A DNA stretch of 64,000 bases from Hydrolagus affinis (GCA_012026655.1 JAAILG010000047.1:1-64000), one strand, 5' to 3'. Shown: positions 1-64,000, counted from the first letter of the stretch. Numbers and translations: made by a program. Notes: generated by a model from the sequence alone, not told the origin.

Positions 1-151
1 TTGTTGTTGTTGTTGATGCTACGAAATTGACAAGATTTAGATGATGAAAGCCCCATAATTCAATCTCATCCTCCTTGAATAAGAAACCTCACTTTCTTCC
101 CTTTAAACTTGGGAGTGCAACACCATATATACATGCTAAAATATATAGTAC

Positions 152-3100
152 CTCATGCCCTAGTCTAATAGCTGCCTCTGTAAAATTTCTTCTCTCCTTT
201 TCAAAGTTCTTTCGCTGATCATCAAATAATCTCCATTCTTCTTTCAATCGTTCCTTCTCTTCAAGCAAATAGCAATCACGCAGTAGTGCAGCTGTTTCAT
301 CATCACACTGGACATTAAGCTGTTGCTTCGGAAAGAAAATACAATTAATCTTCACAGTTAAAATGTTCGATGTTTTGATGCTTTAGGATTGCTCTTCACC
401 TCACAACAATTATGCTTCTAATCTGCAACTGCTTTCCTCTTCCTTCTGTTACATTTAGTCATTTAACAAAACAACCGCTAAAATGCTTTATGTTTAGTGC
501 AATTCTGGTTCATACAATTATCTATTGATAAGAGGACAATTCATGATACCCAAAATAAATCTCCACCTTATTACTAATTTTTTAAATATTAAAATGCTTC
601 ACATGTGCTAATATGCAGATTTTATTTCACAATTACTGAGGTTCTAAGTACTTCCACCACTATAATAGATGTTAGGCAGCAAAATGCACAAATGAAGACT
701 GTATCTAAATCCAGCTGCAAACATTTGGTTCCAAAATCTTGTGAGATATCATAATACACATGGAGTAAGCCAGGATTCAATAGAATATTTTATTCCATTA
801 CCCTTAGGCAGTAACTTCCCCCAGGAGTGAGTGGGGTGGCATCAACAACAGAATAAACTTTGCTTTGGTCACAGAAGGAGAGTATGTAATAAGCCAAATA
901 GATTCATCTCGCCCCATATTTTAGGCTCTTAATCAATGTGGCAATGGTTACTTTTGTTTGCACCAATCATTTCTCCCAGTGGTGCACAAAAAAAGACAAC
1001 AACAAATAAATACTGCAGATGTTTGACTCAGCATTCCACCTGTAAAAAATGTAAACAAGATTTTGTTCCCCACCCCCAATGGGTCAGATTATACAAATTT
1101 ATATATGTACTATATATATATCGCAGCCTTCATGTGGGTAGTTCCCAGAGCGCTTTAGTTAAATATTACCTGTAGAAGCTGTTGCTGAGCTTTGATAACA
1201 TCCCTGCATTGCTGGATTTCTAGTTTGAGTGTTTCCATCTCTTGTTCATAGTGCTCTCTGCTTATTATTTCATCACCAACCAGAAAGCCAGATTGTACCA
1301 AGGAAGCTACAATAAAGTGAAAAAGTGGCCTATTAACTCTACAATATTCGATGAATTTGAAAGGAAATAACACATTCAGTTTGTACAAATGTTGCATGAA
1401 GGCTCTTTCACTACACAGAATATATTCAAATATTTCACAATTCCTCATACTTTATACAAGTCATGGCAGACTCAGTTAATGGCACTCCTAAATAACTCAC
1501 TCCCCGCAATAAAAAAATAGCTCTGGGCACAAGAACCATTTTGCTGCTTCACAATGTAAATTTTTTTTAAACTGTATAACTTAATTTTTGCAGCCCTATA
1601 TGCATCAGTGTTTTGCAGCAATTAAACATATGTTCAGGAAGCAATCCTATACAGATTTAAATTTTTTTTAATATAAAAAGGATGTTGTAAGAATGATAAA
1701 GTATTTGCAGTTTTCTAAAATGGAGTCATTGCCACAAGGAATACATCACTAGAAGAATTTTTAAACAAATGATGGCATTATGTTCCAATTATTTAAAACA
1801 TTTACTTTGATATTCTGCAAAAAGTCAGTTAACACCAACTGTTCAAAGTAGTTCATCACCATTCAGCACATTGAATGACCAACCTGTTTAGACCCTATTG
1901 TATGTGCAGGGTATATATTATATATTAAAAAGTGAGTTTTTTAAAAAAAAAAAGGCACTTGTGCACTTTGTTTCCTTTGATCGGTTGTGCTGCCTTGCCT
2001 GAAAATAGATTTTTGGAAGTGCCAGAAAATTCTGTCACTTGCAAATTAACTTTCATTACCCAGTCAGATCATACCTTGGGAATCTAATTTCTCCACATGA
2101 TTTTTCAGCATTCTCCATTGCTGTCGAATACTATTGGTAAGTTGTTCTCTGACTACATCGCAAGACAGCTCCAATGTATTCTCTTTATTTTGTTCACGAA
2201 TATCCTCTTCATTGTCTGATTCAGCCTATGGGATTAGATGTTAAAGCTTGGTTAAATATTCTTACAATGACTTACAACAAAGCCCAAAAATAACAATGCA
2301 TTTGCCTGGGTGTATTGGTATGCAGCAGGTGAAATTATGAATTTAATAACAGTACTCTATTAAAAGGGAGTAGTCATATTAAAATTTTATAAACAAATGA
2401 ACAAACAGCAACATTTCAAACTTACTATGCCACTGCTATCTTCCGAGTTTTCCTTTGGTCTTTGTTTTCCAGGGCTAAGTATAGATATCATATCTTTTTT
2501 CATCTGCTGTAGAACTTGTTTTAGCTCCACATTTTCTATCATCAGTTCTTTATGATGTCTTTCATAGTTATTTATAATGGCTCGGTACATTTCGTTTTCA
2601 TTCCTGAACAATTATGATGGAGTTGGTGGAAGAGAAAGAGAGTGGAAGAAAAAAAGTTCAAGTATTATGAAGTGAGAAAAAAGGTTAAGTCATTTAAAAA
2701 CCTATAGTTTTTATAGGTGCATGTAGCACACTGCACTTGTCACACATAATGATTAAAGTACCTGGCTTCCGTTTTGACAGTTCTCCAAGCACTTCGTCGC
2801 CCATCAGACCTCCCCAAGTAGTTAAGGACATCAATAGCTGTTCAAAAAAGTCATACAAAAAAAAACTATTGAATAAAGACAAGTGGATAATTTACAGCAT
2901 TATCTGCTTAGCCCATTCAATAACCAGGCTTTTGATTAAGTTGGGGCTCTGTAAAAGAGATGCCTGCAAAATGATCACAAGGTGGCCAGGTAGTAGGGTC
3001 CTTCACAACTCTTATATGAGTAGCCACAACTAAATCCAGAATAAAGCACACGATTTCCACATGAGGTAGCAGAATGTTGACTACTCTATATTTTTGTCGA

Positions 3101-6100
3101 AGCAAAACCAATTAAATTATAAAAACACACAATATCTTAAAGCAATAACAGCCATTTGACAACAATTAACAGCCAAACAGAGAGTTTGTTTACTGTCAAG
3201 CATCATGCTCTAGCTGAACTGATTGCCACCTGAAATTACTGCAGCTGGGTAAGCATTTCAGCATCTCTTGCACCAGTAAGAAGTGGATAAATTACACTGC
3301 TAGTTCCACACCTCATGCAACTCATTTATACAGGTCAGAAAAATTTATGAACCTCAAGGCTATCGACAAGTATTCCATCTCAAACGTAAAGCATCAGAAG
3401 CAGAAAGTATTGCAGTCATTATCATACCCTTAGATACATCTTTAAAGGCTTCAACAAAAGCCAAAGCCATCAGTACTTTCAGAGACCATTCCACTTTTAT
3501 GTGAAAGCCAAAAATGTCTAAAAATTTGCAGTTATTCTTAATGAAGGTGCTTGTCTGCCATTCATAACCAATAAAGTATTTAAGTAAGAAATGCTCTGCC
3601 AATCTCTAAAATTTTAGGTAACACAATAGATCACACAGGAATACCAATAGAGTAAAAGCCCATTTATCTGACATCCTCGGGATCTGTCCAATGCCGGTTA
3701 AAGCACATGCCAGATATCCGGCCGAAAATACACACAAAAAAATTACATTAAAAAAATACATTGTGCCGGATAAATTCCGGTTAATCGAATGTGGACTTTT
3801 GAGGTGCCGGTTATACGGAAGTTATGGTTGATCGGGTCAAGGATAAACGGGCTTTTACTCTATATAAATAATCCTTGCTTTGGATACACCATCTTTAAAT
3901 TGGGAGTATGTGTCTCAAAGCGCTGCACATGATTTTCCTTAGATATTGGCTGAAATACAAAATGTTTTAAAACATGCACATTTTCTCCGCAATACTACAA
4001 ATTTCTACTTACATAGCTTTTTTTCTCTTTTATCCATGACAAGCTGGTGCAAACGTTCTTTGAGTTTGTTGTACTCCCGTTCTTTTCTCTTCATATCATG
4101 GTTGTATTGGGTTGCACGACTTGCTATGATATTCTGTAATTTCTGTATCTGAAAAATACACATTTGAACATTCTGGTGTAGGACAGAAAAAAAATGCATT
4201 TCCTAAATATTTACAAACTTGCAGCCAAGCCTTTCCTTCAGGATTGCAATGTACTTACCCATCAAAGATTCCAGAAAACTATAGACTAGATACCTGAATT
4301 TTTATACACAGTGTTTGAAAAATTGGCAGAATTCCCACTTAAAATTTAGGCAAAAATAAGTGCTTAAAAAAAAGGAAATATGAGACTAGCAACTGTGGAT
4401 CAACATTTTAAAAAATGTGAGAAGGGAAGTTGAACTGAAATGGACTGATGGCATTGGTATTACTCAGCTGCTGCAACAGCAGGACTAGAAAGCAATCATC
4501 TTAAAAGGAGACATGAACTCCAGCAGAAAAATTCTTTGATGCAGAATTAACCATCTTTGGGAATATATGGGAACAGTGGGAGTATTCATAACAGGTGTTT
4601 CAAGCAGACATTCCGACCAGCATCCAGAAATGAGTCATGCTGATTTCCACTCCCAAATAAATTGCATCATGGTGGAGTTCCTGTGGTTCAGGGTGATGCA
4701 CATCTAGCTAATCGGTGTGTTGGTGGGTGAGAGTCCAGTCACAACATTTTAGATCCCAATATCTTAAATTAATCTACCAGACCAGTTGTAAAGAGAATTA
4801 GTTCAATCCACATTGAAGATTTCTGTTTTGAATTTTTTCTTAAAAACTCCTACACATACATTAAGGAGAAAGTAGCAACACAAGTAATGGCAATCTAATA
4901 ATTTCACTGGAGAATCAGAGAAAACATGCATCAGTCCTTACTTCCTCCTTTTCACTTTTCAGTAAACTGTGTAAACTTCTGTTCTTCAGTTGCAATTGCC
5001 GGTCCTTTTCTTGAAAGGATTTGACCTCCCTATGAGAGGACTCAAGCTGATCCTAAAAGAGAGAAGTCATGTTACATGACCAATACAATTAATGCCATTC
5101 TAAAAAGTATTTACTGATTGGAAAATAATTTACAAATATTACTACAAGTTCCCACAACCTATCATGACACAGATTATACATATACATCCCACAGAGTAAA
5201 TTAGGCAGATAGTGAGGAGAAATTCTAACTGGACAAAATACTCTTCACTGTGTGAGGGCTTTTTACACATTTCCCAGGTACCATTTGAGAGCAGGAATTG
5301 CAGAATGAGACCGCTTTTTAAAGTTATAAATAATAATCTTTGCCTTTGGTATAGTTCCTTTCACATCAGAAGGATGCCCAAAGTGCTACACAGGTTTTGC
5401 TGTGAAGTGATTTTGTACTCGTCAGTGTACACAGCAGCCTAACTGCTCACAGCAATGACCCACAAACAGCAATGAAAAAAAATGAACAATTTTATTTGGG
5501 GATGATCAGCTAGGTCACTGGGAGAAACTCCCCTTGCGTTTCGATAAGTGGATCTTTAGCGTCCACTTAAACAAGCAGACAGGACCTTGGTTTAACATCT
5601 CATGGCACCTCTGACAATGTAGCACCCCGTCAGCACTACATTGGGCTATCACCTTAGACTATGTGGGTTCTTGTCCCAAAGTAAGGTTCAAACCCACAAT
5701 CTTCCGACTCAGAAGTCAGTGCTACCAGTGAGTTGACTGGAGAAATAGAGGACTTTCAAAAATCACACAGTTGAACACTAAGCATCCACCCTCCAACTAC
5801 CTGCATCAGGTTAAGATAACCAGGGCAAGGCCGTGGAGGGCCTTAAAAGTGAGGACAAGGATCTTTAATTTGAAGATTAAGTGGCAATTAAGGGAGTAAC
5901 TAAACATGCGTAGCATTTATATTCACATGGGCTGGTCAAATTAGTGTGGATGTTGACTCTCTACTGATTTGAGTTCATAAGTTAAAAGTTAAAATTAAAC
6001 CGTGCCCATACAACTATGAGAATGTCATTAAATACAGAACTGCATTTCATGATGAGGTTACAGATCAGTCACAAGTTCTTTTCAACAAAGGCAGCTGCAG

Positions 6101-9100
6101 AGTGTGTTCAGCTGCCAGACTGATTCTGCTTATACAGCAAACAAAATCATTTATGAAGAATTCAGAAATGCAAAAGTAATCCAATTGAGAATATCTGTAC
6201 ATATGGAAAAGGACTGTAGTGTTCCATCAAAGATCTGCCATTGCTCTGACATGAAGATCATCTACTAACAAAGCTAATACAATTTGATACATTACCTTTA
6301 GCTTAAGTTGGCAATGTTGCAAATGGTCCAGATCACTACTAGACTTCAGATGTTGGGTTTCCAGATCTTCTAGTGTACGGAGACTTCTGCGATTAAGCTG
6401 AAGTAGATCATACATACAATTCACAATAGCCACCAGGTTTAGTTCCTTTTGTGCCTCTTCATTATAAAATGATGTCAAACCCATGGAAGTAAGCTCCTAG
6501 AATATTGAGAGGATCAAATCAAATACTGCACTAAGTTAATTTTTTTTTTAAAAGTAGTAAATATAAAAATCAAATAATAATAAATAATAATTTGTGTATT
6601 TTATACAGCGCTTCTTCACGTCTTCTAGAAGTCTCAAAGCGTTTCACAGAATATACTGTAAAGTGAATTGATTTGTGGGCAAAACATGCTTCACATAATA
6701 GTAATGCATCACATAATAGTAATAATTCTTGCATTTGATAAAGCACCTTATCACATTTTCAAGATGTTTCAAAGCACTTCAGAATATACTGTAAAGTGAA
6801 TTTGACTTCACATTTTGTGGGAAAAACATAGCAGACTATTGAGCACAGCAGTGACCCACAAATAATCATGAATTGAAGTGACCAATTTCTTTTTTTTTAA
6901 AAAAAAGGAATTATTAGCCCCAGAAAAGCGATCTGCCAATCGACTAATAATCGGGTTCCAACTTACTGCTGTGGAGTTAGGAAACTTTCCCAATACTTTG
7001 CCCTACTGAGAATCAAACACAATTCTAACGATTTAGGACATAAAGTATTAGCTTTTAGCAATTCTTCTTGCAAAAATTGAATAATTGCATAGATGTTTAA
7101 TCTGATAATGTCAAACTCAAGATTTAAAATATCAGTTATAAAAGTTTGCTGAAGGCTAATAGACAACAACAACAAAATTACATTTGTATAGCGCCTTTCA
7201 CGTCAGGAGGACGTCCCAAGGCGCTGGACAGTTACTGCTTCATAACATAAAATGCAAGCTTACCAAATAAACCAAACAGGTATGGTTGCTTACAATGGGA
7301 GAAAGAGGGTCTATGATAGATGAACAATAAAATGAACCTAACATTCAGAGTTCACAATGAGGTCAATCCATTTACCCAGGTCGCTAAAGGTATTTCAACC
7401 AAAAAAGGGAAATCTTAATGGATTCCATCATTCTAGAAATGTCCCCCTTCCCTCCACAATAATGTCCTTTCCCCAATAAATGCAAACTCTAAAATGTTCA
7501 AACAGTATTAAAATTGCTCACCTGATTGAGATATGATATACATTGCTTCACATTCGCATTTGTGCAAAACAAACCAAAATTGTTACTAACATTAAGAGAT
7601 TCAGGCAGTGGATATTGCAATACTGAATCAGAGTTGACAGAGGGAGACATTCTTGACCTGGATGTGTAGCGAAAAATAAATTCTTTGCTGTCTGTTGGAG
7701 AAGAGAAAGAGAGAAACGTTATTCTTTTGTGCGTAACAAAGTCATTAATCTTTGTCTCCTTGTACAACGGCCCACCATCTGAGGTCCCTGCACAGCAGCT
7801 CATCTTCTAACGTTTTAAACTTCATTCACTACTTCAACAACCTAGTTTACACACACCGATTTGGCACAAATATAAACAAAACATTGTGGTACTTACAATA
7901 AACTGCAATCAGACTTAACTAAAATCTTGAACATTTCTCCTACCGCATCAACTACTGTACAATCAATCACTACAGGTTAATAATTAATCTCACCCCCACC
8001 AGTTCTGTATAGTTTTCAAAAATAAACCAGTGGAAGTATTCACTTGTACAGAAAACGGTAGCACTATTTGTGCCCGTTGAATCCCGAGCTCAAATCTACA
8101 TAAATAATACCCGAGATATCAGTGATGGACAGACTTGAACAGATTACCGGTAGATTTACTACATCCATCTGTATAAGTCACACCACAGATTTGCTCAAAG
8201 CCTATTTTAGAAATTACGTCTGAGCACAAGAAGCAGCTAGGAATTTTAGCATTTTACAATATAATTATCATTGATTAGCTGCACAAGGTTTGAGACTAGC
8301 TGGTGAGTATTACAGCCTATTATCAATGTTTAAAAATTACTCAGAACAGCAAATGATTACTTAAAAATCACCAAATCTATCTGATATCCCCTGGTAAAGA
8401 CTAAACATCACCAAAGCATAAACCTAAATCACAGGAAGTTCAGTATTAGGGTTAATTTCTCTATTATAACTGGCAACTGAGACATCAGGTCTTGAGTATC
8501 CTTAACCAAACCTGTATTTTCACATGCTGAAGCCAATGTAACAAGTGAAACTGAATTAATTTAAATCTTAAACCAACAGATGGCTGCTCCCATGGTTTAA
8601 AGTGGATTTCAATAAAGATTAACATTGTCTAAACTGCTAAAGCAAGTTGTGTCAACCCACAACATAGACAGCACAGGCAAATTTAAAAAATGAACAAAGG
8701 CAAACTGAATCTGTAGATAGATATCAATATTTTAGTTAAGTTAATGTTCAAATTATTTTGCCATTTTCCTGTAAATATATTAGTTCAATAGTTTTGGTAA
8801 TGCATTCCACTATGAAATATAAAAACTTTAAATGACAGAAACACTACTTTTACCATTTACATTTAATATCTAACAATTTAAAGACATCGTAAAAAGATAG
8901 TTAAGCAGAATAATCACAAATTCAAAACACCTGTACACCATATATGAGAAGGTGGGAATACACTATTGACATCAGCATCTGACAGCCATAGTTTGTTGGA
9001 CAAGCATAACTCGGGTCTCAAATTCTAATATTCCAAAGACAGTATAATAAAGATATTTCTAAGCTTCAATATGCCTATGCTCTTATTCTATAAAGCATTT

Positions 9101-9149
9101 GCATACCTGGTGATGGTTCTGGCATAGTTATAGCTTTCCAATCTCCCAT
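152..9149 (-). CDS. SSX2IP: Afadin- and alpha-actinin-binding protein (ADIP/SSX2IP/Msd1), 5' ten coding exons; gene continues off the left edge
   Basis: GT-AG exons with matching phases: 9149-9107 ([14 protein letters not shown]), 7691-7522, 6496-6296, 5052-4942, 4148-4013 ([37 protein letters not shown]), 2837-2762, 2603-2426, 2225-2075 ([29 protein letters not shown]), 1306-1170, 325-152 ([18 protein letters not shown]...[11 protein letters not shown]). Peptides match vertebrate SSX2IP as I recall it; synteny with LPAR3/MCOLN2 agrees. Confidence 0.96.
3650..3860. mobile_element. Tigger/pogo-like MITE (~211 bp) in an SSX2IP intron
   Basis: Terminal inverted repeats GAGTAAAAGCCCATTTATC ... 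GATAAACGGGCTTTTACTC, flanked by TA on both sides (3648-49, 3861-62); internal CCGGTTAA/CCGGATAA sub-repeats. Confidence 0.75.
5330..5732 (-). mobile_element. Deu-domain SINE (SacSINE/AmnSINE-like), old near-complete copy
   Basis: Deu-core-like motifs (cagcaatgacccacaaacagcaatg; gatctttagcgtccac; ttggtttaacatctca; ggcacctctgacaatgtagcac), with a tRNA-like head near 5690-5730 and an L2-type tail near 5335. Boundaries approximate. Confidence 0.65.
6577..7000 (-). mobile_element. Two adjacent truncated copies of the abundant tRNA-derived SINE
   Basis: Repeated (aat)n-cttgcatttgata..gcgc..tttcac...tctcaaagcg.ttcacagaatatactgtaaagtgaattgac body, seen more than 12 times in the window. Confidence 0.7.
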
Positions 9150-10171
9150 AGCAACGGGGCAGCCAAAATACATGCACAAGCAGTTCAGCTGCAACAGACA
9201 ACTGACTGAAATAAATGTTTCTATGCAGGAAGCACCTAAAAATAGAAAGGCAGAACATTTTAAATTGACGGTATCTATAAAACAACAGATTAAGCTGACA
9301 GTGCAATGTCATTATCAAGATTAGATTCTGGAATATATTCTTTCACGGTGTAGCCACAAATTACAGATTCTCCTTAGGAGATCCAAGATTACCAAGGCTT
9401 ATTACCCTCTCATATTTTAAAAAAAATCATCTGGCCATAAAGAATTAAAATTTGGTGATAATAAGGCAATGATGTTCTCCAGACCTTGCAAGGCTATTTT
9501 GGTCAGGCAATATCCTTCCATTCTGCTGTGCAAGCTAGTTACTGCTCATCATTCAATCTTGGCCTTTGACCACCAGCAACAACAAAATGTACAGCACTTT
9601 TCACATTGGAACGACATCCCAATGCGCTGAGACCAGGTGAAACAATAAATAAAAGTTGAAACCCAAAAGATCTAAGCAGCACAAGATTAGAATTGTCTGT
9701 GGAGCCTGTCCTTTTAAAAAAAAACAAGGAAGTCCATACTTAAAATGTACAAAATTGGATTCCTCCTCATTCAGCTTCCATTTACAAATCAAGGTCACCC
9801 CATAGTAGAGAACCAGAAGCAAATTCTCAAAAAAACTGAAGAAATACAGTACCCAAGCACTTGGCCTAACCCTGAATGTTCTTAAAGAGCTCTGAGATGC
9901 TACCTGGGATGGAAGGTGCTCTACAAGTGCAAGTTATTGTAGTTGTAGAGTTGACGGTCATTCCATGAACAATAGCCATTTTATAGTTCTTGAACATGCT
10001 AAATATATCCTGTCGCCGGTCAACAACTCTCTAATGCATTATACATGACCTAAAGCAGCTCTTTCAAGGATTGTCATCAATTGTGTGGTGCTTTATCAGT
10101 TGCTATAGTACTGTGTGAAAAATACAAACTTCTAGTTCCCTTCGTATAGTTCTTTTCTTTTAAATAAAACC

Positions 10172-10322
10172 ATGACTGTTCATGGGACACTGCTGTGCAC
10201 AATTGGTTGCCGCATGTCGCCCACAAATATACAGTCAATTCACTTTACAGTATATTCTGTGAAGCACTTTGAGGCGTCTAAAAGATGTGAAAAGCAATAT
10301 AGCAAATGCTAGGATTATTGTT
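10172..10322 (+). mobile_element. 5'-truncated SINE copy
   Basis: gactgttcatgggacactgctgtgcacaattgg...aaatatacagtcaattcactttacagtatattctgtgaag...aaatgctaggattatt. Confidence 0.7.
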
Positions 10323-11689
10323 ACAGTACAAAATGATTTGGCTTCCAATAATAAGTATGTACCATTTAATTGAGCCGTAACTATTATACGACTATAAGTA
10401 AGTTAACGTTACACTATTTTAAACTTACTCCACATACCATGGATTGACAATATAACCGAATTACAAGGGTAAAGATAGGTAGACATCTATCCCTTTAGAA
10501 GATTTCAGGCAGTAACTAATACAACCTCCCAGTCTCTACAACAGGGAGAGAAAAAAGAATTAAACTATATACAGAAACAAATTATGTTTTAATGATCTAA
10601 TAAATATATTTTCATAAATCAGTCAAGATCAAGTGACAAAAAGAATGACATAACTTCCTTTAAACAAAAAACAAATATTATAACCAAAGCAGAGGCTTTC
10701 CTTTTCTTCCCTTAAATAGTATGCATATTTTCAGAGAATGGTCAAGACATTTCATTCATAGAACACATTAATTTGCATTGAAATAGATTCCAATGGTGTA
10801 ACTGCAAGTCAATTTTCTTCTTGGTATCATATGTATATCTTAATTAATTCAAGTGAACTTGAAAGAATAAGACGTTGGCCTGAAGATCTAATTGACCTAA
10901 AATCCCGAATTAAAGGTCCCTCTGAAACTCAATGGATTGAATAAAATGCACAAAATACAAGACCTTCCTCTTTGACTGTGCCTTAGGTCATCTTCCCACA
11001 CCACCCCTCAACGCCAGATGGAACAAAATGAAAACTTACTCATCTCAAATGAACAACAACAAATTATAGGCATTTCCACCAATTTAAGACAAGCAAAATA
11101 TTCAAAAGTCTACATTAATCATGAGAGCCGTTGGCAAGTTTGTAAATGCAGTACTACATTGCATTTTTATAATGCAACACTTGCAACTTGCACCGACAAC
11201 CACAGAATTGTGACTATGTAAAGTAAGGAAAACGCAATCTATAGTAAACCTGGAAAATCTTCAAAAGCTCCAGTGTAAAAGCTGTGAACACGACGGCCTA
11301 ATTTACCTATGGGACGTGATCCCCTCCAACGCAAGTGGTTCAAAATCTCTTTACTGCTTTTACGTCTTTTGGTTGAGTAATCTCTCGGCGCAGACGGCTG
11401 GCTGCATTATCTATGAAGCACACAGCTCCCGACCCCTCTGCCTCAACTCACTGCAGATCTCAGTGGGAGTGACTTTCAATAAGGGCGACACAAATTCACT
11501 GGAAACTCGAATCTCAATTCCAAAAGCGTTGCAAGGTCGTCTTTTATTTCAAACAGAAATGTCGGTGAATCCGTTTTTAAACGTAATAATAATAATAATA
11601 CGTACATTGCACCAGTGTTTCCCAGAAATGCGTCGCTGTTTTTTTTTGTGTTGCCGTTTATTTAACGTCTGCTGTTGCCCCCCCCCCAC

Positions 11690-12660
11690 ACTCCCCAGTT
11701 TAGCCCCAAGTCAGTAAAGAACCCCAGGTTAAGAGAACATCCATTGAGTCCCCCCCCCCCCACCCCCTCAACAGTGCGGGCTCGAGTCCGAGTCAATCGC
11801 ACAAGCTTCCAGCGCCATGTGAGAAAACACTTGTTACGTCTCCTTTGCACTTCAGCAGGGAAATGAGCCACCCGAGAGGGGGTGGGGGGGAGGGAGGGAG
11901 AGGAGGGTAAGTGTGGAAACCACACTGCCAACTTAACGCAGAGCAGCCCGCAAACATGAACAATAATAATAATAACAAAAACAACAAGCCGCGAACACAC
12001 ACACACTCACGCACGCACATAGAGACAGGGGGAGTGTTGGCGGGGGGGGGGGAGGGAAGGATAGAAAGTTAGTACCTTTGCTGAAGGTGGGTGCAATACT
12101 CTCACACAGCCGAGATGAGCTGAGTCAGGCCCGCTTTATTGGGGCTGACAGTGTAAAGGTTCCTCCCCCCACCCCCGCCGCTGATAACGGCGGCCAGGAG
12201 TCAGTGAGGAGGAGGAGGAGACCGGATCCTTCAGCAGGTGACACACTCCCCGCGGCGCTGCCGCTCAACTGTACACATGACAACCTCCTAAGCCCCCACC
12301 CCGGGGGGAGCTCGCACTACATGACCTGTGGGGCCGGCCGGTGTGTGTGTGTGTGAGAGAGAGAGAGTGAGACCCCTCGGCTCAGATTAAACCACTCGGT
12401 GCCGTTGACACGTTAAACCCTTCCTTCCTCACCGGCTCCTTCACGGTTTGAAGTCCCGACTCCGGCGCTTTACCCTAACGCGGCCGCTGATTGGTTGCTG
12501 CGGTTGATCGGCAACAAGGAAGCGTCGCATTTATTGGTCAAGAGGTTGAGGGCGGGTGGGTGAGGAGGGGTGGGGGGGGAGAGAGAGAGGAGCGGACGCT
12601 GGAGCCGCAACGTGCATCAGCAGCACGTGACCCCGGGAGGGAAACTGTACCACTGTCTGT
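11690..12660 (-). promoter_or_regulatory. SSX2IP: CpG/GC-rich promoter and non-coding first exon(s) of SSX2IP
   Basis: Strongly CpG-rich island upstream of the first coding exon. Two CCAAT boxes on the minus strand (ATTGG at ~12490 and ~12533), GC-box-like GGGCGGG at ~12550, E-box CACGTG at 12624-12629. Candidate donors CCG|GTGAGG (exon end 12433) and AAG|GTACTA (exon end 12076); acceptor of the ATG exon at 9235. Confidence 0.7.
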
Positions 12661-12678
12661 AACACAGCAGCAACACCT

Positions 12679-12792
12679 GACACTGACCCACCCCACACAC
12701 AACCAGAGCCAGACACTGATACCCACACAACCACAGCCAGACACTGATACCCACACAACCACAGCCAGACTATATATATATATATATATAAT
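12679..12792. repeat. 28-bp tandem repeat (~3 units) followed by (TA)n
   Basis: Unit gacactgatacccacacaaccacagcca starts at 12712 and 12740, with a partial unit at 12768 and a degenerate one at ~12679; (TA)n at 12771-12792. Confidence 0.85.
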
Positions 12793-15560
12793 AGATACTT
12801 TCATATATAGTATATGAAAACACTATTTCGAATCATGCAATGCTGAATATAATAAATACAATAAATGTTAAATATAACAAACGGTAGATTGATTAAATAG
12901 CACTACTGCATAAGCTTTGGGTTTTTGTGAAATTTAAGCATTATTATTAAATTCTTGTTTTTTTTAAAAAAAATAGCCAAATATCAAAGCATCGGATAGA
13001 GAGCCCTGGATTTCAGCAGGGACCGGGGATTCTTGAGGAATGAAAATGCAAGAAGTTTAGGAAAGTATTATGGAGCACACAAGAATGTTGCTACCCTGCC
13101 AAAGTACTTGCGTGATTTAACCTTTAATATTGTATCGTTTCATTTGATTTCTTCGTTTGCGTTCTTTTATATGTCTCTCTCTTAACTCATACCATCTGGT
13201 TGAAAGTGTTCTTCGTTATGAATGGAGCAGGAGCTTACCCAAACTGCTTGCTGCAATTTGAAACAGCTCTACAATCATAAGGTTTATAACAACTGAGTAA
13301 TGTGGATAACCTCAGTCTCTGAGGGGCGGAAAAAAGCACTCTCAACCTGCAGTACTCAAGGGACAGAGGTTGAGAACTGGGATGCTATTTTGGAACATTA
13401 CATCACATGTTCCATCAACTAATGATTCTTGAACGAAGCCTTAGTTTTAAAAGCTAAATTCCAATGTCAGACAAACTGCAGTCACACAATACAGTACTTT
13501 ACTGTTAAATTCTAAATAATCCCATGCTAGTGTGAACTCAGTGTGTGTACATTCTTTTCCTTTGTGGTCTTACATATCATATTTGGTTCAATCAATGTGT
13601 TTTTGAACCAAATAGCAGATATTGAATAAAAATACTCATGTTCTACAAAGGTGGTAAAGGTTACAGCAAATGCAAGGATTTTTATTATTATACAGGGATA
13701 ACATATTCTTATTTTACCTTTTATTTTCATTAATCAAGTACCGGTAAGTATATTATGAGCCTGCTTGATTGAACATCTATCTCTAGTTTGCTTAGAAAGT
13801 CAATGAAAGTAACTAGTGTACATTGCATGAGTATAGTATTTTTAAAAGATCATTGTTATTGTTGTATTTTTTTATATCCCAACACCACATACCACACTGA
13901 TACCATTTCCAAGAGGGATGAATCAACCCACCTATGCTACCTGCAAAAGCACCATCAAACCCACTCCTGTAATTGTACAGATGAAATTGTTTCCTTTTGG
14001 GCCATATTTTGCTCAACGTCACTCATAGCAATGCTACGAAGATCAGCATTTGACTACCACGGTTTGGTGGAGATGTAGCAAAGCAAGTCGCAGAATTTTT
14101 CTTTATTGAGATAGTGGAAGAAATCACACAACACATCTTAAGCGTTTCTTTTATATTCTACATGTTTGTGGGTCATTGCTGTGCACAACTGACTGCCGCG
14201 TTCGTACAGAAAATGCACAGTCAATCCACTTAACAGTATATTAAGTCTCCATGACACGATAAGGCGTCTTATTAAATGCAAGGATTATTATGTTGCTAGG
14301 AAACTTCAACACACTATTATTAACAAAACTATTAGATTCTGGAATACAGTTGACATCTTCATGCTATAGAATTTAACAATAGCAGACCATGCAAGACAAT
14401 CAGACTGAATAATGCAACATTTACAAACACGCCATCTATGATTGATATAACAAATGTGTTCAGAGCATGCTCATTTTTAACATGTATTGTTAATGTGAAA
14501 ATTACTGTGTAACTAAACATTTATCGGCAGGCTCTGCCATTCATACCATTGAATCTAATTGAATCGCAAATATTTATTTCTTGCAATCCATGAACAGATT
14601 CAAACAGTTCATTTAAGCAACTTGCTCACTAACATACCAACAAGAGTTGGGTGATAATTGGTGAGGAGGGAGGAAAGGGTATTATTCAGTAAAAAAAATT
14701 AATTCTTGATAAAGTAAATTCTTCCTTTTTATTTGAAAGGTTGCTTGTAGTTTTGGATCCTTTTCCTAATATAACTATCAAATGAATGAAAGATAGTACT
14801 GTACATGAATTTTGCACCCTTCAACCTTATCATACATTGCAAATAAGTGCAAATTGATGTTGTTAGTGACCGAGTCCCATAGAAAAGATTCCTGCGATAT
14901 CAAACATTAAAAATTATAATTTGTGTTGCAATGTTTTTCAAAGCTAAATTTGAAATTGTAGGTAAATGTTCAAAATGACAATTAGTATCTGCTTGATACT
15001 AAGAATAATTAATCGGATTCAATTATAAAAAATGTCTTATCACTAATTTGCCACAACCATTTTTACAATCCCACTGCTCTTCTGCTGAGGGAAAGAAAAG
15101 TGGAGGGCCAAATTCCAGTGTAATCCCCATGCAATTAATTGGTTTGGTATAATTTTTCACAAAATATACCTTCTTTCTGAGAAACCGACACTGTGGTACA
15201 GTCCCTTCATTATTTCTTTAGGATGTTTTATTTGTGCCATTGGATTGAAGACTGGGTGACATGTTTTCCCCTCACTTTTTATTAGATAACTTTGATACTA
15301 GTATCGATACACAATTAAAATGTGGAATAAATCTGAATGTTTTGAAGAGGGATTTTAAAGTAAGCTGTACATACAATCTGTATTTTAAAATTTCTATTCT
15401 GATTTCTTTCATAAAGCTGGACACTAAACCATTGTACCATTGAAAAAAATTTGAATAGTAAAATACTTTAACAATGATAAATACGATTCAAATATATTTA
15501 AGTACCAATGGAAACCAAATCTGATCATATTCTATGTTCTTTACTGAGCATTTGATTGAT

Positions 15561-18500
15561 TCAAGGATTTAACAAGCCTGGTGCAGTCCAGAGTTGACTG
15601 TCTTCAGCTGGAAAAGACGCATTTTTAATTTCTTCCGTCTGTGGTTCATTGCATTCTTTCTCTTCAAGCCACCATGTAATCATTTCTCCTTTACCCTGAA
15701 AAAGAATACAGTGCCTGGTGACTTATGTTAAAATGTATTTGAAACATGAAACCTTAGTTAAGTTGGGTTAATGTTCTTGTGGCATTCTTGAGGTTATTCC
15801 CCCATTTTTACTCTCATGTTAGCATTCTTTCCCCTGTAAAGGGATGAGCTGTGGTATTCATGAAAAGGGATATTGTTTTATAGGGCCCCATTTCCTGGAG
15901 GCCTAACTGCTTTGTACTTTGCCAGTGCAAGCGGAGGCCAAATGTTTTTCTTTACTACTGGCTTCTCAGTTTGCGAATTGTTTACTTATGTCTTTCTGTG
16001 AAAGAGATGGGGTTCTGACTATAATTCAGGAGGACAACTGCTTCGCAAGCCTCTCTTAACAATCAAGAGAAAATGTCAATACTCTGCACAGAACCACATG
16101 AAAAGTATCTTTTCAGATAAAAATACATTGTATAAATAAATGCTTCAACTTGAGCTGATTGAAATATGTGGATGGAGCGTGGTTTGAGGTGGAGAGAGCA
16201 CTCAGACAAACTGCAGTCAGACAATATTACACAATAAAAATATAACGTAACGCAGATTGAAATAGATATAACATAATTGATAATAATCTTTGCAGATTTC
16301 AAAATACACACGTGGTACCCAGTTACCCAATAGTAACTGGGTACCATATGTGTACTTTGGAATAGTAAATGGTGAAATTAAACAGCATACATCCAGTTTT
16401 TAGACAGCTGAACCTTCTAGTCATTTGAAGTGATACCCATCTGTGTTCACTCTGAGTGCAGTATGTAGTTATAGTCCTCTGGGATAAACCTCTAAATGCA
16501 ACTTGCCAAATTACTGAAGCATTGATATGGTTTGCAAATTTGGCCCAAGAATTGGTTTCAACAGGATATTGTTGCTTTGAGGAGCTAGATAGAGAGAGAC
16601 AATTATCTATTTCTTATATAGAAGTCTCAGGAATTGTTTACACCTATGCCAAGTTGTTACTATTCCATGAACTTTGGAGGAGATTTTTAAAAAATTAAAT
16701 GTATCTCAATGCAAATGTTAAATTTTAACTTTAAAAAAAAGTAAACTACTTTTATGTAACTTTATTAGATAAAATTGTATATGTATGTCAAAATAAATGG
16801 GAGGGCAATTGTTGTTGTTATCACATCTTTGCGATGTCTCAAAACGCTTCACAGAATATCCTCCCTCTCACACACACCTATATACACACACACAAAACAC
16901 AGAAACTCTCCTGTAGGTACACACTTCTTATTACACACAGACACATAACTTTATCATTGTTTAATTTGTTTCAATATAAAGTGTTATCTAAAAAATATTT
17001 TCACATAGCGAGTTGTTCAGATCTGGAATGCATTGCCTGAAAGGGGGTGGTGGAACCTGATTTGATAATAACTTTTAAGAAAGAAGTAGATAATTATTTT
17101 GGGAGGACAAGTTTGCAGGGCTATGGGGAGAGAGCGGGGAGTAGGATTGATTTGGACAGCTCTTTTCAAAGGAAGGAACTGCCTTATCTCGGTATATTCA
17201 AAATAAACCAGGGTGTAAACATTCAGTGACAAAATGATGGCACTTTCCAATTGTGAAATAAAGATTAGTTTGATACAAATTCACTGCAAGTCATACCTTT
17301 ACATTAAGTGTCCCACGACAAGTGAGGATGTAACCACCAATTTCCTTGAGCAAATCAGAGGTACTGGAACTGCACTGTATTTTTAATGCTATAATGGGAG
17401 GGCATCACAGAAAAAGACAATTATATTAACTGATCTAACATTCACTAAAAATCACAATCTATGATTTTATACAAGCATTCTTAAATAATGCATTTACAAT
17501 TTCTAGGTTTGTCTTCTACCTGGCAACTGTAATTCATGGCCATTGTGGAAAATGAAGACACTAATATGCTGTGAAAATATATAGGCACACAACACATATG
17601 AATTTTTTTTTACTAACGGCTGAAGTAACCTTTGCTGCTATTTCCTTTGCTGTTGAATGACAATCTGATCTGTGTTTATTGAGTGAATAAATCACATATC
17701 TAGCCACTCCTCTGCACCGCCCCAACATTCTAACCTCCTCTCGCCTCACAAAAGTACCCTTTGCCTCCGCTCTACTGGGTCTGGCCTCCTCCTTGTTCCC
17801 CGAATCCTCCATTTCACCGTTGGTGGCCACTAAGCCCGAAGCTTTGGAACTCTATCCCCCACTCTCTTCGCCTCGCCCACTCCTTTCCCATTTTCAGGTC
17901 ACGCCTGAAAACTTTTCTGTTAAACCGCGCCTTTGGTCACCTTTTTCCCCCTCCCCCTGGTTCGGCCCTGGGCTCCGCTTTGTGATGTGCTCTGAGATGC
18001 TGTCGAGCGTGGAGGGAGCTATATAAACCTAGGTTGTTCTTGTTGTTATCGAAAGAACCATCAGAGAATCCTCTCCTGGTTAAGATTGCACTGGAGTTAT
18101 CAAATTCATCAACAAGAAACACAGATTATTGCTGATATTGCTGATATTGTTAGTTTAAAGAAGCTGTACATTCAATGCACGGCAAAAGCAAATTTTGCTT
18201 GTGCTTTGAAGTGTTTTGCTTTGGTGGATTACTTGTTAGCAATGTGACTATGGTACAGTACGTGCTGAGAGTTGGCCTATTTGGTTAGATGACAGAATCT
18301 CAGAAGATTAAGCCACTGCATTGAGAACATCACAACACTAATCTGACTGCAATTAACAGCCAGATAAAATCCTACCCACAGATTCCTGATCCCTCCTGTG
18401 CATTCTGAGGGATTTGTAGATTTTCCTAGGTTTAGAGGTTTGGTTAGAATAAAAAGTATTTCACACATTAGACTAATAAGCATGACTTTTGTATTCCCTG

Positions 18501-21500
18501 TTCCCCCCAAATTAAATTCACTGCAAGTAATATACTAGCAATCAAGAATACATCGGAGTTTTTCTACATAGTAATTGTTCAAAGGTTCAGCTTCATCTCA
18601 TGGCAAAATTGTGACTGGAGTGATAAGATACCACTAGATATGTGCTTTCAACTTTGTCTTTCAGTGAAGATAATTATTTGGTTAGGAATAGGCTGAATAT
18701 TCTAGACAGCGTGGCAAGATGATTAAATACTCCATGAAACACGATGGTTTCTGTGCAGCTGGGACTATAGTTATCTGTGGAGAGCAGCTGGCCAGGTCTG
18801 ACTGATGGAGATTTAACTCTAAATCAATACCGTATTATGGAATCTTACTGGACCACCTTTTCAGAGACGAAGAGGAAAAATATTGCAGTAATTTTCCTCG
18901 GCCGATTAATTATGTAGCATAGAATTCTTGCTAGAGTAGATTATAAATGGTATGCAAGAGGATGGACTGAAGTAACCGTTCCTAATTTCATAATTGTAAT
19001 TAGTGTATACAATCATTATAATAATTCCTTGCATTCAATATAGCGCCTTGTCACAATGTCGAGCGTCTCAAAGCACTTCACGTAATTCACTGTGACTTGT
19101 TGTTGCCGTGTATCTGTAGGCAAATTATATTGCTGTTGAGGATATGAAAGGTTTCTGACTGACTGATCAATTATGAAAACCCTGATATTCACAGAATTAA
19201 TTTCAATTCTTTCCCAGCATCAGCTGCTGCTTCTCTGAAGTGAACAGCATTTAGAGAAAAGATCCGTAGATCTGTATCAACAGAAATAAATAGCCCAGCA
19301 ATCTCCTCTTGTAAAACTCATCTATTGTCCAGGAGATAAAGAGATTCACAAAGCAGTTAACACTTGAATTGCCCCACACCAGCAGCAACTCCTAATTCTT
19401 TCATTATGTGAGAAAAACCAAGGCAACTGCTGGGTTTTCAAGTGGCAGATTGCAAAGGTCAAAACACCAAGTGTTTGCGTGAGCAGATAAGCAGCTTTAT
19501 ATGCTCAGGTGTGTGTTTTTACAATATGCTGTCCAAGGATTAATGTTATTAAAAAGGAATTAAAATACCCATAACCTAATGAGAATTTGTCCTTGTGCTG
19601 AAAGGATCTCTAATGGAAAACCCCCACTAAAAAAAACACCCACACTAATTAGTCACTTAAGTATTCTACCACCAGGTGTACAATTCATTCTTTAATGGGA
19701 AACCTAATTTAGCGACTGACCCAAATTTATTATAAATAACAATAATTAATTTGATATAGCACTTTTCATGTCTTCTCGAAGTCTCAAAGCCTTTCACAGA
19801 AGATACTGAAAAGTGAATTGACTGTATATTTGTGGGCGAAATGCGTTAACCAACTGCACACAGCAGTGTCCCACAAACAGTCACGGACCGAGTGACCAGA
19901 TTATTATTGTTTTTTTAAAGGATTAGTATTATTAAAGCGATCCTCCAATCGATCAATAACCGGGTTCCTACTCATTGCCAGGCAAACAGAGATGTGTGGA
20001 GTAAGGAAACCTGGCCAAGATTTTGCCCTGACGGGAATAGAACCCGGGTCTCTCGTCTGCAAAATACACTCTGTAAGGATCTAAAATCATAGTTAAGCCA
20101 GCAATTAATTCACTGACTCGTATACCTTCACTTGTTGACTCCATCCTCGATGCTGTGTTCACCGTGTCTCCAAACAAGCAGTATCGAGGCATTTTGGTTC
20201 CAACCACACCAGCCACTAAAGGACCTTTTATAGAATCAACGGAGGAAAACACAAAGCGTAAAACCTTTGATGAAAAATTTGGCCAGCCCGTTTAATTCGG
20301 CTGTCAAACTCTGCAGTCATCAGCCGCTGCAAAATTAAAATGATTACCTGAATGAATGCCTGCTCTGATTTTCAACTTGTTGTCTGGCTTGTGTGGAATC
20401 CTGAAGGAGCAGCAGACGTTTACTAAATCCAATGCCATACTTGCAATCTCACCTGCATGGTTTATACCATTTTCGTTAGGTACTCCGGAGACAACCATAT
20501 CTACACAGAGAAGTTGGAAACAAAAATAGAAACAGGTATCAATAAAACAGCAACCACTCTCAGTGCTTTATTTTGTCACTCGTGTGCCCTTTTCTAAGTT
20601 CCTCATTTGGTTGATCATTTTGTTCAGCCACAGCTGGAACAGACTAGATAAGAATACACAATGGCTTATCGGTAGCTGCATTTCAGGCAGTTTCAACCTT
20701 AAACTAGGTGATTGTGGGTTGAATAGGACCAAAACCATCCAAAATTTGGAACAAATCAGAACAAAAGTGTTGCAGAAAGGCCTTAAGGATATTTATGTGC
20801 TTATTGTGTGCTTATTCTGTCTACTGTACTACATATCAGTAAAATAATGTTCCCATCATATTTTAATGACTAAAACTAATGAACATTTTGTTATTTGTCT
20901 ACAACGGCGACCATTTATATTTTTGGTACTGAATACAACAACAAGGAACCCAAGGCTGAGTGTACTGTATCAAAGACATTTGCAGATCACTGGCAGTGAT
21001 TGTATAATGTTGTCCTGATGTTTTCGCTGTTCTCCTTACACTTTGCAATTATAATATGGTTTTCCCATAAATATTCATAAAGATTTAATTTTAATAAGCA
21101 CTAATATGAGCAATTATGATTTAATTTAAATAAAAAACTGTGGGCAGAACAATGCTGCAAGAAATACCACATCATTAATGGCTTCAAATAACTTGAATTC
21201 TTACATTTGTTACTGGATTCTTAATGAAGCAAAATGTAATATACATGAAACTGTCATCGGCAAATAGAAAAAGACAAGTGGTTTAGTGTAGATTAAACAC
21301 TTTATTGAGAGCTTGTCTTCATGCTTTTCAGCTGCGATTTATAATGCGAGTCTATTCCTCACAGAATGATGATCATTGTATTTTTTTTTTAAAAAACGCA
21401 CACAAATCCATCCTGGCTCAAATCGACGAGGCCAAAGGTTAGAACAAACATTAAACCACGTCTTGATTCACTCTAACAGTGGAGTACTGTTGCTGTAATT

Positions 21501-24500
21501 ATAATCTGTTCTTTGTCTATTGTCTATTTGTGCTGGCAAAATGGCTTGTTGTGTGAGATACACCGCTACCATAATATTTTTAAATTTACGATGAGTAGCA
21601 GCCATAGTCATAACAGGTAATATATATATTTGTTTAAATGACTGGATCAATGACTAAGTGAAGATACAGAAGTTAACTGGTGATGATTTTCCTTGGGAGT
21701 GAGGTGCAGAGCAGTGAGGGAGAAATTCATACGGGCTGATGTTTAGACAAAGATTGCCTTCCCTGTTTGGGAGGATGTTAATAATTTCATGATATTATTG
21801 AAAAACAGAAGAGAGTTTTCTCCCGGTGTCCTAGCCAACAATCATCCAATCAATTCACTTTTCAGTATATTCTACGAAGCACGTTGAGACGTCTTGAAGA
21901 CGACGTCTTGATAAGGCGCTATATCAAAAGCAAGAGTTATTATTACATATTATTATCCAAACAAAATTGGTGACTGTTTGTGGCAAATTGCTCCTAACAA
22001 ATTGTCTGTTGTATTTGCCTACAAATACAATACTCTTCACAGAAACTTTGTGAGGATGTTTGAGATGTTCGCGAGGTTATGAGTGCCAGATCAAATGCAA
22101 TCATTATAATTATTATTCTATAAAAAATGAATATTACTCTATTACGTAAGTATCATTCTTCAGAATCCATGTTCTTTTTGAAACAGGTATGCTATGTTAA
22201 TGTATACTTACATGCATCCCCTATTGTTTCAACTTTGTAGACATCATAGTTATCAATTATATCATCAAAGGTAGTGTACAGCTTATTCAGAAAATCCACT
22301 ACCTGGAAAGGAGTGCTGTCACTTGAAATCTGCGTAAATCCAACAATATCACTACAAAAAATGGAAAATCTTGATCAGTAAGGCAAATCTATTTTGATCA
22401 GCTGTAACAGCAATTCTCTCCTATTAACAAAAGTTTTCTATAGCAATGAGAATGAAGTAATTAGTAGATATGTAAGAATGCAAGAATATACAAAGCACAA
22501 AAGTTTGGAGGTATATAGTAATTCAAATTTAACTAATAATTTAAAGTAGTCTTGCATACTGCACAAAAACACAATTCATTATTATAACAACTTGGAAGAA
22601 AACACAAAACCAACAGTTATTATTGTGATTATTCCTACTGTAGTGAATGTATTGGTAATAAAACTTAAAAACTCAAATCAAAGATCTGTTCACCTAACAT
22701 TGTCAGATCTGAGTGAAACTCTGTGTGGCAAGAATTTGTGTTGAATAGAATGTGCAGAATAGCTCATGTAAAATTGAGGCCCGCCACAATAAACCAGAGA
22801 TTTTTTGTTAAAAACAAGAATAATTGGCAGAGATTCTTAATTGGGGCATTTCAGACTGAAAAGGTTTCATGTTTAACAGAGTCAGGAAAAAGAAATTCTT
22901 AAAATGGAACACAATTCTGACATTGATAGCACTGGCACTGACCCAACTGAGTCACGATTTGCATGGCTGCAGCTCAGAGATCAAGGCTGTTCAGATCTCA
23001 TCCCAAGATTATCCGTTGCAATCAAATGCAATAATAGATTGGTCTTGCTGGCCAAGGCAATTCTAAATCTACTCAATAACAGTTATATAGCACTCTCACC
23101 ATTACAACAATGAAATCAGATCACAATGTTTAAATGACATGCCTGAAATACACTGTAGCATTAGAATACGTTTGGGCTTCTGAAGTAGTTCCTTGGCGGA
23201 GATCGTCAGCTACTTGCTTTGGTAACATACCTGGTGATACAAGTAACAGAATAATAAATTCAAAAGAGCTGGTAATTTCTGCAATGCTATTCAGTTGAGG
23301 CTATTGGAGGCCTATTTCCAATGAAGATATCTTACTGTACAAAAGGCAATCTGTCTTTTGTTTTTCCAGGAGCAGATCTTGAGTTCTCTCAGCCACAATA
23401 CTTTCCAAATGTTTACTGTATTTTTCCATCTAGAAATAAACAGAGGACATGTGCTGGTACGTACATTCCTAAAGGTGGAGGGCATGCACCAAGGTTACAT
23501 GATTTTACAATGTCACTCTGGCTTGTCAGAAGTCTTGTTTTGCTTATTTTATTCAGAACGTTGGATAATTAATTTCAGTTGTTCACCAGCATGAAAGCTG
23601 TTGCAACGTATTTCTATGGCAATACTAGAATACACCCTGTAATTATATGCAAGATTTATTTATTATATTTGTATGTAAAAAACACAGAGATTGGATTGAA
23701 AGGAATATTTAAAGCGTTGTCCCTAATGACTAGTCAAGGTAACCTAGTTCTGTTGGGGGAACTTCAATTTTATTAGCTCTTAATCATTACTCATTACTTG
23801 AGTCTGCCAGAGATTTGCGTTTTTTTTTATTTTGGTGAATTTGTAGGCTGAAATTAAGGATTTTTTTTCACTTTCAAATCTCTCCGCCGCCTTGCCCCCA
23901 CCCTACTGTGTCACCTCCCACAACATCTCCACTCAACAAACACTGGTGGCTTACTTCATTGGTGAATGAACTTTCAGCTACTCTGCCTCTGCTATCTGTA
24001 CCTTGTCCCCATTTTAAGACAGCCTCCTGATATGAAGGGTGCTATGTAAATGTTTATTGCCATATTTCTGCCACAGGCAAGAACTTATGAACTAAGACTT
24101 TGCAAAAATGTTCTATACAGTATATTGATATAAAGCATAACTGCAGAGAAAGGCGACTTTCATCTCATTTACTGGAGCTTGGGTTCTTCCCGCTGGATTC
24201 CTGTTAATCCTACAACTCTGGAAGCCAAACCTACAGAGTTTATCAACAGGGCTAAGCTGCATGGGTGTAGAAGCCTGAAGTTGTAGTTTTTTTGAAAAAT
24301 AAATCTGTAATATGGCCTTGTGCACTAAGCTGTAATTTGCTACCAGAGAAATGGAGATGATATATAATTAAATATTGCACAGTCTTAAATTGTACCCTTG
24401 TCACAAGGTTCCAAATGAATGTGATTTATTTACAGTACTTAAAATGTTCAAAGTGCTATTTTGCAGAGAAACTTCCTTGGAAAACAAAATGTTGATGTAT

Positions 24501-27500
24501 CTCACAACAAAGCAGGAAACTGAGCAAATTTTGACCAAAATACACTTACCAGATTCATCATCATGTCAACTGGACTCACTTTGTTAGGGTTCATTCTCTC
24601 GAGCATCTTTTTGACGTGTTCAAATGATGGCCTCAGAGTAGGATTCTGTGCCCAGCACTTTGTCACCAACTAAAAATAGAAAAATCAATTTAAAAGTAGA
24701 CACCTAGATAAATCAACACCCATTACATTCTCCACTTAATTTATAATAATAATCCTTATCATTTTGACACAATGTAAAGCATTGCTAAGATACAATGAGA
24801 AGGTTTATTTTGGATAATCGATAACTGATGCAGTGTAACAATTCAATTTCTGTTCCCACAAACCTTACCTCTATATATTCCTCTTGATTTGGGCAGTCAG
24901 TGTCAGATTTTCTAGCTATAATTTCAGGGATTGGAGGCCGCCATGTCAATTCAAGCTTTTGAAGATCTATATTTTCCTGTAAAATAAATTTATACATATA
25001 TCATTTTTCAAACTTTTGAAATTTCAATCAAATGCTGGAAACTAGATAACATAATCCATCAAAAATTTTGTTTAGAATATATACATACAGGAACAGGGTA
25101 GCAACGTGTCGCAATTTCAACCAATATTATGGAGAAGCTGGAGAATGAAAAACATAGGTAATACATATAACTCATTCTGTTTATTTTAATTAGAAAATAT
25201 GGTTTGATAAAATCATTCAGAAAAAAAACATGAATTTAATCTGTTCATTTGTGTATATCAAGGAAAGTTTGCATTTGAACTTTTAAGCGCTCCGAGACGC
25301 CATCCAGTGTGAAAGGCACTATATAATTATAAGTTGTTGTTGTTGTTAATTCAATTACCTGTATATGTCTGCGGCTGGTGTCATGCTGGAACTGGTGCAT
25401 GAAATAACTTCTGGAGCACAGTAAACACGTCCAGGCTTTATATTGAATAGGTTGGTAAATTCCTCAGAATCTTCTGTTCTGTAGGTTGTTAAACCATAAT
25501 CTTTACAGAATAAAATGAACATCTTGTTAATAAGATCTCTTGTTCCTTGCAGGAGTCTGCAAAGCACTCTAATCTTTTTAAGGTTTATAAATATGAGATT
25601 ACCTGCAATTTTGCAAACCCATCTATCATCGATGACACAGTTTTTTGACTGTAACCGTCCATGATAAATTCTGTGCTGGTGAAGATATGCCATTCCTCGT
25701 GCTGTGTCAGTTGCAAAAGACAATCTAAACAAAACAAAACAGGAGAATGTTTCTCATTTTAAGCATATAATCTGCACTACTTTTAATAATGCTGTCTTAA
25801 TCTCTAACCTAAAAAGAGAACCAATTCCCTCTGCATCAGTGCAAATGTTTCCATTTCCCACAAAATACACTCTCTGAGACCCTGGTTCTCTCCGCGGAGT
25901 GAACTTGACGTCTCAGTGGCAGATTGTGTTGAGTTCTACACATTTACATCGTCAAACCACAGCTATTAAGAAGTAAATCATAACTTCCCAAATATATTCA
26001 CATCGGATTCTTATCGCTGGCACAGAATCAGTAATAATCATCGTTGAATAGTTTCAACAATGTTATCAAGTTATAAAGTGTGTAGGTCAGAAAGCTAAAG
26101 ACAAGGAAGAAACAATGTAGGAGACAACTTTGTGGTCACAAGTTCCATTTAGAAAAACTCAATAAAATGAAAGAAGTAATGCACATTGAACAAGTTGCGT
26201 TATACATTCTCGGAAGAGACTTTGTGTAATAAAGATCATTTTGTAAGTCTGATACTGAATATATAGAATCTGACGTTCAAGCCTTGTTTCAAGCATCATC
26301 CAATCTTTGCCATTTAATACAGAAGGGTAAATTGTGTCTTTATTATTTACCTGAAACCCCAGTTTAATGGTATGTCATCACTATAAAGAACATCAGTCAG
26401 ACTGCCTTTAGGACAGTACTCGGTAATTATGATAACATTGGGGATCTCAACACAACCACCAATAAACTTGCACAGATTTGGATGATCAAGTTCCCTGAAA
26501 AGATCAGAGAGAGAGAGATAGTTGCTGAACACATACCATCATGAACAGGATTAACCGACATCTACAATATTGGCCTAACATATTATTTATATTTTAAAGC
26601 ATGTTTTCATTGAATTTCATGTTAATTTTCTTGATAACACCAAAATAAAGGCAGTTGCTTAAAATAAACAACTTGGTTACATCATCAGGTTCTGGTACTG
26701 TATCTCTATCTCTTTCGATTTCTCTGCAGTAACTAAAATGGTGTTGTGTACCTTACTTGTTTAACCTCTTTCCGAACAGTTTTTGATAGAGCAAATGTTT
26801 TCTTTTGAATACATTTCACAGCCACTAACCGGCCATCACTGCGACAAAAAGGGAAAGAAATGATCAATAACAAAGCATGGAATGAGTCACAGTCATTCAG
26901 CCCATCAAGCTTGCTCCCTATTTAGTTCACGCAAAACAAACCTACAACAACAACCTGCAATTATATAGTGCCCTCCACCTGGGTAGTGTCTTAAAGCACT
27001 CAACACTGGCGGAGGGGAGGAGGGGCAGGGAGATGGCTGATGCACGATTGAAGAGAGGGGGCAAGGCATAGGGATTGAGGGAGAGTGTTCCAGAGTTTTG
27101 GGGCATAGTGGCTGAAAGAGCAACCTACGATGGTGGGGCGAAGGGTGTGAGAGACAAGCAGGAGGCTGGTGCTGGTCGAGCAGAGGCACCAGAGTTGTGG
27201 TTTGGGGAGTGAGCAGGTCGGAGAGGAAGCGAGGTGCTAGGGAGTGAGTGGATTTAAACACAGGTTCCTCATTGAGCCTAATTAAAGAACACCCAATCTA
27301 CATCAGCTCCTGGGATGGATTTTAGCATTGGTGGAAAAATGACCTGCATTCATACATAATACTGTAGTATGTGAAAACGGCGAGTTAACTTACTAAATGC
27401 CAGTCTGTATAAAGTGTTTGAGTGTTGATCCTGGAATATGCGCGTCTGTGGTTATATCAGTCACATGGCTTGCGTTCGAAATTCCGTTTGTTTGTACACT

Positions 27501-30500
27501 TTCGATGCTGCCAAATCCCATTTGAAATGTGCTTCCTGAAAATATTAATCACGCTGGCTTGACAAAATTTCTGAAAGCGTCCCACAGGTGGGTTCTGGAA
27601 AGTGAGCGCTTCTCTTCAGAATCTTTTGTGTAAAATTGGCGAAGTACTGTACCTGATTTAATTTCTTTCAAATTGATGATCCAGCTCTCATCCCAAAGCA
27701 TCTTTTGCTTCTGGTACTGCAACCACTAAAAACGTATACAAATAATGTAGAAGTAAACTGAAACTGGACAAAGAAAAGATTAGGAAAACAGTGGGAGGCA
27801 GGGTGGGTGGTATGTCTGTTGGAGTTACCATAGATCTCTGCCATTCATACCTGAACCTCCCATCGCGTTGTGGTATATTGAGAAATCACCATCCAGCAGA
27901 TGGGATTTCTTTCACATTTCTACTGTTGGTTGAGCTCATGGATATGATCTCAGGTATATTCTTAAAATGCTTAGGTACTATTTTAATAATAAAACATTTC
28001 CAATGCAGCTCATTTGAAAAAGTACTTTAGGATAATTTTGCACAATAAGATGCTAATCAAAGTGTTATTTATTACGTACCACCACAGTAAATATAAACCC
28101 ACTGCAGAACAGGGCAATTGGAAGGCCTATTGAAACTTTGATTGTTGTGGGCATGGGGCATGCCCCACAGTCAGCTGGACACGTATCACATCGTTCATCA
28201 CCATCACAAACTCCGTCATCGCAAACTAATAATACAGGTTAAGAAGGAAACATGATTCACCTTGTGCAAGTAATCATACATATATTCTAAAGACATGCTA
28301 ACAGTGCAAAGACATTTATTTTAAATACTGTACTTATTCTTCAATATTCAACGCATGCAAAATATGCATGTACTTGTTCTACTTGTTTATTATTTCAGAA
28401 ATAATAAAAACTAAGATGTTTACAAAAAGCCCAAAGTGACGAGCAATACCTTGTGCACTCAATACTGTTGTCTTTGCTTCCAAAGCAGCATGCATACGTC
28501 CTAGTTTAATGTGTGCAATTAATGAAGTCATCCCATCGAGGATTAAGACAACCTGGAAATTATTACACAAAGGAGTGATATTTATTGGTGTGCAAATGAA
28601 AAAAAAGCAAGCAATACTGAGATTAGATAGATCTAAATCAGTCAATTGTAAAATCATCTGTAATATTATTTGGCTCAAGAATGCATCCTATGAATAGCTA
28701 GCAACTTCTTAATCTGTGACTGTGCTCAACAAGATAATACATCCAATTTTAGTGTCAGATTAGAGCTCTTATAAAATTATAAAGGAAACTAAAATAGCAT
28801 GGAGTATTCATGGAGATCTTCAGAAACGGTAAGATTATGATTACCTCAGAAAGCTTAAATTGTCTTAATTTTGTTTAATATATACTCATTTATATATATT
28901 ATTAAACAGTAAAAACAGTGTAGCCTAGTTACCAGTGAATCAATCAAGCTTATCTTCTAAGGCTCAGGAAATTGTATTGGAATTGTATATGTAAGCTTGT
29001 TGAATATAATACTGTACAATGTATTCATATCCCAGCACTCAACTAGATAACCTTGTGGCATAGCAGTAAGACAAAAGAATAGGAAGACTTTAATCTAGTC
29101 CTGATCCCAGTAAACAACAACAATAACAAAATTACACTTATAGAGTGCCTTTCACGTCAGGAGGCGCTGAACAGTCAGGGGTTGGGACCTGAGCATGGGG
29201 GAGAGGGATAGTAGTGGGGAGGGGCACAGTAGAGGGGAGGGGAGGGAGAGAGGTGGGAGAGTGGCTGAAGTAACAATTGAAAAGAAGGGTCTTGAGATCA
29301 GCCTTGAAGGAGGCAAGGGAGAAAGCGAGGTGAAGGGACTGTGGGATGGACTTCCAGAGTGTGGGGGCAGAGAGACTGAAAGTGATGGTAGGGCAGGTCG
29401 GGCAGGAGACATGGAGCAGATTGGAGCCCACTGAATGGAGGGGGTGGGGCAGGTTGGTAGGGAGTCGGGGAATCAGGGAATCACGTTAAATAATAGGACA
29501 CAGAATAATCATGGACACTCATGAAATGCGGTTGCACAACCTGTTTGATGGAACGTACTCCCAACATACACATGTAATTTTGTTGTTGTTTACAAAATAA
29601 TTAATTTAAAGAACAACATTCTAATTCTTGGTCTATGTGCCATATGTATACACTAAATACAAATTTAAAGACATCACTGTGATAAAATACTGTATTTACT
29701 CAAATAGAAGGTGATTTTTTCATTAAAAGGCACCTCCAAAATCAAGGTGTGCCTTAGAATCAATTTCACCTTACAATTGAAGCAAAGTTCCTTCTATTTT
29801 CCACAAACTCCAGTTAAAGCTTTATAATCAGGCACACCTTAGATTTGAATAAATACAATAATGTTAGTTTTATCTTTTTGGTAACAAATGTAGATTCAAG
29901 TAAGTTAAATACATTTGTAACCATTGTACATCAACAGTAAATGATCAGACTGCCCATTAACAATACCTTAGTCGTCCAGTTTTGTTGGGACATCTTGCCA
30001 GCCTGTGGCGCTGTGTGAGTAACTATTTTTCCATCATCTGGAATCCAGGGACCACATATACCTCCTTCTTTCTGAAACAAACAATGTTTAAAAATCCTTG
30101 GAACGCTGCCTTAAATATTGTCCATTGATGGACTTTAAAGATCCCATCACACGATTTGTAAAACAACGTGGAGTTTTTTTTTCTATAATCCAAGCCAATA
30201 ATTCTCCAGGTAAAATCCTTCCGACTTGCAATCTGCTGTTTCGAAAACATTTGTGAAATTTGAAATTGAGACCTTGGAATAGCTAAAAAATGTAAATTAA
30301 ACTTTCATATAAGACAAATGATAAAGTATGAGTAGCATCATTTAATTCAATATTTTGTGGACCATTCAACACATAACTAAATTTCAAAAGTACTGTACAC
30401 ACCATAAATGCCATGGGGCAGGAATGAACGTTGGCATGGTAAATGCAGCAGTTATTTTCAGATGCATCTTTCCAGTTTGCTGGGCACTCCTTTTCATCAC

Positions 30501-32746
30501 AGAACCATTTTGCTTCACTTGCATTGCTACATATCAAAAATAAGATTGGATGTTTAACTGGAAGAGCAGTTATCAGATTCATAGTCAACCTTTTTGCATT
30601 TCTAGACATGTGCATTGAAACAACTATGATGTGCCAAAATTTGGCCCAATTGACTGTTAGGTAAGAAATGCTTTCGCAGTGTGACAGCGCCATTTCCTTT
30701 CAGGAAACAAACCTTTTCGTATCTATTGAGGATACTTGGCGATAATAGCAAAGAGACAATACCGTAATTTCAGATCAATTCCCACCTGAACTTCAGAATT
30801 CCCTGTGTGACTGCCATCTCGTAAAATCCATGGGAAACAATAACACTATAGGTAATATTGAACTCCTCACCACTCCGCACTTTCTCTGGGGGTCTGTCCA
30901 CCCAGCTCATTTCCAGACCTTAAAGAAAGGAAGCCACAATCGTAGCAACAATCAAAAACGATCAGAATTTGTAAATAAATGGAGAAGCTAGATGCAAAAA
31001 CATAATTTTACAACTAAATAAATCCTAAGAAATTCTTAACCAGCCATCTGATGATTCCAACAATTTGGTTCCGGTTGTCTTTGCATTTTCCCTTGACACC
31101 AAATTATCAATCAAGACAATTTTTTACGGCAGTAATTTTGCACAAAAGACAGGGGGGAAGGGAATAAATCTGGAGGCAAGTACGTTGAGAAAAATGCGTT
31201 GAGAAGTCAGTTTGTCTTATTATTTTTTTTACACACACCACACACACCAGTTACTGAAATGCAATCCTGAATATATGATGCAACTGAATATAATCAGGTT
31301 TGACACACCTCACTTGATTGATGTTTTTAGTGAGTTCATATTCAATCTTACCCCCACAGTCGATCATGTTGTGTTCATCTGGTTCCTTGATGGGCCAACA
31401 ATCGTAATCACTGTTATCCAAATCATGCCAACACTCTGTAACCTTCATAGAAAGATTAATCCCAAAGTCAGTGAATTAAAGTTACTGATCCTACAAGTAT
31501 GATAGGAAAGGCAACATCATCGCTGTAACTTTGTTTACATGTGAAAGAGACAGGTATTTCTACATAACTCCTAACCAGAGGTAATTACAGTTTTAGCAAA
31601 GTAAAAATAATCCTTGCATTTGTTATAGCGCTTTTAATAATAATTCTTGCATTTGATATACAGTAGCGCTTTTCAAATCTTCTAGACATCTCAAAGTGCT
31701 TCACAGAATATACTGTAAAGTGAAATTACTGTATATAAGTGAGTGAAACACGGGAGCCAATTACACATAGCAGTTTCCCACAAACAGTCATGGATTGAAA
31801 TGACCAATTTTTTTTTGAGGAATTGTTATTCGGCTTGTAGAGTAAGAACACTTGCCCAAGGTTTTGTCCTGCCTGGAATTGAACCCAGGTCTCTTTATTC
31901 TAAGTCAAATGCTCTAACCACTGAGCTACAGGACTCCATTCCAACAAGTAAAAGCATTTATATTGGGACCACGACTGCTTGTGGGACACTGCTGTGTGCA
32001 ATTGGCTGCCGCGTTTCATCCACAAATATACAATCAATTCTGTGAAGTGTTTGAGGCGTCTAGAAGACGTGAAAAATGCTACATCAAATGCAAGTATTAT
32101 TATTTTCATACCTGGGATTGAAACAAAATGATCATGATTTGAACATTATTATTATTATTTAAAAAAAATCTAAATCCACAATACACCCAATTCCAAAATA
32201 ACAAAACAGGAGAGGGGTGGAGGGGTGGGGGAGATATATTTAACGAATATATCGTTATGCAGCTGGTCGTTTCATTCAAATGAATGACAATAGTTTTTAG
32301 TCTATAAAAGAAAAATGAACTTGAAAATATTTATTGACAGCATCAAGTTCCCGGCTTGGAATTTATTGATTTTCAACTTGAATAGGTGCCAGAAAGAAGA
32401 TTTCTAATCTTTAAATCTTGGGAAATTTGAAAAGAGAAATATGAAAAGAAATGTAAAGGGCTTTAAAACAAGACTCCTGCATTTCTTATTCTAGTAAATG
32501 TGTAACTATTACCTTAAAGAAGTTAAAATATAGTCTTCAAGCCATTTACAATAAGGAATTAAATTAAACATAGAATGCAGACATCATTGCACATACTGAT
32601 CTCAGGATGGCGCAGTACTTTTGCAATATGTTCTCTGGTAATAAAGTATTGGTATTTATAAGCATATAAACAACATTAAAATCCATACTTACAAGAAAGA
32701 GAAAGGATAAGGTTAGTAAAACAGCGCTAAACTTGTTGCTTTCCAT
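15561..32746 (-). CDS. Orphan receptor-type (membrane) guanylyl cyclase with a short Cys-rich ectodomain; 23 coding exons, 847 aa
   Basis: Exons (minus strand): 32746-32693, 31442-31352, 30918-30786, 30526-30403, 30071-29967, 28552-28450, 28225-28080, 27725-27653, 27535-27394, 26838-26752, 26494-26351, 25724-25603, 25500-25359, 25137-25089, 24976-24869, 24669-24550, 23429-23336, 23230-23143, 22351-22212, 20500-20348, 20224-20126, 17388-17297, 15695-15561. They total 2544 nt, all phases are compatible and there is no internal stop. Signal peptide [22 protein letters not shown]; [23 protein letters not shown]; kinase-homology motifs [32 protein letters not shown]; hinge [16 protein letters not shown]; cyclase motifs [40 protein letters not shown]. 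Confidence 0.95.
16995..17180 (+). mobile_element. CR1 LINE 3' fragment
   Basis: tattttcacatagcgagttgttcagatctggaatgcattgcctga...acttttaagaaagaagtaga corresponds to the CR1 ORF2 C-terminus (F..RVV.IWNALP...FKKE.D); a related copy is at ~45305-45500. Confidence 0.7.
17700..18048 (+). mobile_element. L2-type LINE 3' fragment
   Basis: ORF2-end peptide [28 protein letters not shown] followed by a ggagctatataaa..(gtt)n tail. Confidence 0.75.
19735..20060 (-). mobile_element. tRNA-derived SINE, near full length
   Basis: Same body as the other copies, with a degenerate head (gggaatagaacccgggtctctcg) at ~20030-20060. Confidence 0.7.
26940..27262 (-). mobile_element. L2-type LINE 3' fragment
   Basis: (caa)n tail, tatagtgccctcc, and the purine-rich antisense of the L2 ORF2 end ([16 protein letters not shown]). 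Confidence 0.7.
29113..29470 (-). mobile_element. L2-type LINE 3' fragment
   Basis: Minus-strand ORF reads [31 protein letters not shown]; the tail is tatagagtgcctttcacgtcaggag with (caa)n. Confidence 0.75.
29690..29858. mobile_element. Tc2/pogo (Kanga/MER104-like) MITE
   Basis: Imperfect TIRs CTGTATTTACTCAAATAGAAGGTG ... CACCTTAGATTTGAATAAATACAA, flanked by TA at both ends. Confidence 0.6.
31635..31937 (-). mobile_element. Full-length tRNA-headed SINE
   Basis: Head on the minus strand GGAGTCCTGTAGCTCAGTGGTTAGAGCA (A box) ... GGTTCAATTCC (B box), then body and (TTA)n tail. Confidence 0.8.
31969..32104 (+). mobile_element. 5'-truncated SINE, inverted relative to the neighbouring copy
   Basis: ccacgactgcttgtgggacactgctgtgtgcaattggctgccgcg...caaatgcaagtattattatt. 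Confidence 0.75.
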
Positions 32747-32821
32747 AATCGGTGGTGGTTCAATTGTTTGCTTGTTAGCTGTTGCTCTGATCTGTCTGTG
32801 TCAGGTCTATCAGGGACACTG

Positions 32822-33724
32822 ATTATTTTCTCCAGTCACTGATGGGTACAATGATGCTGATTCCAGGTCGCTGATGACAAAGTGACACAGAATGAACAAC
32901 CTGGTTACGTAGCTCTGACACCTTTTACACCCAACAACCACTGAGTCGGGTTATAAAATACCAGCTGTACCCGTAAGCAGCTAGGCTTGTAACCAGAGGA
33001 TCAAATATGGAATGTAGATTGACACACAGACGGACAGACATTTCATCTTTATCTATACTCATCTGAGAGGACTCCTATGGGAGGATTCCTTTTGGGGGGG
33101 ACTCAGTGGGCGGACTTGGCGCTTTAAAAATGTAATTTTGTTGCGGTTGTTGTTGCCGCGGCTTAGCTTCGTCTGTGAAGTTTATTTTGTTCCCGCCGCT
33201 TGGCTACATACGTGCTGTGTGATACAAAATGCCACAGAGCTAGGGTCAGCCAGAGCGGCCATCAGGTGGAACCGCTATTGTGAAGCTCTCTGAGATGCCG
33301 TCCGGTGCGGAGGGCACTATAAAAATCAAAGTTGTTGTTGAGCTGTAATGTGTGCACGATGCTTGACTCGGTGTGATCCAGGTGTAACTACAGCAAAAAA
33401 CACAAAACTTATAATAACCCATGAACGATAGGAGTTACCCCAAAACAGATGTATTCACATCACTCACAGAGGCACGACCTTGCCATTGAGGTATAAATCG
33501 TGTTTCTACATCAATCTATTGAGATCCTTCTTGAAGTGCAGATAGACAATGTTGTTTTATTAGTGTAACATAGAAGATATATTATACATATTATATATAT
33601 ATAACTCTGGAAACTTGGATTGCAGCACCTTCGAGTAAGTAGGTGAAAAGAATAATCCTTTCTTTTTGTCATCAGTGAGCTGCAATCAGCATCATTGTAC
33701 CCATCAGTGACTGGAGAAAATAAT
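32822..33724. repeat. 60-bp inverted repeat pair (32822-32881 and 33665-33724)
   Basis: attattttctccagtcactgatgggtacaatgatgctgattccaggtcgctgatgacaaa versus its reverse complement at 33665, with 3 mismatches. Confidence 0.9.
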
Positions 33725-36700
33725 TAAAAGATCGAGGTATTGTAAAGAATGACACAGTTCTTTTGATAAACCAATGTTTGCTTAGCCAGATTGCTGAAAA
33801 TATATATAATTTGCACCAATCTCAGGTACACATCTAGCCATGTAAACACATTCAATCTGGTTTTTAATCACCACTTCAGTTTACTCCAATAAAGCAGATA
33901 TGGCTTGGAATAAAACATTGAAAACATGATCGCAGTTTACATTTGGCTCTTGTGCAATTAATGGGAACCTGAGGTATGGAATTTGAACATTTGTTTAACA
34001 AGGATTCCCTTCCAGTGAATGAATCAGTTATATTAAGCCTTTGTGATGAGAGTGGTGCAGCCTGCTGGAAATTCAGTGATGATGAAAGAAGACAGTGAGA
34101 GCAGACCTTGGACGCTTCAGTAATTCTAAAATATTTCTGACATTTAACCAGATTTTAAAAAGCCCTTGTTGGCGTCAGCGATGAAAGTCAATTAGAATCA
34201 CCAAATCCCAAATTTGGAATTCAATAAATCAATGATGAGCTGATTCGGAAACACAGCTGGAAAAAATAAAAACATTGCAAATTTAGCAATGAAGAAACTA
34301 TAAAGCTTTCATTGTAGAATAAATGGCAGACTGTAGCTAAAGCAGGTAGTCAATCAAACAGAACTAAACCACCGATAACAGCAGCTTAACAACCCTTATG
34401 AGAAATAGGTCCTGATGTTTGTACAATTACTCCTGACAAGTGCACCAAATGAATTAAGAGGATAATTACATGGCAGAGAAAGGAGATTGATGGATGAGAT
34501 CAAGATGGTCGTGCAAATTAAAAATGAATTTCCGCCTCAAAGGCGGTGGACATTTCCATCTGTATATGAACGTTGAGCAAATAAAGAACGATTTACTGTA
34601 ATTCAGTGGACAAGGAACTTTGTTTGCTGCACATATATTGAGGTTTCTGCAGTTAACTGTGATTCTTACCTATAAACCCTTTCAATTGTATTTAATCTTG
34701 TCAATACACAATTTAAATGCTTTCCAGCTGTGAACATATTACAAAAAAATATAAACATATTGGTCTTGTTCTTTCATTTTGAACTACTATTGTATTGCTG
34801 GCACAATAGTATTGTTTCCATAAGAAAGCTTTCACCAAGGAACAACTAGTGGTTTGTTTTCTGTATTTTTAAGTGACCCTTATAAAGCCAGGCAGGTCCT
34901 TCAGGACTCTTTACAGATTGTTGATGAGCTGTTGTCTAACCAGTCGTACAATTACCCAATGTGTATAAGCCAATAAAATTACTACCATTTGGTGGACATC
35001 AATATATTATTAATTTTATTGTTAGAAATGATAAACAAGAGAACTCTGGATTTAGATCTGTGAAAAAAAGTGAAAACAGGTTAGGAATAAATTCTCCCAA
35101 CTATATTAAAACACCCTTTCAAATGAACTTACGAGTATGCAACACCCAGTTAATGTTTTGATCAAACTGATCACATATCCTACTTTCTTTAATCAACCAG
35201 GTGGCTGAAATTTGAGTTCAGTCTACAGAATGCCTCTGATAACTGGCAGCTTTGGGTGAAAGGCAGAGAATGTGTGACTTACTTGTTAACTTCAGTATCA
35301 ATGCCTTTTCTTCTCCACATACCACCAGTTTTCACCTCCATACTGACATTATTATAGAGAGTGAGAATTTTGTTTAAAAAGTTTTTTAAAAAAAGCTCCC
35401 TATGCTTCTGTCTGTCATGTCTCGATCCATCTAATCCATAAATGTAAATTGTTGTGCTAATAACTGCAGTAGAAAATGTGTGATTAAAACGAACACAGGC
35501 GATTATTAATCGAAAGTCAGCACTCTAACACATATTCTCGTTGTGACAAGTAGAACATTTTAATATAGATTTGAAAAACTTTACATTATATAAAAATCCA
35601 ATCAAAACATGCAGTAAAATTACAACTATACATTTTGCAAACTCACTCAAGAACAGAAGGTTCAAATTTGCACTGTGCCGAGTCATACAAAAGTAAGGTT
35701 CAAATTCTGGCGAAGGAAAGATACTATTGGGAAACCAATGTTGATTACCTGCTGGTTGATCTGCACTTTCTTCAGATTACTACACCCACTCAAAATAGCC
35801 ACACTACTCCACTCTCTTAGGAAGGGAGTATCACTATTTTGCTCCTTCATTAATGGCAGTGCAATGCTAAATCTTTATCAATGGCTAAAAATAACAAACC
35901 TCTTTCAAACCCGGATCCCATCAAAAAGGAAAAAAAACTCATCCAGCTATAAATGTATAACTGGTTCACTAAGAATTATCATCCTGGGATCCATACTACA
36001 GTGAAACAGTGATGCTCGTATAAATTGCAGAGAGCATCAGTACGTTGAATTTATATGTACAACATTAAAAATAGAATATGTACAATAGAAATACCTCAAA
36101 TCCTTACATGCGAACAGCAAAAAAAGGCTAGAATCATCAAGGAACCTAAATCTAAAACATTTAGATTGTTTTGAAATGAACCAGATCCCCACCACAGACG
36201 GTCCTCATTTTGGATTTGAACATCCAAAGAATTTGGGCAACAAATTGAAGCCTTATTACAGTAGTTTGTCACTCCATGAAAAATATCAGAACTTGAGAAA
36301 TGCTTTTGAGTACTGCAAGGTCAACATTGGCAAAACTGCTCAAAGCTAGAGAATCTAGTTGTCGAATATAATTCAAATAAATCCACAAGTAATATATCTA
36401 TTGACTGGTAACCGAGACAAAAATATGTAGTTGGCAACACCCAAATAAGTTTTAGTTGAAGAATCTTACGAGCACTTTTATATGCAAGGATTGATAATTG
36501 AGCTTTCCTCTTGTGAACATGCATTTAAAAAAAATAAAAGGTGCATTTTAAATGAAACATTTATTGTGTTGTGGAAGGGATGAGTTTATATTTTGTAATT
36601 TGGATTTAAACGTTAGTTTAAAGTTTAAATGCATCAAAATCCCCCAAGCAAACAGTTTTGAAGTAGTAATACACATTACCATGGTCTTTTAAGATTACTT

Positions 36701-37491
36701 TTTGAACATTTTTACCCATTTTATACTGGAGGCTAACAGGACTCTAGACATGTACTGTATGCTAGTCATTTCTAAATGTACAGTATAGAAGTATTATAAT
36801 TTCAGAGAGAATGACCAGTTCAGGACTAACAAAATAGTGTTTTCACAACCAAGAGGCAAACCATGTTAGAAAGGATAAAATAATCACACTGGGTATCAAT
36901 CACGTTATCATTTAGGAAAAAAAAATCGAAAAGTCACAATAGAAGCACACTCTATATACTGTGCATTGAAAATGTTGAGAAATATCAGCAAATTTCAATA
37001 GACAAAACAAAGTGAAAGATATTTAACTAGATATTTATAGATATTTAGTTACAGTACTATGTTTACCTTTACTCTGGTGTATTACGTTTCAAGTATCATT
37101 GCAAAATAATGTATCTCACCAGTTTGATTGCAAATATTATGGTTTACCATATGTTTTGTGTTGGTTTACAGAATAAATACAGTAATTTATAGTGTTAGGG
37201 TTGCAAAGGGCAATTTTGGAACAGACACAAGGAAATATTTCTTCACCCAGAGGATAATTAACACATGATTAATTAGGACCAGGATGCTTAACCCATTTAA
37301 ACAAAATGGAGTGACACTGCAATGGGCAGACAATAAGATGGGTATTCTGGAAGGATGAGATCAAATCGACCAAAGCATCTTCTTTTCCCAAAATCTTTTA
37401 GTACTTTTGTGTTAAGCCCTGTGATAATGCTGAAAGCAGTGCTCCACATTAATCAGAGTTTATAAGCTTCTGCTGGCAGCATTTAAAATTG

Positions 37492-37661
37492 ATCATTTCA
37501 ATCCACGCCTGTTTGTGGGACATCACTGTGCACAATTGGCTGTCGCGTTTCGCCCACAAATATAGTCAATTCACTTTACAGTATATTCTGTGAAACGCTT
37601 TGAGACGTCTAGAAGATGTGAAAAGCGCTATATCAAATGCAAGGATTATTATTATTATTTA
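37492..37661 (+). mobile_element. 5'-truncated SINE in the LPAR3 3'UTR whose (TTA)n tail abuts the LPAR3 stop codon
   Basis: atcatttcaatccacgcctgtttgtgggacatc...aaagcgctatatcaaatgcaaggattattattattattta. Confidence 0.8.
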
Positions 37662-40600
37662 GGAAGATGCTTGTTCATCCGCACAGTAGCCATTTTCAGT
37701 GATGATACTCTGCCTAGTCGAAATTGATCTTGACTGGTCCTTTTCAAACGCATTGTGAGGGATGCAGCAAATCATACCCTTCAAGGTTTTCCACATTTCA
37801 CGATCCTTGCGGGAGTAAATGATCGGATTCATCAAGGAGTTAATTAAAGCTAACATAAGGGCCCACTTTTTCATGGATAACAAATCACAGCTTGTGCACT
37901 GAAGCCCATCCAGGAGAATCATCACCAATCCTGGGGTCCAGCAGATAATAAAAGCACCTGGAACAAAAATGAAACAGAAACTCCATAAGACAGGATAAAT
38001 GTGATCCGCTCTCATTAAAAACAACTTGTTATGTGCATATTTTTGCACAATTGCTACCAGAATTCAGGGAAAGGGATTCAGACTGAATCATCCGCATGCC
38101 TACAATTTGCTTCAATCATACTCGGTTAAATCAGAAACATTACATCAACTAAAATGTTACTGTAGCTTAACAAAGCAAATGCCTACAAGAAAGCCTTGTC
38201 ATGTATTCATCCCAGAGCAAATTCACACCTGGTTTACATGGATCACTAAAATCTGCGATCCTTTCACTGTGTCTCTATAGTGGGAAACCCCCAAATCACA
38301 CAGACTATCTTTTAAAGGGCTTTTTGATTCATAAGTAATCAAGATTCTTCAGAATAATTCAAGCAACAAAGACCACACTGTATGACATGTTTCTTCATAA
38401 AACCACACTTGTTGCAACTGGTCTACTACGCCTGACATGAAAGGAATCGATGGAATTACTGGAATCAACAATGTTCCACTTTCTTCCACTGTGCCCCACT
38501 CCCCAAAAATACACGTTTTGTTGCTTTGTCATAGAGAATGAAATAGAAATAGGGTTACTAATCACTAAGAAAGCTCTTCACAAAATCAAATCTATTCAAT
38601 TTGTAAATCAATGAATTTGCTAATCCAGCTTTAAATTGACAGCACAACGCTTGGTTTCTTTTTATCAGTTATCATTCTATTTATTAAAGTAACTGATTTA
38701 CCAAGACATGCGTCATCTAAAGAAACCCTGAATAACTTGATGTGGAAGCAATCTATCTGCTTTGGCTAGAGGAATTCCCCAGGGACTATTAACTCTATGG
38801 TAACCCAACGAACAAAACAAGAAATCATCCCAGCACATGGGAACCATTCACGAAAAGCAGTCATATGCCAATAATGACATCATATGGATACAGATGTACA
38901 AACCTTTCAAAATGGTAATACAAAACAGATCAGCATTTCAATGTTCATTTATTAAAACTACACACTACAGTACTGCGACTACTAGTATTTTATAGAAGGT
39001 AAGATTTAACACTCCATATAAATACAGCTCCCCCATTTTAATGCTGTGTTTATACAGTACTATGCATTACAAACGCTTTTGGTGACAATGGACAATGAAT
39101 TGATGTAATTTTACAGTAATTCATCGAGAAACGTGAGACGTAAATTGGAGTGAGTTTCACCAGATGCCTATGTTTCATACTACCTGGAGTCAGTGTTTTG
39201 AGATCATTGGTATTCACACCTTGGCTTGCGTAGATCCATATTCTTACCCCCAGCCAATACTATATCGAGCACTCCCTGATGAATCAGAAAGCCGTCATTT
39301 TGTGATTCAATAGAGACTTCACGAGGTAGTTTAGGCACATTTACAACCCAAGAACGTTGAGTCATACTGAAATCATAGTTTTTTTTGGATTCTTTCTCTC
39401 CTGAAATCATAACTGATTGCAGGCCGAGTTTTCCAAACTTTAGATTGAGCTGGGAGAAGGATCTTAGAAGAACTTCAATTTATTATCACTGAAAGATAAA
39501 ACCTCAAATGACCTTTTCTGTAATTCTACTTTTTCCCTAGCTTTTGTGCCTTGTGAGGAATGGTGTCCGAAAATCCACGTAATACAGTTTCAACCTTTAC
39601 AAACATTTTAACATTCAAATTGCATTCAGCATAACGTCACTAGGTGGCATGTTTGCTGCAATGACTTTTAGTTTAGACTGGGTGCAATTCCAAAACGTGT
39701 ACATTAATATTCTGACTCATTTTCACAACAAAGTTCTACCTAACATTGCTTCAGCTCCCGATAAAATGCTGCCAATGAGATTATTATTGCCACACTCACT
39801 GGGATGGGGGAAGAGTCATTTTCTCTGGTACAGTATTAATACATGTGCGTTTGGCATAGTACCAAGATTCCAGAAGAATTAATTCCCTGTTCTTCAGAAT
39901 AATGTGTAGCATTATTAACACAATGTGAATGACAACTTGCATTTATATAGTGCCTCTCACGCAAGGTAGCATCGTGGAGAACTTCACAGTGGCGGAGTCT
40001 GACAATAGACATAAGGGACATTGGATTAATACCTTTTCTGTGGGATACACCTCTAACAATACAGAACACTCCCTCCTTACTGCAGTGATCATCCTAGCTT
40101 AAGATCTTGATCAGAACATTGCTTTGTTCCCCATGAGCAAAGCACGATTAAACTGTTCAGAAATTGCTGACTGAAGTAGAGCCCAGCTTTGATGAGGATT
40201 CACATACTGGTTCCAGTTTTTCAAGGTCTCTGTGGTATAACCCTGCCTCTGTTGTGTTTGCCTGCGAGAAAATGAGATCAAACAGACAACTGGTAATTCT
40301 ACTTTCAGAGCCTACAAGCTGCGGATGAAAGTTACAAATGGGAGAAAAGAATAATACGCCTTGCATTTGTAACAGCACCTTATCATGTCGTTGAGACTTG
40401 TCAAAGTATTTCATAGAATATACTGTAAAGTGAATTTGTGTTTTGTGGGCTATACACGGCAGCCAATTGCGCACAGCTGCATACCACAGTGGATTGAGCA
40501 ACTAAATATTTTTTGGGGAGGGTTTACCATCCCGAGGAAGAATGGTCAAAGCAAAATAAGGGGAATGATTGAAAACTGTTGATGAAAAAATCCGCCTGAA

Positions 40601-43600
40601 CATGAATGGTGCTACAGGGGTTCACTAGCTTGCTTTAACATTAAAGCATTACATGTTTCTGGTGCCTCATACAAGTACATTTAATAACAGAAGCTTGTAT
40701 GTGGGAAGCACAAGTGCTGGAATGAATGTGCAATTGGTAGAAGAGAGATAAATGCAACTGCTTGATGCATTGTTACACTCACTGAAGCTCCTATTTGAAA
40801 GTCGTACCACATACTGTATAGTCAAATTCATTTTTATTCAAAACAATTCCTATTTTTTTCCTGTTGAACATTGATAACGTACAATCAGGAACAATGGCCA
40901 TGCCACGACTTTAAAAACTGTACAAAAAATTAAAACACTACCCAACAGGGGACGCCCTTTAAAATAACAATAGTAAATAAATTTATTTCTACTTTTATAG
41001 GACTGATTTAAAATGTTTATTGTTTGGGATGATTTCATTTTTTTAAAAATCATGTGTAGAGCAAGGGTTCTCAAACCATGTCATAGCGAGCCTCCCTAAA
41101 CTGAGAGAAAAAAAAATGGCAGGTACCTTTCTTAAAGAAAAAACGACAGAAGGAAAAATCACATTCTGCCTATATTGCTCCCCCTTTCCACAGGCTACAT
41201 CCTACCCTAACTTCCACCTACAATTATTTCCTTCAGGGAAAAAAAACTCCCTAATCTGCAAACGCATTCGACAAAAATTGCAGAATATCTATCTATCCAT
41301 TCCCCCACATCCGCTGTTGAACAACGGCCTACTTTTGCCTCAGGCAATTTTGCCCATCCCTCCTCATTTAAAACAATGAAAATCCTTACCTGTGAGTGTG
41401 GGAAGTGGCTATTCAACAGGTAAATGCATAGAGCCCCAGGGGGGGGCACGCCCCATAATTTGAGAACTCCTGGCAGAGAATAATGCACCTGCCACACAGT
41501 GTTAGCATTCACAACACCCAGAACAAAACACCCCAGTGCTACAACTCTAACTTTCCCCCCATAAGTTCCCCTTAATACACTCTTGTGCAGAAAATGAAAC
41601 ATTCACCAGACATATTTCTGAAGCTTTTAAAAGATGTTACTTAACTGTGCAACATTTAAGAGCAACTTTGTGGTGCGCAACCACAGCCGTAAACGACCGT
41701 GTTGTTAGCATAGTGTAACTCAGTTACCTGCCACTGTGTTGGGAGGCAACTGAGAGACATTTGGTAATGACCCCTGAGGTGAAATCAGTGGACGAAAGTG
41801 TTTCCTTCAGTTTGTGATTGAAGGACAATACTGCTCCCTTATAAAATGCCACCATTTCACAAATGATATTAAAGCTTTATCCTACTTCAATATATTGCAC
41901 TCTATCCTCCTAGGTCGGTGGGGGCAGAACTCACGCGTTTGGCAAAGGAACCGTCGTCAGAAACAAGCACTCCCAGGAGGGAGTGCGTATTCCATTCTCG
42001 TAAATATCTCGGGAATTGCCATTTTAAGGTGGGTTGCATGGATCTCTGTTTGGTATGGATACTCTTAAGCATAGCATTAGGTTTCCAGTTGTGTCAGATA
42101 CCTGTCTGTCCAAAAATAAAATCAGTGCCCAAATATGTGGTTCCCTTCTCACCTTGGTATTTGCTGCTGCCTCCAGGCGACGTTAGCTGCAAGGCTCCAG
42201 TGTGCTTCAACAGGTCTTATCCCCCATTTAATGTTATGTGTTAAATGGTCATTTGTGGAGCCTTGTAGTTCAGTGGTTAGAGCACTCGCCTCACAAGCGT
42301 GAGACCTGTGTTCGAATCCAGGCAGGTCAGGGTGAAACCTTGGGCAAGTTTCCTTACTCCACACGCCTGATGATAATTCCTCCAAAAAACCACAATAATA
42401 AAATTGGTCATTTCAATCCACGACTGTTTGTGGGACACTGCTGTGTGCAATTGGCTGCCACGTTTCGCCCACAAATATACAGTCAATTCACTTTACAGTA
42501 CATTCTGTGAAATGCCTTGCATCGTCCAGAAGATGTGAAAAAGTGCCATATCAAATGCAAGGATTATTATTATTACATCATGACTTGCTGCCAAAAGATG
42601 CAGAACGTAAATGCCGGTTTCATTCAGTAATGAATCTAAGGTAGGACGTTAAAGCACGGCTCACTTGAATAACTTGATGTTGTGGTGCCTGTATTCCACA
42701 TGGCAGTTTGTGAAAACATTCATGATCACATCACTGCCATGGTCAATTACCCTGTTAAGTAAACATTACTGAAAATTTGCACAATACAACTACTGTTGCT
42801 ATGGAGTTTGCTGCCTGTTGACGAAAACAGGCGGGAGCCCTCATGACTTTGCCTGCAAGATACAATCATGAAAGCTGGTTCAACCCTTCTCGTAGCCTAC
42901 ATTTAAGCCAGTTCTGACCTGCTTACTCCTTTCACAACAGCTTCTCCCATGAACTGTAATTAATCTGGGATTGCCGCACTCGGTGTAAAACAAGAGATTT
43001 AACACAGACGTTTACAACTAAATCGTTAGTTTACTTTTTTTCAGTTTAATGATACACATGTAATATAAATATACTCTGTAGCTCATGTTGATTTTTTTTA
43101 GATTGAGTTTTATGTAGTAATGAATACTTCAGTAGATTTTGTAGCTTTGCTACAAATTATCTTCAAAGATCGGGCTGTATTGGCAGAGAATGAAAAGAGA
43201 CAAGTAAAAGCAAGCTCCAAATTGTTATTTCACAATAGGGGTGGGGAGCAAATCAAATACTTTGAAAAAAGTTAAAGCTGATATCTGAGAATGTTTGAGA
43301 AAGGCACAGCAACAAATTGGACAGAATTAAATTGGGAAATAACCATTTTATTCCCTAATTTTCTGCAGACGTTTGGAGTGAAACCAATGTCCCAAGAAAA
43401 TATATTGTGAAGACCCAGTTAAGCATGTACATTTTTATCAGGTCATTTTTCACAACTTTAAAATATGGATTAGGTCTGCTAAAGAGAGATACAAATCAAT
43501 TTCAGAATATTCAACTGGCTGTAGATGTAATCAGTGGGCGATGAGGAAAGATCAACAATGTATTCTCAGGGGCTGCCAATTTGGTTGAAAAAAATGACTT

Positions 43601-46600
43601 AAAAGTAGTCTCACTTGAATTAATCTACCCACCCGCCCCACCATTGGCAGGCGAGGCTTCAGCCACACTGCTCCTAACCTCTAGAATTCCATCCCCCATT
43701 CCCTCTGCTTTGCCTCCTCCCTAGTCTTCTTCAAGTCCCGCCTCAAGACCCTACTTTTCAAGGGTCCCATTGGTTCACCCCAAATCCCCTTCTTTCCCTC
43801 CATCCTCTTCGATCCTGACCCCAGTTCGGGTCTGAAACATTGACTGTCCAGTGCCTTGGGACGTCCTCCCGATGTGAAAGGCGCTGTACAAGTGTAATTT
43901 TGTTGTTGTTGTTACCAATCTGAGTAAAGAACTCATTTTAAGTTGCAAAAAAAATCAGTCACTGCTTTAATTGTGTGGTAGTCATTAACTCAATTTAGCA
44001 AAAATAAAAGGGAGTAAAGAAAAAGGATAGATTTTTGAATTTTCAGTAGATTTGGCATTAATGAGCAAAGCTATACTGTACAGCATAATGAAAATACTCA
44101 CCTTCCCTTCAACTATCAATAAAAAGCATTTAGAAAAAAAATACTATGTAAACACCCAGCAAGGAACTTGCACACTCTTACAGTTTGGCCGTTTTTAATA
44201 TAGCAACACAGTGGATTCCTGGAAACAGAGCATGTTCATGCTTGTGGCATAGAAATGAGAACATCAACAAGAACACAGTATTTCTATAGCTTTCTGGGTT
44301 CTATCTGACCCCTGCTTTTGCTGTGCTGTGCTCTTTTTCTTTCAACTCAGCCTGGCCCTAATCATCTTCGGCAATGTTACTTGCTTGTATGTGAGCGATA
44401 ATCTGCTCCAAGAGAAAAGGATGGCTTCAAGCCATTCAATGGCAGAAGCTGACATTTTTGGATAAAGCTGAACGGAATTTTAAAAACATTTCTTACATTT
44501 TGTAACAGGAGCACGATACCATGATAAATGGAGTTGTTCTTGCCTATGCAAGTACAAACACATCCATTGGACACAGTGGGAAGGATTATTATCCTGTGAG
44601 CAACAGCATTTGAGCGGATTTATTGCCCTATTGAAAATTGATTTGCGTTATAAATTAACTTTGGCCTGAATGTGCCCTGTTTGAGCTCTCTGCTGCAAGT
44701 TAATCACTTGTGGGAATGCTTCGAGCCAAATTGATTAAGAAACTATCAAACTAAAAACAAAGGATGACTGAAGGTCACTTACCAAAGGGTGCTAATTTGC
44801 AGGTTATCCAGTGGTGGCAATAAGACTTATTGAACAAAGGTTTTAGCGCAATCAACTTGTGAAAACTTTTGCTGACAAATGTTTTCTTGTTTTATGCACC
44901 TTATGCTTTTATGAATCATTCCAACCAATTGTCAGGCAAACACTAAAGTGATGAAAGATCTCGATCCACAAAATAATAAATAGGTAGCAATAATTGGATT
45001 GCAACATATCAAATGTCCTTAAACCTTAGCACCTAACGTTATTTGGAAACTAGTGCAACTCACAACACGTGCTGATGTTGCAATCATAAGACGAACCAGT
45101 TTGAAGGACCTTCCTCAAAGAAAATCTGGAAAAAGTTGCAAGATAACTGTGCAAATAGGACTTCTGGCTTTGACTCATGTTGACTCTTTCCGTAATAATA
45201 AAGAAACAGGAACTCCAGAGAACTGTTGACACTAAACAGGCAAACAATAAACAAATAACATACTCATTTACCCATAGTTAAAAAAGACAGGTCTTAAATG
45301 CAAATTTTGGAATGCATTGCCTGATAAGAGTGGTGGAGGCTGATTCGATAACAACTTTTAAAAGAAAGGTGGATGGTTATTTGGGGAGGACGGGTTTGCA
45401 GAGTTATGGGGAGAGAGCTGGGGAGTGGGATTGACTTTAAATAGTTCTTTTCAAAAAGCCAGCACAGACGCCTTTTGTGCTGTAACATTCTATGATTCTG
45501 TGATTCTATTGCCCATTGAAAGAGGCAAGAAATGGTTCCAAGAGGAGCTTCTGAAGGAAGAAGCATTAATGTGAGAGGGATTAATCTGGAAGCGTACCAG
45601 CAATCTGACCAGTTTGGCTATAGCCCATGAACAGCATCTACCTGCTGATATTCTTGAACTACACAGAGAACAGTAAGTGGGCAACTGAAGTACCACATTG
45701 CAGTACTTACTTGCTAATGTTGCTAGGCAATTGTATGAAGCTAGCCTGGATCTACTCACTCAGTTAAGCAGTGAAGGTTGTTTGGGCACCCTGTCTCTTG
45801 CTATCTTCCGATAATAAATGCAATGGGTTTTTGAGAAGCAACTTTCATGCTTTCCAATTGTTAACACAAAAAGGGAGATGTAACATGGGCAAAAACACAG
45901 CAAGACCACTAGATTAAATTAAACTATGTATGGAAGTGAATATAGAAAGTCACAAGATTCTAAATTCTACAAAGAAAGCCCAGAGTCATAGATGAAATAA
46001 TTCAGCAATCTCACTTTCTAGTATAAACTAACTAAACAGTCAATTCATAGTTTGGGCTCAATGTGCTCAATTGGAATTGGAAAGCACGAAAGTTGCTGTA
46101 GATGCTGAAGAGAATTAATATTGTGGGAATCTGCTTCTGCTTAATTTTCAAGATTCATTTTCTCATTCACATATTAGGGTGACATCTGTGCTGATCGCTA
46201 GTTCAAAAGATGAACCATAATTATTTGAGTGGTAGCTGATACAGTTTAACCTTGAAGTTTTTTTTATTATCAGCTATTACTGTACTTGAAATCTTCACTC
46301 TCCCTTTTTTTTAAACAACCTATTATTTTGCAATTTTCTTTGACTGCCATTTCAACTTTAATTGTCCTTTCTTACTTTATTTATCCCCGATTACGTTATA
46401 TTTTTCTGTTACATTAGCTGTCACTCCCACATATTCTGTACAATATATGTTGCGTTTTTCTAATGTACTTTTACAGCTGTGTTCCACTCTAACTTGAGTT
46501 ACCAATGCAATCCCACATCATGTCTGATTGCCTTCAAGGTATGATTCCTAAAAGGGTAGTGTACTGCAATGGATTGAAGCAAGAATCTACTGTTTGAATG

Positions 46601-49600
46601 TGGTTTTCAATAAAGTTTCTGAGGTGGTCTGATCACTATCTGTGAAATTTCAATGTCATGTCTTTAAAAAAAAGGCTTATAAAAAAACAAACTAAATTTT
46701 TTGGAAAGCTTTAAAAAAAACTAAGTGATACTGCAGTGATTTAAAATCAAATAAAACTTTTAGATTGTACTGTATAAAGTTGCTCCCTTAATTCCTAGAA
46801 ACAATTATGCTTATGTAAAGTGAAAATGTTTGATGAACATGCGTTTTGTGAACATGCAGAAACAATAAAGGACATTAATAACTGTCTTTCATAAGCCAAT
46901 TTTTTTTTTAAATTGCAACATTTTTGCAGAAATTGTTTTAACAGAGTCTTGTCTCTAGGGCAAGATAAAACTCTGCGGACTGCCAAGCATCTTGGAAATT
47001 CTTTGGAACAAGGCATAATCATGACAATTAAGTCCCTATTTGCTGATACACAATTGGAACTCAAGCAGGAATCTCAATTATTTACAGACTTCCTTAGTTT
47101 GCATTGCGTTCAGAGATGAATCTTTTTAATACTGAATTTTTTAAAAAAAAAGCATTTGGGGGCCAAAGAAACAACTTTCGGATTGTAAACATTTCAGGGG
47201 TTGGGATGAGGGAGGGCGCAGAGGTAGCTAGCAGGCCGGCTGAAGACACAGTCGAAAAGGAGGGTCTTGAGATTGGCCTTGAAGGAGGCAAGTAAGGGAG
47301 CAAAGTGGAGGGATTGTGGAATGGAATTCCACTGCAAATACCTATAAGAATGGTACCCCAGCAGAAGGTTGTGCTTTTATAAGATGTAAACAATTGAAAT
47401 GCAAAAAAAGTGGTTTAATAATAACTACCTAGTAAAATGTTTTAAAAGTCAGCAAATACTATAAACAATGAGAATGCATATCTTTCAAGTAAGCAAATTT
47501 ATGATACAGTAAAACGATGGACCTGTTGATGCCAGACTATGTAAACATTGACCTTGAATGATGGCTAAGTTTATTGTCTGAAGGAATTTTTGTGAACTCA
47601 TTGTACTTCGAAACATTTTCTCCTTGACATTGCTCTAATAAGTAACTATGCATCATACCCGTTGCAAAGGATGGAAGGTTGCAATATGTAAACTATATAA
47701 ATTGAGACAAAATATTTTGTTGCTGGATGTGAAATTAAATGAGTGATAAAAACAAAGAAAAATTCAATAGGTTTGCCTGCAAATTGACAAGTTAAATATG
47801 GGAAATCTTAATTCTCGGAGATAAACAAGATATCTTTCTGGATGCTCACTTCACCAGACTTCTCTCACCCCACCACACACATGCACACCACCATCCCATA
47901 GAGCACTCTGTCAATCATTACAATACCAGCAATCTATTTCTGTACCATATGTCATATTTGAAAGACATCATGTTCAGATGGGATATTTGAGAAAAAAAAT
48001 GTTTTGCTTCCTAAACAAGTGGGCCACCAGATTTCACTTGACATGTTCTTCTCCTTTTAAAATACAAATTACTACAGGGTAGCACTGTTGCTTTCAACTT
48101 GCCACTCGCTGATACTTGGGTTCCTTCAACACAATAGGCATATATACACGCACAAAAACTGAAATATTATTTTGCTAAACGCTCAGAGGAGTGTATCTCC
48201 CTATTGGGATAGAGTTAAGACCTTTCCAACAACAGCAAATCATTAATCTTCCTGTGCAGAGTAGTAGAACAAGCACTGCAGAAAGAAGGTTCCTGGGTGT
48301 TTTAGGTTGCATGCAGGTGTCTGTTTAAAAGGATACAATCGAGGGTTTGACCAATTATGGGTGTGTATCTGTATAATGATTTGTGTCATTAAACCAGAAT
48401 ATCACCTGAAATAAAAGACGGTGTTAAAAAGCTAAAGACATCAGTTTTCTAATGATTTCTCAGATTGCTTTGATAGTACTTCTAAATTCTATTAAGGCTA
48501 TTTAATTCTACTTTTCGTTTCCTTTGTAAAAAAAATGCTCTGTAGAAGTATTCTGCTGATAAAGCCCTACTCCGATGCTTACCACTAATATGCCATCTTT
48601 TGATTTTGATGAGCTGGGTGTTTGACACATACGAAAACCTGTCACCGTGCTTAGCCAAGAACATCCAAACCAGACAAGAGTTCTATACATCAGTAAGTTA
48701 CCTACACATGGGGAAATTTCCATGTGTCTTTAATAAAATATTGAATAAAATATAAATTAATAAAAATAGTGTGTGCATTAGAATAGTGCTGGAGTTTAAC
48801 CAGCCCAAACTGTGGATTTTACCATGTACAGTATTCCCATAGCTTCCAGTTTCTTCATGTGGACTTCAATAAGAACTAAAATGAATGCCTTGTGGAAATC
48901 AAAGTGTAAGTGTAATAACAACAACAAATTACATTTGTGTAGCACTTTCCACGTCAGGAAGATGTCCCAAAGCCCTAATATCATTAAGCGCTTTGAGACG
49001 TCGATAAGTCGTGAAAAGCGCTATATAAATGTAAGGATTATTATTATTATATCATGGTACACTCAAGTCATCATCTCACACAATCAGCAATTGCTGGCCA
49101 AACAAGTTGGGATTCCACTTTATTTTTCTTCTCAAAACAATGATTGGAAACAACCAGAAGAGCTGCATGTTCCTACATGCTTAGAGATTAGAGAACAGGT
49201 TTGTTATCTACTTCTCTTTACATAATTTGATTCAATTCTTGGGAAAGACAGACAGACAAAGCACATTCGTTTTAATATACAAAAAGGAAGTAAAATTTTT
49301 ACAATATCACTTTAATTGTGCTTTTTGACAGTTCCCACACCTCCCCTCCCAGCCCCCACACAGTAGGTTAGGTTGTCGGTGAAGTAATTTCAGTAGGTTT
49401 TTGGAGCAGAATGAGCCTGGCCACCACCTTACATGGTGCTCCCTATTATCTTTGTGGAACACTTCAGACATCCTATGTGAAAGACTGTGTGAAAGGTGTT
49501 TTATATATAGGTGTAAATTGCTGTTATTGCATTTCGACAAACACACTCACCCTCCCTTCCAGTAATTAAAATAAATGAACCACTTACCAAGTACAGTCAT

Positions 49601-50323
49601 GATGGTTTTCACCAGCTTCATGGGCATTTTGTTGCGTTTGATGGAACCTGTGGTGTGCGGAGACATGATCTGAGTCTTCTTCTTTACAAACAGATATATT
49701 TGCAAATATATTGCCATGATGATGAAAAACGAGAAGAGGTTGGATACAGCCCAAAATATCAAAAAGCTCCTGCTGTAGACTGGGGCCAGAACCGAGCAGG
49801 TGCTAATGTTACATATGCAATTCCAACCCATACTGGGAATAGAACCCATAACAGCAGCCACTGTCCAAATACCTACAATGAGAAGTGAAACTCTTCGTTT
49901 TGTCAATGTACTGTGCACTTGCATCTTCATGACCGATGTATAGCGTTCAACTGCTATAACCAACAAGTTAGCCACTGATGCAGTCAAACTTGTGTCTAAT
50001 AATCCCTGCCGGAGAAAATAACGGTGCACAGTCAACGTTTTTGCCACTGGTCCCGTATGAAACATCAGATATACGTAAGCGATACCAGCAAAAAAGTCTG
50101 CTGCCGCCAGATTTGCTAGCAGGTAGTAAAAAGGATAATGGAATCGACGGTTTCTGATAACTGCACAAATGACCAGGGCGTTGGACAAAAAAATAAACAG
50201 GCAACACAAAGAGCCGATTACAAAACCAAGAATGAGCGTGTTCTCCCATGACTCTTCAGCAGAATGCCCATTACTGTGGTTGTAGAAAAACTCCATAGAT
50301 TCATTGTAGTAACAGGTTGTCAT
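37659..50323 (-). CDS. LPAR3: Lysophosphatidic acid receptor 3 (EDG7), class A GPCR, 344 aa, two coding exons (50323-49588 and 37957-37659)
   Basis: MTTCYYNESMEFFYN, NRRFHYPFYYLLANLAAADFFAGIAY, RQGLLDTSLTASVANLLVIAVERY, GWNCICNISTCS, MKLVKTIMTVLG|AFIICWTPG, NSLMNPIIYS. The phase-1 intron in TM6 is typical of LPAR1-3, and the gene sits between SSX2IP and MCOLN2. Confidence 0.97.
41062..41472. mobile_element. hAT-Charlie (MER5-like) non-autonomous element
   Basis: Ends CAAGGGTTCTCAAAC ... TTTGAGAACTCCTG; the 8-bp target-site duplication is not cleanly preserved. Confidence 0.5.
42257..42575 (+). mobile_element. Full-length tRNA(Val-like)-headed SINE with an L2-like tail
   Basis: GGAGCCTTGTAGTTCAGTGGTTAGAGCACTCGCCTCACAAGCGTGAGACC..GTTCGAATCC (A and B boxes), Deu-like tgtgggacactgctgtgtgcaattggctgcc, tail caaatgcaaggattattattatta. 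Confidence 0.85.
43625..43913 (+). mobile_element. L2-type LINE 3' fragment
   Basis: ggcttcagccacactgctcctaacctctagaattccatccc...ttcaagtcccgcctcaagacc...gaaaggcgctgtaca..(gtt)n. Confidence 0.7.
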
Positions 50324-52919
50324 TTTTCTTCCAATTTATCTGTAAAGAAATAAATTGGAAACAAATTAAAAGCCTTGCAAGTCAAGGACTGTACAATCAT
50401 TTGTAGATTATTTCTATTTGGAAAGGTATTCAGTCACTATAATTAGCTAAAATTGTAAAGGTGAAAATACTATGGTAAACCTTATTATTTAGCAGCCGGC
50501 TTTTGCTCCTGCAATAGTAAGAATGGGGATGCAAGCCTAGGCGGTCGAGATAGATTGTTGGAATGGAATGCGCACTCTCTCCCTGGAGGGATTCATCCTG
50601 TTAACCAAATTCCGAAAAGCATTAAGCGAACATTGGCAGGAGCCAAGGCTTGGGGACTCCAGAGTGAGTGTTGGGAGTATTGTTGGAGTAAAATCAGCTG
50701 AAATTGCAGAGCTTGCTATTGATAGCTTGTCCAGCAAGGACCACCCCCTACCTGTTAGGGTTTTGGCTTGCGGGCTTAAGAGGAGCTGTGTGGGAGGATT
50801 CCCTGCCCCCCCAAGTCCTTTTACAAAGTGGGTCAGTAGACCAAGAGAATTTGTTACGATTGCATTTAAAGCTGCAATTGAGACCCAACTAGAAGTATAT
50901 TAAATCCAGAGTCAAACAATAAGATATCCACAGTTCGGAATCACATAAATGAATAAGCAGAAACTTTTAAAATCATAGGTTTAATTTTTCCATGCAAAAT
51001 TCAACTTGGAATTCTACTAACACTTATTCCCATTGACAATCACAAATTACGCAAATACATTTTTGGTACAGGCCTTAGGAAAGGGAACAGTACACTTTGT
51101 CCTCATTTTGGTTTGAACACGCAGCTTCATAAAGTTACAATAAATACTGCAACTCGTCCTCGAGTGTTCCATTCCCCAATTACAGCTCAGTAAGCCAGCA
51201 GTGAGTTGGGTTGCTCTGCTGGTCCCACCACAATAAGTGCTCATAAAATTGCTACTACCAACATTCTCAGATCAAGTACAAACTACAAAACTAGTTTCAG
51301 AAAACCTCACACAGACTTGAAGGAAAGTCTGTGGCGAAAGCAGGGTTTGCAATTCTTAAAACAAACATCTAAAAGCTCATTGCAATTACAGTTATATTAA
51401 AAAAAAACTCTTTAATTTGCTAAAACCAAGGCTCATGGTTTCAATCTAAACTACAGCGATAATCTTTTGAATATCCTCCTAGGGGGTTGGGCGGTGGGGG
51501 CAATTGGAGGTCCCCTTAGAGATAAATTGGCTTGAAGGAGACAGTTCCCGAGCCAGGAAGGTCTGCAGTACTCCAGAAGGCTGCTGATGACAGTCTGCCT
51601 CATCAGCAGGACTTGAAAGGGCAGAGCAGTCACTGGGGATTCTTCCCACTCAGCTGCCGTTAACTCTACAAGCCAAAACCTTAATGTGTAGTGTGATCCT
51701 AGTTGGACAAACAGAGGAAAGCTTGCCAGGTAGTACTCTCAATGGCATGCTGTGCAGTTTTAGCTGGTTCGTTTCCAGCAGTACCCCAAAGGTCCTATGT
51801 CCCTAAACCTTTGCTCTTGACAACCTAATACTTTCTGGAATTGGGTAAGCAGGATGTGTCCCTCCAGGGGGAAGAGTACGCACTGCATTTCAATAAACAT
51901 CTCTGGAATTTCTAGGTGGGTTGCACGGAACTCACAGTTGGTTCGGATACTTTATAAGAATAATCATGTGTCAGACACTCACTGACACCCCCCAAAAATA
52001 ATATATATTTTGCATTGATTGTTAAGACAAAAAGTGAAGGGTAAACTCAAGTGGTGCTACAATGCCAGTGCATCAATACCATTGGATCTCCGTTGAGGTT
52101 CCACTCACAGTGGCTCACAAATGAGGCACTTAAACCATTTTAAACAGTTGTTGTCTCAGCTGCAGGAAAGCACACACGCATCTGCTGTCTACGTGCTTGG
52201 GAGCATCAAGCAGTATTTCACAAAATGAAGTGAAACTAGGACTCTTTGTCAAAAATAGTTCTAAGATTTCGTAGTTTTCTTGAAATTACTTCTGCTTGGT
52301 GTTAACGTTTTTCGGGATTTTAGTATCAACCCATATGAGACTTATTTATCTGACTGTCCATAGGTTTTGGGTCTACAACACATCATAGAATCCACCCTTT
52401 CACTTTTCTACCTTGGAAGAGTTACCCTGCCAAAGACTGTCTGACATGCTTTCCCATTGCTTGTCCAGCTAGCAGTGCCCAAATAGCTTCGGTTTGCAAG
52501 GTTAACAGGAGCAGAAATCTCTGCCCCCAATGACTGGTCTGCTCTTCCAAGTACTGCTGATGGGCAGGGATAGCTATGCTGTCATCAGTGGCGCTCTGAA
52601 GTACTGGTTCAGGAACTGGATTACTGAGACCACCACAGAGGGTTGGCTCAATTCAACTAAACAAAGATGAACAATTATGATAAAATATTTTGCCCACTGG
52701 ATACCTTTCTCATCTGATTCACATAAACACAGACACTCACACAATCTTTCTACTGAATCGATTTCCTGCAAAAAACATGCATTTTCTAATTAGTTGGTTC
52801 AATTAGTTCATCAACACTGAAATAAGCGTTGAAGTAAATACTATACGTTGAAATTCTACTATTTTGTATCTTAAGATCTGATAGTGGTTGACCTAAGTTT
52901 TTTGTCACTTTGCATTATT

Positions 52920-53248
52920 GGAGCTCCTGTAGCTCAGTGGTTAGAGCACTCGCCTTACAAGCGTGAGACCGATGTTTGAATACAGGCAGATCAGGGTGAA
53001 TCCGTGGGCAAGTTTCCTTTCTCCACATGCCTAATAATAATCTGTCCAAAAATATACACAATAAGAAAAATTGGTCATTTCAATCCACGACTGTTTGTGG
53101 GATACAGCTGTGTGCAATTGACTGCCGCATTTCATCCACAAATATACAGTCAATTCACTTTATAGTACAGTACATTCTGTGAAGCTCTTTGAGACGTTAA
53201 TAAGATGTGAAAAGCATTATAACAAATGCAAGGATTATTATTATTATT
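52920..53248 (+). mobile_element. Full-length tRNA(Val-like)-headed SINE
   Basis: GGAGCTCCTGTAGCTCAGTGGTTAGAGCACTCGCCTTACAAGCGTGAGACC, with the same body and (TTA)n tail as the 42257 copy. Confidence 0.85.
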
Positions 53249-53424
53249 CTTCACTGAATAACTGGAGTCATGTAACTCGTGGTTAGGGCACTCGCCTCTC
53301 AAGTAAGAGACCTTATTTTCATAATCAATTTACACCATTAGCAGTGTAAATTTGGCTTGAAGATCCAAGTATAGAACAACTAACTTGCACTCCAAATCAG
53401 CTGTTCCACCCACCGGGATCTATT

Positions 53425-53965
53425 CAAACAGGTGGCTTGAGATGGGTCTTGAAGAAGGCACGAAAGAGGCAAGGAACTGCTGGATGGTTTCAGAAGGTGG
53501 GGACAGAGTAGCAGGCTGGAGCCCGCTGAGCAAAGTGAACGGACACATAGCTAGGGGATTCGGATGTTGCGGAGGTAGAAGGGAGCACGGCCATGGAGGG
53601 CTTAAACTGTATCCTCTGTGTGATGGGAACCCAGTGGAGTTGGGTGAGGATGGCCATGATGGGGTCACGAAGCCTAGTGCAGGAGAGGTCACAGGCAGCA
53701 GAGTTCTGGGTGATCTGCAGCCTGTGGAGTGAGGAGTTGGGGAGGCTGACAATGAGTTGGGGAGGCTGACAAGTAGGGAATTTATCTAGTCAAGCCTGAA
53801 TATTATCAATGCGCTAATAAGGGTTTCAGCGGCCTGCAGTGTGAGACAGGGTGGAGCCAGACAATGTTGCGGAGGAAGAAGGCAGAGCGGATCATGGCAC
53901 GGATATAGGGTAGAAAGAACAGTTGAGGGTCAAGCAAGATGTCGAAGGTTCCAGACTGGATGGTG
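53425..53965 (-). mobile_element. Degraded L2 LINE ORF2 fragment
   Basis: Minus-strand peptides DPQLFFLPYIRAMIRSAFFLRNI and an SRLD-like segment, typical of the L2 region after the RT domain, with frameshifts. Confidence 0.65.
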
Positions 53966-55987
53966 ATGCTGTCAGTGCCTGAAGTGTGGAGGTGCCTCCA
54001 GCTAGTATAGCTGATGACCTTCCATATGCATGCTGTGGTTTGCAAAAAAGAAATGTAGTTTGACTTGGGAAACCCAAATAATGTTATTTCTGCATTGCCT
54101 TTGCTCAAATGAAACAATTATTACACATATGCCTGCATTATTGAAATGAACTAAATATATTAAAAATACAAATACTCAAATTAATCAGTCTTCTTTGTAG
54201 AAAATAAGTTTGAAACATACCCCGGGTATTTATTATTAAAGCAAACCTTCAAGAATGTCTTCTGCTTCAATCATTTCTATATATACCTATAGTAACACAA
54301 CCACAACTGACTTTGCAGGATGTTTTTCCTAAGATTCGTTTCCAACTTGGCAATCAGTAGCTTCAGATATAATATACATAATATGAATGAATGCGCAATA
54401 ATTGTGTTTTACAAGTGCAAGGATTATTATTACTACAACTGCTCAGTTTGGGGATACCTTCGAGCGACACTATTGGCCCTCAGTGCAGTGGCAGCTGTAA
54501 ATACACTTTCTCCATTGATTCAATCAACGAGGGAGCTCACAAAGAATGAGCATGCACTCTAACACCTCATCATGTTAAACTGTTTCAAAGCAGGATCATT
54601 GCTGAATGATGAACTAATAATTTTCAATTCACTGCCAGAAATATTTATTGCAATGATAACCTGGCTATGGTGGTTTAGTGTCGATAGAGTACAAGGAAGA
54701 CTGTCATGTAGCTCTACAATACACTCAATTAACAGTTGTAAAGGAGTGCCTGTGAGGATGCTAAGTGCAGATTTCTGCTTCGTTACCAGAAAAAAACCAA
54801 CTATGTTAGTGCCAATTCTAACACTTTATGAAATCTGAGCGATTACTTGAGGAAAACTTCTCCAAAAATACATTTTCAGCATTCCAGTTACCATGTGAGT
54901 ATGTAAAGGAATGTTACACATTAACTGCTCAGATGTGTAGCTGCAAAGGAGAATCTTTTGACACTGTTATTTTTATACTTAAATCCCACTCCTTTCTGAA
55001 ATTAATGCCTAAAACTAGTGGATTAAAAAAAATATAAAATGTATTACTATCTTTAAATACAGCTTATCTGTCATTTCAGGAGACACCAATGTCATATACA
55101 CAATAGTCTGGAACCAAAATACATTTTAACAATGGGATGCACCTTTATTTGAAGGTACTGATAATAACCTTAATTATCATGCCCGATAATAATCCCTCAA
55201 GAAAAAACCCAATAATAATTTGGTCAACCAATCCACGACTGTTTGTGGGACACTGCTGTGCGCAATTGGCTGCCGCGTTTCACCCACAAATATACAGTCA
55301 ATATCATTTTACAGTACACTATATCGTGTGAAATGCTTTGAGACATCTAGATTACATGAAAAGCGCTAAACCAAATGCAAGGATTACTATTATTATTTTA
55401 CTGAATAAACGCTCCGCGATGCCTTTCGGCTTGATGGGCGCTATATAAACGCAAATTGTTGTGCATATTGTAGTGACATTTAAACTCAGCTTTGATGGTT
55501 TATTTGGAGATAACCTCCACAAAGCTACTCTGTGTGAAGGGCAAGTTATGGTTGTTGATGTAGGACCTAAGCGCTTTGCATAATCGCTAATAATAATAAT
55601 ACAGTACACAGTACTTGCATTCAATATAGCGCCTTATCGTGTCGTCGAGACGCCTCAAAGCACTTGAAGGAATCTCCTGTAAAGTGGATTGACTGACTGT
55701 GTTTTCACTAACGATCACTTTCCACCAAATTATTACTTTACACTAATTTGCACTTCACACTAATTGTTGGGGAAAAACAAACGAGTACATTCGGAAAGTA
55801 TAATAACAGATCAATCTGAGAGCAAAGTGAGTGCTATCACAGCTGGTAATATATTATCATTACTGTACTGCCCTACCATAGCTCCTGAAACTTCACGCAC
55901 TGCAGGGAGAGAGAACTTTTTTTAAACAAAAAAACCACCAAAGTCACAACAAGCAGATCCGATTCCAGTGACCAAACATTCACTTAC

Positions 55988-56300
55988 GTTCTCCCGACTT
56001 TTTTTTGGTTTAATTCCCCCCCTCGGGTTTTGCTGAACAGGTTTTGAAGTTGTCGGTGACCGACTCCCATCCAACGCTGCACTGTAGCCCACCTCGCTCT
56101 TGTTCTCTGCTGTGTGAGGCTGGGTTCCCCCCCGCCACCCCCACCACTGTAGCTCACGCACCGCCTTCCCCTGAGAAGTTGGCCAGATTTCCTTCGCCCT
56201 GACTTCGCCCACATGCAATGGATACACACTTCATTCACTCAACAAAAGTTACTGCACAGAAGCCAGAGGAGGAGAGAGCAGTTCTCTCCAATCAGCACAT
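55988..56300 (-). promoter_or_regulatory. LPAR3: Probable non-coding first exon and promoter of LPAR3
   Basis: Locally GC/CpG-rich segment ending in a consensus donor (AAC|GTAAGT, exon end 55988). The acceptor at 50339 lies 16 nt before the LPAR3 ATG; CCAAT at ~56288. Confidence 0.5.
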
Positions 56301-56579
56301 TTGGGGTGGAACTTGGTCATTTCATTGCTTGCTCGGGTTCCCTCACCAGTGAAGGTTGGACTTCCAGGTGTGTGTGTGTGTGTGTTTGCACACCTCTCCA
56401 GTATTGTGTGTGTGTGTAAAAAAACAAGCAGGTGTGACTAACACACAGAAATAGTTTACAGGCATAATTTTATTTGGGAACTTGTGGATATGTTGGAAGA
56501 GCCCAACCCATGTTCACTTCAACATTGGGATTTGTTTCAACAGCAACAACAACTTGCATTTATACAGTGTAGGACTGAA

Positions 56580-56678
56580 AGAGAAAATCTCTGGGAACAC
56601 TCAGCGGGTCAGGCGCCATCTATGGAGAAAGGAAAAGTGAGTCAACGTTTCGGATCCACGACCCTTCGTCGGAACTGG
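56580..56678. mobile_element. Penelope-like element terminal fragment
   Basis: aaaatctctgggaacactcagcgggtcaggcgccatctatggaga...gtcaacgtttcggatccacgacccttcgtcggaactg resembles the Penelope-associated terminal motif I recall from cartilaginous fish. Confidence 0.5.
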
Positions 56679-56982
56679 GGGCATTTTGCGTTTAACGCCC
56701 CAGTTTAACGCCCCCCTCCGCGCCGGGTGGTGTCTCAGGAGCGTTTCACGGTTAACCAATCTCTCACGTGTTGAGACAAGTTCAGGCAATGATACAAACG
56801 CATGTTCATCTTAGATTAGAGTGGGCGCTAGCAACACAGGCTTGGATTGACATTTCGCAAGCTGACGTTCGCAAAGCTGCGGGTCGATGGCTTGAGGAAT
56901 GTAAACTTGCCAGTTTTGTGCTGTGACATGTTGCGTGACAATCAACTCGCACGCTGTTCCGTTTTCCGTGTCATCCTGTGTA

Positions 56983-57082
56983 NNNNNNNNNNNNNNNNNN
57001 NNNNNNNNNNNNNNNNNNNNNNNNNNNNNNNNNNNNNNNNNNNNNNNNNNNNNNNNNNNNNNNNNNNNNNNNNNNNNNNNNN
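56983..57082. other. Assembly gap (100 N)
   Basis: Run of exactly 100 N, a fixed-size placeholder of unknown true length. Confidence 1.
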
Positions 57083-57089
57083 AAACCCA

Positions 57090-57475
57090 GTCAACAGCAA
57101 CAGCAACATCAACAACTTTGATGTATATAGCGCCCTCCACAGCGGATGGCATCTCAAAGCGCTTCACAATAATGGATCCCGGGGGGCGAGCCAGGGGCAG
57201 GGGGAGAAAGGTGACCGAAGGCGCGGTCGAAGAGAAAGGTCTTTAGCTGAGACCTGAAACTGGGAAGAGAGGGAGAAAAGCGAAAAGAGTGAGGAAGGGA
57301 GTTCCAGAGCCTCAGGGCATAGTGGCTAAAGGCACAGCCGCCGATAGTGGAGCGGAGGATTCTGGGGACAAGGAGGAGGCCAGACCCAGTGGAGCAAAGG
57401 CAACAGGTGCTGGTTTGAGGAGAGAAGAGGGTCGGAGAGGTAGGGGGTTGCAGAGGAGTGGAGGGATTTGGAAAC
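57090..57475 (-). mobile_element. L2-type LINE 3' fragment
   Basis: tatatagcgccctccacagcggatggcatctcaaagcgcttcac tail plus the antisense ORF2 end (gaaggtctttagctgagacctgaa...gagttccagagcctcagggc). Confidence 0.75.
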
Positions 57476-58294
57476 AGTTTGCACGTTACAAATCAAACAT
57501 GCAAACCGCGGAGGATTTGCTCACAAAATGCACAGCCAAACCACTTTACAGAACAGTACATCCTTTGACGTGTTTTGCAGTGTCTCCACAACGTGATCCG
57601 ATGCTATCTCAATTGCAATGATGGTCAGCTCCTAACCACATGGTTAAAACTTCTGCAAAGGCATAATAACCACCAAATGACAGTTTACGTGCCTACCTAC
57701 CAATATAATCAATCCTGTCAAGTCTTATTTGTTAGATATTTATGTTACTTCCTATTTAAATGAGTGCCATTCTGAAGGCTAAACAGTGCCTCATTGTAAC
57801 TTGAGTTTGCTTTGCATCTAATATACTGTACCATTGTATTTGGGAACAGAAATACCACTCCAAACATTTACTTGCTCCTGTTTAGAATCCCCTTCCTGTT
57901 CCTGCTATAATTTGTTTTAGATAACGCATAGTGGACAATGGATAGATTCTATTCAATGATTCAAGTTCTTTCTCTCTCTCTCTTCCCTCCAACCCACTCC
58001 ATTCCCCTTTTACTGATCAATATATCTATGCAGAATCACTTTCCAGCATTAGGCCACTGGACAAGATCATGGTCGATTTCCTCCCAGAGCAACTAGTACC
58101 TCAAGCCCTCTGGAACGCTACCCTGTGTGAGGGTCGCTATATAGATGCAACTTGTTGTCCATTAGCTAAGGGAATAAATTGGGACACTCCTCATCTGTAT
58201 AGTTTGGTTTCATATTGGGCAGTTGGCTTTACCAATGGAGTCAATGGGGAGCTGGCAATTGTGTAGTGAAGGTTTGCCATTGGACCCGTCAAAA

Positions 58295-58625
58295 TACATA
58301 GGAACAGGAGAAGGCCATTCAGCCCTTCGGGTCTGTTCCTCCATTTAATTAGATCATGGCTGATCTGTATCTAAACTAATCCTTTCAATTCCCAAATCCC
58401 ACTTTCTCCATACATCCCTTAATACCCTGACCTATCAAAAGTTTATCAATCTCACTCTTGAAGTTGTGGATGGATCTAGTATCCACAACCTTTTGGGGGA
58501 GAGAATTCCAGATTTCTACCACCCTTTTGAGTGAAAAAATGCTTCTTGATTTCACTCTTAAATGGCCTGGTTCTAATTTTAAGACCAAGTCCCCTTGTTT
58601 TGGAACATCCGTACCTATACTTGGA
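58295..58625 (-). mobile_element. CR1 LINE 3' fragment
   Basis: Minus-strand ORF SIFSLKRVVEIWNSLPQKVVDTRSIHNFKSEIDKLLIGQGIKG, then the 3'UTR gatcagccatgatct...ggctgaatggccttctcctgttcctatg. Confidence 0.8.
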
Positions 58626-58719
58626 AAACTTCTCCAAGTAAAAAGGTCTACCTTAAAATATGTACGCAAGTAAAAGTTAAATCTAATCATATGATTATCT
58701 ACTGTCAGAGGAAGGCTTA

Positions 58720-58860
58720 TTAATAATAAATAATCCTTGCATTTAATATAGCGCTTTTAACGTCTTGTAGAGAGACATCTCAAAGTGCTTCACAGAATAT
58801 GTTGTAAAGTGAATTGACTGTATATTTGCAGGCGAAACACAGTAGCCAATTGCACACAAA
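58720..58860 (-). mobile_element. 5'-truncated SINE copy
   Basis: taataatccttgcatttaatatagcgcttt...tctcaaagtgcttcacagaatatgttgtaaagtgaattgactgtatatttg. Confidence 0.7.
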
Positions 58861-59939
58861 TGTTCAGAATGTCAAGTGCGTACATTTAATGGCAAGGATT
58901 CAAGTGGGTTAATGATCACCTGTTTTGAGAATGAGCAAAGTCCTAGGATTAGGACTTTGGATTTTCTTGGCCTGATTAAAGCTATTGTCCGATGAAGTAG
59001 GGACATAAAAATAATTGCCTTCAAATTACAGGAGCAATCTAGCAGAAAGACTAATGGGTCAAAAAATAAGTTTTGTTTTTGTTATTGAAATCTATCAGGC
59101 CTTCCTTTTTTTAAAAAAACAGGAACAGCAAATGCACTTATACAGCATATTTCACACCAGGAGGATGTCCTAAGGCACTTAAGGGAGAAAATCTGAAAGC
59201 ACTTCAGGCTATGTGATAAATAGGAGATGAGTGTGGATGATGAAGGCACAGTGAATGAGATTTTTTATGAAGTTCCGACAACAGGGAGGGTGAGGGTGGG
59301 AAACAGGAATTTTGAAATAAGGGAGAAATCAACCGACTTGGGAATGGGTTACAGTGGAATTTGAAGCTAAGTAGTGAAGATTCTAAAAAAGGCGATCCAC
59401 TGTAGTTAGGGAGGCCAGTGGAGCCAGGTGGATTGGAATTGTGTATTTTGTTTGCATAGCTCTTAGTTTTCCTTTGATAAAATGTTACAAAAGATTTAAA
59501 AAAAAGTCAAGCGATATATAATCTGTAATTCACGAGCAAAATTAACACTCAGTTAGTTTTACAGAAAAATATTTATTTTATAAAAATATTTTTTAAAAAC
59601 ACAGGCAAGGTAAAAAGATATGCCACCAACTAGCTGATTAACAGTTTACAATAACAACTGCATCTGTTTTTTCATGTAGAAATTGTCCATACAATTCTCT
59701 GGTGCCCAGTAATGTGTTTAATCGGTAAAGCTCACTAATGAGTTTCTGCCTTTCCGGCTGAACAACACTAATTACCAATCAATCAACACAATCACAAGGA
59801 GCTTCTGCCCAAGTCACCACTTGTTTTAATTTGCTCAGTAAATTGGATAGTTATTTTGGCAGCAAAAACACTCCTGTGATTTCTTCGAAATATGATGACA
59901 TTATAAGGTCCACTGTGCTTCCTTTATTTGAGTACATGT

Positions 59940-62900
59940 TTAAATTAGCAGTCTGTCATCATCACTCCATTGTCTGAAAAATAAAATTATATCCATCAAG
60001 AACAGTGCAGTGAAAGAAAAAAAAATCTTGTAGAAAACTATTTACTACACAGGTGATTATTGTGAACATGTTAACTTTATAGCATTCTTGTACCTTATGA
60101 ATTAATCAATAATTAAAGTACTGGTAATATTTTAGATTAGGTGTTTTGTTTTGAAGACTCAAGAGATTTAATTCTGAATCAGTTAAAACCATTTTTATTC
60201 TAGAAAATGTCATTGGCTTTGCAATTAATATTATCCCCAAACACTATTTTTAGTGTCAAATTTATTGAAGTGATTCCACAAGGGATCCCACTCCACAAAG
60301 AGGCCTAAACAGTGCAACCCCTCTGCATAGGTATTGATAAATTCACACCCCTCATTATAGCTGGAATGATAAAAGTACTGAAGCAGATAAAAATATCAAC
60401 CTAAGAAAAAAAGAGTCAAACTCAGACCTTCTCAATGCATGTTCATAAAATGAATGTACTGAATGGAAGTGTCTGTCCCTGCGTAGCAAGAGTTGCCAAT
60501 GAATCAACCAGACTGCCTCCAAGATATTGTTATAAACACCAAATTTCTAAACCTGTAACTTCTCAGTGAAGTTACGTGCAGGTATCCTGGTTCTCAAATG
60601 AGTCATATCCCTGCATTATATACTAGGATTTTCATGATCAATTTGCCCCATTAGCAGTGTAAATTTGGCTTGAAAATCCAAGCAGAGCACAAATTGCACT
60701 CCTATTCAGCTGTTCCACACTTCAAACAGGTGGCTTGGCATTGTGAAAGAGAGGCATCCAGTATTGCAATGGAGCTTTACATGATCTCCCAGAAAGCAAC
60801 ACATGGGGCTGAACATAAGGCTGCACAATGTAGTTGTTCTATTATATGGCACAAGTCCAAATCCCTTGGGCCAGTTGACTTTTGCTGGTAAATAGAATTA
60901 ATTAGCCAGTAATTGGGTCAAACAAAGCGTGTGACTTTCTCTAAATCTTGGAATAGTCCTATTTCAGTACAAGCTCAAGCTTAGTTTAAAGAGAAACAAA
61001 GTGTTGATAAATTTGTCGTAACCTAACTCACATCTACTGATCCATGCTACATTTCCTTGTTTTATTTTGGGGATTTGATTGAAAGAGAAGTCTGATCTGT
61101 TGTAGTTTTTGTCAGTGTGAAAAAGTTGCCTCTTACTAGGCAACCTTTAGACCCCTACCAGGATGTAATTGAGCTCATAATTTGGGTTGATCATATAATT
61201 CAGTACTGAAAACAACATTGCTGAATGGAGGACCTGAAGTTGAGTCATTCTGAATCCAAGAAAGCAATTCATCAGTTTAATATGACTAGCTGAATCATTT
61301 TAAGAATTGGAACTGCTGATGTTATTTGGACCAGATTTTAGTACTTGACATGTATATTTGTCACCAAACTGTAAATAAACTTGGATTTGTATTCTGTAAT
61401 ATTGCCTGATTGTCTGCCTCATTTGTCGGTAGTTAAAAAGCAGTGAACAACGTCTAAGGCAAGGATAAATGTGGATATCTTCGGCCTGTCAAAGCAAATT
61501 AATGAAATGGGAAGTTTGGCTTCAGAGCATTCACCTTTGATTCAAGTGCAAGCAATAATATTCTTTACCGATATAAAATAAAAACTTATGAAGAACTTTT
61601 CATTCATGTGCTCTAAAATGATACAGCTACGGAGATTTTGAGATTCAATGTTATTAAGAGGAATACTCATCCCTGATTTTGTCACTTTGCACACATAATA
61701 TTCATAACAAATCTGGAATTGGATTTTGGTCATTTCAAAATTAAGTGCAGAATTATAATAGTACTTGACTACACTACAAAGCTCTCCTCTCTGTTGATTT
61801 CCTCTTCTGCTTGATTGCCCTTTCCTGTAGTAGATTTTACCTTTCATAAAGAGAAAAATAAATTGCCTGAGTACAGCTCAAATAGCTAAACACCATCATC
61901 AAGTAACATTGTATTTCCTTAACTTCTGTCAATCATAATAACCACACAGAGTTTGACCTGTAGCTAGACTGGAATTAAATATACCACTCAATCAGTACAA
62001 ACTACTTCAATACTGAATTAACAAAAAGCACTCTGTCTCTCTCTAGCTCCAAATTATATTTTAAAACCAGGTTGGCGGAGAGTAGTAGTTTCAAGGACAA
62101 ACATCTCAACCTATTTCATAGTATGTTCATTTGAATTAAGCCCATTTCATTCATTCCCTACCATCTTTCCCTCTGATTTTCTCCCTTTTCCCCTGTGTAC
62201 CTGAGTATCAATGTTAGATAATGTCCTTGTCTTCACTTCCACAAGAAGCATTCAATAGTGCTTCTTGTGGACGTCCTCCCGACGTGAAAGGCGCTCTATA
62301 AATGTAATTTGTTGTTGTTGTTGTAGTGATTAGGGGCAGAAATAATAAGTTTATTTGCCACTTTCATTGCCTGCAAATGTTAATTCAATCACAATAGATG
62401 GGTTGTATTAATGGAACGGGTTTCCTCTGAAACTTGGAATAGTACTATCCGTGTGCAAGGATGTCCACATTGTGCATGTGCCTGTACAATGGAACTCCAA
62501 GTTTTAAAGAAAGCCTCTAATACTCAGAAATGTCAGGCTGTAGAACCATTTTTTACACTACAAATTGGCAACCAAACCATATGATTTGTATAAGCTACAG
62601 CTCTAATACAACAGGACATAACAATAACACAATATGGATTGTATTCAGAAACATTGTGCCAACATCACTTCAATAATAGGCCACAGGCTTGGGCGGAAAC
62701 TGGTGGAACTAAAGCATCTAGGGCTGATTTGGATTCAGCAGCTACACATTAAGATCAAGCTGTACAGATTTAAACAGCATAATAAAAATTGATTCAGCTA
62801 TAGTGTTAGAGACAAAGAAAAGTACATTAATGGAGATAGCAACAGAGCAAAGAAACAGATAATGATGGAGGCAATGAACGAAAACAGAATATTAAAATAT

Positions 62901-63844
62901 TTTATCAAAACAGCAGAATCGTTTTGCGCAATTATCACAATGGGGTTTCAAGCAAGATCTTAGAAAATGATTCATAAAACCTGATATGTTTGATTACAGA
63001 TATTAAGGTAAAATATTTGGCCTTGACAAAGAAGAATTTCAGAATGTAGAAATAAATTGGTGTTGTCAGCTTCAATTCTCATCAGGCAGCACAGAGCGGA
63101 AACTGGTTGTTTGTCTGTGCCTTTCCTCCCATATGAGACATGCAAACTGATTACACCAGTTACAGGGAATGATCCACAAGTCTAATCTTGTCCTATGTAC
63201 CTGCTGAAATTTGGTATCTCTGTGCAATCACTCAAGAAGATGTATAAATCAGTCTGCGGAAATCCATGCTCTTGATATTTCTAGAAAATAAAAGATATAA
63301 AAAATGCAAAGGTTGGCATCTAATCATTTGAAGATACCGTGACAATTACAGAACCTGGCAGCTGCCCAATTCTAATCGGCAATCCAACCTTAGTCAGACA
63401 CAGTCCACTGAAATGAACAACAACAACTTGCCAATACAGCGAACTTCACATAGAATAACAGCCCAGAGGGCTTGCAAATATAAGCGGTGAATATTGAATG
63501 AAGGGGGAGAGGGATTTCAGGCGGGCGGGGTGGGGGGTGGAAGAGATGACCCCAGGTGTAATTGGAGAGCTAAATCTGGTATCAGTGACATTAAAAGAGA
63601 TATATACTTTTTGAATTTGAATAACAGTATCACTTACTTTGACAGTTTCATAAGTATCCTGAATGAGTGCAATGAAGAGACTTAAAATCATGTAAATGAA
63701 GAGGCTGATGAAGCTGTAGAGATAGAGCCGGCTGAACAGCCAAAGTAAAATGCTGTTTTCCTGTAATTCTGCAAAGGTAGCGAACATGTCGTCGCCGTTG
63801 ACCAGAGAGAAAAGGCATTCGGCAACAGTGCTTAAATTCTCAAA
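59940..63844 (-). CDS. MCOLN2: Mucolipin-2 (TRPML2), last three coding exons (63844-63638, 63280-63201, 59973-59940); gene continues off the right edge
   Basis: [25 protein letters not shown] (pore, NGDD filter) ... [24 protein letters not shown] (S6), then [12 protein letters not shown], then the terminal exon [21 protein letters not shown] and the extra SDD terminal exon are MCOLN2-like, and MCOLN2 neighbours LPAR3 in human. The donor at 63201 is less certain. Candidate AATAAA at 59577-59572. Confidence 0.88.
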
Positions 63845-64000
63845 CTAAAAGGGAAAATAAAACAATTTAAATGAATCAATATGCGTACATTTAGCTGAAA
63901 AGTTCCGTATCGTACAATTGAATTTAAAAAAAAACTCAAGGGGCTGTGTGGAAATCTAAGCGCGTTTCTTGCAGATCAAACAAGGAACGCTATCAACTGC

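What the first reader, a model, noticed from the sequence alone, without database searches (positions are those of the whole stretch)
15561..32746. Intact orphan receptor guanylyl cyclase between SSX2IP and LPAR3: a candidate uncharacterised cGMP signalling system
Seen: 23 exons join in phase into an uninterrupted 847-aa protein with signal peptide, ~210-aa ectodomain, one TM, kinase-homology domain, coiled-coil hinge and cyclase domain. The catalytic set is complete: metal-binding Asp in FSDIVG and IGDAY, guanine-selecting Glu (KVETIG) and Cys (RYCLFG), and Asn/Arg in VNTASR. Established: mammalian receptor GCs (NPR1, NPR2, GUCY2C/D/E/F/G) have ectodomains of about 410-450 aa with a periplasmic-binding-protein fold, and I recall SSX2IP and LPAR3 being direct neighbours in human. 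Inference: this is a separate receptor-GC lineage lost in mammals, with an unknown ligand. The closest described protein I recall is medaka OlGC8, an orphan GC with a half-length ectodomain; orthology is not verified. Automated annotation would probably label it 'ANP receptor-like'.
Basis: partly seen in the sequence, partly recalled or inferred. Interest (0 to 1): 0.9.

Follow-up and report, generated by a model that had tools for sequence, protein, structure and literature searches.

The report
Chimaera copy of orphan guanylyl cyclase OlGC8
This is an intact gene for a membrane enzyme that makes the messenger cGMP and has an unusual short outer domain; it is the cartilaginous-fish copy of a gene already cloned in medaka, present from molluscs to platypus, whose activating signal is still unknown.

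Summary
On the minus strand, 32746-15561, 23 exons add up to 2544 nt (847 codons plus stop). All 22 acceptors are AG. 21 donors are GT and one is GC. Per-exon Pfam finds kinase-homology and cyclase domains and no ANF_receptor.

The gene is not a new system. Its relatives (best 120 of 1827 hits) are 635-978-aa cyclases without ANF_receptor, mostly auto-named 'ANP receptor 1-like'. They come from teleosts, sturgeon, gar, bichir, shark, amphibians, turtle, crocodile, birds and platypus. The medaka cluster includes 'membrane guanylyl cyclase8 precursor', i.e. OlGC8. Echidna has it too, so it is not lost in all mammals. Starfish and molluscs carry the same ectodomain.

A tree of the intracellular part separates this family from 23 canonical cyclases with 100/100 support. 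The ectodomain of the sturgeon orthologue folds confidently (pLDDT 86) as a beta-sandwich plus a six-Cys knot. It has no specific PDB match and is not a periplasmic-binding fold.

LPAR3 is 92% identical to Callorhinchus, so the host is a chimaera. RNA support is only about 1x of strand-consistent reads with no junction. I found no ligand in print.

The parts
32693..32746 (-). exon 1: ATG and hydrophobic signal-peptide-like N-terminus (18 codons)
   Evidence: Donor gtaagt. No homologue alignment covers it; it is assigned from the ATG, its hydrophobicity and the phase-0 donor.
31352..31442 (-). exon 2: ectodomain (WHDLDN...DCWP...DCG)
   Evidence: sturgeon P0234 aa 11-49, 59% identity.
30786..30918 (-). 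exon 3: ectodomain beta strands
   Evidence: P0234 aa 49-90, 64% identity.
30403..30526 (-). exon 4: ectodomain Cys/His-rich segment ([17 protein letters not shown])
29967..30071 (-). exon 5: ectodomain ([10 protein letters not shown]...THT...NWT)
   Evidence: 68% identity to P0234.
28450..28552 (-). exon 6: ectodomain last beta hairpin (SLIAHIKLG...ALEAK)
28080..28225 (-). exon 7: juxtamembrane six-Cys knot and transmembrane helix
   Evidence: P0004 aa 44-93, 68% identity. All six Cys that are invariant in 80 sequences are kept. AF2 of the orthologue gives a helix at 230-262.
27653..27725 (-). exon 8: cytoplasmic juxtamembrane ([14 protein letters not shown])
27394..27535 (-). exon 9: Ser/Thr-rich juxtamembrane segment, start of the kinase-homology domain
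26752..26838 (-). exon 10: kinase-homology domain (VAVK lysine)
26351..26494 (-). exon 11: kinase-homology domain
   Evidence: Pfam PK_Tyr_Ser-Thr 7.6e-08.
25603..25724 (-). exon 12: kinase-homology domain, HGRLQSKN in place of HRDLKxxN
   Evidence: Pfam 2.2e-09.
25359..25500 (-). exon 13: kinase-homology domain (DYG)
25089..25137 (-). exon 14: kinase-homology domain
   Evidence: P0004 aa 319-330, 92% identity.
24869..24976 (-). exon 15: kinase-homology domain
24550..24669 (-). exon 16: end of the kinase-homology domain, start of the linker
   Evidence: weak PK_Tyr_Ser-Thr, E 0.047.
23336..23429 (-). exon 17: coiled-coil / signalling helix
   Evidence: P0004 aa 413-444, 91% identity. Orthologues hit Pfam HNOBA here.
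23143..23230 (-). exon 18: end of the helix and first strand of the cyclase domain; followed by the only GC-AG intron
22212..22351 (-). exon 19: cyclase domain ([13 protein letters not shown])
   Evidence: Pfam Guanylate_cyc 9.3e-17.
20348..20500 (-). exon 20: cyclase domain
   Evidence: Pfam 1.1e-07. About 1x RNA reads of the fitting strand.
20126..20224 (-). exon 21: cyclase domain ([16 protein letters not shown])
   Evidence: Pfam 4.2e-14.
17297..17388 (-). exon 22: cyclase domain C-terminal part
   Evidence: P0037 aa 516-547, 75% identity.
15561..15695 (-). exon 23: [11 protein letters not shown]-terminal tail and stop TGA
   Evidence: AATAAA on the minus strand at 15283-15278 and 15232-15227. 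The two differences in the DNA run X1 (15579, 15585) fall on third codon positions and are synonymous (codons worked out by hand).

Best explanation
The window holds the chimaera (holocephalan) orthologue of the OlGC8-type receptor guanylyl cyclase. This is an old bilaterian branch of membrane cyclases. In it the usual ANF_receptor ectodomain is replaced by a beta-sandwich of about 180 aa with eight conserved Cys and four conserved His, followed by a six-Cys juxtamembrane knot. Shown here: the 23-exon reading frame is intact; it carries one TM segment, a pseudokinase domain (HGR in place of HRD), the linker helix, and a class III cyclase domain with both metal-binding Asp, the Glu and Cys that select guanine, and the Asn/Arg pair; the ectodomain is homologous to that of fish, tetrapod, starfish and mollusc proteins. 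Inferred from what is established for GC-A and GC-C: the protein works as a homodimer in the plasma membrane. A cue acting on the ectodomain is passed through the TM helices and the ATP-binding pseudokinase domain to the coiled coil. The coiled coil aligns the two cyclase domains so that they convert GTP to cGMP. The cue is unknown. The strong conservation of the ectodomain argues that it binds something specific.
For: Gene model: (23 exons, 847 codons, no stop). Domains per exon. Colinear tblastn with full-length homologues: (for example sturgeon P0234, 17 HSPs covering aa 11-847). Per-exon identity to gnathostome family members is 64-68% overall, 54-67% in the ectodomain and 80-84% in helix plus cyclase. 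It is 54% to the starfish member and 34% to a canonical crinoid GC. 13 of 14 invariant and 82 of 92 nearly invariant ectodomain/TM positions are kept; one more, G49, is the exon 2/3 split codon GGT. All best 120 hits carry kinase plus cyclase Pfam domains and none carries PF01094. OlGC8 sits in the medaka cluster. Tree of 561 intracellular columns: 17 short-ectodomain proteins against 23 canonical GCs, 100/100; the vertebrate members form one group, 100/99; the starfish member is next to the vertebrates and the three mollusc members group together. AF2 of the sturgeon ectodomain plus TM gives pLDDT 86.1 and pTM 0.70. The best PDB fold matches are generic Ig-like sandwiches (Foldseek E>=1.5e-3; VIA Z<=8.0). 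The PDB sequence search matches only residues 249-816, to NPR1 (494 bits) and GC-C (332 bits). Pfam finds nothing in the ectodomain of 4 of 4 orthologues.
Against: Expression in this species is barely supported. Three single-cell poly(A) RNA runs gave about 1x depth in some exon bins, and also in some intron bins and downstream bins. No exon junction was among the listed joints (15 shown, 199 not shown). One intron needs a non-canonical GC donor. Exon 1 has no homology support. The window's own protein was not placed in the tree, because that needs the joined model, which I left out. Enzyme activity and ligand are untested.
Confidence: 0.88

Rival explanations
1. It is a truncated offshoot of the natriuretic-peptide receptors (NPR1/NPR2) that lost most of its ligand-binding domain, as the database names suggest.
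For: The closest solved structure by sequence is human NPR1 (494 bits over residues 249-816 of the sturgeon orthologue, against 332 bits for GC-C). Source names are 'ANP receptor 1/2(-like)'.
Against: The ectodomain is not a remnant of ANF_receptor. There is no Pfam hit. The predicted fold is a beta-sandwich, not a periplasmic-binding fold. The same ectodomain occurs in starfish and molluscs. The family splits from 23 canonical GCs of placozoans, cnidarians, molluscs, hemichordates, echinoderms, an insect, a tardigrade, a nematode and a frog with 100/100 support on a branch of 0.83.
Confidence: 0.05
2. The gene is a decaying or silent relic in this species.
For: Only about 1x RNA reads and no junction. 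One GC donor. One invariant Gly of the Cys knot is Asp here (G206D). The protein is 5-10 points more diverged from other gnathostomes than they are from each other.
Against: No stop or frameshift in 23 exons. All catalytic residues are present. 13 of 14 invariant ectodomain/TM positions are kept. Neighbouring LPAR3 shows a similar degree of divergence (75% to shark, 63-69% to bony vertebrates), so the distance reflects the lineage and not decay. The two exon-23 differences seen in a second DNA sample are synonymous. The RNA runs are single-cell libraries of one sample of unknown tissue.
Confidence: 0.05
3. The ectodomain binds no ligand. The cyclase is controlled from inside the cell, as retinal GCs are by GCAPs, or by ions or pH or bicarbonate, and the ectodomain serves only folding, dimerisation or anchoring.
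For: No ligand is known. The fold is a generic sandwich. Some receptor GCs are regulated intracellularly (established knowledge, recalled).
Against: The ectodomain is conserved about as well as the kinase-homology domain. For the window the figures are 66-67% against 59% to sturgeon and shark. Fourteen positions are invariant and 92 nearly invariant over 80 sequences spanning vertebrates, starfish and molluscs. That fits a specific binding surface better. It does not exclude a small or ionic cue.
Confidence: 0.15

Closest known systems
Medaka OlGC8 ('membrane guanylyl cyclase8 precursor', NP_001098176.1 / BAC10588.1; cluster of P0167, 859 aa)
   Same: Same architecture and length class. The ectodomain is homologous (61% identity per exon), helix plus cyclase 83%, 66% overall. 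Pfam content is the same, without ANF_receptor. Both group with the same clade of vertebrate short-ectodomain GCs (in which the window itself is not a row).
   Different: Different lineage (holocephalan against teleost). What has been published about OlGC8 expression or ligand could not be read. Yamagami & Suzuki 2005 (Zoolog Sci 22:819) was seen only as an entry in another paper's reference list and is not held. That OlGC8 is an orphan is recalled, not checked.
Human NPR1 / GC-A (PDB 9bcv, 9dzh, 9bcl)
   Same: Best solved relative of the intracellular part: juxtamembrane region, pseudokinase, coiled coil and cyclase align end to end. Presumably the same dimeric activation mechanism.
   Different: NPR1 has an ANF_receptor ectodomain of about 440 aa that binds ANP and BNP. 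Nothing in residues 1-248 of the orthologue matches it, and the predicted fold differs.
Short-ectodomain GCs of starfish and molluscs (Asterias XP_071799685, Gigantopelta XP_041357474, Dreissena XP_052256190, Littorina XP_070194827, Mactra KAL4236675)
   Same: Same ectodomain with the same Cys pattern and six-Cys knot. Colinear with the window exon by exon. Same side of the 100/100 split for four of them; the Mactra protein was not a row of the tree.
   Different: 24-41% ectodomain identity to the window in the three measured. All are only automatic predictions named 'ANP receptor 1-like' or 'speract receptor-like'. No function is known to me.

Membership tests
Receptor (membrane) guanylyl cyclases | Type I topology: N-terminal signal peptide and one transmembrane helix | tested here: met
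   Hydrophobic exon 1. Exon 7 has a hydrophobic run followed by YQKQK. AF2 of the sturgeon orthologue gives a helix at 230-262. No signal-peptide predictor was available, so the signal peptide is read by eye.
Receptor (membrane) guanylyl cyclases | Kinase-homology (pseudokinase) domain between TM and cyclase | tested here: met
   Pfam PK_Tyr_Ser-Thr on exon ORFs at 7.6e-08 and 2.2e-09. HGRLQSKN replaces HRDLKxxN. It aligns with the NPR1 KHD in the orthologue.
Receptor (membrane) guanylyl cyclases | Coiled-coil / signalling helix before the cyclase domain | tested here: met
   Exon 17 is 91% identical to P0004 aa 413-444. The same stretch of 4 of 4 orthologues hits Pfam HNOBA. The exon ORFs alone gave no Pfam hit.
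Receptor (membrane) guanylyl cyclases | Class III cyclase domain with two metal-binding Asp, guanine-selecting Glu and Cys, and the Asn/Arg pair | tested here: met
   Pfam Guanylate_cyc on three exon ORFs. The motifs are read. The roles of the residues are established knowledge, recalled.
Receptor (membrane) guanylyl cyclases | Makes cGMP from GTP | not testable with these tools
   Needs expression and an enzyme assay.
ANF_receptor-type receptor GCs (NPR1, NPR2, GUCY2C-G) | Ectodomain of about 400-450 aa with the periplasmic-binding-protein (ANF_receptor, PF01094) fold | tested here: not met
   No PF01094 in 20 exon ORFs or in 4 orthologues. None of the 120 relatives carries it. tblastn with 32 canonical GCs finds no ectodomain match in the 64-kb window. 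The predicted fold is a beta-sandwich.
OlGC8-type short-ectodomain receptor GCs | Homologous ectodomain of about 210 aa with eight Cys, conserved His, and the CGDGxC...CPxDCGxC knot | tested here: met
   Exons 2-7 are 54-67% identical to gnathostome members and 40-41% to the starfish and Gigantopelta members. 13 of 14 invariant and 82 of 92 nearly invariant positions are kept.
OlGC8-type short-ectodomain receptor GCs | Intracellular domains fall in the family clade | tested here: inconclusive
   The family clade itself is 100/100. The window was not a row, because that needs the joined model, which I left out. Per-exon identity is 64-68% to members, 34% to a canonical crinoid GC and 54% to the starfish member, which points the same way.
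OlGC8-type short-ectodomain receptor GCs | Same chromosomal neighbourhood (SSX2IP - GC - LPAR3) in other species | not testable with these tools

The most novel reading that the evidence does not exclude
The ectodomain is an unclassified sensor module: a beta-sandwich with conserved His, Cys and Trp plus a six-Cys stalk, with no Pfam family and no specific PDB relative. It would detect a non-peptide cue such as a metal ion, pH or a small molecule, or an as yet unknown peptide. That would define a bilaterian cGMP pathway that therian mammals gave up and that nobody has deorphanised.
Probability: 0.25. Interest if true: 0.7.

Novelty: new member of a known kind. Interest (0 to 1): 0.33.

Why it matters
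As a sequence finding this is ordinary. It is one more orthologue of a gene cloned in medaka about twenty years ago and predicted in more than a hundred genomes. Its value is as a reminder of a gap. A receptor cyclase with a well-conserved ectodomain of unclassified family runs from molluscs to monotremes. It is mislabelled 'ANP receptor-like' throughout the databases and, as far as my searches reach, has no known ligand or physiology. The chimaera copy adds an early-branching jawed vertebrate. It shows the gene sitting between LPAR3 and SSX2IP there, which gives a fixed place to look for relics in therian genomes.

Tried and rejected
Missed upstream exons encoding the other half of an ANF_receptor domain: rejected. 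tblastn with 177 proteins, including 32 canonical GCs, gave nothing significant outside 15400-32800. LPAR3's last coding exon lies only 5 kb upstream.

A candidate penultimate exon at about 19100 (my first guess): rejected. Homologues place it at 17388-17297.

Host identity: a cyclostome or fast-evolving host, or a 2R paralogue, was considered because the protein is equidistant (64-68%) from all gnathostome orthologues. Rejected in favour of a holocephalan host. LPAR3 is 92% identical to Callorhinchus and shows the same pattern of distances.

Long proteins from the representative search as canonical-GC references: the ten I had named turned out to be unrelated multi-kinase proteins of fungi, plants and protists, or unnamed.

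The last homologue search returned 33 canonical GCs but no vertebrate NPR1 or NPR2.

ESM Atlas search for non-cyclase proteins with this ectodomain: no usable hit.

Literature: 'OlGC8' 0 papers. 'OlGC' anywhere gave only unrelated acronyms in the 20 listed of 202. Three broader searches gave nothing relevant (listings only, 0 papers). (listing only) led to three papers, of which I read passages only: PMC1435932, PMC6787079 and PMC6170504. None mentions this gene. The supplementary trees of PMC6787079 and PMC6170504 could not be seen and might include it.

RNA junction confirmation: inconclusive.

Full report
WHAT IS THERE. Stop-to-stop frames of the minus strand between 33500 and 15000 show kinase-like and cyclase-like peptides. 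I refined exon ends from AG/GT lists, guided by local tblastn of database homologues against the window. The resulting model has 23 exons from the ATG at 32746 to the TGA at 15563-15561. It is 2544 nt long, which is 847 codons plus stop.

All 22 acceptors are AG. 21 donors are GT. The donor of intron 18 (after 23143) is GC, and no GT donor there preserves the frame and the FSDIVGF motif. Fourteen junctions split a codon and none yields a stop; eight are phase 0. Phase was checked by arithmetic and split codons. All searches used single exon ORFs or database orthologues.

DOMAINS. Exon ORFs hit Pfam PK_Tyr_Ser-Thr twice and Guanylate_cyc three times. None of the 20 ORFs scanned hit ANF_receptor at E<=1. 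The exon peptides show:
- a hydrophobic N-terminus;
- one TM stretch followed by YQKQK;
- HGRLQSKN where kinases have HRDLKxxN, so a pseudokinase as in GC-A;
- the linker helix;
- the full cyclase catalytic set ([30 protein letters not shown]).

The roles of these residues are established knowledge that I recall and did not test. No further homologous exon lies elsewhere in the window: 11 of 2592 HSPs from 177 queries fell outside 15400-32800, and all had E>=0.15.

SURROUNDINGS AND HOST. All neighbouring genes are on the minus strand.
- Upstream lie two LPAR3 coding exons (50323-49547 and 38048-37659). The first is 92% identical to Callorhinchus milii LPAR3, 75% to the shark Heptranchias, 66-69% to three further sharks and 62% to the ray Narcine, and 60-68% to bony vertebrates. 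The genome is therefore a chimaera's, though not Callorhinchus itself.
- Further upstream is a mucolipin-like C-terminus (63787-63446; PKD_channel and Ion_trans, weak).
- Downstream are ADIP-domain exons of an SSX2IP-type gene (6496-4008 and others).

RELATIVES. A HMMER scan of 1.84 billion representatives used the one open frame that spans exons 12-13 (collected). It gave 556 hits. Local tblastn showed that several full-length hits are colinear with the window from exon 2 to exon 21 or 22, ectodomain included. Their sources name them as follows:
- 'ANP receptor 1-like' of the starfish Asterias amurensis and A. rubens and the gastropods Gigantopelta and Littorina;
- 'speract receptor-like' of the mussel Dreissena;
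- a hypothetical protein of the clam Mactra;
- fragments from the teleosts Coryphaenoides and Nothobranchius and the sturgeon Acipenser.

A word-based search with the Nothobranchius protein found 1827 proteins. The best 120 are 598-978 aa (all but four between 741 and 978). All carry kinase and cyclase Pfam domains and none carries PF01094. They come from many teleosts, sturgeon, gar, bowfin, bichir, the shark Heptranchias, two frogs, a caecilian, a turtle, a crocodile, many birds and the platypus.

The 90% cluster of the medaka protein contains 'membrane guanylyl cyclase8 precursor' (NP_001098176.1, BAC10588.1, BAD00160.1). The platypus cluster contains an echidna protein. 'Lost in mammals' must be narrowed to, at most, therians. 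No therian was among the 120, which is suggestive but not a test.

HOW CLOSE IS THE WINDOW'S GENE. Each exon peptide was aligned separately to chosen proteins.

| Compared with | Overall identity | Detail |
|---|---|---|
| Gnathostome family members | 64-68% | ectodomain 54-67%; juxtamembrane plus KHD 54-59%; helix plus cyclase 80-84% |
| Starfish member | 54% | |
| Gigantopelta and Dreissena members | 42-48% | |
| Canonical crinoid GC | 34% | ectodomain 15% |

Gnathostome members are 73-78% identical to each other. The extra distance of the window matches the distance seen for LPAR3 and fits a holocephalan.

Of the ectodomain/TM positions invariant in an 80-sequence alignment, 13 of 14 are kept; G206 is Asp here. 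Of the nearly invariant ones, 82 of 92 are kept. Nine carry mostly conservative changes, and one (G49) is the split codon GGT.

IS IT A SEPARATE LINEAGE. The tree used IQ-TREE with LG+C20 PMSF and the careful search. It covers 561 intracellular columns, the columns of residues 262-816 of the sturgeon protein, with the ectodomain excluded. There were 40 rows: 12 vertebrate and 5 invertebrate short-ectodomain proteins, and 23 canonical GCs that carry ANF_receptor. The canonical set comprises five echinoderms, six hemichordate proteins, Trichoplax, four cnidarians, three bivalves, a weevil, a tardigrade, a nematode and a frog 'guanylate cyclase 2G-like'.

The tree puts the 17 short-ectodomain proteins on one side of a branch of length 0.83 with 100/100 support. 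Inside, the vertebrates form one group (100/99), the starfish member is their neighbour (95/80) and the three mollusc members group together (97/93). The topology follows the species tree, so the family predates the protostome-deuterostome split.

Two limits apply. Rows were chosen by me from what the tools returned. No bona fide vertebrate NPR1, NPR2 or GUCY2C-F could be obtained: the last homologue search returned 33 canonical GCs, only one from a vertebrate. By sequence, the nearest solved structure of the intracellular part is human NPR1 (494 bits over residues 249-816 of the sturgeon orthologue), then GC-C (332 bits). Nothing matches residues 1-248. That explains the automatic names.

THE ECTODOMAIN. 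No Pfam family covers it in 4 of 4 orthologues. An ESM Atlas search that left out cyclase and kinase clusters gave no usable hit. AlphaFold2 on residues 1-263 of the sturgeon orthologue, with 80 aligned sequences, gave mean pLDDT 86.1 and pTM 0.70. The model has nine strands, three short helices, a coil-rich Cys-knot segment (about 201-229) and a long TM helix (230-262).

Foldseek against the PDB found nothing at E<=0.001. The best rows (1.5e-3 and weaker) are SoxYZ, complement C3 MG domains, PmoD, NPC2 and LPMOs. VIA-align against 48,161 chains gave a top Z of 8.0 (bacterial alpha-2-macroglobulin, SoxZ) with a flat list below it. The tool's own note says that pattern means only a common arrangement. 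The ectodomain is therefore an Ig-like or MG-like beta-sandwich with Cys/His-rich insertions. It is not a periplasmic-binding fold.

Some of the weak hits are copper-binding sandwiches. Four His (H123, H127, H153 and H183 in sturgeon numbering) are nearly invariant and kept in the window. A metal site is a speculation, not a finding.

EXPRESSION. The run search found one holder of the DNA (X1, contigs) and offered three single-cell poly(A) RNA runs of another coded organism and study. I laid all four on 14560-20540 (exons 20-23 and 1 kb downstream), chosen because such libraries favour 3' ends.
- X1 covers exons and introns alike at about 55x. It has 36 other letters and 14 gaps in one 2.3-kb contig piece, so it is genomic DNA of another individual or close species.
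- The RNA runs are dominated by three SINE-like repeats.
- In unique sequence they give about 0.1-1.5x depth, always with the first mate on the + strand, as most stranded libraries give for a minus-strand RNA. This depth occurs in the bins holding exons 20-21 and exon 23, in bins downstream of the stop, and in a few intron bins.
- No exon junction is among the 15 joints shown; 199 are not shown.

This is compatible with weak transcription of the gene but does not confirm splicing. In medaka the existence of NP_ and BA-prefixed records suggests that cloned cDNAs exist. That is an inference from accession types, not something I read.

LITERATURE. 'OlGC8' occurs in no held paper. Yamagami & Suzuki 2005 (Zoolog Sci 22:819-835) was seen only as an entry in the reference list of PMC1964805 and is not held. 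I read passages only of PMC1435932, PMC6787079 and PMC6170504; none mentions this gene. The other searches gave nothing relevant. So 'no known ligand' rests on these searches and on recall. Subscription journals and supplements were out of reach.

VERDICT. The gene is a real, apparently functional receptor guanylyl cyclase of the OlGC8 type. It is a new member of a known kind. Interest is modest for the sequence itself and higher only as a pointer to an undeorphanised receptor family.

Noticed in passing
window 23142-23141 (donor of intron 18, minus strand): This is the only non-canonical splice site of the gene: a GC-AG intron (exon ...TTCAG|gcatgt). It needs RNA confirmation. I could not check whether it is shared with other species.
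   Followed up: partly
window 25602-25501 (intron 12): The intron is 102 nt long, in frame and without a stop. The frame is open from 25753 to 25358. Retaining it would insert 34 residues into the kinase-homology domain without breaking the protein.
   Followed up: no
window 16760-17160, 17760-18160, 19560-20160: These intronic interspersed repeats have tRNA-like and Deu-like motifs. They reach word depths of 10^4 to 5.7 million in the DNA run and hundreds to more than a thousand reads in the poly(A) RNA runs on both strands. They swamp any read-based analysis of this locus.
   Followed up: no
window 49547-50323 and 37659-38048 (minus strand): The two LPAR3 coding exons are separated by an intron of about 11.5 kb. 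Exon 1 is 92% identical to Callorhinchus milii LPAR3, which identifies the host as a chimaera.
   Followed up: yes
window 11300-13400: A G+C-richer stretch (0.39-0.44, against about 0.36 around it) holds low-complexity open frames on both strands. It lies just upstream of the SSX2IP-type exons and about 2-4 kb downstream of the cyclase stop. It may be the SSX2IP promoter region.
   Followed up: no
window 63446-63787 (minus strand): An open frame with weak PKD_channel and Ion_trans hits looks like the C-terminal exon of a mucolipin gene. That fits the MCOLN-LPAR3-SSX2IP order I recall from human 1p22.
   Followed up: partly
window 56983-57082: A run of 100 N.
   Followed up: no
window 14560-15560: Sparse RNA reads of the same strand continue up to 1 kb beyond the stop codon. 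Either the 3' UTR is longer than the first AATAAA signals (15283, 15232) suggest, or there is read-through.
   Followed up: no
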